The position numbers and the translations under genes were made by a program. A stretch of 64,000 bases of DNA from Gammaproteobacteria bacterium (GTDB lineage: Bacteria; Pseudomonadota; Gammaproteobacteria; CBDBNL01; JAAOII01). The DNA is taken from positions 1,152,001 to 1,216,000 of the forward strand of contig OZ242372.1 in the NCBI GenBank assembly GCA_965209035.1, given 5' to 3'. Below are positions 1 to 64,000 of this stretch, one piece after another; positions within the stretch are counted from its first letter, which is position 1, and each line of letters begins with the position of its first letter. The notes beneath the pieces are model-generated. The model had not been told where the DNA came from and searched no databases. It worked only from the letters and a program-made list of their open reading frames with translations.

Positions 1-64
1 CTTCCAAAGAAACGCCTTCGCAATACAGATTGGCGTTTGACGACGGGCGGAAGTGACCTGTCAT
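1..64 (-). CDS. lysA: 5' end of probable diaminopimelate decarboxylase (runs off the window)
   Basis: Minus-strand ATG at 64 reads MTGHFRPSSNANLYCEGVSLE, resembling the LysA N-terminus. It overlaps the stop of the upstream lipoprotein gene (ATGA), matching the lptM-lysA order seen in Pseudomonas-like genomes. Only 21 codons are visible. Confidence 0.6.
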   Translation of the reverse strand, partial: MTGHFRPSSNANLYCEGVSLE

Positions 65-369
65 TTGGGTGCGAGGGCAGGGGCAGGAACGAGGGCGGGT
101 GCGTAAGAGAGGATGATGACCCTGCCGGCTTCCTGCGGTTCTTCCGGTGCGGGCAAATGCAAGGGTCCCTTGAGGCCGCAGCCGCCGAGAGACAGCAACA
201 CAACCGCCAAAATAATTCGCAGGCTGCGAGGTAGCTTGCCGAATAAACGCAGTGCCGGCGGCGCACCGGGTCGGCGGCACGCCCGGGCGGGCGAACAAGT
301 GACCGAGCAGGCAGACCGAACGGCAACGGATGCGACAGACAGAAAAAGCGCGGCAGGAGCGGAAAACAT
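61..369 (-). CDS. lptM: LptM/YifL-family small lipoprotein (true start may be further downstream)
   Basis: Hydrophobic stretch followed by LGGCGLKGPLHLP, the lipobox plus CGxKGPLxLP signature of this family. Confidence 0.75.
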   Translation of the reverse strand: MFSAPAALFLSVASVAVRSACSVTCSPARACRRPGAPPALRLFGKLPRSLRIILAVVLLSLGGCGLKGPLHLPAPEEPQEAGRVIILSYAPALVPAPALAPK

Positions 370-399
370 AGAATCTATTTTACAATCAATACGACTGCT

Positions 400-948
400 C
401 CCGTTTCACAGACCGGATATAACCTGTGTCCAAAAACAGAAAACTCGCACCCGACCTCCGACTTCCAACTTCCAACCTCCCCGTTTCACCGGCAAAAATA
501 ACCCGCGGAAAAAACAGAAAACGCGCACCCGACTTCTAACTTCCGACTTCCGACTTCCAACCTCCCCGTTTCACGGGCCGGATATAACCTGCGTCCAAAA
601 ACAGAAAACGCGCACCCGACCTCCGACTTCCAACTTCCAACTTCCCCGTTTCACAGACCGAAAATAACCCGCGGAAAAAACAGAAAACGCGCACCCGACT
701 TCTAACTTCCGACTTCCGACTTCCAACCTCCCCGTTTCACGGGCCGGATATAACCTGCGTCCAAAAACAGAAAACGCACACCCGACCTCCGACTTCCGAC
801 TTCCAACCTCCCCGTTTCACGGACCGGATATAACCTGCGTCCAAAAACAGAAAACGCGCACCCGACCTCCGACTTCCAACTTCCGACTTCCAACTTCCCC
901 GTTTCACAGACCGGATATAACCTGCATCCAAAAACAGAAAACTCGCAT
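400..948. repeat. Tandem repeat, 7 units of ~80-87 bp containing 3-4 internal heptamers (CTTCCGA/CTTCCAA)
   Basis: CCGTTTCAC recurs at ~401, 481, 566, 646, 732, 812 and 899. Two unit types occur in the order A,B,A,B,A,A,A. Confidence 0.95.
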
Positions 949-1082
949 CGACACATCTACACCTCTGACACCTCCAACACCTCGACATATCAGAGGGCAC
1001 TGTTCCGGGTTCCGGCGGAAGGAGGATGTCTGTTCGGGGGGTGTCTTCTTATAATTGACATTATGCAACATCTATACAGCCT

Positions 1083-2132
1083 ATGCGGCCACCTTTAATG
1101 ACACGCAAGTTTCCGGCAAACAGATTCAGGCGCATTCGCGCCCGGGCGTTTGCGCGCGATCTGACAGCCGAAACGAGATTGACGCCGGCAGACCTGATTT
1201 TACCGATCTTTGTTTGCGAAAACGAAGAACGGCAACTTGACATTCCCGCTATGCCGGGAGTGAGTCGGGTGCGTTTGGAAGGCCTGGTGCGGCTTGGCCG
1301 CCGGGTGACGGCAGCGGGAATACCCGCCATTGCTCTTTTCCCTGTGGTGCCAAAAGAAAAGAAAACACCCTATGCTACGGAAGCCCATAACGAGAACGGT
1401 CTCATTCCGCGGGCGGTGCGGTTACTCAAGAAGCGTGTGCCGGAACTGGGCGTGATTACGGACATCGCGCTGGACCCCTATACCTCGCACGGGCATGATG
1501 GCATCACGGATGCACGGGGACAGGTAGTGAACGACGGAACATTACACCTTTTGGCAAGACAGGCTCTTTGCCTGGCGGAAGCCGGCAGCGATGTGTTGGC
1601 TCCTTCGGATATGATGGACGGACGCATCGGGCATGTGCGGGCGGCGCTTGAGAAAAACGGCTACCCGGAAACGATGCTGCTTTCCTATGCGGCAAAGTAT
1701 GCGTCCGCATTTTACGGCCCTTTTCGCGAGGCTCTCGGTTCGGCCGGTAATCTCGGCAAGAGCGACAAGAGGTCCTATCAGATGGATCCCGCCAATACGG
1801 ACGAGGCACTGGCGGAGGTGGCGGCGGATATTGAGGAAGGCGCGGATATGGTGATGGTGAAACCGGGCATCTGTTATTTGGATATTGTTCGGCGGGTAAA
1901 AAGCCGGTTCGGTGTCCCAACTTTGGCGTATCAGGTGAGCGGCGAATATGCGATGTTGTCCCTGGCGGGACAGGCGAACGGGAACGAAGAGGCGTTGTTT
2001 TTTGAATCGCTGCTCGCGTTTAAGCGAGCCGGCGCGGATGGAATTCTTTCTTACTATGCTCTGCGGGCTGCGGAGCGATTGAATAGCGGCAGGGGCGGCA
2101 GAGGCAATAAAGACAATAAAGGCAGGGCGTAA
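1083..2132 (+). CDS. hemB: Porphobilinogen synthase (delta-aminolevulinate dehydratase)
   Basis: Motifs DIALDPYTSHGHDG, APSDMMDGR, YAAKYASAFYGPFR, MVMVKPG and AYQVSGEYAM. Confidence 0.97.
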   Translation: MRPPLMTRKFPANRFRRIRARAFARDLTAETRLTPADLILPIFVCENEERQLDIPAMPGVSRVRLEGLVRLGRRVTAAGIPAIALFPVVPKEKKTPYATEAHNENGLIPRAVRLLKKRVPELGVITDIALDPYTSHGHDGITDARGQVVNDGTLHLLARQALCLAEAGSDVLAPSDMMDGRIGHVRAALEKNGYPETMLLSYAAKYASAFYGPFREALGSAGNLGKSDKRSYQMDPANTDEALAEVAADIEEGADMVMVKPGICYLDIVRRVKSRFGVPTLAYQVSGEYAMLSLAGQANGNEEALFFESLLAFKRAGADGILSYYALRAAERLNSGRGGRGNKDNKGRA

Positions 2133-2136
2133 AAAT

Positions 2137-3444
2137 CTAAACGCCCGTGCCGGGTTGCGGCACATCTATTCCCCCGGGGCTTGCACCCTGATCGATGAGG
2201 TCGGCGGGACGCGGCGGATTTTTCTTGATCCAGTAAACAAACAACATACTGCCGGCAATGCCGGAGAAAAGAGAGCCGGCGAGAATACCGATGAGTGTCT
2301 GGTCAATGAAACTTTCGTTGCCGGCATAAGCGATGGTGCCGATGAGGAGACTCATCGTAAAACCGATGCCGCAAATAAAACCCATCGCCAGAAGGTTAAG
2401 CGGGTCTATCTGTGGCGGAAACTTGATCCGAAAAAGAAAACGCCATAAAAAGGTGCCGACAAGCATCCCTACCGGCTTGCCGATGAACAGACCGAAGAAA
2501 ACGCCGAGCGAGATGCCACTAAAAAACAACCCTTCGGAAAAGGCGTTTGCCAGGGGCAAACCGGAATTGACGAAAGCAAAAAGAGGCAGTATGCCGAGCA
2601 TGACCGTGCGATGCAAACTATGTTCCAACTTATAAGCCGGCGAAACATAGCCCATACGAAAGGTGCCGAGGTCCTGACCGAAGGCATGCGGCAAGCCCGC
2701 CTTGGGTTTTGTTTTAAGCGGGATGCAAAATGCAATTAAAATACCCGTCAGGGTCGGATGAATGCCCGTGTTCAGCATAAAAAACCAGGACAGCAAGCCT
2801 ACCAGCAGATACGGAGTGAGCGAGCGAACATTGAGGAGATTAAAAAGAGCCATACAGAACACGCAGAAAAACGAAAAGAGAAGCATCATCAGATTGATGT
2901 CGCCGGAATAAACAACGGCAATGATGATGATAGCGCCGATGTCGTCTATGACCGCCAGGGCAAGAACAAACAACTTGACATTGTGCGGCAACAGGCGACC
3001 GAACAGGGCGATGATGCCCACCGCAAAGGCGATGTCGGTGGCGGTTGGCACGGCCCAACCGGACAGAGTTGCCGGGTTGTCGGAATTGAAAAGATAGAAC
3101 AAAAAGGCCGGCACGAGAATTCCGCCCAGCGCGGCAAAAGTAGGCAGAATGACATAGTTGATGTTGGCAAGTTGTCCCGCCAGGAATTCGCGCTTAATTT
3201 CCAACCCGACCAAAAGAAAGAAAATCACCATCAAGCCCTCGTTAATCCAATGATGCAGGCTGTAGTCCAGTTCAATATCACCCACGGAAATGCCAATATG
3301 GAATTCCAGGAAAGAATGATACTTGCCGGCTGCGACCGAGTTTTCCAAAACAAGTGCCAGGACAGTGGCAACTAACAATAACACACCGCCGGCACTGTCG
3401 GAATCAAAGATCTTTTTTATGATTGTCCCAAAATTATTTTTCAT
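2137..3444 (-). CDS. nhaA: Na+/H+ antiporter NhaA
   Basis: Motifs GWAVPTATDIAFA, LAVIDDIGAI and GIGFTMSL in a multi-TM protein. Confidence 0.96.
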   Translation of the reverse strand: MKNNFGTIIKKIFDSDSAGGVLLLVATVLALVLENSVAAGKYHSFLEFHIGISVGDIELDYSLHHWINEGLMVIFFLLVGLEIKREFLAGQLANINYVILPTFAALGGILVPAFLFYLFNSDNPATLSGWAVPTATDIAFAVGIIALFGRLLPHNVKLFVLALAVIDDIGAIIIIAVVYSGDINLMMLLFSFFCVFCMALFNLLNVRSLTPYLLVGLLSWFFMLNTGIHPTLTGILIAFCIPLKTKPKAGLPHAFGQDLGTFRMGYVSPAYKLEHSLHRTVMLGILPLFAFVNSGLPLANAFSEGLFFSGISLGVFFGLFIGKPVGMLVGTFLWRFLFRIKFPPQIDPLNLLAMGFICGIGFTMSLLIGTIAYAGNESFIDQTLIGILAGSLFSGIAGSMLFVYWIKKNPPRPADLIDQGASPGGIDVPQPGTGV

Positions 3445-3567
3445 ATTGTTACTGTTAATGATATCCGCATGTTACCTGTTTCCATTATAACCGCTTTGTG
3501 CTGCATGTCCTTTCGGTATTCCAAAAAAGTACGAGACTTCATATCACCGGACTGAGCATAAACAGTT

Positions 3568-4679
3568 TTATGATCCGTCATGATGCATCGGATTCATTTG
3601 ATAATTCTTGAAGCGTTCCGTCGCGGTCTGCAAGATCTCCGAATTGATTTCGTAACCGATGCCATTGCGTTTCAGGTCGGCGGCGGCCAACAAGCCGGTG
3701 CAAGAACCGGCAAAAGGGTCCAGGACGGTTTCAGAGACATAACTATATGCCTTGATTAATCTGTACGGAAGTTCGGACGGAAAGGGGGCGACATGGCTGC
3801 GCCCGTCCCCGCTTTGTTGCGGTTTCATTAACCAGATGTCCGAATTCTTCAGACTCAGCCAGAACTCTTTATCCAACTTGGACTGTTCTTTCTGCTCGGC
3901 TGACAGATGCGCATACTTACGCGTGCCGGCGGCCGCCGGCTTGTCAAACTCCAAAATAAACTCGTGCCTATATAAGCACCAAAGTGCGCGCGGACGCCGT
4001 TGGTTTTGTGCCAGACGATGTCCCGCTTAAAGATAAAGCCGACGCTTTCCATTAGGTCAATAGTTTTGCCCGCTAAGTTGAGACAACGAAAGGTCTTGGC
4101 ATAACGGATGGGGAGATTCATAATATTAACAAAAATCTTGCGACCGGGTTGCAGCACGCGCAGGCATTCTTGCCAAACGCATCGGATGTTTTCAAACCAT
4201 TCGTCCAGATCATGGATGTTACCCAAGTCGTTCCCAATATGGTTTGCCGAGTACATCTTGGCATTGAAGTAGGGCGGCGAGGTGACGATCAAGTGAACGG
4301 ATTGATCCTCAAGAACATCCATCCGCATAGAATTGCCGCAAATGATTTTTTGCACGGTTGGGCCGCAAACGAATGCATCGCCACGGGCAGTCTGTGGATC
4401 GGGCTTTGGCGCGGGCTCTGGCACGGGCGACGCGGCTTCCGCGGAAAGTTGCCGTTCAAGTAGTTTCCCGCATCGCAGAGATTGCAGATCACTCAATCGG
4501 TATCTGTACTGACCGCCCGCGGACCTGCGAGCGGGAACCTCTCCGGTTTTGGTCATACGATGCAGTTCGCTTACGGAAATTCCCGAAAACCCGGCACTTT
4601 CAATTGCCGATAAGTAGGATCTGGTTTTATAGGCATCGCGCGGATCTGCCGGAGGGTTGTGCCTGACGTTCGTAACCAT
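3568..4679 (-). pseudogene. Frameshifted beta-class N4C/N6A DNA methyltransferase with N-terminal MerR/Xis-like HTH
   Basis: ORF 3855-4679 has an HTH-like segment (ISVSELHRMTKTGEVPARRSAGGQYRY) and TSPPY. ORF 3568-3954 has HVAPFP and VLDPFAGS. The frames switch near 3965-3970 (HFGAY // HEFILEFDKP). Confidence 0.85.
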
Positions 4680-4768
4680 TAATTCTCTCTAATACTTTTG
4701 GAGTGTTTTTGGAATGCTTTTTGAAGTTCGTCTTTTTTGTGCATCATTTAAGTAAGTATTATACGCAC

Positions 4769-4818
4769 TGTATGATCCCACCTACGTTCCGGACTTTTGT
4801 TGTTTTTGTAAAAACAGG
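4769..4818 (-). mobile_element. IS481-family right-end remnant
   Basis: TGTATGATCCCA...CCGGACTTTTGTTGTTTTTGTAAAAAC matches the terminus of the full IS at 30577. Confidence 0.85.
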
Positions 4819-4891
4819 CTTTTTCATTCAGAAGACAGAGCACACTTTGTGGCCAAAACTCTTCCGGGAAGATGCAATGTGATGCGAAATG

Positions 4892-6157
4892 CTATGCGGA
4901 ATCTTCACTCGCCGGAGCGGAAGGGATTTTGCAGATTCTGACCCATCTTTGTCGCTGACTTCCGCTCTTTTCGTTTTCTATGGTGATTTGAAATTCGTTC
5001 CAGGCAATGCATACCGGCGACCGGGGCAGTTCTTCCAACTTCTCAAGAATAAGACCGCGCAATGTTTTGGCCTGACCGGATTTCAAATCAAGACCCAATC
5101 TGTTGTTTAGAGTGCGCAGCGGGATACTGTCCGCCACCAACCAGGTATGCGGGTCTATCTCTCTGATGGAAGAGGCTTCCAGCATACCGGTGATCTGAGA
5201 AATAATGTCCTTAAGAGTAATCATCCCTTGCGGAACTCCGTATTCGTCAACAACAATCGCATGATGACTTTTACTTTCCAAAAAATCTTCCAACTGATTT
5301 AAAAGATTAACAGTCACCGGGACAAACGGGGCTTCCAACACAAGAGACTGGAGTTTTTCTTTGGTGAACTTGGCTTGATTAAACATAATCTTAACTTGAC
5401 GGACATCCAGAAATCCGAGCGGTTCGTTAATGTTATCCATAAAGACCAAAAGATGGCTGTGCTTTGCTTTATTCAGAGTCTTTTTGATGCGAGGCAAGGG
5501 TTGGCTTAGATCGCATGCTTCCACATGGCCAAGGGCTGTCATGGCTTCTTCCACACGGGCGGCATGGAAGTCCAAAATATTTAATAGCATATCGCTTTGT
5601 TTCACCGAAAGAAGCGCACGGGCATCCACAACCGCTCCTTTGAGTTCGGCAATATTGATGCCGTTACTTTTTTCTTTTTTGCCCAGTAGGATCAATCGCT
5701 TTAGTATTTCAACCATATGACTTAACAAAACAATCACGGGAAGGAATAAAGCCTTTAAGGGGTAAAGAAGCCAAGCGGATCCGATTGTCAAAGTATAAGG
5801 ATGACGATATGCAATACTTTTGGGAGTGATCTCACAAAAAATTAAAATGAAAAAGGTGGTGAGCAAAGAAGAAACCAGAACGAAGTTTTCTCCAAAATAA
5901 CGAATGGTGAAAACAGCTACCAGAGTGGTCATGCCCACATTTGCCAGATTGTTTCCCAAAAGAATGAAACTCAGCAGTCTGTCCGGATGATTTAATAACT
6001 TATGGGCAAGTTTTGCAAGATACTTGTTGCGAGCGGCTGCGGCTTTAAGTTGGTGGCGACTGACCGCAACATAGGCTGTTTCCGCTGCGGAGAAAAACAC
6101 GGATGCCGCAACAGAAAGAAGAAGAAACCCCAATAAGGTGGTAAAAGATGTTTCCAT
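4892..6157 (-). CDS. CNNM/HlyC/CorB-family membrane protein (DUF21 + CBS + CorC-like domains)
   Basis: Motifs FFSAAETA, ILLGNNLAN, IFCEITPKS and AIVVDEYG. Confidence 0.93.
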   Translation of the reverse strand: METSFTTLLGFLLLSVAASVFFSAAETAYVAVSRHQLKAAAARNKYLAKLAHKLLNHPDRLLSFILLGNNLANVGMTTLVAVFTIRYFGENFVLVSSLLTTFFILIFCEITPKSIAYRHPYTLTIGSAWLLYPLKALFLPVIVLLSHMVEILKRLILLGKKEKSNGINIAELKGAVVDARALLSVKQSDMLLNILDFHAARVEEAMTALGHVEACDLSQPLPRIKKTLNKAKHSHLLVFMDNINEPLGFLDVRQVKIMFNQAKFTKEKLQSLVLEAPFVPVTVNLLNQLEDFLESKSHHAIVVDEYGVPQGMITLKDIISQITGMLEASSIREIDPHTWLVADSIPLRTLNNRLGLDLKSGQAKTLRGLILEKLEELPRSPVCIAWNEFQITIENEKSGSQRQRWVRICKIPSAPASEDSA

Positions 6158-6786
6158 AGAATTAGAATACTCTCAATTTTAGGATGTAACGGATTGGTAT
6201 GATTTTAGAGACCTTATGTTTGTTGTAACAACAAGTTGTTGGTAGTTATTAATGATAATAAATAATTTAAATTTATTATTGTTATTAGATTGTTTATTAT
6301 AGTTGTAACCGCCACTAACTTCTATTTTATCTTATGTTTGTAAGGAATTGGATTAAAACAACAGGGTTGTTAATCTGTTTGTTTTTTGTTTGTTCTTTTT
6401 ACATAAGCCTCGTTTCTTTTTTTTGAGTTCCTATTTTTTCACCGGCAGCTTTTTTTATGTCGGCAATCTACAAATTACAAACAAGAAAAAAATTAAAAAA
6501 CCTTAATTACTCTTTTTTTCCATTCTCTTGTTTGATTTTTTTCTTATAACTATATTTGTTGTTCGTGATAAAAAAAGAGGCGATTTAATGGCGAACAAAG
6601 TGACAAAACAAAGTGACAAAACGTTGAGCGGTAGTTTGTAGTTTGTTTCAAGTTGGTATTCCAAATGAGGATACGGAACAGGAACAAAAGAAGAGCGGAG
6701 TGTTTGAGAGATTTAATGATTGTCTTATTTTATAAGGCTTTTTGAAATATGAATGTAAAGTAAAAATGACAGAAGAAAAATAAAAG
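6158..6786. other. Candidate replication origin (oriC): AT-rich intergenic region upstream of dnaA
   Basis: About 630 bp of noncoding DNA with a very AT-rich core (~6245-6300), divergent flanking genes, and adjacency to dnaA-dnaN-recF-gyrB. A parS cluster lies ~7 kb away. No perfect TTATCCACA was found. Confidence 0.55.
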
Positions 6787-8262
6787 ATGCCGAATCTCTC
6801 TTGGGACGCAATTAGCGTTTGTTTGGCACAAAAAATACCGACTTCAGAATTTGAAAGGTGGCTTTCTCCTCTTAAAGTAGAATGTCAAGCGAAATGTCAA
6901 ACAGGGGCTGGCCGGGATGAGAAAGGAAATATTGGTAAAAGGAAAAAAGAGGCAGCCGCCTCTTTTTTTAATGTATCTATCAAAGCGGAGAATAAATATA
7001 AGATGGATTGGGTCAAGAAACATTACGGGGAATGTATTTCTGAAATTGTTACGGAACTTTGTCGTTCCGATTCTTTGGTTCCAAAGATTCACTATTGTCA
7101 TTCCGGTAAAAAAGTTAAACAGAACGAGGCTATAAATACGAATGCGAATGCGATTATGAGAGCGGAAGATCGTTTCCCCGGCAATTTTCAGGGCCGAGGA
7201 ATTAAGGTTTCCGGTACGGCGGCAAATTGGACCAGTTGTGTATCACCCTATCCGACTTTTCAAAACTTTATTGATGGAAAAATTAACCGAGTGGCAAAAC
7301 GGATTGCCGTCAGTATTACTTCGAATGAGACGCGTGTTGGCAGTTTTTTCTTTTTTTGCGGAGGGAGCGGATTGGGTAAAACCCATCTGTTGCAAGCGAC
7401 GGCAAAAGAATTTAAGAAAAATAAACGATCTGTTGTTTATGTTCGTTCCGAGATTTTTGTGCGTTCTATGTTTCATCATCTAACAACAAAAGAAATGGAG
7501 AAATTCAAAGATATCTATCGCCATGCGGATGTTTTGATTATTGATGATATTCATGTATTTAAGGGGAAACCCAAAGTGCAAGAGGAGTTCTTTCACACTT
7601 TGGATGCCCGTTTGTCCGAAGAGAAAATAGTGATCCTGTCGGCGGATGCTTCGCCACAAAAAATGGATTATTTTTCGGATTCCTTGCGCGGGCGGTTGGT
7701 GAGTGCTCCTGTGGCGAAACTGGACAAACCGGACCGAGATACATTTCGTGCCATTATTGCCAAAAAATGTGTGGAAAGTAAATTGTCCCTGGATGAGCAA
7801 TGTGTGAACTATATTGCAGGGCGAGCCACCGGAAGTGTGCGGGAAGCGGAGGGTGCTTTGAAATTGGTGAGTTTTTATATGAATGTTTACAAAAAGCCGG
7901 CGGATTTGCCGATGATGAAAAAGGTGTTTTCAAACCTGGGTTCTGTGCGGAAGCGGGCTGCCAGGCCGGAAGAAATTCGGCGAGCCGCGGAACGATATTA
8001 TGAGTTGTCGGATGGGGCTTTGAAAACGGCGGGAAGGGAGAAAACTTTTGTGGTGGCAAGACGAATGGCGATGCTTCTTTGTCGCGAGTTCACCGAGTGC
8101 AGCACTACCGAAATAGGAAAAATATTTAATAGACGACATACTGCGGTTTTGCATGCCGTTCGTTGCCTTGAAAGTGAAATAAAGAAGAATGATAGTGTAA
8201 AATATGCTTACGAAAAGATGAAAAGTGAAATTGAATCTTTGGTAAATACAAGTGATTATTAA
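6787..8262 (+). CDS. dnaA: Chromosomal replication initiator DnaA
   Basis: Domain I FERWLSPL, Walker A GGSGLGKTHLL, Walker B LIIDDIH, QEEFFHT, SVREAEGAL and domain IV EIGKIFNRRHTAVLHA. Confidence 0.96.
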   Translation: MPNLSWDAISVCLAQKIPTSEFERWLSPLKVECQAKCQTGAGRDEKGNIGKRKKEAAASFFNVSIKAENKYKMDWVKKHYGECISEIVTELCRSDSLVPKIHYCHSGKKVKQNEAINTNANAIMRAEDRFPGNFQGRGIKVSGTAANWTSCVSPYPTFQNFIDGKINRVAKRIAVSITSNETRVGSFFFFCGGSGLGKTHLLQATAKEFKKNKRSVVYVRSEIFVRSMFHHLTTKEMEKFKDIYRHADVLIIDDIHVFKGKPKVQEEFFHTLDARLSEEKIVILSADASPQKMDYFSDSLRGRLVSAPVAKLDKPDRDTFRAIIAKKCVESKLSLDEQCVNYIAGRATGSVREAEGALKLVSFYMNVYKKPADLPMMKKVFSNLGSVRKRAARPEEIRRAAERYYELSDGALKTAGREKTFVVARRMAMLLCREFTECSTTEIGKIFNRRHTAVLHAVRCLESEIKKNDSVKYAYEKMKSEIESLVNTSDY

Positions 8263-8291
8263 TTATTAATTTTGATTAGAGGAAAAATAAC

Positions 8292-9413
8292 ATGGAAATA
8301 ACAATTAATAGCAACGACCTGCTCGGTCCTTTGGTGACTGTGGCGGGTGTGGCGGAGGAAAAAACAACGATGCCCATATTGGGATATTTGTATTTTCGGA
8401 CAAAAAATAACAGAATGACAATGATTGGGACGGATGCCGAGGTGGAAATTACCAGTCATTTAACTTTGCCGGGAGAGAGTCCGGATATGGAAGGGACTCT
8501 GCCGGCGCGTAAGTTTTTAAACTTTTGTCGGTCTTATGGATCGGACAAAGATATTAACATCGCATACGAAGATGGGAAGATTCGTTTGACTTGCGATAAA
8601 GGGCATACGGTGCTGTCCGCTTTACCCGCGGAAGAATTTCCGTTGATGACTGTGCCGGAGGGACAGGATAAAAAATTGCGCTATTCCATCCCCGCCTCCG
8701 AATTGCGGCGGATGATGCAAAATGTTGTCAGTTGTATGCCGATCAATGATGTTCGTTATTATCTGAACGGAATGTTGTTTGATTTTTCTCCGGAACGGTT
8801 AAACATGGTTTCCACGGATGGTCACAGAATGGCAATGGCCGGCCGGAAAGCGGAGCATGTGACGGAAGAGAAAATCAAGTGCATCTTGCCGCGGGAAGGT
8901 GTTTTGCAATTGATGCGTCTGATCGGTCGGCAAGACGAGGATGTGGAGTTGGTGTTTTACACGAACATGGTTCAAGTGATTACCAAAGACTTTACCTTTA
9001 ACTGCAAATTGATAGACGCCGCTTATCCGGATTATGCGCGCGTGATACCGGCAGATCAGCCAAACCGAATGGTATCGGCATACGAGCCTTTGTTTAACAG
9101 TTTAACCCGCTGCACCTATCTGATGACCGGTAGCAATAACAAAGTGCAGAAGGTGGAATTTCAAACGGGAAAAGATGTGCTGCGTATCAGCGCGGCCAAT
9201 GCGTCCGGTGAAAAGATGGAGGAAGAAATTCCGGTTACATATGAGGGCGATTCTTTTTCCATTAGTTTCAATGTTCGGTATATTCTGGATATTGTTGCCA
9301 CTATGCACGAAGGCAAGGTGGAAATGAATTTTACGGATGGAAATTCCAGCGCGCTGCTTCGCAAGGAAGGAGACGAAAACGAACTTTTTGTCGTGATGCC
9401 GATGAAGGCCTAA
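8292..9413 (+). CDS. dnaN: DNA polymerase III beta sliding clamp
   Basis: Motifs DVRYYLNGML, STDGHRMA, YPDYARVIP and C-terminal VVMPM; follows dnaA. Confidence 0.97.
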   Translation: MEITINSNDLLGPLVTVAGVAEEKTTMPILGYLYFRTKNNRMTMIGTDAEVEITSHLTLPGESPDMEGTLPARKFLNFCRSYGSDKDINIAYEDGKIRLTCDKGHTVLSALPAEEFPLMTVPEGQDKKLRYSIPASELRRMMQNVVSCMPINDVRYYLNGMLFDFSPERLNMVSTDGHRMAMAGRKAEHVTEEKIKCILPREGVLQLMRLIGRQDEDVELVFYTNMVQVITKDFTFNCKLIDAAYPDYARVIPADQPNRMVSAYEPLFNSLTRCTYLMTGSNNKVQKVEFQTGKDVLRISAANASGEKMEEEIPVTYEGDSFSISFNVRYILDIVATMHEGKVEMNFTDGNSSALLRKEGDENELFVVMPMKA

Positions 9414-9457
9414 CGGGCCCCCGAAAGGCCGGGACAACTTTGTAGGAATTTGTTTGG

Positions 9458-10567
9458 TTGTTTGGCATGCCGGTTCTGCACAATCTGGAACTAAAAAACT
9501 TTCGCAATTGGAACCAACTTAAATTCTCACCCGCTGCTGGCATTAATTTGTTGGTCGGGGATAACGGCAGCGGAAAAACGGCAATTTTGGAGTCTTTGTT
9601 GTTTGTGTGTCGCGGTAAATCTTTTCGGGCGCGCAGCAACACCGATTGTATTCGTTATGGTGAGACGGCCGCGACCATAGACTCTTCCTGGCAGTCCGGT
9701 CGGGCGGTCGGCGGTGGCGGTAAATTTTCGGCACAGGTCCTTCTTTCGGCTTCGGGTGAGCGGCGGTTGTCCTTGCAGGGAAAACCGCAGCGGCAGAGGG
9801 CGGCAATTTTATCCCAAATCCCGGTTGTTTTTGTGGCGCCGCATAATCTCAATTTAATCGGCTCTTCTCCCGCTTTTCGCCGAACATTTTTGAACGCACT
9901 TCTGTTGCATGTTCTGCCCGAGTATCGCGGGCTTTTGGCGGACTATACAAAATGCTTGGCAGAGCGTAATGCGCGTCTTTTGCACCAACCGAGGGACTAT
10001 GCGCAAATGGTGGCATGGGACACAACTCTTGCCGCGCTGGGCGAGAGATTGGAAACTGCCGGCAATAGTGTTGTCCGCACTTTGATCAGCCGGATTGCCG
10101 AGTTGACGGATGCTCGCGCCGTTCCCCAAATCCGAGTATCCTATGCGCGGGGATGGAATGCGGATCTTTCTCTGGCGGATGCATTGCGCCGGTCTTTTGC
10201 CAAAGATCTGCGTTACGGCTTTTCCACTGTCGGTTGCCACAGAGCGGACCTGTCGGTTTGGTGCGGCAAGGTGCCGGCAATCAGAAAACTTTCCCTGGGA
10301 CAGAGTTATATGCTGGGGTTGGATTTCTTTTTTGCCGCACGGGAACAGATGGAGAATTCTTTGGGGACGCCCGCTTTGTTGATGTTGGATGATGTTATGC
10401 AACGCTTGGACAACAAAAACGGAGCATTCATTCGCGATTTTTTGCTACAGCACCGCATTCAGGCGTTGGTTACGGTCAGCGAACATCCCGCCTATTGGAA
10501 GATGGGCGGGAATCATGATGCCGGCTGGCAACTGGCAGACGATCGATTAGCCCGGCAGACGCAATAA
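9458..10567 (+). CDS. recF: DNA replication/repair protein RecF
   Basis: Motifs NFRN, GDNGSGKT, GKSFR, GCHRADL and LMLDD; lies between dnaN and gyrB. Confidence 0.93.
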   Translation: MFGMPVLHNLELKNFRNWNQLKFSPAAGINLLVGDNGSGKTAILESLLFVCRGKSFRARSNTDCIRYGETAATIDSSWQSGRAVGGGGKFSAQVLLSASGERRLSLQGKPQRQRAAILSQIPVVFVAPHNLNLIGSSPAFRRTFLNALLLHVLPEYRGLLADYTKCLAERNARLLHQPRDYAQMVAWDTTLAALGERLETAGNSVVRTLISRIAELTDARAVPQIRVSYARGWNADLSLADALRRSFAKDLRYGFSTVGCHRADLSVWCGKVPAIRKLSLGQSYMLGLDFFFAAREQMENSLGTPALLMLDDVMQRLDNKNGAFIRDFLLQHRIQALVTVSEHPAYWKMGGNHDAGWQLADDRLARQTQ

Positions 10568-10976
10568 CGAGTTTGCCGGTGTTCCGCGCTGTTGTATGTT
10601 GTGTGTTATGTTGTTCTTATGCTTATCCTTTTTTGGGGGTGGCGGGGCGGCGATTGACTGAATCGGCAAAAGGATAAAAACCTTTGAGGCGGTTTCTAAT
10701 GTGCCAGTTCCGCTTTTTTGGAACTCAAAATAAGGTAAAATAGAGTAAGAAATGGCAAAGGCAAAGGATAAGCGACTTTATGCCGACTTTCCGTTCTTTT
10801 ATTTTATTTTTAAGTTTTTTATTTCATATGTTTTCTCTCTTTAAGTTTGTTTGGAAGTTTGTTTGGTTTGGCTGCGTTATGCGAAGGACGCAGGCTGAGG
10901 CCGTTCCGGTATTGAGAACGGGAGATGCCGTTGTCTGTTGCTTCGGCTCGGAGACGGTGTCTCGGTGTCTCTATAA

Positions 10977-13588
<2,612 letters not shown>

Positions 13589-13714
13589 GCGGCTGCTTTA
13601 TTGTGGGGCTGGGCTTGTAAGGGTAAGGACTGTGCCGGGACGGAAGGAGTGCCGCACTCGTTTTTGACAGGACTTCTTTGGTAGGGCTTCTTTGGCAGGA
13701 CTGGGAGGTCTTTT

Positions 13715-16700
13715 GTGAAGTTTGTTAATGTTCCATATGGAACATTTTTTATTTAAGGGGGGGAGACGATCCGGGGTGGTGTGTGTGAAGTGATGGCGAT
13801 TGCGCCGCGGTGCGCTCTATCTATGTTCGGATGCGGGCGGATCATCCGTGGAAGGCGGATGAGAGAGATCTTTGGAACCGGCAGTTTTTGGCTCGTTCCT
13901 TCCGATGATATTTTTACTTTCTCGCCCGTCCGCCGAAATGTTCTCAATGTTCCCAAATGTTCCACGTGGAACACTAATGCCCGTGCAACATTAAAGAAAG
14001 AGAGTGGTTTGCGGAAGGTTGCTTTTATTGGAGTGATGTAAAAGTGAGTCGGCTTGGTGAAGTTTGTTAATGTTCCGCATGGAACATTGTGAACATTTTT
14101 TATTTAAGGGGGGGAGACGATCCGGGGTGGTGTGTGTGAAGTGATGGCGATTGCTCCGCGGTGTGCTCTATCTATGTTCGGATGCGGGCGGATCATCCGT
14201 GGAAGGCGGATGAGAGAGATCTTTGGAACCGGCAGTTTTTGGCTCGTTCCTTCCGATGATATTTTTACTTTCCCGCCCGTCCGCCGAAATGTTCTCAATG
14301 TTCCCAAATGTTCCACGTGGAACATCGAAATCTTGCGAAACATTAAAGAGAGTGGTTTGCGGAAGGTTGTTGTTATTGGAATGATGTAAAAGTGAGTCGG
14401 CTTGGTGAAGTTTGTTAATGTTCCATATGGAACATTGTGAACATTTTTTATTTAAGGGGGGAGACGATCCGGGGTGGTGTGTGAAGTGATGGTGATTGCG
14501 CCGCGGTGCGCTCTATCTATGTTCGGATGCGGGCGGATCATCCGTGGAAGGCGGATGAGAGAGATCTTTGGAACCGGCAGTTTTTGGCTCGTTCCTTCCG
14601 ATGATATTTTTACTTTCCCGCCCGTCCGCCGAAATGTTCTCAATGTTCCCAAATGTTCCACGTGGAACATCGAAATCTTGCGAAACATTAAAGAGAGTGG
14701 TTTGCGGAAGGTTGTTGTTATTGGAATGATGTAAAAGTGAGTCGGCTTGGTGAAGTTTGTTAATGTTCCGCATGGAACATTGTGAACATTTTTTATTTAA
14801 GGGGGGAGACGATCCGGGGTGGTGTGTGTGAAGTGATGGCGATTGCTCCGCGGTGCGCTCTATCTATGTTCGGATGCGGGCGGATCATCCGTGGAAGGCG
14901 GATGAGAGAGATCTTTGGAACCGGCAGTTTTTGGCTCGTTCCTTCCGATGATATTTTTACTTTCTCGCCCGTCCGCCGAAATGTTCTCAATGTTCCCTAA
15001 TGTTCCACGTGGAACATTAATTTCCGTGAAACATTAAAGAAAGAGAGTGGTTTGCGGAAGGTTACTTTTATTGGAGTGATGTAAAAGTGAGATGGCTTGG
15101 TGATGCTTGCCGCCCAATGTTCCACGTGGAACATCGAAATCTTGCGAAACATTAAAGAGAGTGATTTGCGGAAGGTTGCTGTTATTGGAATGATGTGAAA
15201 GTGAGTCGGCTTGGTGAAGTTTGTTAATGTTCCGCATGGAACATTGTGAACTTTTTTTATTTAAGGGGGGAGACGATCCGGGGTGGTGTGTGTGAAGTGA
15301 TGGCGATTGCTCCGCGGTGTGCTCTATCTATGTTCGGATGCGGGCGGATCATCCGTGGAAGGCGGATGAGAGAGATCTTTGGAACCGGCAATTTTTGGCT
15401 CGTTCCTTCCGATGATATTTTTACTTTCTCGCCCGTCCGCCGAAATGTTCTCAATGTTCCCAAATGTTCCACGTGGAACATTAATTTCCGTGAAACATTA
15501 AAGAAAGAGAGTGGTTTGCGGAAGGTTACTTTTATTGGAGTGATGTAAAAGTGAGATGGCTTGGTGATGCTTGCCGCCCAATGTTCCACGTGGAACATCG
15601 AAATCTTGCGAAACATTAAAGAGAGTGATTTGCGGAAGGTTGCTTTTATTGGAGTGATGTAAAAGTGAGTCGGCTTGGTGAAGTTTGTTAATGTTCCGCA
15701 TGGAACATTGTGAACATTTTTTATTTAAGGGGGGAGACGATCCGGGGTGGTGTGTGTGAAGTGATGGCGATTGCTCCGCGCTGCGGCTGTTCCGCGGTTC
15801 GTTCTATCCATGATCCATGTTCGGATGCGGGCGGATCATCCGTGGAAGGCGGATGAGAGAGATCTTTGGAACCGGCAGTTTTTGGCTCGTTCCTTCCGAT
15901 GATATTTTTACTTTCTCGCCCGTCCGCCGAAATGTTCTCAATGTTCCCAAATGTTCCACGTGGAACACTAATGCCCGTGCAACATTAAAGAAAGAGAGTG
16001 GTTTGCGGAAGGTTGCTTTTATTGGAGTGATGTAAAAGTGAGTCGGCTTGGTGAAGTTTGTTAATGTTCCGCATGGAACATTGTGAACATTTTTTATTTA
16101 AGGGGGGGAGACGATCCGGGGTGGTGTGTGTGAAGTGATGGCGATTGCTCCGCGGTGTGCTCTATCTATGTTCGGATGCGGGCGGATCATCCGTGGAAGG
16201 CGGATGAGAGAGATCTTTGGAACCGGCAGTTTTTGGCTCGTTCCTTCCGATGATATTTTTACTTTCCCGCCCGTCCGCCGAAATGTTCTCAATGTTCCTA
16301 ATGTTCCACGTGGAACATTAATTTCCGTGAAACATTAAAGAAAGAGAGTGGTTTGCGGAAGGTTGCTTTTATTGGAGTGATGTAAAAGTGAGTCGGCTTG
16401 GTGAAGTTTGTTAATGTTCCGCATGGAACATTGTGAACATTTTTTATTTAAGGGGGGAGACGATCCGGGGTGGTGTGTGTGAAGTGATGGCGACTGCTCC
16501 GCGGTGCGCTCTATCTATGTTCGGATGCGGGCGGATCATCCGTGGAAGGCGGATGAGAGAGATCTTTGGAATCGGCAGTTTTTGGCTCGTTCCTTCCGAT
16601 GATATTTTTACTTTCCCGCCCGTCCGCCGAAATGTTCTCAATGTTCCTAATGTTCCACGTGAAACATTAAAGAAAGAGAGTGGTTTGCGGAAGGTTGCTT

Positions 16701-16887
16701 TTATTGGAGTGATGTAAAAGTGAGATGGCTCGGTGATGCTTGCCGCCCAATGTTCCACGTGGAACATCTGAACATCGGAACATTAAAGAGAGAGGTTTGT
16801 CGAAGATTACTCTTATTGGAGTGATGTAAAAGTGAGTCGGCTTGGCGAAGTTGGTTAATGTTCCGCATGGAACATTGTGAACATTTT
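13715..16887. repeat. Satellite array of 8 units (~345-465 bp), each carrying parS palindromes
   Basis: The unit anchor TTTTATTTAAGGGGGG recurs at ~13747, 14098, 14446, 14792, 15256, 15719, 16092 and 16441. Units are near-identical. Confidence 0.97.
13958..16766. promoter_or_regulatory. Cluster of 11 parS (ParB-binding) sites
   Basis: Perfect palindrome TGTTCCACGTGGAACA at 13958, 14309, 14654, 15001, 15118, 15465, 15582, 15952, 16302 and 16751, plus TGTTCCACGTGAAACA at 16651. These match the chromosomal parS consensus TGTTNCACGTGAAACA and lie near the origin. Confidence 0.9.
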
Positions 16888-17064
16888 CTTTTTTGTATGA
16901 GATTTTGCCGAAATCGCATCAAAGAGAAAGAACATGCACCGAGAACGGTGAATATTGATGTGTTGCCGTATTCGTATTAATGCGCGGAGCAATTATCCGG
17001 GTGATTGTTTTTTGTTTCTTTCTTCTTTCTTTTTCCCCGTATTTTTAGAAAGGAACGCGGAAGG

Positions 17065-18594
17065 TTAACCGGCTGTTATTTTGTTCAGGTAGGTCTCGGT
17101 ATCCAAAAGAAGAGAATAGGCGGGGTCCTCTTTCGGCGTATCGGCGAGAAGTGTTTTTAGACTCGCACGAATTTCCGGCAGATCTCTTGCCCACACTTTT
17201 TGGCAATGGTTGTTCCATTCCGCTTTCTCGTTCTTTGTGAGGAGGTGCGGGAAATTGCGACCCTTGTAATGTGCGACCAATGCCGGCAATCGTTCGTCCT
17301 CAAAAGAGTCGGGGTCGGTTGCGATATTGCTAATTTTTTCTTCGGTGTCCTCGATGTTTGGGATATTTGCGATGCCCGCGCTATTTGCGATGCCTGCGCC
17401 GGATATTGCCGCAAGCAGTGCGGCATCCCGGTCGGTGATAAACTGTTGATATAACAGTTCTTCGGCGGAACAATAAGTGCCTTCCGCCGGAAACTCCCGT
17501 TCTTTGCCAAAGATTTGGCGAACCTTTGCGCGTAGGGCCTCCCGATGTTTGCCGGCTAATTGCAGATGGTTGCGTGTCTGTTCGCGATCCAGCGACAGGC
17601 GGGCGAAGATATCGTTCATCTTGTCTTGGGTCCAGGTTTTGTCAAACGGGAAGAGTACCGGGCAGTGATTGACTCGCAGGCCCTTAATTCCCTGTAACGG
17701 CGAGATGCCGCTTTCTTCGGCGACCGAGTGCTTGACGAACATTCGTTCGCGGGCCTCTTCGGCGGAGAGTTCCAAAAAGGGCAGCGGCGAGTGTCGCAGA
17801 TCAAAACAATGAAACAGGTTAGCTTGTCGCGGATCCCGAACAAGTGGCAAAACAATACTGCCGCCGTGATGCTCGCCGCGAAAACGCGAGGAAAAGTGCA
17901 AGAGCGGAGCGGAGTCTCGCGCCTGCAGTAACGAAATACTTTCTATTTTGCCGCGATGTCGCAAGCAAAAATCAAACAATTCGGGAGCATTATGGCGGAC
18001 GATCTTTGCCAGACACAGGAGGGCCCCGGTATCTTCCAACGCGTCGTGAGCGATGATCTCAATCCCGTTTGCCTGTGCCAGGTCTTCCAACTTGTATGAG
18101 GGAGTGCCGTCTTCTTTGTGCGCCGGGCGAAGTGTGTCCGGCGCGAGGACGGAAACAAGACGCAACACATTCAAAAGGTCCCACTTGCCGCAGTTGTTTT
18201 TGAATTCGTGCTCGTAAGGAGGGAGCAGGTTGCGATAAAAAAGGTAGCGCAGGTGTTTGTTGTCAAACTCTTCCGAGTTGTAGCCCACGGAGCAGGTGCC
18301 GGGGAGACACACTTCCCGATGAATACGCGCGGCGAACTCACTTTCGCGCAGAGCTCCGTTGCGTTTTGCGCCCTCGCCGATGAGTTGCAACGGGCTGATT
18401 CTATGCACCCCGGCGCTTTCGGGGTCCGGCAGGCGATCCATCGGCAGTTGGCAAAGAAGGTTGATCGGCTCTCCCAAAGTATGAAAATTCGCGTCCGTTC
18501 GCACCGCGCCGAATTGAATGATCGGGCGCCGCAACTCGCTGAGTCCGAAGGTTTCCAGATCATACCAAAGAAAAGTTTGCGGGTCGGGGCTCAT
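17065..18594 (-). CDS. sbcB: Exodeoxyribonuclease I
   Basis: DEDDh motifs WYDLETFG, GYNSEEFD and AHDALED, plus SYKLEDL and YKGRNFP. Confidence 0.93.
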   Translation of the reverse strand: MSPDPQTFLWYDLETFGLSELRRPIIQFGAVRTDANFHTLGEPINLLCQLPMDRLPDPESAGVHRISPLQLIGEGAKRNGALRESEFAARIHREVCLPGTCSVGYNSEEFDNKHLRYLFYRNLLPPYEHEFKNNCGKWDLLNVLRLVSVLAPDTLRPAHKEDGTPSYKLEDLAQANGIEIIAHDALEDTGALLCLAKIVRHNAPELFDFCLRHRGKIESISLLQARDSAPLLHFSSRFRGEHHGGSIVLPLVRDPRQANLFHCFDLRHSPLPFLELSAEEARERMFVKHSVAEESGISPLQGIKGLRVNHCPVLFPFDKTWTQDKMNDIFARLSLDREQTRNHLQLAGKHREALRAKVRQIFGKEREFPAEGTYCSAEELLYQQFITDRDAALLAAISGAGIANSAGIANIPNIEDTEEKISNIATDPDSFEDERLPALVAHYKGRNFPHLLTKNEKAEWNNHCQKVWARDLPEIRASLKTLLADTPKEDPAYSLLLDTETYLNKITAG

Positions 18595-20084
18595 GATCCG
18601 GTGCGCGGATGACGCGCGGGACGGGAAACAAAGCGGCCTGCTGGCCTTCGCTTGTCATAAGGGTTTGGGTCATTTTTCAGGGAAATCCGCACCACCCCGA
18701 TATTGAGCGCGTCGCGAAAACTTCTTTGCAAGTAACGCACATAGGATGCCGGCAATCTGTCCAGCCGTTTGCCGTGAATGAAAAAAGACGGCGGGTTTGT
18801 TCCCTCTTGGCGGACATAACGCAGTTGCGGGCGAATGCCGCCCGGCATGGGCGGTGGCAACTGTGTTGTCGCCTCGGTCAAAACGGAGTTGAGGAGTTTT
18901 TTATCCCATTCGCCGCAGGTCTGTTCGCGCACCTTGAGCGCGGTGTGCAGGAGTTTGGTGATGCCCTGTTTTTTGGTTGCCGACACAAATACGCGCGGCA
19001 CATAATCCAGAGAACTCAGTTGCCCTTCCAACTCGGCATTGAGAGAGACCCTTTCCTGTTTGGTTAGCAAGTCGGATTTGTTCACAGCCACTACCGACGC
19101 CTTTCCCATTCTGTGTATCAGATGCAGCAGACGCATGTCCTGTGTTTCCAAGCCGGTTGTGGCATCCAAAAGATAAAGGACAAGGTCGGCTTCGGCTGCG
19201 GCACCCAATGCTTCGGCTGTCGCTTTTTTGTCAAGGTCCTCGCGGATGCGATTTTTTTTGCGTACTCCCGCCGTATCACACAGGCGAATTTTTAACTTGC
19301 GGTGAAAAAAGGGCAGACGAACGGCGTCGCGCGTGGAACCGGGTTTGGCATCCACCAGTTGTCGTTCTTCGCCGAGCAAACAGTTAAAGATCGAGGATTT
19401 TCCGACATTGGGTTTGCCAAGCAGAGCGAATGCGGCATCCGCGGCATCGAAGGAATTGTCGAAACTGCGGAATGAATTTTCCGGTGCTTCTGCTTCTTTT
19501 TTATCTTCATCTTCATCCGGTGAGCGCAACAACCCCGGCATGTCGGCGACAGCGGCCAAGAGTTTTTTCAAGCCAAAGCCGCTGTGCGCGGAAACACAGA
19601 ACACGGGAAAACCAAATTGGTAGTAGTCGGCCGCCCGGGATTCGTCGCCAAAATCGGTTTTGTTGACGAGCAGAAAAGTGTTGTTGCCGGTTTTATGCAG
19701 TTCCCGGGCGATGCGACTGTCTTCGCTGTCCGGCATGTGTGTCCCGTCGCATACCATCAACACCAGGTCGGCAAGCTGCCCGGCCTGTTTTGCCCGGTCC
19801 TCCATTTTTTCCGAAAAATCCGAGCAGCCCACTGCGGCTGTTCCGTAGCCGGGGCTGTCTGTTAACAGGATATGCGATGTTGCATTTAGAGCGACATGCC
19901 CGGACAGAATATCCCGGGTGACACCCGCGCTGTCATGGACTATGGCAAGTTTCTTACCAAGGATTCGGTTGAAAAGAGAAGACTTGCCGACATTGGGCTT
20001 TCCGACCAAAGCGACCGCGGGCAAGGGCGATGTCCCGGCAACAGGCATAAAAGGAATAAGGGATGAGGAATGAGGAATAAACAA
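18591..20084 (-). CDS. der: Ribosome biogenesis GTPase Der (EngA)
   Basis: Two GKPNVGKSS P-loops, GVTRD/GSTRD, DTAGVRK and a KH-like C-terminus. The start may be ~12 codons downstream. Confidence 0.96.
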   Translation of the reverse strand: MFIPHSSSLIPFMPVAGTSPLPAVALVGKPNVGKSSLFNRILGKKLAIVHDSAGVTRDILSGHVALNATSHILLTDSPGYGTAAVGCSDFSEKMEDRAKQAGQLADLVLMVCDGTHMPDSEDSRIARELHKTGNNTFLLVNKTDFGDESRAADYYQFGFPVFCVSAHSGFGLKKLLAAVADMPGLLRSPDEDEDKKEAEAPENSFRSFDNSFDAADAAFALLGKPNVGKSSIFNCLLGEERQLVDAKPGSTRDAVRLPFFHRKLKIRLCDTAGVRKKNRIREDLDKKATAEALGAAAEADLVLYLLDATTGLETQDMRLLHLIHRMGKASVVAVNKSDLLTKQERVSLNAELEGQLSSLDYVPRVFVSATKKQGITKLLHTALKVREQTCGEWDKKLLNSVLTEATTQLPPPMPGGIRPQLRYVRQEGTNPPSFFIHGKRLDRLPASYVRYLQRSFRDALNIGVVRISLKNDPNPYDKRRPAGRFVSRPARHPRTGS

Positions 20085-20106
20085 AAAAAGAAAGCCGGCA
20101 AGGAGA

Positions 20107-21279
20107 TTAACGATCTCTTGGCCGCACCCTCCAAAAACCCGCCAATCCCTCGCCGTCCAAGGTAATGACGCCGTCCGAGTCGCCGCCGGTTGGAGTCAGG
20201 AGGATGCTGACCGGTGTGACGGCAATGCGTTTTCGTTTCAGCAGAGAGCCGTCCTCGGGGGACAGGACGGACAGGTAGCCGTCCTCATCTGTGAGCAGAA
20301 TATAGTCGCCCGCCACGGCAATGCCGGTTGGGTTGGCGCGGGCACTTGTGTCCGCCTGCCAGACGAGTTCGCCGTCTTGCTTGCGAAACGCAAAGACATC
20401 CTGTTCCGAGCCAATGCCATAGAGGTTTTCGCTGTCTTGTGCCAGCGACAGACTGCCGCCAAAATTCTGCCGCCAGAGTTCTCTTCCTCCCGCAAGGTTG
20501 ATCGCAATCAGCGAGCCGCCGTAAGCGGAAAGATACAGGATGTTGTTTGCGCCGATCAGGGCCGCATCAATATCTACCAGACGCTCTATGTCTGTGATGC
20601 CGGTCGGGACGGCGAGTTGGCGAAAACTGACGACATTGCCGTTTCGCCAATCAATGATTGCCAGGGAGCCGTCGGCGAAACCGGCAATCGCATAGGGACC
20701 CAACAAAATCGGCGGGAAGCCGCCGCGCAAAGAAAGGCGCGGACTATAGGCATCATAAATCCAGAGAACGGAGCCTTCGTACGGATTTAATGCGAGCAGT
20801 TGCTCCTTTGCCGTTTGGATGATCAGCACATCCGCATTGGCGGCGGGCGGGATGAAGCTTTCCGCATCCAGCAGCGATTGCCAAATCACCGCACCGTCTT
20901 CTTTGTTCAGAGCATAGGCAAAACCGTCTTTATCCGTTGTGTACAGTTGGTCCGCGAACAGGCCAAGGCAACCGGTCAGGGCGGCTCCCGGGCGGGTGAC
21001 CCACAGCCGTTTGCCTTTTTGCAAATCCAGGGCGAGCACCTTGCGGGCGTCGCATATAAACAGGGATTCTCCGTCCTCCGCAGGAATCTGGCTGCGCGGT
21101 TGGATTCTGGGTCCTATGCCCAGTCCGGTTTTCCAGACGGCCTCAAGTTTTGGCGGTTTTTTAATGTCACGGCCTGCGCCGGATTTTTCCACCGAAGCAC
21201 AGGCAACCAGAGTCGTTGCCCAGATAAGCATAACAAGACGAGTTGCCCAAAGTTGGACAGGGTCTTTCATTCTTGGCAT
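20107..21279 (-). CDS. bamB: Outer membrane protein assembly factor BamB
   Basis: Lipobox LVAC, PQQ-like beta-propeller repeats and ERLVDIDA; yfgM-bamB-der synteny. Confidence 0.9.
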   Translation of the reverse strand: MPRMKDPVQLWATRLVMLIWATTLVACASVEKSGAGRDIKKPPKLEAVWKTGLGIGPRIQPRSQIPAEDGESLFICDARKVLALDLQKGKRLWVTRPGAALTGCLGLFADQLYTTDKDGFAYALNKEDGAVIWQSLLDAESFIPPAANADVLIIQTAKEQLLALNPYEGSVLWIYDAYSPRLSLRGGFPPILLGPYAIAGFADGSLAIIDWRNGNVVSFRQLAVPTGITDIERLVDIDAALIGANNILYLSAYGGSLIAINLAGGRELWRQNFGGSLSLAQDSENLYGIGSEQDVFAFRKQDGELVWQADTSARANPTGIAVAGDYILLTDEDGYLSVLSPEDGSLLKRKRIAVTPVSILLTPTGGDSDGVITLDGEGLAGFWRVRPRDR

Positions 21280-21295
21280 GCGTATGTGTGTCGCC

Positions 21296-21964
21296 TTAGC
21301 CGGGTTGTTTCAAGAGCGACAATTTGTAGTTGATGAAGTCTGCGTTGGCGCCCAATTCTTTTGCCAGATTGTAAGCGGCAATGGCTTCTTCGGTCTGTTG
21401 CCGGGCGCGCAGAATATCGCCGCGCAATTCCGCAACCAGCGCGGTTTCTTGTTCTATATTGTTGAGCAGCGCGGCGGCCTGTTCCGCGTCGCCCTTTTCC
21501 AACAGCAGCCGTGCCAAAAAAATACTCCCCAATTCTTGGGCGACATCATTTTTTGCATTGGCAATCGCCCATTGGAAAGCCCGCTCGGCCTGTTCCGTGT
21601 CGTCGCGCAAAGCGTGTTCCCCGCCCATCTTTAAGGTGGCATAGGTGGCATAACCGGTATTCGGGTGATCCGCACGCAATCGTTGTGCGAACAATTCCAT
21701 ATTCTCCAGCAACTCGACTTCGGTACCGGCGGTCACATTACCGCCTTTAATGTACTCGGTGAGAACAAAGTTCACCTCCGTAAATTGATTGTATAGTGCG
21801 GTCGCTTCCGTGCGGTGCGTTGCCCGGTTCTGTTGATAGATGTTTTGGCCGACCAAAACAGCCAATACCAGCAGGATGCCGCCGACCACAGGCATACCAT
21901 ATTTCTTGGCAAGCCGGCGTAAGTTACTTAATTGTTGTTTTTCAAAGTTATCCATAAGAACCAA
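21296..21964 (-). CDS. yfgM: YfgM-family TPR membrane protein
   Basis: N-terminal TM, LARLLL and ELRGDIL motifs; lies between hisS and bamB. Confidence 0.88.
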   Translation of the reverse strand: MVLMDNFEKQQLSNLRRLAKKYGMPVVGGILLVLAVLVGQNIYQQNRATHRTEATALYNQFTEVNFVLTEYIKGGNVTAGTEVELLENMELFAQRLRADHPNTGYATYATLKMGGEHALRDDTEQAERAFQWAIANAKNDVAQELGSIFLARLLLEKGDAEQAAALLNNIEQETALVAELRGDILRARQQTEEAIAAYNLAKELGANADFINYKLSLLKQPG

Positions 21965-21971
21965 ATAGTGA

Positions 21972-23243
21972 TTAAATTATCGTTTGCATTTTTTCAAAAA
22001 AATTGTCCCACTTCATACGCGTCTGTTCGCCTGTCCGCATATCGCGCAGACAACAGAGATCCTTATCTTCTTCCTCTTCACCCAGAATGACGACAAACGG
22101 AATCTTCTGTTTGTCGGCTTTCTTAAGTGCGGACTTCAAACTCGGCGAGCCCAAGGCACTTTCAACGCATAAGCGAGGCAACCTACTCCATATTCTATGC
22201 CTTAATGAGAGCATCTTTGCCGAATCTGTTAAACAAACCAGCAGAACCTGTGTTTTTTCCGCTGCGTCTGTTGGCAAACAGTTTGCCCGCTCCAATAGAA
22301 GTAACAGACGCTCCATGCCCATGGCGAAACCCGTTGCCGCCGTTGGTTTGCCGCCCAGTAAGGCCGGCAGGGCATCGTATCGCCCGCCGGCACAGACCGT
22401 ATTTTGCGCATCCAGACCATCGCATACCCATTCAAAGACAATGTCGGTGTAATAATCCAAACCGCGCACCAGCCGCGGATTAACTTCACAGGGAATTTCA
22501 AGTTGTTTCAGCTGCTCGCAAATCGCTTGCAGCGTTTCTTGACTTTTGGCGGATACATAATCCGTCAGACTCGGCGCGTCCGCCAAAAGTTGGACGGTCA
22601 CAGGATCTTTAGAATCTTGCAGACGCAAAGGGGCGGTTTTTAATCGCCTTCTGTCGTTTGCCGGCAGTTCCTCCTCTCGGCTTGCGAAATGTCGCACGAG
22701 AGCATCGCCATATTTTTTTCGCTCGGTCGCGCTGCCGAGAATATTGACTTGCAGTTTTGGTAAAAAAAGATCTTTTAATCCCAATGCCTGCCAGAAACTT
22801 GCACAAATCAGAATCATTTCCGTATCCGCGTCCGCCCCTTCAAAGCCGATTGCTTCGGCGCCGATCTGGTCAAACTGCCGAAGGCGGCCGCTTTGGGGAC
22901 GCTCGTAACGAAACATCGGGCCCAGATACCAGAGGCGTCGTTTCTGTCCCGCAAACAGGCCGGCTTGTATGCCGGCGCGCAATAATCCGGCGGTGCCTTC
23001 CGGGCGCAGGCAAACGGATTGGTCGCTTTTGTCCTTGAATTCGTACATCTCCTTTTCCACGATGTCCGTGGCGTCGCCGACCGAGCGACGAAACAATTCG
23101 GTTTTTTCCAAGACGGGGAAACGCATTTCTTTGTAACCGTATGCCCGCAGAACCGAGATGAGAATTTCTTCGGTTTTGCGCCGCACTCCCCCCGCCGGCG
23201 GCGCCAAAACCGGCATGCCGCGCACCGCCGGGATACTGTTCAC
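21972..23243 (-). CDS. hisS: Histidine--tRNA ligase
   Basis: Motifs LRPEGTA, MFRYERPQSGRLRQF, LVRGLDYY and AGGRYD. Confidence 0.98.
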   Translation of the reverse strand: MNSIPAVRGMPVLAPPAGGVRRKTEEILISVLRAYGYKEMRFPVLEKTELFRRSVGDATDIVEKEMYEFKDKSDQSVCLRPEGTAGLLRAGIQAGLFAGQKRRLWYLGPMFRYERPQSGRLRQFDQIGAEAIGFEGADADTEMILICASFWQALGLKDLFLPKLQVNILGSATERKKYGDALVRHFASREEELPANDRRRLKTAPLRLQDSKDPVTVQLLADAPSLTDYVSAKSQETLQAICEQLKQLEIPCEVNPRLVRGLDYYTDIVFEWVCDGLDAQNTVCAGGRYDALPALLGGKPTAATGFAMGMERLLLLLERANCLPTDAAEKTQVLLVCLTDSAKMLSLRHRIWSRLPRLCVESALGSPSLKSALKKADKQKIPFVVILGEEEEDKDLCCLRDMRTGEQTRMKWDNFFEKMQTII

Positions 23244-23255
23244 CTGGTGTTTCGT

Positions 23256-24512
23256 TTAGTTGTTTGGTGGGCTTGTCGGGCGGCTGCCAAGGACCAACAA
23301 AAAATCTATGATATTTTCTTCGCGGCGAATGCCGACCTGTATCTCGTCTCCCGGTTTTTTACCGGCAACATAGTTCACAATTTGTGAGGCACTTTCAAAA
23401 GGATCGCCGTCCAAAGAAATGATCTCGTCTCCCGTTCGCATGTCCAATTCGTCGGCGGGACTGCCGCGAAAAACGCCATTAATAAAAATGCGTGTTTCGC
23501 CGTTTTTATTTTCTGAGCGCATCGACACACCCATCCAGCCGCGCTCCACCTCGCCGTCGGTGCGCAGTTGATCCACAACATTGCCGACGATATCCGCGGG
23601 TATGGCAAAACCGATGCCCGCGGATGCGCCGGTGCGCGAGTAAATGGCGGTGTTAATCCCCACCAGTTCGCCGCGGGCATTGATCAGGGCACCGCCGGAA
23701 TTCCCCGGATTGATGGCGGCGTCCGTCTGCAGAAAGTTTTCGAGTGTTGTGACGCCCACATCGGATCTGCCGATGGCACTGATGATCCCTTGGGTGACTG
23801 TTTGCCCGACGCCGTGCGGATTGCCGATTGCCAGAACCGGATCACCTATGCGCAGTTCTTCCACTTCGCCGAATTCAATGACCGGCAAGTTATAAAGGTC
23901 GGCTTTGAGCAGTGCGATATCCGTTTCCGGATCCACGCCCACCACCTCGGCTGCCGCCTCGCGTCCGTCATTGAGCGCGATCAGGATCTCGGTCGCCCCT
24001 TTGACAACATGATAATTGGTGATGATGTAGCCGTCGTTTTCAAGGATCACGCCGGAGCCCAGACTGCGCTGTTCGCGTTCGCGCGGCACGGGCGGCTGCG
24101 AAAAGAAATCATCAAAGAACGGATGATCAAAGAACGGCGGCTGATCGTTTTCTTGCTGCTTCAACACGCGCGAACTGTAAACATTGACAACGGCCGGTGC
24201 CGCCCGTTCCACCGCTGCGGCAAAAGAGTAGATGGGGGAGCTACCGGGCGATTCTTCCGCGGACGGCAGATCTGCGTTTTGATTCCAATAATTATTTGCG
24301 TCTTGCCCTTGCAGATCTTCCGGGATTAACGGTTCAATCTTCGGTGTGTCTTCTTCTGCGGGGGTATCGGAAAGAGCCGCAGTTGTTTGCTCTGTGCCGA
24401 GTTGTTGGCGCACCAGATCCACAATCAGCACGCTGCCGGCACCGCCGGCAAAAAAAACGAACAGGCCGAACCCGTACAAAAACTTTTTCATCTTTAATCT
24501 TTTAATTAACAA
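23256..24512 (-). CDS. HtrA-family serine protease with one PDZ domain (DegS/DegQ-like)
   Basis: Motifs SLGSGVI, TNYHVV, TDIAL and QTDAAINPGNSGG; N-terminal TM and a single PDZ domain. Confidence 0.93.
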   Translation of the reverse strand: MLIKRLKMKKFLYGFGLFVFFAGGAGSVLIVDLVRQQLGTEQTTAALSDTPAEEDTPKIEPLIPEDLQGQDANNYWNQNADLPSAEESPGSSPIYSFAAAVERAAPAVVNVYSSRVLKQQENDQPPFFDHPFFDDFFSQPPVPREREQRSLGSGVILENDGYIITNYHVVKGATEILIALNDGREAAAEVVGVDPETDIALLKADLYNLPVIEFGEVEELRIGDPVLAIGNPHGVGQTVTQGIISAIGRSDVGVTTLENFLQTDAAINPGNSGGALINARGELVGINTAIYSRTGASAGIGFAIPADIVGNVVDQLRTDGEVERGWMGVSMRSENKNGETRIFINGVFRGSPADELDMRTGDEIISLDGDPFESASQIVNYVAGKKPGDEIQVGIRREENIIDFLLVLGSRPTSPPNN

Positions 24513-24728
24513 CCAATAACTAACTCACTAATATCTCATTTATTAAACGCTTTTTTGAAACAACAACCCCTTCTATTATAAGAATAATCATTTTCTGTTC
24601 TGTTCTTTTTTGCTGAAAAAATCATACGGAAGTGATTGCAGCATATACCCACAAACAACTCTCGCCGATCCGGTTCTCAACATCAAGACCGCAAAACCGG
24701 ACGGGATGATATAAGAAATCAAATTGCA

Positions 24729-26026
24729 TGCATAGTCTCATAAAGGTTCTGGACTCTGAGTTTGGTATTGTGCGTCCTCAGATCAAGCAGCCGGAGGTTC
24801 TGTCGGACGGGTCGAAAATAGATCCGGCAACGGGTCTTCGGTATGTGGAGCTAGATGAATGAAACGGGCAAGAAGGACGGATAGCTGTTTTGCTCTCACC
24901 GCCGCAGACAGCGGAGGCTTGTTGTTGATAAAACTGTCTAGGTGTATCCGCTGGCGAGACGGTACGGTTTGTGAGGGCAGCCGGACTGCACATTGGAAAT
25001 GAGAGGAACACGTTTACGCTACATTGGTTATCGCGTGCGCGGTTTCAATAAAATGGTGGTTTTAGCAAACAAATATTCAAACATGTCTAAAACCACCAAA
25101 ATCAAACTGGACACCTTAGCGTTCGCGCGCAAACATGGTGTCGCGGCGGCGCTGGATCATGCCGGGATCAGTCGTGCTACATTCTACGAGTGGCAGCGGC
25201 GTTTCCGTGAAGGCGGGGTCGATGAACTGGCGAACAACTATGGGTATCAGCCCAAGCGGTCCAACACCTGGCCACCGGCACTGATTGACAAGATCCGGTC
25301 TTGGCGACAAGAGCGACCGAATATCGGTCCCAATAAACTGGTCTGCTTGTTACCCGAATGGTGCCAGCAGCGCGGGCTGCCGATGCCCAGCCAATCAACG
25401 CTCTCTCGCATCATTGCCGATGACCCGGATAAGATGCGGTGCAAACCATCGCGGTCCGTGCCGAAACGCCCGCGGCAAGGTGCTCCGCGCGAGCGCAAGG
25501 ACATCCGCTTTGTTGCGGGCCGGAGAGGTGAATGTGTTGCCTTTGATACGCTCGTCCGCATCGTCGATGGCCGGCGCTTTTATTGGCATGTCGGCATTGA
25601 TCTATTTTCCCGCTTCTCACTGGTCAGTGTCGACACCTCGGCTGCTTCGGCCAGTTCCGCCCGGCTCTTTACCGCCATGCAAAACATACTCGGCACTCGG
25701 ATCGAAAAAGCCCTCACCGATAATGGCAGTGAGTTCGCCAAAGACTTTCACCGGGTCGTGACCGCAAACGGCAGCACCCACTGGTATACCTATCCAAGGA
25801 AACCGCAAATGAATGCACACTGCGAACGGTTTAATCGCACTCTCTGGGAAGAGTTCGGTTGTCATATGCGGCATCTCTTGGTTAAGGATATGCCAGCATT
25901 CAACGCCAAACTCATCGAGTGGTTGGCTTGGTATAATCTGGAACGTCCCCATTATGCTCTCAAACAACTCTCGCCAATCCAGTTTTTGCAAAAACAACAA
26001 AAGTCCAGAAATGGGTGGGATCATAC
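24729..26026 (+). mobile_element. IS481-family element, copy 1
   Basis: Left end TGCATAGTCTCATAAAGGTTCTGGACT and right end AGTCCAGAAATGGGTGGGATCATAC form imperfect ~27-bp inverted repeats around a DDE transposase. Confidence 0.9.
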
Positions 26027-26033
26027 TGCATGA
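24999..26033 (+). CDS. IS481-family DDE transposase
   Basis: N-terminal HTH (ISRATFYEW) and integrase core VAFDT / TDNGSEF / PQMNAHCERFNRT / YNLERPH in a single ORF. Confidence 0.93.
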   Translation: MRGTRLRYIGYRVRGFNKMVVLANKYSNMSKTTKIKLDTLAFARKHGVAAALDHAGISRATFYEWQRRFREGGVDELANNYGYQPKRSNTWPPALIDKIRSWRQERPNIGPNKLVCLLPEWCQQRGLPMPSQSTLSRIIADDPDKMRCKPSRSVPKRPRQGAPRERKDIRFVAGRRGECVAFDTLVRIVDGRRFYWHVGIDLFSRFSLVSVDTSAASASSARLFTAMQNILGTRIEKALTDNGSEFAKDFHRVVTANGSTHWYTYPRKPQMNAHCERFNRTLWEEFGCHMRHLLVKDMPAFNAKLIEWLAWYNLERPHYALKQLSPIQFLQKQQKSRNGWDHTA

Positions 26034-27330
26034 TCTCATAAAGGTTCTGGACTCTGAGTTTGGTATTGTGCGTCCTCAGATCAAGCAGCCGGATGTTCTG
26101 TCGGACGGGTCGAAAATAGATCCGGCAACGGGTCTCCGGTATGTGGAGCTAGATGAATGAAACGGGCAAGAAAGATGGATAGCTGTTTTGCTCTCACCGC
26201 CGCAGACAGCGGAGGCTTGTTGTTGATAAAACTGTCTAGGTGTATCCGCTGGCAAGACGGTACGGTGTGCGAGAGCGGCTGCACCGCGGAGGTGATTTGA
26301 AATGAGAGGAACACGTTTACACTACATTGGTTATCGCGTGCGCGGTTTCAATAAAATGGTGGTTTTAGCAAACAAATATTCAAACATGTCTAAAACCACC
26401 AAAATCAAACTGGACACCTTAGCGTTCGCGCGCAAACATGGTGTCGCGGCCGCGTTGGATCATGCCAGGATCAGTCGTGCTACATTCTACGAGTGGCAGC
26501 GGCGTTTCCGTGAAGGCGGGGCCGATGAACTGGCGAACAACTATGGGTATCAGCCCAAGCGGTCCAACACCTGGCCACCGGCACTGATTACCAAGATCCG
26601 ATCTTGGCGACAAGAGCGTCCGAACATCGGTGCCGGTAAACTGGTCTGCTTGTTACCCGAATGGTGTCAGCAGCGCGGGCTGCCGATGCCCAGCCAATCA
26701 ACGCTCTCTCGCATCATTGCCGATGACCCGGATAAGATGCGGTGCAAACCATCGCGGCCCGTGCCGAAACGCCCGCGGCAAGGTGCTCCGCGCGAGCGCA
26801 AGGACATCCGCTTTGTTGCGGGCCGGAGAGGTGAATGTGTTGCCTTTGATACGCTCGTCCGCATCGTCGATGGCCGGCGCTTTTATTGGCATGTCGGCAT
26901 TGATCTATTTTCCCGCTTCTCACTGGTCAGTGTCGACACCTCGGCTGCTTCGGCCAGTTCCGCCCGGCTCTTTACCGCCATGCAAAACATACTCGGCACT
27001 CGGATCGAAAAAGTCCTCACCGATAATGGCAGTGAGTTCGCCAAAGGCTTTCACCGGGTCGTGACCGCAAACGGCAGCACCCACTGGTATACCTATCCAA
27101 GGAAACCGCAAATGAATGCACACTGCGAACGGTTTAATCGCACTCTCTGGGAAGAGTTCGGTTGTCATATGCGGCATCTCTTGGTTAAGGATATGCCAGC
27201 ATTCAACGCCAAACTCATCGAGTGGTTGGCTTGGTATAATCTGGAACGTCCCCATTATGCTCTCAAACAACTCTCGCCAATCCAGTTTTTGCAAAAACAA
27301 CAAAAGTCCAGAAATGGGTGGGATCATACA
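26027..27330 (+). mobile_element. IS481-family element, copy 2 (directly abutting copy 1)
   Basis: Ends TGCATGATCTCAT and GGGATCATACA; near-identical to copy 1. Confidence 0.93.
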
Positions 27331-27543
27331 AAGTGCCTATCATCCCCGCCGTTGCCGTTAAGATCATCGCGCATGCGCCCCAAATCATCCAGCGTCCGCA
27401 CCTCTATCAACCCGTCGCCGTCATCGTCCACATCCGCCGCATCGGTCACGCCATCGCCGTCATCATCCGGGACCGCCACCGCCGCCGGAACCGCCGCCGC
27501 CACCACAAGCGGTGAGCAGAACGGCCGACAAGACGACTGTTAA
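26302..27543 (+). CDS. IS481-family transposase, reading through the right end into flanking DNA
   Basis: Same protein as copy 1 up to NGWDHT. The tail is antisense of a lipoprotein gene fragment. Confidence 0.88.
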   Translation: MRGTRLHYIGYRVRGFNKMVVLANKYSNMSKTTKIKLDTLAFARKHGVAAALDHARISRATFYEWQRRFREGGADELANNYGYQPKRSNTWPPALITKIRSWRQERPNIGAGKLVCLLPEWCQQRGLPMPSQSTLSRIIADDPDKMRCKPSRPVPKRPRQGAPRERKDIRFVAGRRGECVAFDTLVRIVDGRRFYWHVGIDLFSRFSLVSVDTSAASASSARLFTAMQNILGTRIEKVLTDNGSEFAKGFHRVVTANGSTHWYTYPRKPQMNAHCERFNRTLWEEFGCHMRHLLVKDMPAFNAKLIEWLAWYNLERPHYALKQLSPIQFLQKQQKSRNGWDHTKCLSSPPLPLRSSRMRPKSSSVRTSINPSPSSSTSAASVTPSPSSSGTATAAGTAAATTSGEQNGRQDDC

Positions 27544-27630
27544 TAATAAAAGAATGCCGCGGCGGATAGTTCGGCCGGCTGCGGCCATGCCGTTGCTATT
27601 GAAAGCATTGATTGCAAATAGACTCATCAT
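27331..27630 (-). pseudogene. 5' fragment of an IS-disrupted TSP3/GLUG lipoprotein gene
   Basis: Reads MSLFAINAFNSNGMAAAGRTIRRGILLLLTVVLSAVLLTACGGG, then after a frame change PDDDGDGVTDAADVDDDGDGLIEVRTLDDLGRMRDDLNGNGGDDRH. It is paralogous to 33516-34457. Confidence 0.9.
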
Positions 27631-27732
27631 GAATTGTTTTTGTTAAAGCACACAGATAAAATCAAAATCATAGTTACTATTTTACCATATTTCGGCAAGA
27701 CGGTACATCTGTGTGTTGTGTATAGTCCCATC

Positions 27733-28150
27733 CCCGCCCGATTGCGGGGTTTAGGGGGTTTAACTTGTAGAAAATGAGAAGCCTGGTGACTGGCAACACA
27801 ACCGGCGGGCTCGCCTTGCCGGATCACCCTCGCCCGATTGCATGGTTTAACTTGTCAAAAGATCAGTGCTTATTAAAGATACTGATAAGAAACACAGCCG
27901 GCGGACTTGCCTTGCCGGATCACCCCCGCCCGATTGCGGGGTTTAGATTGTAGAAAATTAGAAGCCCAGTGACTGGCAACACAGCCGGCGGACTTGCCTT
28001 ACCGGATCACCTCCGCCCAATTGCGGGGTTTAAGTTGTAGAAAATGAGAAGCCTGGTGACCGGCAACACAACCGGCGGACTTGCCTTGCCGGATCACCCC
28101 CGCCCGATTGCGGGGTTTAGGTTGTAAAAAGATCAGTGCTTGTTAAAGAT
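27733..28150. repeat. Tandem repeat, ~4.5 units of ~87-96 bp
   Basis: CCCGCCCGATTGCGGGGTTTA...ACACARCCGGCGGACTTGCCTTGCCGGATCAC recurs at ~27733, 27829, 27924, 28011 and 28098. Confidence 0.92.
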
Positions 28151-28324
28151 GCATTCTTTGCCGCGGACTCATCACCGTTTCGCAGCTGCTGCGTCGCTGT
28201 TTCGTCACTGTCTCATCGCTGTTTCATAGACGCTGCATCGATGAAGCGATCTGTTTGGCTCGCCGAAGGCAGCCAAACGAGATCTCGGTCTGCTTCTTGC
28301 TTCCGCTTACCCGCTGCTGACTTC

Positions 28325-30523
28325 CTACTGCCGTTGCTGTTGCTCTTCTACGCTGACAGGAAGACAGTTCAGAACGGGATATTGGTTGGCATCGCCCAGA
28401 TCCCAGAGACGCTCGAAGGAGCCGCCGGGGTCCGTCCTGTTTTCCCGGATCTCGAAACTGGTCGGATCACACCAGAAGTTGCCCCAAGCGGCATAGATGC
28501 CTGTGAAATCGGTCGGGTTTTGCAACTGTGCAGTCCCCAGAGCGGTGCCTAGGGTGTCCCCAGTTCGGGGATCACTTGCCGGTTGTCTGGTCGTCTCATT
28601 ATCCCAATAGGAAGCAATGACAGTTGGGGACTGGCCAAAGCCTAACAAGCCACTAATTCGAGGCTTAGTATTAAATGCAGAAACAGGACCGCCGGCCGTA
28701 TAAGAATAACTAATTTCCGGAATCTGTCCTGCACCAAACAAACCACCGACACTATCTAGACCGAAAACACTGCCACCGACTGCATAAGCATGACGAATAC
28801 TCATATCCGTTACAAAGCCACTTATGCCACCGATTTGATTACTATCACCAGTAACAGTAACGTCGGATACGGACACAATACGTATATCAGAGTCAGGTAC
28901 ACTGCCGGCCAGACCACCAATAGTAGAAAAAGCACTAATAGTAACATCGGACACGGACACAGCACGCATCTCAGCATTCTCTCCTTCACCGACCAGACCA
29001 CCGACAGTACGCGCGGACGGACTCATGATCACTCCCCCGGCGATGGCAAGATTTGTAAACTGACCATCCTGGCCATAGCCAACCAGCAGCCCCAGATCAC
29101 TGGCACCGCCACTGACATTCGCATCCAACAGATGCATATTTTGGATAGTGCCATTTAAGGCACCAAACAAGCCGGTTCCGTTAACATCATCATTCACAGA
29201 AATAAACAGATCCGCAATCGCATAACCCCCGCCGTCAAACACGGAAGTATAAGGGGTGCAAACATTGTTGGCAGTACAAGAGCCAATCGGCACCCAGCCG
29301 CTGCCGGCACGATTCGTCCAGGCATCCACATTAACGCTGCTCCCGTTATAGGAAGCCTCATCACTAAAACTGAGCGAGCGGGCCAGTTCATAACCTTTAC
29401 ATCCGGAACTCGGACAGCCATCAGAACCTACAGGAGTAATCTCGGGAATAGCACCATCATCCATCCCATCGCCATCCAGATCATCGCGCAGCCGCGCCAA
29501 GTCATCCAAAGTGTAAATTTCTATGAGGCTATTATTATTGTCATCCACATCCGTCAGATCCGGAACATTATCATTGTCATCGTCCATATCTTCCGTCAAG
29601 GTAGTGTTCACGCCGGTAACACAGCCGGTGACCAAAGTATCCGGGTCACCGTCCTTATCTGCGTCGGCACTGGCACAGGCATCGGTCCGGAAGGCATCCA
29701 TGTTATCCGGAACATCGTCATTGTCATCGTCCTCATCACAGGCATCGCCGCCATCGTCCGCCTTGTCCGTGTTGGCTTGATCCGCATTGGCAACCGACCG
29801 GCAGTTATCTGCCGTCAAGTCGGTATCACAGTCGGTAACCAGACTGTCCGGCCGACCGTCCCCATCCGTATCGGTGCCGGCACAGGCATCCGCCCGGAAT
29901 GCATCCGTCGCATCCAAAACTCCGTCTCTGTCAATGTCTCCCTCAGTGTTGATTCCCGCAGACCCGGTCCTTGCCGTGCCGGGCGGCGAAACAGATGCCG
30001 AACGGCCATCCTCATAGATCACCACAATCGTTAGATTGTAGTTGGCATTATTCAGCAGATCTTTAATAGTATGGATCACGCGCACATCGGCCGAGACATT
30101 AACATCCGCCGCCGTCAGCTTCTCTGTGCCGTTATTGCTCGGAACTTGCGTATTCTCCCAAATAATATTAAAGCCGGAAATATCTTGTTGATTCGGATTC
30201 TTCCAAGCGACAATAAGACTCGTATCCGTATTCCCCGCCACAAACTCAACCGCGGAAACGGGCGCGGGACCGCCGCCAGCACCGGAACCGCCGCCGCCGC
30301 CTTCGCAGGCAGCCAACAGCATCGCCGGCACAATAAGATATAGAATTTTAGATCGGATGCCGACACCTTTAAAAGGAAAAGGAAAAGCAAAAGAAGGCAG
30401 ATAAGAAACAGGCGCGCATCTCACGGATTGCATTGCAATGCTTTCATTGCAGCCTTTCAACGCACCCAACACACCCGCACGGGTGCGGCGATTTATAGAA
30501 CAAATTTTCATGATTTTTTTCAA
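28325..30523 (-). CDS. Surface lipoprotein: FN3-like domain + TSP type-3-like Asp-rich repeats + GLUG repeats
   Basis: Lipobox LLAAC plus Gly linker; LIVAWKNPN FN3-like domain; DxDxDG repeats; LIEIYTLDDL; repeated GGLVG; C-terminal WDLGxxxQYPxL. The start codon is uncertain. Confidence 0.88.
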   Translation of the reverse strand: MKKIMKICSINRRTRAGVLGALKGCNESIAMQSVRCAPVSYLPSFAFPFPFKGVGIRSKILYLIVPAMLLAACEGGGGGSGAGGGPAPVSAVEFVAGNTDTSLIVAWKNPNQQDISGFNIIWENTQVPSNNGTEKLTAADVNVSADVRVIHTIKDLLNNANYNLTIVVIYEDGRSASVSPPGTARTGSAGINTEGDIDRDGVLDATDAFRADACAGTDTDGDGRPDSLVTDCDTDLTADNCRSVANADQANTDKADDGGDACDEDDDNDDVPDNMDAFRTDACASADADKDGDPDTLVTGCVTGVNTTLTEDMDDDNDNVPDLTDVDDNNNSLIEIYTLDDLARLRDDLDGDGMDDGAIPEITPVGSDGCPSSGCKGYELARSLSFSDEASYNGSSVNVDAWTNRAGSGWVPIGSCTANNVCTPYTSVFDGGGYAIADLFISVNDDVNGTGLFGALNGTIQNMHLLDANVSGGASDLGLLVGYGQDGQFTNLAIAGGVIMSPSARTVGGLVGEGENAEMRAVSVSDVTISAFSTIGGLAGSVPDSDIRIVSVSDVTVTGDSNQIGGISGFVTDMSIRHAYAVGGSVFGLDSVGGLFGAGQIPEISYSYTAGGPVSAFNTKPRISGLLGFGQSPTVIASYWDNETTRQPASDPRTGDTLGTALGTAQLQNPTDFTGIYAAWGNFWCDPTSFEIRENRTDPGGSFERLWDLGDANQYPVLNCLPVSVEEQQQRQ

Positions 30524-30555
30524 ATTAAAAATTAAAGTATATGTAATGCATTATA

Positions 30556-31605
30556 TCAAATTTGATAACCAAATATTGTATGATCCCACCCATTTCTGGA
30601 CTTTTGTTGTTTTTGCAAAAACTGGATTGGCGAGAGTTGTTTGAGAGCATAATGGGGACGTTCCAGATTATACCAAGCCAACCACTCGATGAGTTTGGCG
30701 TTGAATGCTGGCATATCCTTAACCAAGAGATGCCGCATATGACAACCGAACTCTTCCCAGAGAGTGCGATTAAACCGTTCGCAGTGTGCATTCATTTGCG
30801 GTTTCCTTGGATAGGTATACCAGTGGGTGCTGCCGTTTGCGGTCACGACCCGGTGAAAGTCTTTGGCGAACTCACTGCCATTATCGGTGAGGACTTTTTC
30901 GATCCGAGTGCCGAGTATGTTTTGCATGGCGGTAAAGAGCCGGGCGGAACTGGCCGAAGCAGCCGAGGTGTCGACACTGACCAGTGAGAAGCGGGAAAAT
31001 AGGTCAATGCCGACATGCCAATAAAAGCGCCGGCCATCGACGATGCGGACGAGCGTATCAAAGGCAACACATTCACCTCTCCGGCCCGCAACAAAGCGGG
31101 TGTCCTTGCGCTCGCGCGGAGCACCATGCCGCGGGCGTTTCGGCACGGACCGCGATGGTTTGCACCGCATCTTATCCGGGTCATCGGCAATGATGCGAGA
31201 GAGCGTTGATTGGCTGGGCAGCGGCAGCCCGCGCTGCTGACACCATTCGGGTAACAAGCAGACCAGTTTACCGGCACCGATGTTCGGACGCTGTTGTCGC
31301 CAAGATCGGATCTTGGTAATCAGTGCCGGTGGCCAGGTGTTGGACCGCTTGGGCTGATACCCATAGTTGTTCGCCAGTTCATCGACCCCGCCTTCACGGA
31401 AACGCCGCTGCCACTCGTAGAATGTAGCACGACTGATCCTGGTATGATCCAACGCGGCCGCGACACCATGTTTGCGCGCGAACGCTAAGGTGTCCAGTTT
31501 TATTTTGGTGGTTTTAGACATGTTTAAATATTGATTTGCTAAAACCACCATTTTATTGAAACCGCGCACGCGATAACCAATGTAGCGTAAACGTGTTCCT
31601 CTCAT
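30556..31605 (-). CDS. IS481-family transposase
   Basis: Near-identical to copies 1 and 2. The stop codon lies outside the element. Confidence 0.92.
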   Translation of the reverse strand: MRGTRLRYIGYRVRGFNKMVVLANQYLNMSKTTKIKLDTLAFARKHGVAAALDHTRISRATFYEWQRRFREGGVDELANNYGYQPKRSNTWPPALITKIRSWRQQRPNIGAGKLVCLLPEWCQQRGLPLPSQSTLSRIIADDPDKMRCKPSRSVPKRPRHGAPRERKDTRFVAGRRGECVAFDTLVRIVDGRRFYWHVGIDLFSRFSLVSVDTSAASASSARLFTAMQNILGTRIEKVLTDNGSEFAKDFHRVVTANGSTHWYTYPRKPQMNAHCERFNRTLWEEFGCHMRHLLVKDMPAFNAKLIEWLAWYNLERPHYALKQLSPIQFLQKQQKSRNGWDHTIFGYQI

Positions 31606-31875
31606 TTCCAATGTGCAGTCCGGCTGCCCTCACAAACCATACCGTCTCGCCAGCGGATACACCTAGACAGTTTTATCAACAACAAGCCTCCGCTGTCTGC
31701 GTCGGTGAGAGCAAAACAGCTATCCGTCCTTCTTGCCCGTTTCATTCATCTAGCTCCACATACCGTAGACCTGTTGCCGGATCTATTTTCGACCCGTCCG
31801 ACAGAACATCCGGCTGCTTGATCTGAGGACGCACAATACCAAACTCAGAGTCCAGAACCTTTATGAGATCATGCA
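30577..31875 (-). mobile_element. IS481-family element, copy 3 (inverted relative to copies 1 and 2)
   Basis: Right end TGTATGATCCCACCC at 30577 and left end ATGAGATCATGCA ending at 31875. Confidence 0.94.
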
Positions 31876-33223
31876 CACTTTACCGATGTTGTGGCTATGG
31901 GTCAGATGGGCTGTCCGCGCCCCCCTGGGGGCGGCTGTACCGGTTACGAATTGGTGCGTTCGTTGAATTTCAGTGATGCGGGTGCGTATGAGCCGGGTTC
32001 GGCGAGCAAGAGTGCCTGGACAAACCGCTCCGGTCGCGGCTGGGTGCCGATTGGGTTTTGTTCGGTAAATCAAACCAGTTGCACCGATCTAAATAGGTTC
32101 TTTCAGCCTGTAACGAGATATCGTTCTTATACGGGAACTTTTGAGGGCAACGGCCATGGACTGTATGATCTGTTTATTAATGCAAACGCAGAGACGAGTG
32201 AGACGATGGATATGGGCGGGTTGACTGTGCAAATCTTGTCATCTTCTCAAGGGATCGGTTTGTTTGGCGCGATAGCGGACAATGAGATTCGAAATCTGCG
32301 CCTGGTGAACGCATATATCAAGGGCGGTTTGTTGAATATCGGCATGGTTGCCGGTGTTGCCAAGAATAGTGTGTTGCGTCGGGTTGCCGCCGAGGGGGCG
32401 GCGGATGCGTTCGTGAACAGTCAAAGTATCGGCGGTCTGGTCGGCGGGGGACTGATAGACACGCCGGCGGTCAGCCTGACAATTCTCTCTTCTTATGCGG
32501 TTTTGAACTTAAACAAAACCTTACCCTCCCGGTCGTTTTTTAATACCGTGTCTGAGGCTTCCTCACAGCTAAATTCTAATAATGAATTCTTAGATGCTTC
32601 GGGTGGGCTGGTCGGCATAATGACCGGTTCTCTTGTGATCCGTTCTTCCTATGCGTTTGGTAATGTAATGACTACCAGGGCCTCAGTCGGCGGGCTGGTA
32701 GGCTGGTATAATCATAATGCTCCTTTACCCAATACCTGTGAGATTACCGGTTCCTATGCCGCCCTGCGTCTCACCGCCGACAACTCTGTCGGCGGCATCT
32801 TGGGGACGGTGTGGGGAGGTACTTGCCGATTGACAGCCTCTTATTCCGCTTCTGTTCCCAAGGGGACGGCGGGCAAGAGCGACATAGGCGGTCTGCGGGG
32901 AAGTTTGTTTGTTAATGGTAATAATATCCGTGGCAATGTGTCTGTGAATGCCACCTATTGGGATGCGACCCTGGCCGGCGACACGCCGGTGAATGATGAC
33001 GATGTCCATGGCCGCACCACAGAGCAATTGCAAGAGGAGACAGAATTTCGGGTATTTATGCAATCTGGAACAACTATTTTTGCGATGCGGGGTCCGGTGT
33101 CCCCGGCGACTCGTTGGCTTGGGACCCGAGCGATGCGAACGCATATCCGCTATTAACTTGTCCGCCGGGCGGCGTCGCCCGCCAAAGGGAATTGTTTGCG
33201 AGATTCCGAGATGGATTGAATGA
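31876..33223 (+). pseudogene. 3' fragment of the IS-disrupted GLUG lipoprotein gene, with a further 1-nt frameshift near 33048
   Basis: Begins CACTT-TACCGATGTTGTGGCTATG (HFTDVVAMG), continuing the fragment at 27331. It is highly similar to 34453-35789. Confidence 0.9.
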
Positions 33224-33515
33224 ATAGATGGTTTAATGGTTTAATCCGTTTAATCCATTAAAGAGGCAATTAAACAAACAAACAAATGGCGAAGAGCTGA
33301 CTAAAGGCAGGATGGCATCACAAAGAGGCGGTGTATATGTACAGATGCTCACAATATGAGGGACTTGCTACTTGTAAAAGACGAGTGGCGGGTAATAGTA
33401 AGATTTTTTGTGCAGAATGGTTTTTTTGAAATGAATGCTTCCTTATATGGTAAAATATTAACAATGATTTTGATTTTATCTGTTTACTTTTTACTTTAAC
33501 AAAAAATAATTCATT

Positions 33516-35789
33516 ATGAGTCTATTTGCAATCCATGCTCTCAGTAGCAACGGCATAGCCGCAGCCGGCCGAACAATAGGCCGCGGCATTCTTTTATTAT
33601 TAACAGTCGCCCTGTCGGCCGTTCTGCTCACCGCCTGTGGTGGCGGGGGGGGGGGGCAGTAGTGGAGATCCCGGCGGTGAGTTTCCCGCCGTTTCCGATC
33701 TAAACATTATTCCGGCCGAGGGCAGTTTGCTGCTCAATTGGACCAACCCGAATCGCATCGATATCAGCGACTTTAATATCAGTTGGGTCAGTACAAGTGC
33801 GACCGGATCAGGAACGGGGTCGGGATCGCGGCTTACCGGGGATCAGTCGGATCAGTCTGCCCTGACGATGACGGGCTATTTGCTTGACGGTCTGACAGAC
33901 GGCACCGGTTACACGGTCAGTGTGTCCGTCCTGTATGCGGGCGGCGGCCTATCCAATGTGGTTTCGGGACCGATGCGCCGCCCGGGGAAAAATACGGACG
34001 GCGATCATCTGCCGGATAACGAGGATCCGGACGATGATAATGACGGGCTGAATGATTTTGCCGAGGACGGGAGCACACCATTGGATGCCTGTCCGCGCGG
34101 TGATACGGGCTGGACCTCCAATGCGTCTGCGGACAATGACGGCGATGGCTGTCGGGATGCGCATGCCGAGGATGCGGACGATGACAATGATGGGGTGCCC
34201 GACACTACGGACAACTGCCCGCTTGTCGTCAATGCGTTGCAGGAGAACAGTGACTTGGATGCGCCGGGCGATGCTTGCGGCGATACGGATGACAACGGGA
34301 CGCCGAATGTGGCGGACCCGGATGATGACGGTGATGGCGTGGCCGATGCGGCGGATGTGGACGATGACGGCGATGGGTTGATAGAGGTGCGGACGCTGGA
34401 TGATTTGGGGCGCATGCGCGATGATCTTAACGGCAACGGCGGGGATGATAGTCACTTTACCGATGTTGTGGCTATGGGGTCATCGGGCTGTCCGACCCCG
34501 GGCGGCTGTACCGGTTACGAATTGGTGCGTTCGTTGAATTTCAGTGATGCGGGCTCGTATGAGACGGGTTCGGCGAGCAAGAGTGCCTGGACAAACCGCT
34601 CCGGTCGTGGCTGGGTGCCGATTGGGTTTTGTTCGGTAGATAAAACCAGTTGCACCGATCTAAATAGGTTCTTTCAGCCTGTAACGAGATATCGTTCTTA
34701 TACGGGAACTTTTGAGGGTAATGGCCATGGACTGTATGATCTGTTTATTAATGCAAGCACAGAGACGAGTGAGACGATGGATATGGGCGGGTTGACTGTG
34801 CAAATCTTGTCATCTTCTCAAGGGATCGGTCTGTTTGGCGCGATAGCGAACAATGAGATTCGGAATCTGCGCCTGGTGAACGCATATATCAAGGGCGGTT
34901 TGTTGAATATCGGCATGGTTGCCGGCGTTGCCAAGAATAGTGTGTTGCGTCGGGTTGCCGCCGAGGGGGCGGCGGATGCGTTCGTGAACAGTCGAAGTAT
35001 CGGCGGTCTGGTCGGCGGGGGACTGATAGACACGCCGGCGGTCAGCCTGACAATTCTCTCTTCTTATGCGGTTTTGAACTTAAACAAAACCTTACCAGCT
35101 CGGTCGTCTTTTAACACCGCGTCTGAGACTTTCCCACCGCTAAATTCTAATAATGAATTCTCAGATGCTTCGGGTGGCCTGGTCGGTGCAATGTCCGGTT
35201 CTCTTGTGATCCGTTCTTCCTATGCGTTTGGTAATGTAATAACTACCAGGGCCGAAGTCGGCGGGCTGGTAGGTCGGTATAGTTATAGTGCTCCTTTACC
35301 CAATACCTGTGAGATTACCGGTTCCTATGCCGCCCTGCGTCTCACTGCCGACAACTCTGTCGGCGGCATCTTGGGGACGGTGAGGGGAGGTACTTGCCGA
35401 TTGACAGCCTCTTATTCCGCTTCTGTTCCCAAGGGGGCGGCGGGCAAGAGCGACATAGGCGGTCTGCGGGGAAGTTTGTTTGTTGGTAGTGCTAATAATA
35501 TCCATGGCAATGTGTCTGTGAATGCCACCTATTGGGATGCGACCCTGCCGGCGACACGCCGGCGAGTGATGACGATGTCCATGGCCGCACCACAGAGCAA
35601 TTGCAAGAGGAGACAGAATTTTCGGGTATTTATGCAATCTGGAACAACTATTTTTGCGATGCGGGGCCCGGCGTCCCCGGCGACTCGTTGGCTTGGGACC
35701 CGAGCGATGCGAATGCATATCCGCTATTAACTTGTCCGCCGGGCGGCGTCGCCCGCCAAAGGGAATTGTTTGCGAGATTCCGAGATTGA
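33516..35789 (+). pseudogene. FN3/TSP3/GLUG lipoprotein gene, out of frame at a G12 tract and at ~35547
   Basis: ATG 33516 encodes a signal peptide ending LLTACGG. G12 at 33645-33656 leads to CAG TAG, and the mature domain continues in another frame (ORF 33637). The family C-terminus (WDPSDANAYPLL) lies in ORF 35532-35789. Confidence 0.85.
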
Positions 35790-35906
35790 TTGAATGAATA
35801 GATGGTTTAATCTGTTTAATCCATTCCATTAAAGAGGCAATTAAATAAACAAACAAATGGCGAATAGTTTACTAAATGGCAGCAGGGCATCACAAAGAGG
35901 CGGTGT

Positions 35907-36239
35907 ATGTGCACAAATGCTCACAATATGAGGGACTTGCTACTTGTAAAAGACGAGTGGCGGATAATAGTAAGATTTTTTGTGCAGAATGGTTTTTTTG
36001 AAATGAATGCTTCCTTACAACAAACAAAACAAATTCAAGAAAAGTATCAACAAAGATGGATGGAGAAAAAATACATCTCTGCTGTTGGAATGGCACAAAC
36101 AGAAGATCACGGAGAAGAGAACTACTGCCTTGTCATTTATTTTACCGATAACAAAGATCATCCGGATATACCGGGACCGAATGAGTTGGATGGAGTTTTA
36201 ATTAAGAAATTATATAACCAAACATTTACAGTATCTTAA
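35907..36239 (+). CDS. Small hypothetical protein (likely start 36003)
   Basis: AT-rich ORF with globular-looking composition (ISAVGMAQ...CLVIYF...IPGPNELDGVLIK). The family was not confidently recognised. Confidence 0.55.
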   Translation: MCTNAHNMRDLLLVKDEWRIIVRFFVQNGFFEMNASLQQTKQIQEKYQQRWMEKKYISAVGMAQTEDHGEENYCLVIYFTDNKDHPDIPGPNELDGVLIKKLYNQTFTVS

Positions 36240-36750
36240 ACCCGGAAAGGCAAAAAAATTGCAAAGCGTGTTGTGGATGTCGCAGAGCAACAAGCGTTGG
36301 ATTCTCTCCGGATGCCCAATATTACAGCCGTAGAATTTTTTGAAAAGTTTTCCGGCGACCCATGCGGGAGAACCGTGTATCGGCATTTAAACAAACATTT
36401 AAACAAACAAAGAGCAGAGCAAGATGCAAGAGGCGGTAGCAAGACGCTAAGCGATTTTTTATTTTTGCGTTCTTCGGCGCAGAGTTTAAGTTTATAGAGC
36501 AATCTGTCTTTGAACGGCTTTCTTGTCAGTCATCAGTTATGAAGCATCCGAAATCGGACGGGCGGTATGGGACGGGGTGGGGCGAAATGGAACGGATACA
36601 ATTCTCGGATCTGTCCCGGGTTGTCTGTGCTATAATAATTCTACCGTTTGGTTGCGATGCGGGCAGGCGGTGTTGCCGGGTTTTTGCGAAGATACGGCAC
36701 AATCGTTATTATTAATTGTTACTTTATGAAATTGAACTTAAACTTAAAAG

Positions 36751-37386
36751 ATGACTAAAATACTTTCCACTTCATTGACCCGGGCGGAGCAATCGGTTGC
36801 TCGCAGCCTGTGGGTTTCTTTGGCGGCGGTTTTCGCCGGCAGTCTCGTTTTGACATTGTCGGCAAAAATACAAGTGCCGTTTTATCCCGTGCCGATGACC
36901 TTGCAAACCTTGGCCTTGGCGGTGATATGCCTTGCTTACGGGACACGCCTTGCCGTTGCAACTGTGTTGGTTTACCTGGCACAGGGGGCTCTGGGTGTGC
37001 CGGTGTTTGCCGGTGCCGTGGCGGGCCTGCCGTATTTGTTGGGACCGACAGGCGGTTATTTAATGGGCTTTATCCCGGCCGCGTTGTTGTTGGGATATGC
37101 CGGCAGCCGTATGCGTTCGCGCCCGGAGCCGCAAATGAAACAGGGGCTGCGTTTGCTGCCTTTAATTGTTATGCTCGCTGTTATTTTGGCCGCATATGCC
37201 CTGGTGTATGCCTGCGGTTATGCTTGGCTGGGATTTCAGATCGGCTATGAGAAGGCCTTTTGGTTGGGTGTTGCTCCTTTTGTTTTGGGTGATCTTGCCA
37301 AGGCGGCATTGGCTGCGGTCAGTTTGCAGATTGGCTGTTCTTTGGCTGTGCGAATCGGGCTGCTTTCCGATGCCGATAAAAAATAA
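36751..37386 (+). CDS. bioY: Biotin transporter BioY
   Basis: Motifs PVPMTLQT, GVPVFAG, GPTGGYLMGF and PFVLGDLAK. Confidence 0.95.
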   Translation: MTKILSTSLTRAEQSVARSLWVSLAAVFAGSLVLTLSAKIQVPFYPVPMTLQTLALAVICLAYGTRLAVATVLVYLAQGALGVPVFAGAVAGLPYLLGPTGGYLMGFIPAALLLGYAGSRMRSRPEPQMKQGLRLLPLIVMLAVILAAYALVYACGYAWLGFQIGYEKAFWLGVAPFVLGDLAKAALAAVSLQIGCSLAVRIGLLSDADKK

Positions 37387-37681
37387 AGGCTATTAAAGGA
37401 TAAGGGTTATTTAAAGGAAGAACTCCGCGGGGATCCTTAAGCAAGTAAAGGGCGGCATAGGTCGCCCTTTTTTTGGGGTGGTGGTGGCGGTATCCGCTAT
37501 ATAAGAACAGTTTCTTCCGGCCAGATTCTTTGCGAACGGGTTGAACGGCTGTTGAATGACCGCGGCCGCGATCTCGCGCCGCCGTTTACAGTCGTTTGCA
37601 GCCGTTTGAAATGCCAAAACCGGTTATCCGACAGTCGGTAACGGTAGCCGGGTTCCTTACCTTAATAGACAGATATTCTCG

Positions 37682-38329
37682 TTTTTAGTGGGCGGCGTCC
37701 CAGTTGGGACCGTAACCGAAATCCACTTTTAAGGTAACCATTAGTTTTTCGCGCAGGGGGCTGACCTGCTCCATCGCATCGCAGATGACTTGTCGGCATT
37801 CTTCCGCCGCATCTTTTTTGATCTCAAACAGGAGTTCGTCATGTTTTTAGTGGGCGGCGTCTCGGTTGGGACCGTAACCGAAATCCACTTTTAAGGTAAC
37901 CATTAATTTTTCGCGCAGGGGGCTGACCTGCTCCATCGCGTCGCAGATGACTTGTCGGCATTCTTCCACCGCATCTTCTTTGATCTCAAACAGGAGTTTG
38001 TCATGTTTTTAGTGGGCGGCGTCCCGGTTGGGACCGTAACCGAAATCCACTTTTAAGGTAACCATTAATTTTTCGCGCAGGGGGCTGACCTGCTCCATCG
38101 CGTCGCAGATGACTTGTCGGCATTCTTCCACCGCATCTTCTTTGATCTCAAACAGGAGTTCGTCATGTTTTTAGTGGGCGGCGTCCCAGTTGGGACCGTA
38201 ACCGAAATCCACTTTTAAGGTAACCATTAATTTTTCGCGCAGGGGGCTGACCTGCTCCATCGCATCGCAGATGACTTGTCGGCATTCTTCCACCGCATCT
38301 TTTTTGATCTCAAACAGGAGTTCGTCATG
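37682..38329. repeat. Four tandem 162-bp copies of the polA 3' end (three extra copies)
   Basis: Minus-strand stop codon equivalents at 37685, 37847, 38009 and 38171, an exact 162-bp period with a few substitutions. Confidence 0.97.
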
Positions 38330-40876
38330 CACCTGTAGGATCATGACGGCCTTGTTTTTGTCCAAAGTTGCGTTGGCGGTGATCATGGCAAGACGCATCA
38401 GGTCGGCCGCCGTTCCTTGGACCGGCGCGTTAATGGCGGCCCTTTCCGCGCCCTGGCGCGCGCCGAATGCTTTGCTGTTGATGTTCGGTGTGTGAATGCG
38501 GCGGCCGCTCAGAGTTTCCACCCATCCTTTTTCCGCGGCCTGTTTTTTGGTTCTTTCCATGTAAGCGCGCACTCCCGGATATCGTTCAAAATACAGGTCA
38601 ATGTATTCTTGTGCGGTGGTCTTGTCAATTTTCAGTTGGCTCGCCAAACCAAACGCCGACATACCGTAAATCAGACCGAAGTTAATTGCTTTGGCGCGCC
38701 GTCTTTGTTCCGGGCTGACGGCCGCCAATTCCGCGCCGAACACTTCGGCCGCCGTTGCCCGGTGAATGTCCTGATCTTTGGCAAAGGCATCCAACAGGGC
38801 GGGATCCTCGGAGAGGTGCGCCATCACGCGCAGTTCTATTTGCGAGTAGTCTGCGGATGCCAGAACGCAGCCTTTGGGGGCGACAAATGCCTTGCGAATG
38901 CGCCGGCCTTCTTGGGTGCGAATGGGGATGTTCTGCAAATTCGGGTTGCTTGAAGAAAGGCGCCCGGTGGCGACCGCCGCCTGATGGAACGAGGTGTGCA
39001 CCCGGCCGGTGCGCGGATTCACCTGTTTGGCGAGGGCGTCCGTGTAGGTGTTTTTTAACTTGCTCAGGTTGCGGTATTCCAAAATGTGGCCGGGCAGTTC
39101 GTGTTCGGTCGCCAGTTGGGTGAGGACGCGCTCCGCCGTGGAACGCTGGCCGCCTTCGGTTTTACGCGATGACTTGAGTCCGAGTTGTTCGTAGAGAATT
39201 TTTTCCAACTGAGATGGCGAGTTGATGTTGAATTCCGTGCCGGCAATGCGGTGGATCTCTTTTTCCAGAGTGCGGATGCTGTTGCCGAGTTCGGCGCTTT
39301 GTTCGGCAAGCAGTTTTGTATCCAGCAGCGCGCCGCGGCGTTCCATATCAAGAAGGATGGGCAGCAGCGGTAGGTCCGACTGTTCGTATAGGTCGGTGCT
39401 TTCTTTGGTCGCGGCGATTTCTTTTTTCAGAAGTTGCCACAGTTGCAAGCAGACATCGGCGTCTTCGGCCGCATATTCGCCGCCCGCCTGTATGTCAATT
39501 TCTTGGAAATGCAGTTGGTTTTTCCCTTTGCCGGCAAGGTCTGTAAATTCCTTTTTGGTGCGTTTCAACAGAGAGAGGGTCAAACTTGTCAGGTCTCGTC
39601 TGCCCGATGTGACAAGATAGGACATGAGCATTGTGTCGTCAAACTTTTTGGGAATGTCGCTGCCATGGTTGCGCAGTATGTGAAAATCAAACTTGGCGTT
39701 GTGGCTGACAACTGTCTTGGCGGCGTCTGCAAACAGGGGGGCGAGGTCCCGGAGCATGTCTTCGGTGGACAGTTGCTCCGGCACTCCCATATACCGATGC
39801 TCACATGGGACATAATAGGCTTCGTCCGGGGATACGGCAAAGGAAAAGCCGACAATCTTGGCGTCCAGGTGTTCCAGGCCGGTGGTTTCCAGGTCAAAGG
39901 CAAAAACGGAAGATTGTTTTAGTATGTTCAGCAACTTGGCACGGTCTTCGGATGTCAAAATGATCTGATAGGACAGACCCTGCGGCTGTTGCGGTGTTTC
40001 GTTGAGTTCTTTTAAGAACGACTTCAGGTCATATTCCAGATAAAGAGCCTTTAACTTTTCCGGGTTCGGCTCTCGCATGGTGAGTTCCGCGGGGTTCAGA
40101 GGCGGATCCGATTCCGTGATGAGAGTGTTTAGTTTTTTGAGCAGCGGCAATTGTTCCAAAGAGGCGCGCAGATTTTCGCCGACCTTGCCCGGCACCTTGT
40201 CCGCGTTCTTTGCCAGGTTGTCCAAGGAACCGTATTCCTGTAACAGTTTGACGGCGGTCTTGTTGCCGATCATCGGCACGCCGGGGATGTTGTCCACTGT
40301 GTCGCCAATCAGGGTCAGGTAATCGGCGATGCGCTCCGGCGGGACGCCGTATTTGTTCTCCACCCCCTCGGCATCCCAAATCTCGTCCGTGCGTTCGTCC
40401 GCCAAAATAAAAATGTTGTTGTTGACCAGTTGCGCCAAATCCTTGTCTCGGGTGACGATGTAAGTTTTCTCGTAAAGAGCGGGAGAGCGAGTGCAAAGAT
40501 GCGCGATGACATCGTCCGCTTCCAGGCCGTCCCCTGTCAGCACCGGGAAACCTTGCGCCCGGATGATTTCCTTGAGCGGCGGGATCTGCTCGGAAAGGTC
40601 TGCCGGGGTTGGCGGGCGATTTGCCTTGTATTCGGGGAACCACTCGGCTCTCGTTTCTTTGCCCTTGCCGTCAAACACGGTGATGATGTTGCTCTTTGGG
40701 TGCTTGCGGCGCAGGGCCCTCAGCATGTTGAGAACGCCGAAGATGACCTGAGTGGGTCTGCCTTTGGTGTCCGACATGGCCTGATGGCGGAGGACATGAT
40801 AAGCGCGGAACACATGCCCGGAGGTGTCCGTAAGAATGAGAGGATTCTTGTCCTTTTTAATCTTCTCGGGGACCAT
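38171..40876 (-). CDS. polA: DNA polymerase I
   Basis: 5'-3' exonuclease (EADDVI, GDTVDNIPGV), 3'-5' exonuclease (FDLETTG) and polymerase motifs (ADYSQIELR, AKAINFGLIYG, QVHDEL). Start set at MVPEK (40876). Confidence 0.97.
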   Translation of the reverse strand: MVPEKIKKDKNPLILTDTSGHVFRAYHVLRHQAMSDTKGRPTQVIFGVLNMLRALRRKHPKSNIITVFDGKGKETRAEWFPEYKANRPPTPADLSEQIPPLKEIIRAQGFPVLTGDGLEADDVIAHLCTRSPALYEKTYIVTRDKDLAQLVNNNIFILADERTDEIWDAEGVENKYGVPPERIADYLTLIGDTVDNIPGVPMIGNKTAVKLLQEYGSLDNLAKNADKVPGKVGENLRASLEQLPLLKKLNTLITESDPPLNPAELTMREPNPEKLKALYLEYDLKSFLKELNETPQQPQGLSYQIILTSEDRAKLLNILKQSSVFAFDLETTGLEHLDAKIVGFSFAVSPDEAYYVPCEHRYMGVPEQLSTEDMLRDLAPLFADAAKTVVSHNAKFDFHILRNHGSDIPKKFDDTMLMSYLVTSGRRDLTSLTLSLLKRTKKEFTDLAGKGKNQLHFQEIDIQAGGEYAAEDADVCLQLWQLLKKEIAATKESTDLYEQSDLPLLPILLDMERRGALLDTKLLAEQSAELGNSIRTLEKEIHRIAGTEFNINSPSQLEKILYEQLGLKSSRKTEGGQRSTAERVLTQLATEHELPGHILEYRNLSKLKNTYTDALAKQVNPRTGRVHTSFHQAAVATGRLSSSNPNLQNIPIRTQEGRRIRKAFVAPKGCVLASADYSQIELRVMAHLSEDPALLDAFAKDQDIHRATAAEVFGAELAAVSPEQRRRAKAINFGLIYGMSAFGLASQLKIDKTTAQEYIDLYFERYPGVRAYMERTKKQAAEKGWVETLSGRRIHTPNINSKAFGARQGAERAAINAPVQGTAADLMRLAMITANATLDKNKAVMILQVHDELLFEIKKDAVEECRQVICDAMEQVSPLREKLMVTLKVDFGYGPNWDAAH

Positions 40877-41816
40877 AGCGAATTTGGATGCCGCGGTTGT
40901 CGGCCAGTAAGCGGAAACTTTTGAAAGACAGAGCGCGTTTTTGGAAATGCCGGCTAACCGCGGCATCCAATTTTTTGGTTTTTCCGTTTTCCGCCAGCAG
41001 AAGAATAGCCGGCCCGCTGCCGCTGATACAAACTCCAAGCGCGCCGGCGGCCGGCAGACTCTGTTTTAGTTCCACATAGCCGAGTTCCGGCTTGTCCCTG
41101 TAAGGTTCGTGGATGCGGTCATGCATCGCCTGCCGCAACAGAGCGTAATTTTGGGTTGCAAATGCCAGTGCGGTAAGACTGGCATAACCGAGATTTGCGG
41201 ACAGGTCCGCGCGTGTGAACCGGTCGGGCATGGTTTTTCGGGCGGCGGCGGTGGATGTTTGCAGGTCCGGCAGAATCAGAATGCAGAGGAGATCGCGCGA
41301 CACGGGAATCCGGTGCACCTTGTATTCTTTGGTTACGGGATGGCGAACGGATATGGTGAAGCCGCCAAACAAAGACGGCGCCAGGTTGTCCGGATGCCGT
41401 TCAAAGCCCACGGCCATTGCCAGCAGTTCTTCCTTGTTCGGTTTGCGTTCGTTGAGAATCTGCGCGGCCGCGGCCGCGGCGATTACGGCTGTGGCACTGG
41501 AGCCCATGCCGCCGTAGGGAGGCACGCGCACTGTTGCGTGCAGAGAGAAGGGGCGCGCCGGCAGGTTCATTTTTTTACAGCATTTTTTGTAGCATTTAAC
41601 CAGGTAGTTTCTGTCGGGGTTGGTAAAGGAGTTGTGCAGTCCGACTTTTGTTTTTTCCGCTGCGTTGGCCGCGTTGATCGTGTTGTAAGTCAGCGAATAC
41701 TCCGGTGCCGGCTTAAACGAAAATTCGTTTCTGACGGACAGGGCCATACCGAATGTATCAAATCCCGCACCCATGTTGCCGCTGCTGGCGGGCACTGTCA
41801 GGGTAAAAGCGGACAC
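40857..41816 (-). CDS. thrB: Homoserine kinase (GHMP family)
   Basis: Motifs VPASSGNMGAGFD, PPYGGMGSSA, HPDNLAP and ISGSGPA. Confidence 0.93.
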   Translation of the reverse strand: MSAFTLTVPASSGNMGAGFDTFGMALSVRNEFSFKPAPEYSLTYNTINAANAAEKTKVGLHNSFTNPDRNYLVKCYKKCCKKMNLPARPFSLHATVRVPPYGGMGSSATAVIAAAAAAQILNERKPNKEELLAMAVGFERHPDNLAPSLFGGFTISVRHPVTKEYKVHRIPVSRDLLCILILPDLQTSTAAARKTMPDRFTRADLSANLGYASLTALAFATQNYALLRQAMHDRIHEPYRDKPELGYVELKQSLPAAGALGVCISGSGPAILLLAENGKTKKLDAAVSRHFQKRALSFKSFRLLADNRGIQIRYGPRED

Positions 41817-41936
41817 AGAAAATCGTTGCGAAGCGCAGAATGAATAGGCATCTTGTGTTTGTTTTCGTTACATCGACTCATGGGGTTATTGTAAAACAAA
41901 TAAAAAGGCGCGAATGGATTAAAATATGTAACGAAG

Positions 41937-42731
41937 ATGCCAAGACATACGATTGCCGAGTTACATCGGCTTAAGAAGGAGAAGCAGCGATTTTGTTGCC
42001 TGACCGCCTATGATGCGACCCAAGCGCGCGTGTTGTCGCGGGCGGGGACGGAGGTGTTGCTGGTCGGTGATTCTCTGGCGCAGGTGGTGCAGGGGCGTTC
42101 TTCCACGCTGGGGGTGCGGTTGGATGAAATGGTCTATCATACCCGGGCGGTTGCGAGCGGGAATTGCGGTTCTTTGTTGATGGCGGATGTGCCGTTTGCC
42201 TGCGCCTATGATATGGTCGCGGCTACGGAGAGTGCGCGCCGGTTGTTGCGCGCGGGTGCGGAAGCGGTTAAGTATGAAGCGGACGCGGAGATGGTGCCGT
42301 TGCTTGCGGACTTGAGTCGTCAGGGTATTCCAATCTGCGCGCATCTGGGGTTGCGACCGCAGCAGGCGGTGCGGGAAGGCGGTTATCGTGTTAAAGGACG
42401 AACACCCGCGGAGGCGGCCGAGATGCTATCCATGGCCAAGGAGTGCGCGGCGGCCGGCGTTTGTTTTTTGTTGTTGGAGTGCACAGAGGCGAGCCTGGCG
42501 AAGCGGATTACGGCGGCCGTGAAGATTCCGGTGATTGGCATAGGGGCGGGCGCGGACACGGACGCACAGATTTTGGTGCTTTATGATTTGTTGGGCTTGC
42601 ATCCGAACCCGCCGAGATTTGTGCGCAACTTTCTTGCGGGTGCCAACTCTGTGGATCAGGCGGTTAAAAATTATTGCAAGAGTGTGCGGGAAGGGGACTT
42701 TCCCGCGGCGGCTGAGAGCTATATGTCTTGA
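41937..42731 (+). CDS. panB: 3-methyl-2-oxobutanoate hydroxymethyltransferase
   Basis: Motifs LTAYD, LVGDSL, AHLGLRPQ and IGIGAG. Confidence 0.96.
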   Translation: MPRHTIAELHRLKKEKQRFCCLTAYDATQARVLSRAGTEVLLVGDSLAQVVQGRSSTLGVRLDEMVYHTRAVASGNCGSLLMADVPFACAYDMVAATESARRLLRAGAEAVKYEADAEMVPLLADLSRQGIPICAHLGLRPQQAVREGGYRVKGRTPAEAAEMLSMAKECAAAGVCFLLLECTEASLAKRITAAVKIPVIGIGAGADTDAQILVLYDLLGLHPNPPRFVRNFLAGANSVDQAVKNYCKSVREGDFPAAAESYMS

Positions 42732-42809
42732 TGTCCTTTGATGCATCTTGATGCTGTTTTTGTCGATATTTGGTCCGAAGCGGACTGCCTGGTTGTATTG
42801 ATTTGAGCC

Positions 42810-43263
42810 GCGGGGAGGGTTGAAGGTTGCCCCCCGTTTTTTGGTTTTTAATATTCGCCTGTTTGGCTATTTAAGCGGAGTTGGTTCATTCGTGCTACCC
42901 GTTTTCTCTATTTTTCCCGCTTCCTCGGTTTATTCCCATCCTGCCGTTATTCCGGTTGTTCCGGATCCGGTTTTTGCGCCGTTATCCATTCCAATGCGGC
43001 CTGTTTGATCGCGGCGATTTGTTCTTCGGGGAAGGTTGCAGGTTGCCCCCCCGCTTTTTAATTTTTAATATTCGGCTGTTTGGCTAGTTGAGCGGGGTTG
43101 CCGGTTCATTTGTTTTTCCCGTTTCCTCTTTTTATTTCCCCCGCCGTTGTCCCGGTTGTTTCGGTCATTCCGAATCCGGTTTTTGCGCCGTTATCCATTC
43201 CAAGGCGGCTTGTTTGATCGCGGCAGTTTGTTCTTCGGGGAGATTGAAGTTTGCCCCGCGCTT
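42810..43263. repeat. Degenerate ~210-bp tandem duplication including the alaS 3' end
   Basis: 42965-43056 matches 43174-43263 (ATCCGGTTTTTGCGCCGTTATCCATTCCAA...). TTTTTAATATTCG.CTGTTTGGCTA is also repeated. Confidence 0.85.
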
Positions 43264-45846
43264 GAGACCGCCGCGGGCTTTTTCGGTTGAACCGCCGCCG
43301 CCGCCGCCGAATTGCGAGATTAAATGTTTCAGCAGTTTCTCCGCCGGGTAGTCCCCGGTCTGTTGTTTGCCGGCGAGAATCATGACCGTGATGTTGTCGC
43401 TGCCCGGCGGTTCGTTTAGCAGAATTGCGATGCCGGTTGCAAACTTTTCGCGGCAGTCGTCCGCCAGACGCATAAACGCGGGCTGTGTCAGGTTTTGGCA
43501 GTTAAATACCGCCAAGCGCGTTCCGCCGGCCGACTCGGCGTTTGCATAGGTCCTGCGGAGATCCTTGAGTGCCAGTTCGGCGCGCAACCGATGCAATTCT
43601 TTTTCGGTTTGTATCAGTTTTTTGCGCAGCGAGGAAACATCGGCGAGGAGATGCGCGTCTTCCTTGGTGCCAAGCAGAGTGCCGAGTTTTTTGAGAGTTG
43701 CCCGCCGAGTTCGCTCCGAGTGCACGGCGGCCCTGCCGGTTTGCGCGACCAGGCGGCGAATGCCGGCGGCAACGCCGCTCTCGCTTTCTATGCGGAGGAC
43801 ACCGAGTTCGCCGCTGTTGGCGACATGTGTGCCGCCACAAAGTTCAACCGAGGCGGTCTCTTCCGTGTTTTCTATGGAAACCACCCGCACCCGTTCGCCG
43901 TATTTTTCTCCGAACAACGCAACCGCACCGAGTTTTTTTGCTTCGGTTAGCGGCATTTCTTGCGCGGTGATTGGCATTGTTCGGGCGATGCGTTCATTCA
44001 CCCAGTCCTCCAATTCCGCCAGGGTTGTTGCGTCCAACGCGGTCGTGTGGGCAAAGTCCAACCGAAGGCGGTTCTCCGTTACCAGAGAGCCGCGTTGAAG
44101 GGCATGGTCGCCCAAAATCTGCCGCAGGGCGGCGTGCAGCAGGTGGGTTGCCGTATGGTGGCGGCGAATCTCGGCGCGCTTGTTGGGGTCGGCTGTGGCG
44201 GTTAGGGTGTCGCCGACTTGCATTTGACCTTCTTCGATTTTGCCGAAATGCAGAAAGATGCCGTTTTGCTTTTGGGTGTCCGTCACCCGGAAAAGAGATG
44301 CGCGCGTGACGATTCTGCCCATATCGCCGACCTGCCCGCCACTCTCGGCATAAAAAGGAGTCGTGTCCGGGATGAGAGTGCCGGTTTCACCGGCAGCCAG
44401 GGTTTGGACGGGCTTGCCGTCCGCATTGAGCATTCCAAGCAGTCGCGCCGGCGCTTCGGTTTTATCGTAACCGACAAAGGAAGTGGGTTTTTTTATATCC
44501 GCGGGAATTTTTTGTCGCCGATCGCTGAACAGGCCGTAAGCACGCGAACGCTTGCGTTGTTCTTGCATGGCTTTTTCAAACCCCGCCCAATCGGTTTTCA
44601 GCGAATGCTCGCGCGCCACATCCGCCGTCAGATCCGGCGGAAACCCGTAGGTGTCGTATAGTTTGAAAACTGTCTCGCCGTTCAGCGTGTCCCTTGCTCC
44701 GCCGATCTTGGCGATGGCGGCGGTAAGAATTTCCATTCCCGCTTTCAGAGTGCGCGCAAATTGGGTTTCTTCTTCGGTTAGGACGGCGGAGATTTGTTTT
44801 TGTTGGCGATGTAATTCCGGATAGGCGTCGCCCATGATACCGATTAATGTTGGCAGAAGACGGGGAAAGCAAGGGTTTTGGATGCCAAGTTTGTCCGCAT
44901 GCCGAAGGCCGCGCCGAATGATGCGCCGCAGGACATAGCCGCGCCCTTCGTTGGAGGGCGAGGTGCCGTCGCCGATGAGAAACGCCGATGCACGCAGATG
45001 ATCGGCGATGACGCGCAGAGAGGCAATATTTTGCTCTGGCTTGCCCGCCCCGGCATCGGACGAGCCGGGGCAGAGGGCGCGCGCGCTTTCTATGAGAGGG
45101 ATAAACAGATCCGTCTCGTAATTGTTGTGGACGCCTTGGAGCACCGCGGCCATTCGCTCTAAACCCATGCCGGTATCCACCGAGGGCTTGGGCAGTTTTT
45201 GCATTTTGCCGTCGGCGAAGCGTTCGTACTGCATGAAAACGAGATTCCAGATTTCTATGAATCGCTCTCCTTCGTCTTCGGTTGGGCTGCCGGGCGGGCC
45301 GCCCGCCAATTCTGGGCCGTGGTCGTAAAAGATCTCGGAGCAGGGTCCGCAGGGGCCCGTGTCTCCCATGTTCCAGAAGTTCTCTTCAAGCCGAATGATG
45401 CGTTCCGGCGGGATGCCGATCTTGGTGCGCCAGATGTCGGCCGTTTCGTCATCCGACAGATGCACGGTGATCCATAATTTTTCTGCGGGCAAGCCGATCT
45501 CTCGGGTGAGAAGTTTCCATGCGTGCGCTATGGCGTCGTCCTTGAAATAGTCGCCGAAACTGAAATTGCCGAGCATTTCAAAAAAAGTGTGGTGGCGCGC
45601 CGTATAGCCGACATTCTCCAAATCGTTGTGTTTGCCGCCGGCGCGCACGCATTTTTGGGCGGTTACCGCACGCTGATAGGGGCGTTGTTCGCGCCCAAGA
45701 AACACATCCTTAAAGGGGGCCATGCCGGAATTAACGAAAAGAAGTGTCGGGTCATCCGCGGGGATCAGGGAGCCGCTTTCCACCCGGGTGTGTCCGGCGG
45801 CGACAAAATAGTCGATGAAAGCCCGACGAATTGCAGAAGAAAGCAT
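43165..45846 (-). CDS. alaS: Alanine--tRNA ligase
   Basis: Motifs LLFVNSGM, RHHTFFEMLGNFSFGDYFK, HHTATHLLH, ELCGGTH and GGGGGG. Confidence 0.98.
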   Translation of the reverse strand: MLSSAIRRAFIDYFVAAGHTRVESGSLIPADDPTLLFVNSGMAPFKDVFLGREQRPYQRAVTAQKCVRAGGKHNDLENVGYTARHHTFFEMLGNFSFGDYFKDDAIAHAWKLLTREIGLPAEKLWITVHLSDDETADIWRTKIGIPPERIIRLEENFWNMGDTGPCGPCSEIFYDHGPELAGGPPGSPTEDEGERFIEIWNLVFMQYERFADGKMQKLPKPSVDTGMGLERMAAVLQGVHNNYETDLFIPLIESARALCPGSSDAGAGKPEQNIASLRVIADHLRASAFLIGDGTSPSNEGRGYVLRRIIRRGLRHADKLGIQNPCFPRLLPTLIGIMGDAYPELHRQQKQISAVLTEEETQFARTLKAGMEILTAAIAKIGGARDTLNGETVFKLYDTYGFPPDLTADVAREHSLKTDWAGFEKAMQEQRKRSRAYGLFSDRRQKIPADIKKPTSFVGYDKTEAPARLLGMLNADGKPVQTLAAGETGTLIPDTTPFYAESGGQVGDMGRIVTRASLFRVTDTQKQNGIFLHFGKIEEGQMQVGDTLTATADPNKRAEIRRHHTATHLLHAALRQILGDHALQRGSLVTENRLRLDFAHTTALDATTLAELEDWVNERIARTMPITAQEMPLTEAKKLGAVALFGEKYGERVRVVSIENTEETASVELCGGTHVANSGELGVLRIESESGVAAGIRRLVAQTGRAAVHSERTRRATLKKLGTLLGTKEDAHLLADVSSLRKKLIQTEKELHRLRAELALKDLRRTYANAESAGGTRLAVFNCQNLTQPAFMRLADDCREKFATGIAILLNEPPGSDNITVMILAGKQQTGDYPAEKLLKHLISQFGGGGGGSTEKARGGLKRGANFNLPEEQTAAIKQAALEWITAQKPDSE

Positions 45847-45886
45847 AGGGTTATTTTATGGGAATGGGGACGGGCGACCGTCGGAT

Positions 45887-46255
45887 TGTATGATCCCACT
45901 CATTTTAGGACTTTTGTTGTTTTTGCAAAAACTGGATCGGCGAGAGTTGTTTGAGAGCATAATGGGGGCGTTCGCGATGATACCAAGCCAGCCATGCGAT
46001 GAACTTGGTGTATGATCCCACCCATTTTAGGACTTTTGTTGTTTTTGTAAAAACCGGATTGGCGAGAGTTGTTTGTGGGCATCGCGGGGATCTGCTAAAT
46101 GATATCAACGCATCCCTCTCATCTCAAATCCGCGGGGCACCCGCACCCGTATAGTGCACTGTGTCGCAAGCGAGGGTGCCGCGACAGATTTTGAACAACA
46201 TGCCGCCGCCCGCACCGCGGCGACCGGAGTAGTTGGCAGTCCGGCTTACTCGCCT
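45887..46255 (-). mobile_element. Two tandem IS481 right-end remnants plus a diverged left/leader remnant (internally deleted derivative)
   Basis: TGTATGATCCCA at 45887 and 46009. The segment 46105-46255 aligns with the IS leader region at 31590-31738. Confidence 0.8.
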
Positions 46256-46560
46256 TATATTTTTATTCTTGCGGCACTTGAACCCGGCACCCTCCTGTTT
46301 GCGGGTTCCTTAATAGACGGACTTATTTTTGCAAAAACCGGATCAGCGAGAGTTGTTGAGGGAAAAACGGGGATCAGCCAGCATAAAGGACCCGGGTGCT
46401 TGCCAATAGATTTCGAATAACAGAGATGAGAGGCAGAAGCTAAGAAGTGGGAATTTGGGCGGGCAGTCGTCTTATTTGTCGTGCTCTGCCCTGCCTTGTC
46501 CTGTCCCGCCCCGCCCCGATCTGCCGGTCCGTTCCGGGGCTTCCCTCTTGCCGGTCTCTC

Positions 46561-48393
46561 TTACCGGTCTTGTGCCGAAAGGCCGCCCGGCAGGCAATTC
46601 AGGGCCGGGTATTGGCTGCTCGTGCCGAGATCCCAGACGCGGATGAAGGAGGCACCTGGCCCGTCATCGGTGGCATCTTCCATTTCCTCGCCGGTGTCCG
46701 GATCACACCAGAAGCTGCCCCAGTCGGCATAGATTCCCGTGAACCCGGTCGGCGATTGCAAGGCTGTCGTGCTATGACCCTCGCCCAAATTACCGGCACT
46801 CATAGACTGCATGGTGGTTTGATTATCCCAATAGGTGGCAATGACACCGGTGTCACTATTGTTGCTGCCGATCAATCCGCCGACATCACTGAGACCTGAA
46901 ACAAGCCCGGGGGCGGCATAAGAATAATTAATTTGAGCTCCTGCCCCATCCCCAACCAGGCCGCCAATACGCGATCCGGTTCCCTTAACACTTCCGCCGG
47001 ACACAGCAGCATAGCGAATATCCGCAGTCCTACCGTCCCCAACCAGGCCGCCAACAGCATTACTCCCGGCAACATTCACACCGGACACGGGCGCATAGCG
47101 AATATCCGCATCCTGACCAAGCCCAACCAGGCCGCCAACATTGCTCCTCCCGGAAATATTCACACCGAACACGGACGCATAGCGAATATCCGCATTAAAC
47201 CCCTGCCCAACCAGGCCGCCAACATTATTAATCCCGGAAATATTCACACCGGACACGGACGCATAGCGAATATCCGCATCCTCGCCAAACCCAACCAGAC
47301 CGCCAGCAAAAGAATCCGCCCCGGAAACAACTCCGCCGGATACGACGGCATAGCGGATTGCAGTATTCTGACCATTCCCAACCAGGCCGCCAACAGAATT
47401 ACTCCCGGCAACACTCACACCGGACACGGACGCATTGCGAATATTCGCATTCCTACCATCCCCAACCAGGCCGCCAACAGCAGTGGCACCGCCACTGACA
47501 TTTGCATTCCGGAGATGCAGATTTTGGATATCGCCGGTTAAGGCACCAAACAACCCCACTCCATGGGCAGTATTGCTCGCAGAGATGAACAGATCTGCAA
47601 TACGATAACCCCCGCCGTCAAAGATTCCGGTATAAGACGTGCAAACAATCGCTGATGAACAAGAGCCGATCGGCTGCCAACCTCTGCCGGTCGTCCAGAC
47701 ATCCATCTTACTGCGGTTCGCATAGGATTCCGGGTCGCTAAAATTCAACGAGCGGCTCAATTCGTAGCCATTACAGCCGGAACTCGGGCAACCGACAGAG
47801 CCCATAGCGGTAATATTGGGAAACATCCCATCATCCGTTCCATTGCCATTGAGATTATCGCGCAGCCGTGCCAAGTCATCCAAAGTGCTGATTTCTATGA
47901 GGCTGTTATTATTGTCGTCCACATCTGTCTCATCCAAGATCTCGTCATTGTCATCGTCCGGGTCCTCCCTCAGGGTTGTTTGACATCCGGTAACCAAACT
48001 ATCCGGCAGCTCATCGCCATCCGTGTCCACACTCGCACAGGCATCTGTCCGGAACGCATCGTCCGTATCCGCCACGCCATCATTGTCATCGTCCAAATCC
48101 TCGCCCGCATCGCGACAGCCGTCACGGTCATTGTCCGTAGATGCATTGGAAGTCCAGCCAGTATCGCCGCCGCTCGGACAGGCATCCGCAGTATCCGCAA
48201 TTCCGTCTCCATCCAAGTCTGTGTTCGTTCCCCCGCCGGAACCGCCGCCACCGGAACCGCCACAGGCGGCGAGTAGGACAACCGATAGAGTGATTGTCAA
48301 TAATAGAATGATGCCGCTGCGTGCCGTTTGCCCGGCCGCGGCAATACATGCAATGCAGTTGCTACTGATCGTTTGTTCTTTAAATATTTTCAT
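46561..48393 (-). CDS. TSP3/GLUG-repeat lipoprotein, array member A (8 GGLxG repeats)
   Basis: Start MKIFKEQ by alignment with paralogs; lipobox LLAAC; DxDxDG repeats; ~28-aa ADIRYASVSG...GGLVG repeats. Confidence 0.92.
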   Translation of the reverse strand: MKIFKEQTISSNCIACIAAAGQTARSGIILLLTITLSVVLLAACGGSGGGGSGGGTNTDLDGDGIADTADACPSGGDTGWTSNASTDNDRDGCRDAGEDLDDDNDGVADTDDAFRTDACASVDTDGDELPDSLVTGCQTTLREDPDDDNDEILDETDVDDNNNSLIEISTLDDLARLRDNLNGNGTDDGMFPNITAMGSVGCPSSGCNGYELSRSLNFSDPESYANRSKMDVWTTGRGWQPIGSCSSAIVCTSYTGIFDGGGYRIADLFISASNTAHGVGLFGALTGDIQNLHLRNANVSGGATAVGGLVGDGRNANIRNASVSGVSVAGSNSVGGLVGNGQNTAIRYAVVSGGVVSGADSFAGGLVGFGEDADIRYASVSGVNISGINNVGGLVGQGFNADIRYASVFGVNISGRSNVGGLVGLGQDADIRYAPVSGVNVAGSNAVGGLVGDGRTADIRYAAVSGGSVKGTGSRIGGLVGDGAGAQINYSYAAPGLVSGLSDVGGLIGSNNSDTGVIATYWDNQTTMQSMSAGNLGEGHSTTALQSPTGFTGIYADWGSFWCDPDTGEEMEDATDDGPGASFIRVWDLGTSSQYPALNCLPGGLSAQDR

Positions 48394-48747
48394 AGTAATT
48401 TGTTTGTAATGAATTAATAATAACAGTTCCTTGCATAAGGAATAGTAATAATATACCATATTTCGCCGGATCTTCCTTTAAATTGTATGATCCCACCCAT
48501 TTCCGGACTTTTGTTGTTTTTGTAAAAACCGGATCGGTGAGAGTTGTTGAGGGAAAAACGCGTATCAGCCGGCATAAAAGACCCGGGTGCCTGCCAATAG
48601 ATTTCGAATAATAATAGATGAGAGGCAGAAGCTAAGAAGTTGGAAGTTGGGCGGGCAGTCGTCTTATTTGTCGTACTCTGCCCTGCCTCGTCCTGTCCCG
48701 CCCCGATCTGCCGGTCCGTTCCGGGGCTTCCCTCTTGCCGGCCTCTC

Positions 48748-50409
48748 TTACCGGTCTTGTGCCGAAAGGCCGCCCGGCAGGCAATTCAGGGCCGGGTATT
48801 GGCTGTCCGTGCCGAGATCCCAGACGCGGATGAAACCGGGCGGTTGGGAAGAACTTGTCATTTCCTCGCCGGTGTTCGGGTTGCACCAGAAGTTACCCCA
48901 GACCTCATAGATGCTCCCGGCAAACTCGGTCGGCGATTGTAAGGCTGTCGTGCTATGACCCTCGCCCAAATCACCGGCACTCATAGACTGCATGGTGGTT
49001 TGATTGTCCCAATAGGTGGCAATAACATCGGTGTCACTATCGGTGAAGCCGATCAATCCACCGACATCACTACCGCCGGAAACAAGCCCAGGGGCGGCAT
49101 AAGAATAATTAATTTGAGATCCTGTCCCCGTCCCAACTAGGCCGCCAACACGCGATCCGGTTCCCTTAACACTTCCACCGGACACGGACGCATAGCGAAT
49201 ATCCGCATTAATCCCTTGCCCAGCCAGGCCGCCAACATTACTACTCCCGGAAACATTCACACCGGACACGGACGCATAGCGAATATCCGCATTCCTACCA
49301 AACCCAACCAGGCCGCCAGCAAAAGAATCCGCCCCGGAAACAACTCCGCCGGATACGACGGCATAGCGAATATCCGCATCCTCGCCATTCCCAACCAGGC
49401 CGCCAACAGAAAAACCCCCGGCAACACTCACACCGGACACGGACGCATTGCGAATATCCGCATTCCTACCATACCCAACCAGGCCGCCAATAGCAGTGGC
49501 ACTGCCATTGACATTTGCATTCCGGAGATGCAGATTTTGGATATCGCCGGTTAAGGCACCAAATAACCCCACTCCATTGGCAGTATTGCTCGCAGAGATA
49601 AACAGATCTGCAATACGATAACCCCCGCCGTCAAAGATTCCGGTATAAGACGTGCAATCAATCGCTGATGAACAAGAGCCGATCGGCTGCCAACCTCTGC
49701 CGGTCGTCCAGACAGACCGGTTGCCACTGCCCGCGGCATAGGAATCCGCATCGCTAAAATTCAACGAGCGAGTTAATTCGTAGCCATTACAGCCGGAACT
49801 CGGGCAACCCACAGAACCCATAGCGGTAATCTCGGGAAACATCCCATCATCCGTTCCATTGCCATTGAGATTATCGCGCAGCCGTGCCAAGTCATCCAAA
49901 GTGCTGATTTCTATGAGGCTGTTATTATTGTCGTCCACATCTGTCTCATCCAAGATCTCGTCATTGTCATCGTCCGGGTCCTCCCTCAGGGTTGTTTGAC
50001 ATCCGGTAACCAAACTATCCGGCAGCTCATCGCCATCCGTGTCCACACTCGCACAGGCATCTGTCCGGAACGCATCGTCCGTATCCGCCACGCCATCATT
50101 GTCATCGTCCAAATCCTCGCCCGCATCGCGACAGCCGTCACGGTCATTGTCCGTAGATGCATTGGAAGTCCAGCCAGTATCGCCGCCGCTCGGACAAGCA
50201 TCCGCAGTATCCGCAATGCCGTCTCCATCCAAGTCTGTGTTCGTTCCCCCGCCGGAACCGCCGCCGGAACCACCGCCACAGGCGGCGAGTAGGACAACCG
50301 ACAGAGCGATTGTCAATAATAGAATGATGCCGCTGCGTGCCGTTTGCCCGGCCGCGGCAATACATGCAATGCAGTTGCTACTGATCGTTTGTATATCAAA
50401 TATGTTCAT
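48748..50409 (-). CDS. TSP3/GLUG-repeat lipoprotein, array member B (6 repeats)
   Basis: Near-identical N-terminal half to A, with fewer GLUG units. Confidence 0.92.
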   Translation of the reverse strand: MNIFDIQTISSNCIACIAAAGQTARSGIILLLTIALSVVLLAACGGGSGGGSGGGTNTDLDGDGIADTADACPSGGDTGWTSNASTDNDRDGCRDAGEDLDDDNDGVADTDDAFRTDACASVDTDGDELPDSLVTGCQTTLREDPDDDNDEILDETDVDDNNNSLIEISTLDDLARLRDNLNGNGTDDGMFPEITAMGSVGCPSSGCNGYELTRSLNFSDADSYAAGSGNRSVWTTGRGWQPIGSCSSAIDCTSYTGIFDGGGYRIADLFISASNTANGVGLFGALTGDIQNLHLRNANVNGSATAIGGLVGYGRNADIRNASVSGVSVAGGFSVGGLVGNGEDADIRYAVVSGGVVSGADSFAGGLVGFGRNADIRYASVSGVNVSGSSNVGGLAGQGINADIRYASVSGGSVKGTGSRVGGLVGTGTGSQINYSYAAPGLVSGGSDVGGLIGFTDSDTDVIATYWDNQTTMQSMSAGDLGEGHSTTALQSPTEFAGSIYEVWGNFWCNPNTGEEMTSSSQPPGFIRVWDLGTDSQYPALNCLPGGLSAQDR

Positions 50410-50766
50410 AATTTATTTTTGTAATTGTGAATTAATAATAAAGTTCCCTAAATAAGGAATAGTAATAATATACCATATTTCGCCGGATCTTCCTTTAAAT
50501 TGTATGATCCCACCCATTTCCGGACTTTTGTTGTTTTTGTAAAAACCGGATCGGTGAGAATTGTTGAGGGAAAAACGGGGATCAGCCAGCATAAAGGACC
50601 CGGGTGCTTGCCAATAGATTTCGAATAACAGAGATGAGAGGCAGAAGCTAAGAAGTGGGAATTTGGGCGGGCAGTCGTCTTATTTGTCGTGCTCTGCCCT
50701 GCCTCGTCCCGATCTGCCGGTCCGTTCCGGGGCTTCCCTCTTGCCGGCCTCTCTTACCGGCCCCTC

Positions 50767-52614
50767 TTACCGGTCTTGTGCCGAGAGGCCGCCCGGCAGG
50801 CAATTCAGAGCCGGGTATTGGCTGTCCGTGCCGAGATCCCAGACGCGGATGAAGGGGGCGGGCAACTCGGTGGTGCTTTCCGCACCGGTGTTCGGGTTGC
50901 ACCAAGCATTGCCCCAGTCGGCATAGATTCCCGTGAACTCGGTCGGCGATTGCAAGGCTGTCGTGCTATGACCATCGCCCAAATTACCGTCACTCATAGA
51001 CTGCATGGTGGTTTGATTGTCCCAATAGGTGGCAATGACATTGGTCTCAGCATTGGCGCTGCCGATCAATCCGCCAAGATCACCGGGACCTGAAACAAGC
51101 CCGGGGGCGGCATAAGAATAATTAATTTGAGCTTTTTCCCCATACCCAACCAGACCGCCAGCATCACCAAAACCCTCGCCGCCGCTCCCGGCAACACTTC
51201 CGCCGAGCACATAGGCATAGCGAATATCCGCATTCCTACCAAACCCAACCAGGCCGCCAACAGCAGTAAGCCCGGAAACATTTCCGCCGGACACGGACGC
51301 ATAGCGAATATCCGCATTCTCACCATGCCCAACCAGGCCGCCAACAAAATCCCCGGAAACATCCATACCGGACACGAACGCATAGCGAATATCCGCATTT
51401 AGACCATTCCCAGCCAGACCGCCAGCTCTATTCTCGACAGCATTCCCGGCAACACTTCCGCCGGACACGGACGCATAGCGAATATCCGCATTCCTACCAT
51501 ACCCAACCAGGCCGCCAACAGCAGCAAAATCCTCGCCGCCGCTCTCGGCAACACTTCCGCCGGACACGGACGCATAGCGAATATCCGCATTCTCACCATA
51601 CCCAACCAGGCCGCCAACATTATTACTCCCGGCAACACTTCCGCCGGACACGGACGCATTGCGAATAGACGCATTCGTACCATACCCAACCAGGCCGCCC
51701 ACATCAGCGGCACCGCCACTGACATCTGCATTCCGGAGATGCAGATTTTGGATATCGCCGGTTAAGGCACCAAACAACCCCACTCCATAGGTAGTATTGC
51801 TCGCAGAGATGAACAGATCGGCAATACGATAACCCCCGCCGTCAAAGATTCCGGTATAAGAGGTGCAATTATTCGCTGATGAACAAGAGCCGATCGGCTG
51901 CCAACCTCTGTCGGTCGTCCAGACAGACCGGTTGCCACTGCCCGCGGCATAGGAATCCGCATCGTTAAAATTCAACGAGCGAGTTAATTCGTAGCCATTA
52001 CAGCCGGAACTCGGGCAACCGACAGAACCCATAGCGGTAATATTGGGAAACATCCCATCATCCGTTCCATTGCCATTGAGATTATCGCGCAGCCGTGCCA
52101 AGTCATCCAAAGTGCTGATTTCTATGAGGCTGTTATTATTGTCGTCCACATCTGTCTCATCCAAGATCTCGTCATTGTCATCGTCCGGGTCCTCCCTCAG
52201 GGTTGTTTGACATCCGGTAACCAAACTATCCGGCAGCTCATCGCCATCCGTGTCCACACTCGCACAGGCATCTGTCCGGAACGCATCGTCCGTATCCGCC
52301 ACGCCATCATTGTCATCGTCCAAATCCTCGCCCGCATCGCGACAGCCGTCACGGTCATTGTCCGTAGATGCATTGGAAGTCCAGCCAGTATCGCCGCCGC
52401 GCGGACAGGCATCCGCAGTATCCGCAATGCCGTCTCCATCCGTGTCCGCTTCCGGAGGAGGGGTGCCACCGCCGCCACCACCACAGGCGGCGAGTAGGAC
52501 AACCGACAGAGCGATTGTCAATAATAGAATGATGCCGCTGCGTGCCGTTTGTCCGGCCGCGGCAATACATGCAATGCAGCTGCTACTGATCGTTTGTATA
52601 TTAAATATGTTCAT
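50767..52614 (-). CDS. TSP3/GLUG-repeat lipoprotein, array member C (8 repeats)
   Basis: Same architecture, with extended loops such as ESGGEDFAA and GSGGEGFGDA. Confidence 0.92.
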   Translation of the reverse strand: MNIFNIQTISSSCIACIAAAGQTARSGIILLLTIALSVVLLAACGGGGGGTPPPEADTDGDGIADTADACPRGGDTGWTSNASTDNDRDGCRDAGEDLDDDNDGVADTDDAFRTDACASVDTDGDELPDSLVTGCQTTLREDPDDDNDEILDETDVDDNNNSLIEISTLDDLARLRDNLNGNGTDDGMFPNITAMGSVGCPSSGCNGYELTRSLNFNDADSYAAGSGNRSVWTTDRGWQPIGSCSSANNCTSYTGIFDGGGYRIADLFISASNTTYGVGLFGALTGDIQNLHLRNADVSGGAADVGGLVGYGTNASIRNASVSGGSVAGSNNVGGLVGYGENADIRYASVSGGSVAESGGEDFAAVGGLVGYGRNADIRYASVSGGSVAGNAVENRAGGLAGNGLNADIRYAFVSGMDVSGDFVGGLVGHGENADIRYASVSGGNVSGLTAVGGLVGFGRNADIRYAYVLGGSVAGSGGEGFGDAGGLVGYGEKAQINYSYAAPGLVSGPGDLGGLIGSANAETNVIATYWDNQTTMQSMSDGNLGDGHSTTALQSPTEFTGIYADWGNAWCNPNTGAESTTELPAPFIRVWDLGTDSQYPALNCLPGGLSAQDR

Positions 52615-52982
52615 AATTTATTTTTGTAATTGTGAATTAATAATAAAGTTCCCTAAATAAGGAATAGTAATAATATACCATATTTCGCCGGATCTTCCTT
52701 TAAATTGTATGATCCCACCCATTTCCGGACTCTTTTTGTTTTTGCAAAAACCGGATCGGCGAGAGTTGTTGAGGGAAAAACGCGTATCAGCCGGCATAAA
52801 AGACCCGGGTGCCTGCCAATAGATTTTGAATAACAGATGAGAGGTAGAGGCTAAGAATAAGTTGGAAGTTGGGCGGGCAGTTGCCTTATTTGTCGTGCTC
52901 TGCCCTGCCTCGGCCTGTCCCGCCCCGATCTGCCGGTCCGTTTCGGGGCTTCCCTCTTGCCGACCTCTCTTACCGGCCCCTC

Positions 52983-54998
52983 TTACCGGCCTTGCGCCGA
53001 GAGGCCGCCCGGCAGGCAATTCAGAGCCGGGTATTGGCTGCTCGTGCCGAGATCCCAGACGCGGATGAAGGAGGCACCTGGCCCGTCATCGGTGGCATCT
53101 TCCATTTCCTCGCCGGTGTTCGGATCACACCAGAAGTTACCCCAGACCTCATAGATGCTCCCGGCAAACTCGGTCGGCGATTGCAAGGCTGTCGTGCTAT
53201 GACCCTCGCCCAAATTACCGGTACTCATAGACTGCATGGTGGTTTGATTGTCCCAATAGGTGGCAATAACATTGGTTTCACTATCGGTGATGCCGATCAA
53301 TCCACCGACAACATTGGGAGCTGAAACAGGCCCGGGGGCGGCATAAGAATAATTAATTTGAACTTCTTCCCCCAGCCCAACCAGGCCGCCAACACGCGAT
53401 CCGGTTGTTCCCTTAACACTTCCGCCGGACACATAAACATGACGAATATCCGCATCCTCACCATACCCAACCAGACCGCCAGCAAAAGAACTCGCCCCGG
53501 AAACATTCACACCGGACACGGACGCATAGCGAATATCCGCATCCTCACCATACCCAACCAGGCCGCCAACAGTATTACTCCCGGAAACATTTCCGCCGGA
53601 CACGGACGCATAGCGAATATCCGCGTCCTCACCATTCCCAACCAGGCCGCCGGCAATACTCCCGGCAACACTTCCGCCGGACACGGACGCATTGCGAATA
53701 TCCGCAGTCCTACCGTCCCCAACCAGGCCGCCAGCAGCAATACTCTCGGCAACACTTCCGCCGGACACGGACGCATAGCGAATAGACGCATTCTCACCAT
53801 ACCCAACCAGGCCACCGGCAAAATTACTCCTCCCGGAAACATTCACACCGGACACGGATGCATAGCGAATATCCGCATTAATCCCTTGCCCAACCAGGCC
53901 GCCAACAGAAAAATTCCCGGCAACACTCACACCGGACACGGACGCATAGCGAATATCCGCATTCTCACCGTCCCCAACCAGGCCGCCAACAGCAAAACTC
54001 CCGGCAACACTTCCGCCGGACACGGACGCATTGCGAATATCCGCAGTCCTACCATACCCAACCAGGCCGCCCACATCCACATTAGTGGCACCGCCATTGA
54101 CATTTGCATTCCGGAGATGCAGATTTTGGATATCACCGGTTAAGGCACCAAACAACCCCACTCCATAGGTAGTATTGCTCGCAGAGATGAACAGATCTGC
54201 AATACGATAACCCCCGCCGTCAAAGATTCCGGTATAAGAGGTGCAATTATTCGCTGATGAACAAGAGCCGATCGGCTGCCAACCTCTGCCGGTCGTCCAG
54301 ACATCCATCTTACTGCGGTTCGCATAGGAATCCGCATCGCTAAAATTCAACGAGCGAGTTAATTCGTAGCCATTACAGCCGGAACTCGGGCAACCCACAG
54401 AACCCATAGCGGTAATCTCGGGAAACATCCCATCATCCGTTCCATTGCCATTGAGATTATCGCGCAGCCGTGCCAAGTCATCCAAAGTGCTGATTTCTAT
54501 GAGGCTGTTATTATTGTCGTCCACATCTGTCTCATCCAAGATCTCGTCATTGTCATCGTCCGGGTCCTCCCTCAGGGTTGTTTGACATCCGGTAACCAAA
54601 CTATCCGGCAGCTCATCGCCATCCGTGTCCACACTCGCACAGGCATCTGTCCGGAACGCATCGTCCGTATCCGCCACGCCATCATTGTCATCGTCCAAAT
54701 CCTCGCCCGCATCGCGACAGCCGTCACGGTCATTGTCCGTAGATGCATTGGAAGTCCAGTCGGTATCGCCGCCGCTCGGACAGGCATCCGCAGTATCCGC
54801 AATGCCGTCTCCATCCAAGTCTGTGTTCGTTCCCCCGCCGGAACCGCCGCCACCGGAACCACCGCCACAGGCGGCGAGTAGGACAACCGATAGAGTGATT
54901 GTCAATAATAAAATGATGCCGCTGCGTGCCGTTTGCCCGGCCGCGGCAATACATGCAATGCAGTTGCTACTGATAGTTTGTATATTAAATATGTTCAT
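52983..54998 (-). CDS. TSP3/GLUG-repeat lipoprotein, array member D (10 repeats)
   Basis: Same architecture as A-C. Confidence 0.92.
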   Translation of the reverse strand: MNIFNIQTISSNCIACIAAAGQTARSGIILLLTITLSVVLLAACGGGSGGGGSGGGTNTDLDGDGIADTADACPSGGDTDWTSNASTDNDRDGCRDAGEDLDDDNDGVADTDDAFRTDACASVDTDGDELPDSLVTGCQTTLREDPDDDNDEILDETDVDDNNNSLIEISTLDDLARLRDNLNGNGTDDGMFPEITAMGSVGCPSSGCNGYELTRSLNFSDADSYANRSKMDVWTTGRGWQPIGSCSSANNCTSYTGIFDGGGYRIADLFISASNTTYGVGLFGALTGDIQNLHLRNANVNGGATNVDVGGLVGYGRTADIRNASVSGGSVAGSFAVGGLVGDGENADIRYASVSGVSVAGNFSVGGLVGQGINADIRYASVSGVNVSGRSNFAGGLVGYGENASIRYASVSGGSVAESIAAGGLVGDGRTADIRNASVSGGSVAGSIAGGLVGNGEDADIRYASVSGGNVSGSNTVGGLVGYGEDADIRYASVSGVNVSGASSFAGGLVGYGEDADIRHVYVSGGSVKGTTGSRVGGLVGLGEEVQINYSYAAPGPVSAPNVVGGLIGITDSETNVIATYWDNQTTMQSMSTGNLGEGHSTTALQSPTEFAGSIYEVWGNFWCDPNTGEEMEDATDDGPGASFIRVWDLGTSSQYPALNCLPGGLSAQGR

Positions 54999-55361
54999 AA
55001 TTTATTTTTGTAATTGTGAATTAATAATAAAGTTCCCTAAATAAGGAATAGTAATAGTATATCATATTTCGCCGGCTATTTTGTATGATTGTATGATCCC
55101 ACCCATTTCCGGATTTGTGTTGTTTTTGCAAAAACCGGATCGGCGAGAGTTGTTGAGGGAAAAACGCGTATCAGCCGGCATAAAGAACCCGGGTGCCTGC
55201 CAATAGATTTCGAATAACAGATGAGAGGCAGAGGCTAAGAATAAGTTGGAAGTTGGGCGGGCAGTCGCCTTATTTGTCGTGCTCTGCCTCGCCCTGTCCC
55301 GCCCCGAGCTGCCGGTCCGTTCCGGGGCTTCCCTCTTGCCGACCTCTCTTACCGGCCCTTC

Positions 55362-58199
55362 TTACCGGTCTTGTGCCGAGAGGCCGCCCGGCAGGCAATT
55401 CAGAGCCGGGTATTGTGTGCTGTTACCGAGATCCCAGACGCGGATGAAACCAGGCGGTTGGGAAGAACTTGTCATTTCCTCGCCGGTGTTCGGGTTGCAC
55501 CAAGCATTGCCCCAGTCGACATAGATTCCCGTGAACTCGGTCGGCGATTGCAATGCTGTCGTGCTATGACCCTCGCCCAAATCACTGGCACTCATAGACT
55601 GCATGGTGGTTTGATTGTCCCAGTAGGAAGCAATGACATCGGTGACAGGATTGGCTCTGCCGATCAATCCACCGACAGCACCGGAACCTGAAACAAGCCC
55701 GGGGGCGGCATAAGAATAATTAATTTGAGCTCCTCCCCCCTGCCCAACCAGGCCGCCAACATTCGATCCGGTTCCCTTAACACTTCCACCGGACACAGCA
55801 GCATAGCGAATATCCGCAGTCCTACCGTCCCCAACCAGGCCGCCAACAATATTACTCCCGGAAACATTCACACCGGACACGGACGCATAGCGAATATCCG
55901 CATCCTGACCAAGCCCAACCAGGCCGCCAACAGCATTACTCCCGGAAACATTCACACCGGACACGGACGCATAGCGAATATCCGCATCCGGACCAAGCCC
56001 AACCAGGCCGCCAACATAAAAACTCCCCCCGGAAACATCCACACCGGACACGGACGTATAGCGAATATCCGCATCCTCACCAAGCCCAACCAGGCCGCCA
56101 GCAATACTCCCGGCAACACTCACACCGGACACGGACGCATTGCGAATATCCGCAGTCCTACCGTCCCCAACCAGGCCGCCAGCAGCATTACTGCCGGTAA
56201 CACTTCCGCCGGACACGGACGCATAGCGAATATCCGCATTAAGCCCCTGCCCAACCAGGCCGCCAGCAGAAGAGCGCGCCCCGGAAACAACTCCGCCGGA
56301 TACGACGGCATAGCGAATTGTAGTATTCTGACCATTCCCAACCAGGCCGCCAACAGCAAAAATCCCGGCAACACTCACACCGGACACGGACGCATTGCGA
56401 ATATCCGCATTCTCACCGTCCCCAACCAGGCCGCCAGCACTCCCGCGAGGAACACCCTCGGAAACACTCCTGGAAACACTTCCGCCGGACACGGACGCAT
56501 TGCGAATAGACGCATTCCTACCATTCCCAACCAGGCCGCCCACATCCACATCAGTGGCACCGCCACTGACATTTGCATTCCGGAGATGCAGATTTTGGAT
56601 ATCGCCGGTTAAGGCACCAAACAACCCCACTCCATAGGTAGTATTGCTCGCAGAGATGAACAGATCGGCAATACGATAACCGCCGCCGTCGAAGATGCCG
56701 GTATAAGAGGTGCAATTATCCGCTGATGAACAGGAGCCGATCGGCTGCCAACCGCTGCCGGTCGTCCAGACAGCCCGGTTGCCACTGCCCGCGGCATAGG
56801 AAGCATCATCACTAAAATTGAACGAGCGAGTTAATTCATAACCCACACAGCCGCCGTCATCGTCATCCGGGCAGCCCATAGAATCCACAGAGGTGATCTC
56901 GAGGATACGGCCATCATCCGCCCCATCGCCGTTCAGATCATCGCGCAGCCGCGCCAAGTCATCCAAAGTATGGATTTCTATCAAGCTATTATTATTGTCA
57001 TCCACATCCTCTGTCAAGGTAGTATTCACACCAGTCCTGCAGCCGGCAGATAATCTGTCCGGTGCTCCGTCTCCATCCGTGTCGGTGCTCGCACAGGCAT
57101 CTGTCCGGAACGCATCGTCCGTATCCGCCACGCCATCATTGTCATCGTCCAAATCCTCGTTGCTGTCATCGCGACAGCCATCGCGATCATTGTCCGTAGA
57201 TGCATTGGAAGTCCAGCCGGTAACACCGGTCGGACAAGTATCCATACTGTCTTCCAGGCCATCATTGTCATCGTCACCATCACAGGCATCACCGCCGTCG
57301 TCCGCATTGTCCGTATTGATTTGATTCAAATTGGCAACCAACGGACAATTATCGCCCGTATCCGCCACGCCGTCATTGTCATCGTCCGGATCTTCTATTA
57401 AGGTGGTATTCACGCCGGTCCTGCAGACGGCAGATAATCTGTCCGGATTGCCGTCCTCATCCGTATCGGTACTCGCACAGGCATCTGTCCGGAACGCATC
57501 TTCCGTATCCGCCACGCCATCATTGTCATCGTCATCATCACAGGCATCACCGCCGTCATCCGCATTGTCCGTGTTGGCTTGGTCCGCATTGGCAACCAAC
57601 GGACAATTATCGATATTATTATCCTCACGGTCATCGTCAATATCTGTGCCTACACCCGCTCCCGTTCCCGTTGTACTTGACACAGGAGGTGAGGTCACGA
57701 TAATGCCGCTCTCATAACGCACCCCAATCGTGATGTGATAGGTGATGTTATTGGTTAAGTCCGTAATGTTGTAGATGACCCGAGCACGCGGCGCAACATT
57801 GACAGAATTAAGTTCTGTTGTGCCGCCAACGCTCGCATTGTCACGGCGTGTGGTAATAACGAACCCGGTGATATTCATCCGGTTCGGATTAGTCCAACCC
57901 ACGAGAATATAATCCTCACCGGCCAGAGTCTGGATATTGGAAACAACCTGGGAATTCTGAGTGCCGCCACCGATGCTGCCGCTGCCGTTGCCGCCACAAC
58001 TTGTCAGGACCAAACCGAGCATACCCGCCAGCAGCACACCGTAAAAACGAGCCGGTATGCGCATCCGTCGTGCCCTATTGGGTTCGGGAAAAGCCTTAAA
58101 TGTATTAAAAGTATTAAGGAGACGCACAGATACCGTGCCTCTTTGTTCGCGGCACATTGCTTTCGCCGACCGCACAGGAAAAAAGTGTAACTGATTCAT
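55362..58199 (-). CDS. FN3/TSP3/GLUG-repeat lipoprotein, array member E (11 repeats)
   Basis: Lipobox VLTSC; FN3-like ILVGWTNPN; expanded DNCP/DACD Asp-rich repeats; C-terminal half shared with A-D. Confidence 0.92.
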   Translation of the reverse strand: MNQLHFFPVRSAKAMCREQRGTVSVRLLNTFNTFKAFPEPNRARRMRIPARFYGVLLAGMLGLVLTSCGGNGSGSIGGGTQNSQVVSNIQTLAGEDYILVGWTNPNRMNITGFVITTRRDNASVGGTTELNSVNVAPRARVIYNITDLTNNITYHITIGVRYESGIIVTSPPVSSTTGTGAGVGTDIDDDREDNNIDNCPLVANADQANTDNADDGGDACDDDDDNDGVADTEDAFRTDACASTDTDEDGNPDRLSAVCRTGVNTTLIEDPDDDNDGVADTGDNCPLVANLNQINTDNADDGGDACDGDDDNDGLEDSMDTCPTGVTGWTSNASTDNDRDGCRDDSNEDLDDDNDGVADTDDAFRTDACASTDTDGDGAPDRLSAGCRTGVNTTLTEDVDDNNNSLIEIHTLDDLARLRDDLNGDGADDGRILEITSVDSMGCPDDDDGGCVGYELTRSFNFSDDASYAAGSGNRAVWTTGSGWQPIGSCSSADNCTSYTGIFDGGGYRIADLFISASNTTYGVGLFGALTGDIQNLHLRNANVSGGATDVDVGGLVGNGRNASIRNASVSGGSVSRSVSEGVPRGSAGGLVGDGENADIRNASVSGVSVAGIFAVGGLVGNGQNTTIRYAVVSGGVVSGARSSAGGLVGQGLNADIRYASVSGGSVTGSNAAGGLVGDGRTADIRNASVSGVSVAGSIAGGLVGLGEDADIRYTSVSGVDVSGGSFYVGGLVGLGPDADIRYASVSGVNVSGSNAVGGLVGLGQDADIRYASVSGVNVSGSNIVGGLVGDGRTADIRYAAVSGGSVKGTGSNVGGLVGQGGGAQINYSYAAPGLVSGSGAVGGLIGRANPVTDVIASYWDNQTTMQSMSASDLGEGHSTTALQSPTEFTGIYVDWGNAWCNPNTGEEMTSSSQPPGFIRVWDLGNSTQYPALNCLPGGLSAQDR

Positions 58200-58538
58200 T
58201 ATTTTCTATTGTTTATTATTGTTTTCTGTCATGATTAATATTAATTTTTTTGAGCATCAGTCAACCATTATTATAACCTTAATTTCCAAAATTATGCAGT
58301 ATTGTGTATAATCCGGATTTTTGTTGTTTTTGTAAAAAGTTGCATATATGCCTTTCTAACATACATAGGCGGAAAAACCGTATTTCTGAGACATCATGTT
58401 TTTTCGTTATATTCTGTTTGTAGTTTCCTTAAACGGATATCAAAAAACTCAAAAAATTGATGCAGATTTTTTGTTTCTTGCAAACTTAAAATATCGCTGC
58501 CTTTAAATAAGGTTTGAAAGAGCGAATACGGACAAGGC

Positions 58539-59486
58539 TTATAAACGAATATACTCTTGCACGATATCACCTTTCCGAAAGCCGGGGATGCAGGTTGTAT
58601 TTTTCAGTGCCAGTTTGTTGTAATCAATTTCTTTATATAAGCGTTCGTATGCCGAGTCGGTGCGGGACTTAAAAAGGATCCATTGCTTATGTTTTTCGCA
58701 TTTATTTTTGTCGGTTTCTCTTCTGTCGTAATCTTGCCAGCCCTGGCTGGGCACGGCAAAATCAAAGTCATTATTAAAAACCTTTAAGGCTGCCGGGGTG
58801 TTGTTATATTGCCACATACTGAAATCCCGATGGCTGATGGGCGGCGGGGCAAACAGACGCTTGTTGGTGTATTCGCTGTCCGTGCGCGTCCATATCTGAA
58901 ATTCCGTATTAACCGCATATGTTTTTTTGTTACCCAGGCGAAAGGCGTCTCTCGGCAGCTCTCTTGTGCTGATCCATTTGAATTCCGGCGACAGATGTTT
59001 ATGAACGAAAAACTTTCTGAAGATGACGGGAACTATGAAAGCGATGGTATCCGCCAAAACACTCGCCTTGTTGAAAAAACGAATGGCAAGATTGCCGCGC
59101 TTTCCAAAAGGAGGGTTGCCGATGACTACCGTCTGCCGGCGATCATAAGAAACGGAACGATGATCCCAGGTCAAGAAGTCCTCGCCGATAAATTCCTTGC
59201 GCCTTGGTTCCAGATCTATGCCAATTTTTTTAGGGGGGAGTAAATCATAAAAAACACCGTCGCCGACACTTGGTTCTATGAAGAACAGGTCGCGGGTATC
59301 TTGCCCCGATATTTTTTCGAGAACGGGGGACAGATGTTGCCGGCATAAAAGAGCGATATGGTGTTTCGTAAAAAACTGGTCCAGTTGTTTGCTGTGATTT
59401 ATGTTTGTTGGCACGGCGGGTTTTGTGCGAATGTCGGTTGTCGTCATTGAATTCGTGTTCAAATGCTTTGTGTTAACTTGTATCAT
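58539..59486 (-). CDS. Probable N6-adenine DNA methyltransferase (gamma-type motif order)
   Basis: LDQFFTK, then SAM motif FIEPSVGDGVF, then catalytic VIGNPPFG. Confidence 0.82.
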   Translation of the reverse strand: MIQVNTKHLNTNSMTTTDIRTKPAVPTNINHSKQLDQFFTKHHIALLCRQHLSPVLEKISGQDTRDLFFIEPSVGDGVFYDLLPPKKIGIDLEPRRKEFIGEDFLTWDHRSVSYDRRQTVVIGNPPFGKRGNLAIRFFNKASVLADTIAFIVPVIFRKFFVHKHLSPEFKWISTRELPRDAFRLGNKKTYAVNTEFQIWTRTDSEYTNKRLFAPPPISHRDFSMWQYNNTPAALKVFNNDFDFAVPSQGWQDYDRRETDKNKCEKHKQWILFKSRTDSAYERLYKEIDYNKLALKNTTCIPGFRKGDIVQEYIRL

Positions 59487-59664
59487 TAATGATAAGTAAA
59501 TTATAATACTTTAATCCATATTTTCTTATGTTCGTTCGCATTGCTCTTGCCATGACGGGTGTTGTGGGTGTGTGCAATGCATAACGGGTGCCCGGCAAGG
59601 TAAAAAAACAGATTCTGTGGGCGGTTTGGGCTTGCGGGCGATTTGGCACGGCAGAGAGGGGGAT

Positions 59665-59693
59665 ACACCTCTGTTTTGCGTATATTAAATAAG
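59665..59693 (+). repeat. 29-bp direct repeat, left copy
   Basis: ACACCTCTGTTTTGCGTATATTAAATAAG, identical at 61729-61757. Confidence 0.95.
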
Positions 59694-59788
59694 GATGTTC
59701 GGCGGATCTTTGGGTTATTGATCGCAACACTTTGCGATGTATTTTTTGATATAATTAAAACATATGAATTACAAAATCTGATCAGGAG

Positions 59789-61159
59789 ATGCACAATAAA
59801 GCGGAGGGCAAGATGCCTTACAAGGAATTTAATAAAATGAATCCGGAATTACCGATGTCGCAACTATCGACAAACTATTTGGAAACTATTTTTGCAATTA
59901 GTGCCAAGTACTTGGATAAGGTGTTGTCCCGGGAGGAACAACAGATATTAAAAAGCAGATGTCATTATTTAACCGATAGGCCTACAACACAAATTGTTAA
60001 AGGGTTTTTGGATGCATATCGGCAGATGATTAAACAACAACATCAAAGAGAATATAAGTCGGCCAATCAACAACTGGATGCATTTTTACATACGCCTAAT
60101 AAAAACATAAAAGTTGTTTGGGGCAATTGTTTGGATGCCCTCAATGCGATGCATTCGGAGAGTGTACATCTCATGGTTACATCTCCGCCTTACTATAACG
60201 CAAGACAGTATTCACAATGGGGAAACCTAAATGCATATCTGCAAGATATGTCCGAAATTATAAAAGCAGCTTACCGAGTTCTGGATAACCACCGAGCATT
60301 TGTATTTAATGTCGGCGATATCACCGGAAATGATCATGCGCATACAAAATCTTCTTGGGGGGACAGAAGAATACCTTTGGGAGCATACTTCATCAATATA
60401 TTTGAAAAGGCGGGCTTTACATTTGTGGATGATTTCATTTGGGATAAAGGTGAGGTTCAATCTCAAAGACATAAAAACGGAGACACTCCAAATCCTATGT
60501 ATCAGTATCCGTTAAATTGCTATGAACATATTATGGTTTTTCTAAAACACAGAAAAGATGAGACGATCTATCCTTGTCCTGTTTGCGGTTGTTTGAAGGT
60601 TAATGGAAATGCTTATTGTGGCGTAGGAGTTAAATCGTGGGAATGTAAAAACCTTAAGTGCTTTGAAAGATCCAAATCAAATCGCGGGAAGAGATTTTCA
60701 TTAAGAAGTATTATGATGGATGAACTAAAAAATAACATGATTGACCCGGAATTTATAAAGAAATGGCGAAGAGACATAGTAAGAATGAACCCCACCATTA
60801 AGATTAACAGTAAAGGCGAAAATATAATCGGGCATACCGCACCTTTCCCGCATGAGTTGGCAGAGTTTGCCATTAAGTTTTTTTCGGGCATCGGCGAAAG
60901 CGTGCTGGACCCCTTTGCGGGTAGCTTTACTACTGCCATTGAAGCGGCCCGAAACGAAAGAAACGGAATAGGCATAGAATTAAACAAGGAAATGTTTTAT
61001 AATGCCATAGTTAAGAATATAAAAAAATGCTTATTTAACTATGAAGAATATGACCTCAACAAAAAACACAAAATCCAAGGACACCAAGAGAATAATCGGG
61101 CTATACGGAGAGATGCTGTTGGCAATGGAATTGCACAAAAAGGGATGGCAAGTATATAG
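59789..61159 (+). CDS. Beta-class N4C/N6A DNA methyltransferase with a Cys-rich insertion
   Basis: Motifs TSPPY, HTAPFP and VLDPFAGS; CPVCGC...CKNLKC inside the putative target-recognition region. Low GC. Confidence 0.9.
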   Translation: MHNKAEGKMPYKEFNKMNPELPMSQLSTNYLETIFAISAKYLDKVLSREEQQILKSRCHYLTDRPTTQIVKGFLDAYRQMIKQQHQREYKSANQQLDAFLHTPNKNIKVVWGNCLDALNAMHSESVHLMVTSPPYYNARQYSQWGNLNAYLQDMSEIIKAAYRVLDNHRAFVFNVGDITGNDHAHTKSSWGDRRIPLGAYFINIFEKAGFTFVDDFIWDKGEVQSQRHKNGDTPNPMYQYPLNCYEHIMVFLKHRKDETIYPCPVCGCLKVNGNAYCGVGVKSWECKNLKCFERSKSNRGKRFSLRSIMMDELKNNMIDPEFIKKWRRDIVRMNPTIKINSKGENIIGHTAPFPHELAEFAIKFFSGIGESVLDPFAGSFTTAIEAARNERNGIGIELNKEMFYNAIVKNIKKCLFNYEEYDLNKKHKIQGHQENNRAIRRDAVGNGIAQKGMASI

Positions 61160-61655
61160 AGCTTATATAGATGAAAATGTAGATTTTGTTATAGCAAAGT
61201 ATTATTGCAAAAAATGTAAAAAGACAACTAAACTGCATAAACATACCGACAAATGTGATACTTGCGGAGAAGGGAAAGTAGATTTTTTTGTTAGGTTTAT
61301 ACAGGTTAAGACATCGGAAGGAGTTCCTCATTGCAAGGAAGGGGTTAGAAGCTATAGTTTTCATGCAAAGTTAAGAAGTAACATAGGCAAGAACAGTTTT
61401 TATGCTTGGATAGCAGTTACGGAAGACAAAGAAGGTAATAAAATGCCTCATTTTTATATATTCCATCATACTGAGATCAATAAATTTGATAATTTATCTC
61501 TCCCCAGTTACCGGATAACGGATAACCAAAAAACAACATTACATATACGTTATGATGGCTCTGTTTTAAATAAGGGAATAAAATATTCTTACGATTGTTT
61601 TAAAGAATTTCATAACAATTTTGACAAGTTAGAAAACCGGAAAGCCAAAAGATAG
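61041..61655 (+). CDS. Putative PD-(D/E)XK restriction endonuclease with zinc ribbon
   Basis: GLYGE...VDFV...FIQVKT motif pattern interrupted by CKKC...CDTC; overlaps the methyltransferase gene. Confidence 0.7.
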   Translation: MKNMTSTKNTKSKDTKRIIGLYGEMLLAMELHKKGWQVYRAYIDENVDFVIAKYYCKKCKKTTKLHKHTDKCDTCGEGKVDFFVRFIQVKTSEGVPHCKEGVRSYSFHAKLRSNIGKNSFYAWIAVTEDKEGNKMPHFYIFHHTEINKFDNLSLPSYRITDNQKTTLHIRYDGSVLNKGIKYSYDCFKEFHNNFDKLENRKAKR

Positions 61656-61728
61656 AGTTATCATTCCAATTTAAGCCGCTCTTAAGTAGCCGTTAATTCT
61701 TGTTATCCGCAAAGCAGATAGGGGAAAA

Positions 61729-61757
61729 ACACCTCTGTTTTGCGTATATTAAATAAG
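61729..61757 (+). repeat. 29-bp direct repeat, right copy
   Basis: Identical to 59665-59693. Confidence 0.95.
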
Positions 61758-61869
61758 AAGGCGGAAATAAATTCGGCATTGTAATTAAAAATGATTAAAG
61801 AATTAAAAAAGAATGATTGGCAAAAGTATTAAAAAAATTATTAAAAATTAAAGTTGCACAGTAAATAAA

Positions 61870-62823
61870 ATGAGTATCGCGATAGGACCGGGGTCGTTTT
61901 TTGAAGGCGGGTTTGGCGGCTTGGCTCGGTTTTGGACGAGCGAGGCCGGTCGGTTGCGTCTGCTCGGTTGGTTGCCGGTGGTTTTGTTGTTGGTGAGTGG
62001 CTGGGCGGCCGCCCAACTCACATGGCAAGTGACGATGTATCTTGCTCCCACACAGGCAATGACCGAGGACCTGTTTGAGCCACCCACATACAAGGAGCAA
62101 TCGCTGCCGGATTCTTTTTGGAAGTGGAGCGGCTGGACGGATTTGTATGCAAAACCGCCGCCGACCCCGCAAAAAAAGATTGATTTGAAGGTTGTGGTGA
62201 ACGGGATTTTGGGCTACGGCGATGCCGGCTCGGCGATGCTTAAAGTGGGGAAAAAGAGGTCGGCATCTCTTTATTTTGTCGGGGATAACCTGGGCAGCGG
62301 TGTTATTTTGGAAGAGGTGGCGATTAATACTGTCAAGTTACGCAAGGGCTCGCTGACCAAGACAGTGAAGCTGGAAACCAAGGGGAGTGATTTGTTTTTG
62401 GAGGTTGCGCCGGTGCCCAAACCTGCGGAACCTTCCGTTCCTGTTCCGGATGCGGTGCGCCGTGAGACACAAAACGATGTTGTGATTTTCCCCGAGAAGC
62501 TGCGCCCGGAGGTGCGCGAACAATTGGAGTCTATCGGCCAACAGGCGCAAAAAGACCCGACCAGTTTGGCAAAGGATTTTTCTTTGGACGCGGTTAATCG
62601 CGACGGCTCCGTTATCGGTTACCGACTTCGGTACAATTTGGATCCGGCACTTTTGTTGTCTTTGGGGCTTAGACCGACGGATATCGTGTTGGAAGTTAAC
62701 GGCATTCCCGTTGAGCAGATTACGGGCAACCCCGCCACCATGGCATCTCTGCTGGGCCTTAAGGAATATGATGTGCGTATAGAACGCAACGGTCGCCCCC
62801 AAAACCTGGTGATCCGCCCCTAG
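61870..62823 (+). CDS. gspC: Type II secretion system protein C
   Basis: N-terminal TM, HR-like domain and C-terminal PDZ (GYRL...LGLRPTDIVLEVNG); precedes a secretin. Confidence 0.85.
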   Translation: MSIAIGPGSFFEGGFGGLARFWTSEAGRLRLLGWLPVVLLLVSGWAAAQLTWQVTMYLAPTQAMTEDLFEPPTYKEQSLPDSFWKWSGWTDLYAKPPPTPQKKIDLKVVVNGILGYGDAGSAMLKVGKKRSASLYFVGDNLGSGVILEEVAINTVKLRKGSLTKTVKLETKGSDLFLEVAPVPKPAEPSVPVPDAVRRETQNDVVIFPEKLRPEVREQLESIGQQAQKDPTSLAKDFSLDAVNRDGSVIGYRLRYNLDPALLLSLGLRPTDIVLEVNGIPVEQITGNPATMASLLGLKEYDVRIERNGRPQNLVIRP

Positions 62824-62855
62824 TCTATAGAGTCCATCGAGTCGGAATACGGAAC

Positions 62856-64000
62856 ATGTTTGCAAGGGTTTTCTCCGGTCAGGAGATTTTTCGTTTTGGG
62901 GGGTCTTGTTTGCTGTCGGTTGTGTTGGTGTTGTCGCCTGTTTCGGTTTATGCGAGCAATCACGATACCGCTTCGGTGAGTACTAGTGGGGAAGGTTTTC
63001 TTTCGTTGAATTTTCGCGATGTGGATATTCGTCAGTTCATAGAAAGTGTTTCCAAACTGACCAAGCGAAACTTTTTGATAGACAGCCGTGTTAAGGGTCG
63101 GGTTACGATCATTGCCGCCGAGCCCATTAGCAAAGAAGATCTTTACGATGTGATGCTTTCGGTGCTGCATTTTTACGGCTTTGCCGCCATCCCGGACGGG
63201 AGTATTACCAAGATTGTTACGGCGGCGGATGCGCCGCGTTTTCCGGCGTCCGAGGAGGAGAAGGAGCGTCACGCTTTTATTACCGAAGTGGTCAAGGTGA
63301 ATAACTTAAATGTGGCGGAATTAATTAAGGTGATTCGGCCGATGCTGTCGAAGCGGGCGACAGTGACCTCTTTGCCGAAGGGGGACAGCGTGGTGATTTC
63401 CGATACACAAAACAACTTGGCGCGGATCAAGGAAGTGATTAAGCGCGTGGATGTGGTGGGCATTTTTGATTATGAGGTGATCTCCGTGGAACATGCGCCG
63501 GTGGATTCGCTGATCGGGATGATCAACAACATTTACAAAAACAACAACAAGGCATTGAAACTGAATCTTCAAGCGGACAAGCGGACAAACCGTTTGATTG
63601 TCAGCGGCAGTGCCGAGGTGCGTCGAGCCGTTCGTTCCCTGGTGCGTTCTTTGGATACGCCGCTTACCAGCAGTGCAAACATTAAAGTGATTTATCTGCG
63701 TTATGCGGATGCCCAGAACCTGGCAAACATTTTGACGCGTCTGACTTCTTCGGATGCTTTTAAATCTGTGGCGGCCGCCGCGGGGCCGTCCGCCGCGGAG
63801 ACGCCCGCCGCTCAATCGACACAGCAGCCGACAACCCAACAGAATCAGCGGCAGACTCAACAACAGAAACAAGCCGCCACGGCCGCCGCAAATAAGGCAA
63901 GTTCGACAGGCTCCGCCGAGGTCAAGTCGGGTATTCAGGCGGATGTGGCATTAAATGCGCTGATCATTAGCGGTGGCGGAAACTTTATCTCCGCGGTGGA
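62856..64000 (+). CDS. gspD: Type II secretion secretin GspD (runs off the window)
   Basis: Manual translation from ATG 62856 gives a signal peptide, then LNFRDVDIRQFIESVSKLTKRNFLIDSRVKGRVTI, ADKRTNRLIVSG and VIYLRYADA. Confidence 0.93.
   Translation, partial: MFARVFSGQEIFRFGGSCLLSVVLVLSPVSVYASNHDTASVSTSGEGFLSLNFRDVDIRQFIESVSKLTKRNFLIDSRVKGRVTIIAAEPISKEDLYDVMLSVLHFYGFAAIPDGSITKIVTAADAPRFPASEEEKERHAFITEVVKVNNLNVAELIKVIRPMLSKRATVTSLPKGDSVVISDTQNNLARIKEVIKRVDVVGIFDYEVISVEHAPVDSLIGMINNIYKNNNKALKLNLQADKRTNRLIVSGSAEVRRAVRSLVRSLDTPLTSSANIKVIYLRYADAQNLANILTRLTSSDAFKSVAAAAGPSAAETPAAQSTQQPTTQQNQRQTQQQKQAATAAANKASSTGSAEVKSGIQADVALNALIISGGGNFISAV

Follow-up and report, generated by a model that had tools for sequence, protein, structure and literature searches.

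The gap between the convergent genes gyrB and sbcB of this gammaproteobacterial chromosome was occupied by a tandem array with 11 consensus parS sites; judging from its sequence, the array most likely functions as the centromere. The window is the whole stretch of DNA that was analysed (64,000 nucleotides), and positions refer to it unless contig C1 is named. The gene order was dnaA-dnaN-recF-gyrB and then the array, which lay 7.2 kb from the start of dnaA and 13 kb from the cumulative GC-skew minimum at window position 991 (C1:1152991). The origin-proximal location proposed in the preliminary description was thus borne out. The features of the locus are listed below.

6787..8262, + strand: dnaA, Pfam Bac_DnaA; marks the origin region
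9458..10567, + strand: recF; both intragenic parS sites typical of the class are lost
10995..13523, + strand: gyrB, identified by Pfam; left flank, reads towards the array
13714..16893, no strand: whole parS tandem array, non-coding; 11 consensus and 9 variant sites
13714..14055: unit 1, 342 bp; variant site 13729 (ATAT centre, then a T run, terminator-like); consensus parS 13958
14056..14403: unit 2, 348 bp; variant 14071; parS 14309; 18-bp arms 14081-14098 and 14287-14304, 94% complementary
14404..14748: unit 3, 345 bp; variant 14419 (ATAT centre); parS 14654
14749..15212: unit 4, 464 bp; variant 14764; parS 15001; extra 117-bp sub-unit with parS 15118
15213..15676: unit 5, 464 bp; variant 15228; parS 15465 and, in an added sub-unit, parS 15582; higher-order repeat of unit 4
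15677..16049: unit 6, 373 bp with a 23-bp insertion; variant 15692; parS 15952
16050..16399: unit 7, 350 bp; variant 16065; parS 16302
16400..16843: unit 8, 444 bp; variant 16415; parS 16651, which reads TGTTCCACGTGAAACA; diverged sub-unit with parS 16751
16844..16893: partial ninth unit, 50 bp; variant site 16859
17065..18594, - strand: sbcB (exonuclease I), Pfam Exonuc_X-T_C and RNase_T; right flank, reads towards the array

Architecture of the parS array

The palindrome TGTTCCACGTGGAACA occurred ten times in the array (13958, 14309, 14654, 15001, 15118, 15465, 15582, 15952, 16302 and 16751) and TGTTCCACGTGAAACA once, at 16651, where it was re-created in unit 8 by a deletion between half-site repeats. 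All 11 sites matched exactly the 16-bp palindrome tGTTNCACGTGNAACa given as the parS consensus in PMC3597684, which agrees with the earlier identification of this 16-mer as chromosomal parS. They spanned 2.81 kb (13958 to 16766), so the previously reported ten perfect palindromes and one further site in about 2.8 kb were recovered. The chance expectation was 0.13 matches, and the observed count was reached in 0 of 100 shuffles. When the 2.24-Mb assembly was scanned with up to two mismatches, every consensus parS was inside the array, and elsewhere there was one two-mismatch site per contig. Nine additional palindrome-like sites with two mismatches each, seven TGTTCCGCATGGAACA and two TGTTCCATATGGAACA, were present in the array, one at each unit start; the preliminary description, otherwise correct, did not include them.

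The region was split into units at a recurring anchor. This gave eight complete units, 342-464 bp long, followed by 50 bp of a ninth, in keeping with the eight near-identical units of ~345-465 bp described before, and the array started 191 bp from the gyrB stop (13523), where ~200 bp had been estimated. Each unit consisted of a variant palindrome, ~230 bp, a consensus parS and a ~100-bp tail, and units 4, 5 and 8 had an added sub-unit of 100-117 bp with a second consensus parS. The units were long and 95% identical, and 17 of the 20 parS-type sites were within TRF-detectable repeats. Several indels fell between short parS half-site repeats. Recovery of head-to-tail mosaic units upheld the proposal that the parS-bearing locus itself was tandemly amplified.

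In unit 1 (13727-13746), an 8-bp deletion set the variant palindrome directly before the T run, giving a terminator-like hairpin ~200 bp past gyrB. The spacings between neighbouring sites (100-117 and 229-260 bp) corresponded to 9.5-11.1 and 21.8-24.8 turns at 10.5 bp, an inconsistent helical phase. No Rfam family matched the array at E values up to 1, promoter-like sites were absent where 4.0 would be expected, and the array had no DnaA box with one mismatch or less. A triple-site pattern had no match in the window.

Two other identities of the array were rejected. Three ORFs of 100-119 aa overlapped it, but its copies differed by indels of 1, 2, 4, 8 and 23 bp, which does not fit a coding repeat. 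A CRISPR array was discarded because the spacers between the palindromes are themselves repeated.

Assembly check and copy number

The assembly consisted of 2 contigs, and the array was tested against three public sequencing runs, all from one sample that is perhaps the source of the assembly itself. Another run (X4) was set aside as being without the organism, with 1 of 49 reads at 99% identity or more. The contigs of all three runs, aligned to gyrB plus unit 1, contained both the head-to-tail joint and the joint of the 117-bp sub-unit. Contig depth over the unit core was 105, 205 and 182, compared to 14.9, ~47 and ~34 over gyrB. The resulting ratios were 7.1, ~4.4 and ~5.4, where eight assembled units predict 5.5, and the implied unit numbers were 10.2, 6.3 and 7.8, to be read with the caution that contig depth is not a copy number. 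If the depth of run contigs is capped at 255, as we assume, run X2 implies 7.5 units. The depth data are best read as a multi-copy array of about the assembled size rather than as the variation within the population that had been considered.

The units differed pairwise by 5-22 changes per shared alignment. Among 66 informative column pairs, 24 were incompatible, with all four combinations present. This points to exchange between copies and is unlike the product of duplication by an assembler. A true number of only one or two units had been raised as a possible artefact of assembly; the units differ, both joints occur in every run and the depth fits about 6-10 units. That the assembler inflated one or two real units is therefore extremely improbable, even though the runs share one sample, possibly the assembly source, and the array was spanned by no run contig.

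Origin region

No clear cluster of DnaA boxes was found by which oriC could be placed. The AT-rich gap before dnaA (6160-6787) had no DnaA box with one mismatch or less to the consensus that we assumed, and DnaA was only ~30% identical within the family. A second tandem array was located at 400-947, upstream of hemB and at the GC-skew minimum, with about 6.6 copies of 80-87 bp. It contained seven half-parS heptamers, the second-densest half-site cluster of the chromosome, confined to that place. This could be a decayed centromere or a chance occurrence, as a half-site was found in 5 of 164 TRF rows of period 60-130. Elsewhere in the window, 24993-31611 and 46561-58199 held three integrase-core ORFs and five tandem proteins with GLUG motifs.

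ParABS and SMC partners

As noted previously, no parAB was present in the window; a scan of 35 window proteins gave none. The recommended genome scan did reveal an intact parA-parB pair, and smc and scpB scored over their cut-offs. The pair consisted of adjacent ORFs at about 618-620 kb of C1, 540 kb from dnaA; in four relatives checked, the distance from parB to dnaA was 430-780 kb. ParB was over the TIGR00180 cut-off, and ParA matched ParA-family models below their cut-offs. The genome also encoded recA and mutS.

The ParB of this pair was the only ParB_N protein in the genome, and its best relatives of solved structure were ParB proteins. It contained the CTP motif GERRWRA and the CBM2 motif GHAKVIL, which is of the GHAK type according to PMC3597684. 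The specificity residues, mapped by motif spacing, were R-L-N-G at 173/179/184/201 (Caulobacter numbering), and R173 and G201 are described as defining the parS preference of ParB (PMC7383237). No Noc paralogue was detected, as the single ParB_N protein scored 198 bits against the Noc cut-off of 315. An array that alternates parS with Noc sites was also rejected: the second palindrome has parS arms, and a Noc paralogue is absent.

The parAB locus (L001) was itself bracketed by tandem repeats. A 209-bp repeat in 2.6 copies followed parB (C1 617857-618403), and the rsmG-parA gap held short repeats before parA that extend the parA ORF.

Loss of recF sites and parS in relatives

A parS encoded within recF was found in the loci of 18 of 19 relatives from the class, usually encoding FHVE or FHVK, in the middle of the gene and at the C terminus. 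In these loci (L003-L022) it mostly occurred twice per gene, about 615-635 bp apart, and constitutes a widely conserved dual-coding centromere. The present genome (G000) was compared with G001 of the same family and with G002 and G003, where G001 and G002/G003 represent two sister genera. The recF gene of G000 encoded LLHVLP where G001 has LFHVEQ, and the C-terminal FHVE/FHME motif was absent.

G001 kept the mid-gene site, and its C-terminal position held TGTTCCATATGGAACA (QVFHMEHL). The 3' end of its recF had been copied twice into a repetitive recF-gyrB spacer, which gave three variant copies; only one consensus site was present. G002 and G003 had no recF sites; their four or five variant sites lay in the nhaA-hemB interval, mainly within a repeated upstream block, and gyrB and sbcB of G003 were about 40 bp apart with no parS between. 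Full parS-like sites lay just upstream of hemB in G002 and G003. In the same nhaA-hemB interval, tandem ORFs of 330-380 aa without a Pfam match (L043 13407-15588, L044 2994-8517) were interleaved with the parS-variant block.

The flanks of the array were compared with the parS flanks of G001-G003 and G005, and the best rank was 16 of 412 sites, which does not support homology. As no homology to the array was detectable in the flanks of the family sites, parS appears to have been multiplied separately in two sister genera, in unrelated flanks. A search for close relatives in metagenomes through RecF gave 81 pattern matches, none of them confirmed.

Consensus parS was present in 266 of 400 other genomes of the class, 15 of which had three or more by hand count. 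The maximum was 5 compared to 11 here, in a tally that includes many fragmented assemblies where arrays collapse and also G044 with 0 sites. What sets this genome apart is the 11 sites, the loss of the recF-coded parS, the separate multiplication in sister genera, and substitutions at three parS-contacting positions of the family ParB.

Comparison with known parS clusters

Most species have one to four parS according to a survey cited in PMC3899335. The same paper describes 22 parS in 3 kb in Myxococcus xanthus, where ParB binds the cluster in vitro. The array resembles that cluster in its length of about 3 kb, its about 20 parS-type sites, its origin-proximal position and its consensus type. 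The M. xanthus cluster is about 4 kb from parA, whereas parAB here is 540 kb from the array. Two myxococcal loci (L052 and L089) had 4 of 15 and 0 of 10 sites in TRF-detectable repeats, far from the 17 of 20 here.

In Pseudomonas aeruginosa, parS1 and parS2 are inside recF, and the four strong sites parS1-4 are in unique sequence (PMC5521831, PMC5961200). ParS3 and parS4 repress adjacent promoters (PMC5521831), and ParB binds GTTCCAT half-sites (PMC5961200). The palindrome and the dnaA-dnaN-recF-gyrB neighbourhood are the same as here, and the GTTCCAT arm is also found in our variant sites; unlike in P. aeruginosa, the recF sites are gone and a tandem array is present instead. In the sopC locus of the F plasmid, a 43-bp repeat stands 12 times in tandem, and every copy contains a 16-bp inverted repeat (PMC3597684). 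This locus is likewise a centromere made as a head-to-tail array of ParB-binding palindromes, binding being predicted in our case, but it is on a plasmid, with a short unit and a different palindrome, beside sopAB.

To follow the suggestion of looking for parS inside tandem repeats elsewhere, GTDB was scanned for two parS about 100-130 bp apart, a design biased to short units. At least 121 stretches were found and 80 examined. Nine of the 80 had at least eight parS-like sites, and six had at least four in a tandem repeat, with a maximum of 7 versus 17 here. Among the matches listed, other chromosomal tandem arrays were L113 (99 bp x 6.3), L077 (126 bp x 5.6) and L074 (62 bp x 6.7). These also carry consensus parS in tandem repeats, but their units are shorter. 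The L113 array runs off the end of a Bacteroidetes contig, and L074 and L077, from Bacilli, alternate parS with a second palindrome, which we take to be of the Noc type. Unlike these two, the second palindrome of our array is a parS variant, and a ParB paralogue is absent.

Eukaryotic satellite centromeres extend over megabases, and their identity is set by chromatin. The likeness drawn in the preliminary description is an analogy only: head-to-tail units, higher-order structure and mosaic homogenisation at a segregation locus are shared, but the array here is 3 kb long and its identity comes from a 16-bp sequence. The preliminary interpretation was overstated in that dense or tandem parS centromeres have precedents in M. 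xanthus, F sopC and the six GTDB loci. In the literature searched, mainly the main texts of open-access papers, we found no description of a chromosomal parS array whose units are long and nearly identical, nor of a relocation of parS out of recF. Tandem or dense parS clusters are already known, and the array is not a new kind of centromere.

Tandem repeats in the genome

TRF repeats covered 7.0% of C1, coding repeats and CRISPR included. By a rough ORF model, 42 of 168 TRF arrays with a period of 60 or more were for the most part clear of long ORFs, and a tandem array was present in 49 of 566 spacers of at least 200 bp (about 9%). Eighteen other non-coding arrays had units of 150-600 bp in 1.9-5.0 copies, values taken by hand. 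The parS array was the longest non-CRISPR non-coding array of the genome, with eight units against at most 5.0 at a similar unit size. Because the genome duplicates many spacers in tandem, a centromere-specific process is unnecessary, and the form of the array is best explained by a general tandem-duplication process. Loss of MutS was rejected as the cause of the repeats, as MutS_V was intact in all five genomes. Outside the window, CRISPR arrays with a period of about 62 bp were seen at C1:1956421-1960050 and 1961373-1963216, the first of which was read; the repeat end presumably resembles a Cas12a-type repeat.

Discussion

We consider it probable that the array is a working ParABS centromere whose units were multiplied by the tandem duplication seen across the genome and then tolerated, with a site number that is probably not tuned. 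It is the sole consensus cluster, it is origin-proximal, and the genome has an intact single ParB with parA, smc and scpB. By analogy with known ParABS systems, CTP-bound ParB would form clamps at the 11 consensus sites, with probably weaker loading at the nine variants. It would then spread and engage ParA, which would move the origin region, and SMC-ScpAB would be loaded beside oriC. Comparison with relatives shows that the lineage lost both recF parS sites; it would have retained a parS module in the intergenic gap between gyrB and sbcB. This module may have multiplied by slippage or unequal exchange, with half-site repeats as microhomology, and the copies, which are observed to be mosaic, would have been scrambled and homogenised by recombination. 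Two circumstances presumably made the extra copies tolerable. The gap contains no promoter that could be silenced, and segregation usually needs no more than one site, a single parS being often sufficient (PMC7333895, PMC7022226).

The array is nevertheless the largest of its kind in a genome where only about 9% of spacers carry one, which speaks against a mere by-product. Together with the sister-genus multiplication and the three ParB residue changes, its size fits selection for more sites. The family ParB may have drifted to bind parS more weakly or loosely, so that amplification was selected as compensation; the size of the partition complex and the loading of SMC would then depend on how long the array is. 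We regard this as doubtful. The family ParB deviates at K171M, S172P and R204K (Caulobacter numbering): M171 and K204 were found in all four family ParBs and P172 in three, while among 30 class ParBs position 171 was K or R in 29, position 172 was S in 28 and position 204 was R in 26, and the next family had the usual K, S and R. Those 30, however, were the best scorers to the family model among 44 genomes with a match and are biased to consensus, and K at 204 is described as a known working state (PMC3597684). Three genera multiplied parS-like sites differently (the array in G000, three variant copies in G001, four or five sites in G002/G003), and the ATAT-centred variant was shared by G000 and G001, with 0 occurrences among 300 other genomes of the phylum; on the other side, G001 has a similar ParB and only one consensus site, and related genomes are not independent. 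The 16-mer had no substitution over its 11 copies, against 25 of 88 variable tail columns (P about 0.005, columns assumed independent). At the unit-wide rate of 28 variable columns in 318, 16 invariant columns are unremarkable and not significant, and 11 of the variable tail columns form one block beside the site, so this conservation is weak evidence. A broader version, in which parS left recF for different intergenic places by genus, variants evolved with the altered ParB, amplification offsets weaker binding and array length is selected and variable, seems unlikely. It is very unlikely that the unit is a small MITE-like mobile element, or a repeat merely resembling parS, with segregation achieved by other means. 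Inverted 18-bp arms do flank a 188-bp core in each unit, the unit folds better than shuffles (z -3.4) and integrases are common in the window, but no match longer than 29 bp exists outside the array in the genome, the arms are parS half-site repeats, and the intact ParB has no other consensus parS.

PMC7333895 raises two questions: the reason for the wide range of parS numbers, given that one site is often sufficient, and the cause of parS clustering. If only a by-product, the tolerated, working ParABS centromere that we favour would neatly illustrate how a known type of centromere can look in a genome prone to repeats. The locus represents one concrete route to many parS, in which the recF-coded sites were lost and tandem duplication followed. 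With its sister genera it provides a small natural series that links site number, site sequence and ParB residues.

Follow-up and report, generated by a model that had tools for sequence, protein, structure and literature searches.

The window, a stretch of 64,000 nucleotides from a Gammaproteobacteria bacterium (GCA_965209035.1 OZ242372.1:1152001-1216000), contains three full copies of an insertion sequence (IS), the alanine--tRNA ligase gene alaS, a paralogous lipoprotein gene beside IS copy 3, and an array of lipoprotein cassettes A to E in which solo right ends of the same IS recur (Table 1). The element is 1299 bp long, is the source of the right-end fragments and has 20 full copies in the genome, in six of which the encoded transposase matches the query at 100% identity. 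This transposase is a single ORF of 345-351 aa matching Pfam rve_3 (9e-14), rve, HTH_32 and HTH_28; as in the IS481 family, it is a DDE transposase with an integrase core (rve), an N-terminal helix-turn-helix and no programmed frameshift, and the terminal inverted repeats, TGCATGATCTCA and TGTATGATCCCA, show the TG...CA ends and short target duplication of that family. IS481 was the best of five IS families by NCBIfam score, with 172.3 bits for NF033577 (IS481), below its 224-bit cut-off, and IS3 was second with 99.9 bits. We use the label IS481-like because the NF033577 score lies under the curated cut-off and, judged from these profile scores, the transposase is a divergent lineage.

Table 1. 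Features of the window, with positions counted from its first nucleotide
Feature	Position	Strand	Remarks
Solo right end	4769..4821	-	IS bases 1248-1299, 52 nt by blastn; terminus 4769
Full IS copy 1	24729..26026	+	97.7% to copy 3; adjoins copy 2 head-to-tail
Full IS copy 2	26027..27331	+	right flank AAGTG matches copy 3 left flank, from an inversion between the two copies
Paralogous lipoprotein gene	28325..30523	-	lipobox LAAC; 54 nt beyond copy 3 right end
Full IS copy 3	30577..31875	-	reference copy, 1299 bp
alaS (alanine--tRNA ligase)	43165..45846	-	TIGR00344, 922 bits
Predicted alaS -10 box TAAAAT	45853..45858	-	flank positions 29-34 from IS terminus
Promoter-proximal solo right end	45887..46011	-	IS bases 1175-1299, 125 nt, 88.9%
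Older, distal solo right end	46009..46108	-	IS bases 1200-1299, 100 nt, 84%; stacked on 45887 end
214-nt repeat	46109..46322	.	six full-length copies in genome
Partial right end closing array	46323..46373	-	IS bases 1218/1235-1269; after last cassette
Conserved 3' tail of lipoprotein family	46374..46560	-	about 187-190 nt; joined to IS base 1235
Lipoprotein A	46561..48393	-	GLUG motif, lipobox LAAC; likely start 22 codons inside longest ORF
Predicted -10 box TATATT, preceded by TGG	48450..48455	-	flank positions 29-34
Solo right end before lipoprotein A	48484..48548	-	IS bases 1235-1299, 65 nt
Lipoprotein B	48748..50409	-	
Solo right end before lipoprotein B	50501..50581	-	about 82 nt
Lipoprotein C	50767..52614	-	
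Solo right end before lipoprotein C	52706..52770	-	65 nt
Lipoprotein D	52983..54998	-	
Solo right end before lipoprotein D	55090..55154	-	65 nt
Lipoprotein E	55362..58199	-	fn3, TSP_3, GLUG; lipobox LTSC
Predicted -10 box TATAAT before lipoprotein E, repeated promoter type	58270..58275	-	flank positions 30-35
Degenerate right end before lipoprotein E	58305..58339	-	about 11 nt missing

The initial annotation had reported right-end fragments lacking a transposase and lying just ahead of genes, and we recovered them all: the exact sequence TGTATGATCCCA lies on the + strand at 4769, 30577, 45887, 46009, 48484, 50501, 52706 and 55090, and the fragments are 84-92% identical to the intact copy (blastn, within the window). 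When up to two mismatches were allowed, TGTATGATCCCA had 15 matches in the window against 4.4 expected, a number reached by none of 100 shuffles, and the degenerate end before lipoprotein E, which fell below the blast threshold, is nevertheless readable as a right end. No left-end fragment was found in the window outside the three full copies. All ends point, on the - strand, into a gene start, and the end of the intact copy 3 does likewise with respect to the gene starting at 30523. The distance from the right end to the gene start is 41 nt for alaS, 91 nt each for lipoproteins B, C and D, 106-107 nt for E, and, for A, 90 nt from the likely true start (only 24 nt from the start of the longest ORF). 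Scans of the window with Rfam (gathering threshold) and for tRNA gave no match, the 214-nt repeat included. The hexamer TACAAT, previously read as a near-consensus -10 at the joint of end and flank, was confirmed at each of the six positions reported. Its source is the terminal TACA followed by an A/T-rich target, and 18 of the genome's 80 unique right flanks contain it; it has neither a -35 nor a TG partner, a better candidate -10 lies at about flank position 29, and we rejected it as a working -10 in favor of a by-product of the terminus.

Across the genome, the right ends keep a fixed distance to predicted promoters. A -10 box (at least 5/6 match to TATAAT, a motif call and not a mapped start) began 27-32 nt past the terminus in 36 of 63 unique non-IS right flanks, several of which belong to paralogous promoters, so that the counts are not fully independent. 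Full copies (10/16) and solo ends (26/47) both contributed. Control windows of equal size contained such a box in 1, 2 and 4 of the right flanks, the left flanks had it in 2 of 39, and the background rate of 9.1 hexamers per kb predicts about 5%. In the set of 80 unique right flanks, hexamers of this quality started at positions 27/28/29/30/31/32 in 4/9/20/7/5/3 cases. The remaining 27 of the 63 flanks had no 5-of-6 hexamer at 27-32, and these exceptions include two ends in the window itself, copy 3 (position 22) and the atypical solo end at 4769, where TATAAT lies just 6 nt past the terminus. No general promoter model could be obtained for this genome, -10-like hexamers being nearly as frequent in antisense (8.1 per kb) as on the other strand (9.1 per kb). 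A -35 consensus was found in only 3 of 40 flanks of this genome, though the -10 distance holds, and the recognition helix of the host RpoD reads TKAQVRQAE versus TRERIRQIE in solved RpoDs; the description of the host as lacking a -35 sequence draws solely on the IS flanks and this helix.

Orientation followed the same rule, and the genome-wide count proposed in the initial annotation agreed with the pattern in the window: of 56 right ends lying within 300 nt of a gene edge (genes from a crude ORF caller), 51 face a co-directional start. No tRNA gene was found within 200 nt downstream of the right ends. A perfect 5-bp target duplication abuts the inverted repeats in 14 of the 20 full copies, and the promoter is therefore host DNA; the -35 position (flank 6-11) likewise lies in host DNA. 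Eleven of these 14 target-duplicated copies obey the promoter-orientation rule. The earlier suggestion that the end had been domesticated as a promoter or operator module is not needed, given that full, recent, target-duplicated copies and distant relatives behave in the same way, and on the evidence of these flanks the right ends precede gene starts through target choice, not domestication.

Relatives of the transposase at 38-41% aa identity, from two other families (G339 and G258), have TTGACT-17-TATGGT and TTGGAA...TATAAT at the same offsets. A terminal-motif scan of metagenome loci covered 80 loci, 71 with the terminal motif and 64 with at least 36 nt of flank. In 43 of these 64 a -35-like box started at flank position 6, every other position being used at most three times, and TTG occupied positions 6-8 in 49. 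A -10-like box started at 28, 29 or 30 in 10, 33 and 6 loci, respectively; 13 loci had a -10 at 28-30 but no -35, and eight had a -35 only. Where both ends were available (41 loci), a perfect 5-bp duplication was present in 11. A transposase scan of a genome-contig collection yielded just 2 distant loci. In 41 relatives, and in 400 genomes from the class, copies were few and mostly single and degenerate, and the multi-copy relative P0077 was not found in G017.

An empty site was found at alaS: in run X4, whose reads are 92-97% alike and give about 2x depth, three reads of a relative part from the window sequence precisely at 45886|45887. Beyond this point the relative's sequence contains a 22-nt motif for which our genome has no match at up to three mismatches. 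The nearest named relative of the transposase, ISKpn28 of Klebsiella and Escherichia plasmids, has 34% aa identity and differs in host and sequence, but both elements share the terminal motif ...TGGTGGACCCATACA. On a Klebsiella plasmid its right end reads end|TCTCC TTGCCT-17-TATCCT, and plasmids without ISKpn28 match the flank alone, starting at the first base past the terminus. This geometry (end|5 nt|TTGNNN-17-TATNNT) was present in 2 of 7 right-end contexts; of the other five, one represents a rearrangement of the main site and four show no promoter, which may reflect plasmid rearrangement. A literature search found no paper on target choice by ISKpn28.

The solo ends have the appearance of remnants. 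After removal of nine internal-deletion derivatives, the partial hits comprised 60 right-only versus 23 left-only fragments; the nine two-ended deletion derivatives lie elsewhere in the genome. The inner breakpoints of the stubs are spread between bases 854 and 1263, and no minimal module longer than about 35 nt is conserved. Where stubs are stacked, the promoter-proximal copy was the closer to the active element in 7 of 10 cases, and two stacks resemble simple tandem duplications of a stub. Three familiar classes were considered and rejected: the window fragments are not MITEs, which have both inverted repeats, as they have no left end; the cassettes lie between right ends in direct rather than inverted orientation, unlike those of a composite transposon; and a hybrid promoter joining an IS-borne -35 to a resident -10 would place the terminus no more than 16-18 nt from the -10, where we found 28 nt.

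In the lipoprotein array, the ends do bound the cassettes as first described: a right end occurs in every inter-cassette spacer, a partial one follows the last cassette and a degenerate one precedes the first. The whole spacer is common to cassettes A-D (the predicted -10 box TATATT recurs in B and C, with TATACT in D), and the four array copies of 65-82 nt share one deletion junction and thus count as one event, in keeping with the caveat raised earlier that they are not independent. Within the array, the right end lies inside the repeat unit and was duplicated along with it. The junction of the 187-190-nt tail with IS base 1235 is present at 14 loci, copies of the 214-nt repeat always have IS base 1269 on one side and a second right end on the other, and the homology of the lipoprotein blocks stops at the IS terminus beside several different sequences, the bounding termini lying again about 29 nt ahead of a predicted -10. 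Because the tail junction recurs at 14 loci, the sequence comparison suggests that recombination at end remnants built the array. In the crossover model that we envisage, a lipoprotein gene would have had one stub ahead of its promoter and a second, that of the next promoter, after its 3' tail; unequal recombination between these two direct repeats may have produced the first duplication, after which units of 2 kb would have been amplified. At 35 nt, the homology that this first crossover would have used is short. Solo LTRs and other transposon stubs are likewise one-ended, direct-orientation remnants flanking an amplified gene, but solo LTRs come from LTR-LTR recombination, whereas the stubs here would come from internal IS deletion beside a fixed promoter.

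We consider it quite probable that the stubs are decayed copies of an active IS481-like element which homes to sigma-70-type promoters, and that they then aided the growth of the array. Integration, with its 5-bp duplication, occurs at about -40 to -36 of the predicted promoters, directly upstream of the -35 position, which places the insertion point 5 bp before that position and about 28 nt before the -10, with the right end and the reading direction of the transposase always pointing into the promoter. The right ends thus lie 40-110 nt before gene starts because insertion always homes to the promoter in one orientation. We infer that the promoter is read through the bound RNA polymerase holoenzyme (sigma region 4 or the alpha-CTD side) and not as a DNA word. 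Deletions could take the left part of the element but could not cross the right terminus without loss of the promoter, and right-end stubs would accumulate for this reason. Later insertions would hit the same position and displace older stubs upstream; the pair of ends ahead of alaS is an example of the resulting stacks.

For the recognition step only, direct read-out of DNA is a possible alternative that we hold to be the weaker one: the transposase might bind the promoter hexamers, or a -10-like word similar to its own inverted repeat TGTATGAT, and cut at a fixed distance with no RNA polymerase. The precedents are IS911 and IS30, which target sequences like their own ends; TGTATGAT resembles TG-TATAAT, and the exact position of the -35 in the 43 relative loci has the precision expected of a DNA-binding domain. 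In this genome, however, the -35 positions are uninformative and yet the -10 offset holds, its variation over 27-32 is what would be expected of an anchor set by a polymerase footprint, and the metagenome sites with only one of the two boxes at the same offsets are hard to fit to a single DNA word. That the end was kept because the downstream gene draws promoter function from it (outward promoter, UP-like element or regulator site) appears unlikely. An outward promoter has been experimentally mapped at the 3' end of ISRme5, also of the IS481 family (PMC4803752, available text), a variant in both alaS stubs (2 of 89 right ends) creates TTTGCA-16-TAAAAT and TTTACA-16-TAAAAT toward alaS, the stub holds the perfect palindrome GTTTTTGCAAAAAC, and TACAAT recurs at the joint. 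Against these points, the palindrome is explained by its coding for the conserved transposase residues FLQKQQ, TACAAT is without partner elements, a search of the cassette spacer for a two-hexamer promoter found none, the terminus is too far from the -10 for the end to supply the -35, and the variable breakpoints leave no minimal module. The young, target-duplicated full copies at the same offset further indicate that insertion, rather than selection afterwards, fixes the position.

The initial annotation had also raised the possibility that the right ends are sites recognised by the transposase for mobilising and amplifying the cassettes, which could be moved or circularised. That the block homology stops exactly at the IS terminus in several settings, with a predicted -10 again about 29 nt further on, would fit this idea, but we regard it as improbable in that form: the right ends on either side of a cassette are in direct orientation, none of the cassette boundaries in the window has a left end, DDE elements of this type require two inverted ends, and recombination between stubs already at promoters gives the same pattern without transposition. 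The weaker form, in which the ends are recombination substrates in cassette amplification, is probably correct given the shared junction. Random insertion followed by purifying selection, with survival only of insertions near but outside promoters, we find very improbable. About 86% of the genome is coding (crude caller), so survivors must be intergenic, and selection shapes IS distributions in general (PMC2942039). Selection, however, cannot yield a peak sharp to 1-2 nt or a single orientation; the available text of the same study describes depletion of IS elements between divergent genes, a trend in the other direction; the promoter at which ISKpn28 sits lies within a coding region (the DUF5431/hok locus); and a second copy reused the 5-bp target ATTTG of its neighbor.

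Homing to promoters, the reading that we favor, has been reported for the TnGBS conjugative transposons, the ISLre2 family and the ISKra4 group and was called unique among prokaryotic elements, with a tether to RNA polymerase proposed by analogy with Ty3 for the TnGBS-type elements (PMC3942029, available text). The element described here shares the homing but inserts 5 bp upstream of the -35 rather than 15-17 bp as given there, and its rve/IS481-like transposase is unrelated to their Mutator-like (p-MULT) enzyme; Pfam and NCBIfam searches gave only rve/IS481/IS3-type matches. In further contrast to those elements, its transposase ORF continues through the terminus: in copy 3 it reads out as ...NGWDHT, and in relatives it ends at the TGA of TTGACA in 30 of 60 loci. 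Like IS481 of Bordetella and ISRme5 of Cupriavidus, the element has a single-ORF DDE transposase with an N-terminal HTH and, as in the canonical family, there is no internal stop codon, so that the protein tail depends on the site. IS481 itself targets NCTAGN, and no promoter homing of the canonical family is described in the literature searched, although the supplementary tables of PMC3942029 and PMC9208149 might list IS481-type elements. Promoter homing of a DDE transposon was thus found in print for the Mutator-like elements only. The eukaryotic retrotransposon Ty3 offers a further parallel in which an integrase-fold enzyme is placed by the transcription machinery at a fixed offset from Pol III start sites. 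This is an analogy only, also drawn in the available text of PMC3942029, since Ty3 is RNA-mediated, has other partners and does not have a homologous mechanism.

An unrelated integrase-fold family with the same homing at a different offset, sharp to a single base, would represent a convergent 'safe harbour' strategy and offer a second, independent case in which to study how promoters are read by a transposase. In this genome the -35 sequence is absent and the offset kept, which makes it a natural experiment, and ISKpn28 is an enterobacterial member that is tractable and for which both filled and empty sites are known. More tentatively, the IS481-like lineage, from uncultivated bacteria to ISKpn28, might dock on promoter-bound RNA polymerase, and its stubs might serve as portable recombination sites that build and reshuffle surface-lipoprotein arrays; the element would then still land at -41 in a host with an altered sigma-70 helix and no -35 box because the docking is on RNA polymerase. 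For annotation, the right-end stubs of this lineage would mark promoters to within a few bases. The stubs would also account for IS remnants with only one end and for one way in which lipoprotein gene arrays can arise, which, if true, amounts to a transposon-seeded route to surface variation.

Within the window, the right terminus of the IS element, TGTATGATCCCA, occurs as an exact 12-mer on the + strand at the sites in the table, and 15 matches were found at up to two mismatches against 4.4 expected. Apart from three full copies of the 1299-bp element, these sites are right-end fragments of 52-125 nt and 84-92% identity, with one further, degenerate right end lacking about 11 nt. Every fragment is directed toward a gene start on the - strand, 41-107 nt away, which confirms the solo right ends pointing into genes described in the initial annotation, as well as its TACAAT spanning the joint of end and flank. 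No left-end fragments were found in the window apart from the full copies. Copies 1 and 2 stand head-to-tail with zero spacer, copy 1 lacking its last base. Because AAGTG is both the right flank of copy 2 and the left flank of copy 3, the segment between these oppositely oriented copies was apparently inverted by their recombination, leaving copy 3 without a target duplication of its own. The window also holds other long tandem-repeat regions, unrelated to the IS.

Coordinates of the features discussed, in the window and in the genome (C1)
Feature	Window	Genome (C1)	Remarks
IS copy 1	24729-26026
IS copy 2	26027-27331
IS copy 3	30577-31875
Inverted segment	27332-30576
Exact TGTATGATCCCA sites	4769, 30577, 45887, 46009, 48484, 50501, 52706, 55090		+ strand
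Degenerate right end	58305-58339
alaS stubs	45902-45929, 46024-46051		the sequence variant and promoter-like sites within the stubs
Interrupted array end	46323-46373
214-nt repeat	46109-46322	563242, 724083, 733639, 1128183, 1365119	six full-length copies, 91-100% identity
Second promoter/leader type	58240-58300	near 527548, 723437, 723983, 733539, 865265, 1027040, 1131055, 1133549	window: ahead of lipoprotein E; genome: at least 8 other large paralogues
Two-ended deletion derivatives		320324-320990, 425555-425909, 1140600-1141522, 1250142-1250487, 1349664-1349764, 1371155-1371660, 1483949-1484673, 1494181-1494497
Host RpoD (L133)		840419-841126	- strand
Tandem repeats	13647-16893		period ~350-464 nt
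Tandem repeats	37519-38466		period 162 nt
Tandem repeats	330-993		period ~165 nt

The transposase is a single ORF of 345-351 aa with integrase-core and HTH domains according to domain models; the best family model was IS481, at 172 bits, below its cut-off of 224 bits. The ORF stays open across the right inverted repeat, its final codons reading W-D-H-T, and the left inverted repeat is TGCATGATCTCA. By blastn, the 2.24-Mb genome holds 20 full copies and 69 right-end, 32 left-end and 17 internal partial matches, and in six copies the encoded transposase matches the query at 100% identity. Perfect 5-bp duplications adjoining the repeats in 14 of the 20 full copies fix the boundaries of the element and show that it was recently active. 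Nine MITE-like internal-deletion derivatives retain both IS ends, the shortest, of about 100 bp, occurring twice.

Throughout the genome, nearly every right flank carries a TATAAT-like hexamer at a fixed distance outward of the terminus. After similar right flanks were collapsed (89 matches to 80), hexamers matching TATAAT at five or more of six positions began at flank positions 27, 28, 29, 30, 31 and 32 in 4, 9, 20, 7, 5 and 3 cases, and the profile was flat at all other right-flank positions and throughout the left flanks. A 9-mer filter took 17 of the 80 for IS sequence and dropped them, at least two of them wrongly, since those fit the rule; the hexamer lay within 27-32 in 36 of the other 63, compared with 1, 2 and 4 in equal-sized control windows, 2 of 39 left flanks, and the roughly 5% predicted from IS-free intergenic DNA (9.1 per kb). 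It was found there in 10 of 16 full copies and 26 of 47 solo ends, and at 28-30 in 11 of the 14 full copies bearing a target duplication. With gene edges from a crude ORF-based caller (1672 genes), a co-directional start was faced by 51 of 56 right ends with an edge within 300 nt and by 21 of 30 left ends, so that the orientation of right ends toward gene starts extends genome-wide. Apart from the -10, no conserved flank positions were found, and the -35 consensus was absent (3/40). A -10 at flank 29-34 places the duplicated 5 bp at promoter positions of about -40 to -36. Judged from sequence, with promoters called by motif and part of the flanks paralogous, the better-supported reading is that this IS481-like lineage homes to promoters.

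The same rule was seen in relatives. Those at 38-41% aa identity, from two genomes of other families, have ends reading ...GGCC(C/T)NATACA and flanks containing CAACA-TTGACT-17-TATGGT, TTGGAA...TATAAT at 29, and TATAAT at 31. A profile from 30 homologues yielded 80 metagenome loci at 29-43% identity, 71 with the terminal motif and 64 with a flank of at least 36 nt; among the latter, a -35-like hexamer stood at position 6 in 43 (other positions at most 3 each), TTG at 6-8 in 49, and a -10-like hexamer at 28, 29 and 30 in 10, 33 and 6. Perfect 5-bp duplications in 11 of the 41 loci with both ends located indicate that the promoter is host DNA there too. The TGA of TTGACA was the first in-frame stop in 30 of 60 metagenome loci with an ORF open past the terminus; in this genome such stops fall at scattered positions. 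ISKpn28, the closest relative with a name (34% aa identity), has an end on Klebsiella plasmids (L135, L142) that is followed by TCTCC-TTGCCT-17-TATCCT, placing the IS 5 bp upstream of a putative promoter. This promoter lies within, and antisense to, a hok/DUF5431 toxin-antitoxin locus, and we infer that the antisense RNA is transcribed from it. Ahead of a marR gene, another ISKpn28 end is followed by CACGC-TTGAAG-17-TATTCT, and a Nitrosophilus plasmid relative reads AATAA-TTGACT...TAAAAT. Counting against the rule, four of the seven ISKpn28-type contexts read were without a promoter, and another was the main site in rearranged form.

Many plasmids match the ISKpn28 flank alone, starting at the first base past the terminus, and thus represent unoccupied sites. 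Reads of a diverged relative (run X4; same species label, 92-97% alike, about 2x depth) cover alaS through 45886, and three of them, three reads only, switch to unrelated sequence exactly at the IS terminus between 45886 and 45887; a motif from the sequence beyond this break was absent from this genome. Since X4 also contains reads that match the IS right end (window 45905-46091) at no less than 92%, a related element is present in the relative, although its alaS promoter is unoccupied.

The initial annotation had proposed that the end may be domesticated as a promoter or operator module. In ISRme5, also of the IS481 family, an outward promoter has been mapped at the 3' end (PMC4803752), and the alaS stubs carry CCTAAAATG in place of the usual CC(A/G)GAAATG, a variant in 2 of 89 right ends that gives promoter-like TTTGCA-16-TAAAAT and TTTACA-16-TAAAAT directed toward alaS. 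The end may have been exapted locally at alaS, but this leaves the genome-wide pattern unexplained. TACAAT occurs at the joint in 18 of 80 flanks without partner elements, and a two-hexamer promoter was not found in the cassette spacer. As to how promoter homing would work, exact placement of the -35 at position 6 in relatives keeps direct DNA read-out by the transposase alive as a rival. Docking on promoter-bound RNA polymerase appears favoured from sequence comparison, because sites here lack a -35 sequence yet keep the -10 offset, and because metagenome sites showing a -10 alone (13) or a -35 alone (8) have offsets identical to those of the 35 with both. The region 4.2 recognition helix of the host RpoD reads TKAQVRQAE, compared with TRERIRQIE in solved RpoDs, at positions that contact the -35; the variant may fit a host without canonical -35 boxes, whose absence is seen at the IS-targeted sites.

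Promoter homing may also account for the excess of solo right ends. Once the nine two-ended derivatives are excluded, the genome-wide count is 60 right-only to 23 left-only matches, with stub inner breakpoints from base 854 to base 1263. Deletions from inside the element could extend leftwards freely, and those running rightwards past the terminus would take out the promoter lying 5 bp beyond it; right stubs would therefore survive whatever their length. Homing again to one spot would produce tandem copies and stacks. Copy 680636 takes the same target, ATTTG, as its older neighbour. In 7 of 10 stacks the copy nearest the promoter is the one more similar to the active element; two stacks resemble plain tandem stub duplications. 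The alaS pair (proximal 88.9%, distal 84%) agrees with repeated homing, which is also our reading of the tandem pair at 679-682 kb of the genome.

The products of the five cassette genes are lipoproteins with a LAAC or LTSC lipobox and GLUG, TSP_3 and fn3 motifs, and the N-terminal parts of the array units are 97% alike. The whole spacer is common to cassettes A-D and consists of a 187-nt 3' tail, IS bases 1235-1299 and a promoter that has TGG-TATATT in flank positions 29-34. The stub therefore lies inside the repeated unit and was duplicated together with it, in line with the caveat of the initial annotation. The junction of tail and base 1235 recurs at 14 genomic loci. At eight the stub continues to the terminus; at six, the type to which the interrupted array end belongs, a 214-nt repeat interrupts it beyond base 1269 and always has a second stub (bases 1200-1299) on its other side. 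This repeat had no Rfam match and is overlapped by a weak + strand ORF of 88 aa. Block homology ends exactly at the IS terminus, beside differing sequences, several again with a -10 at about 29. Movement of cassettes by the transposase, also raised in the initial annotation, is improbable given flanking ends in direct rather than inverted orientation; its proposal that the ends amplify cassettes probably stands in another form, through recombination. Unequal exchange between stubs appears the simplest account of the array: a stub ahead of a lipoprotein promoter, recombining with a 35-nt stub fragment behind a gene's tail, would give the observed inner junction, whole units being amplified afterwards. 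At the second conserved promoter/leader type (TTTTGGAAATTAAGGTTATAATAATGGTTGAG...CTCAAAAA), stubs with differing inner breakpoints lie 20-31 nt ahead of the -10, which suggests independent insertions on paralogous promoters.

Earlier work describes Mutator-like promoter-homing transposases inserting 15-17 bp ahead of the -35 (PMC3942029), a general depletion of IS between divergent genes (PMC2942039) and, in a large survey, neighbour-orientation biases alone for IS481 (PMC9208149). In the literature searched, no account was found of an IS481-family element that homes to promoters. The pattern first noticed at these gene starts is real, and its interpretation is replaced by that of a promoter-homing IS481-like lineage whose promoter-protected right stubs, on the better-supported reading, lie scattered at gene starts and were probably the seeds of the lipoprotein array.
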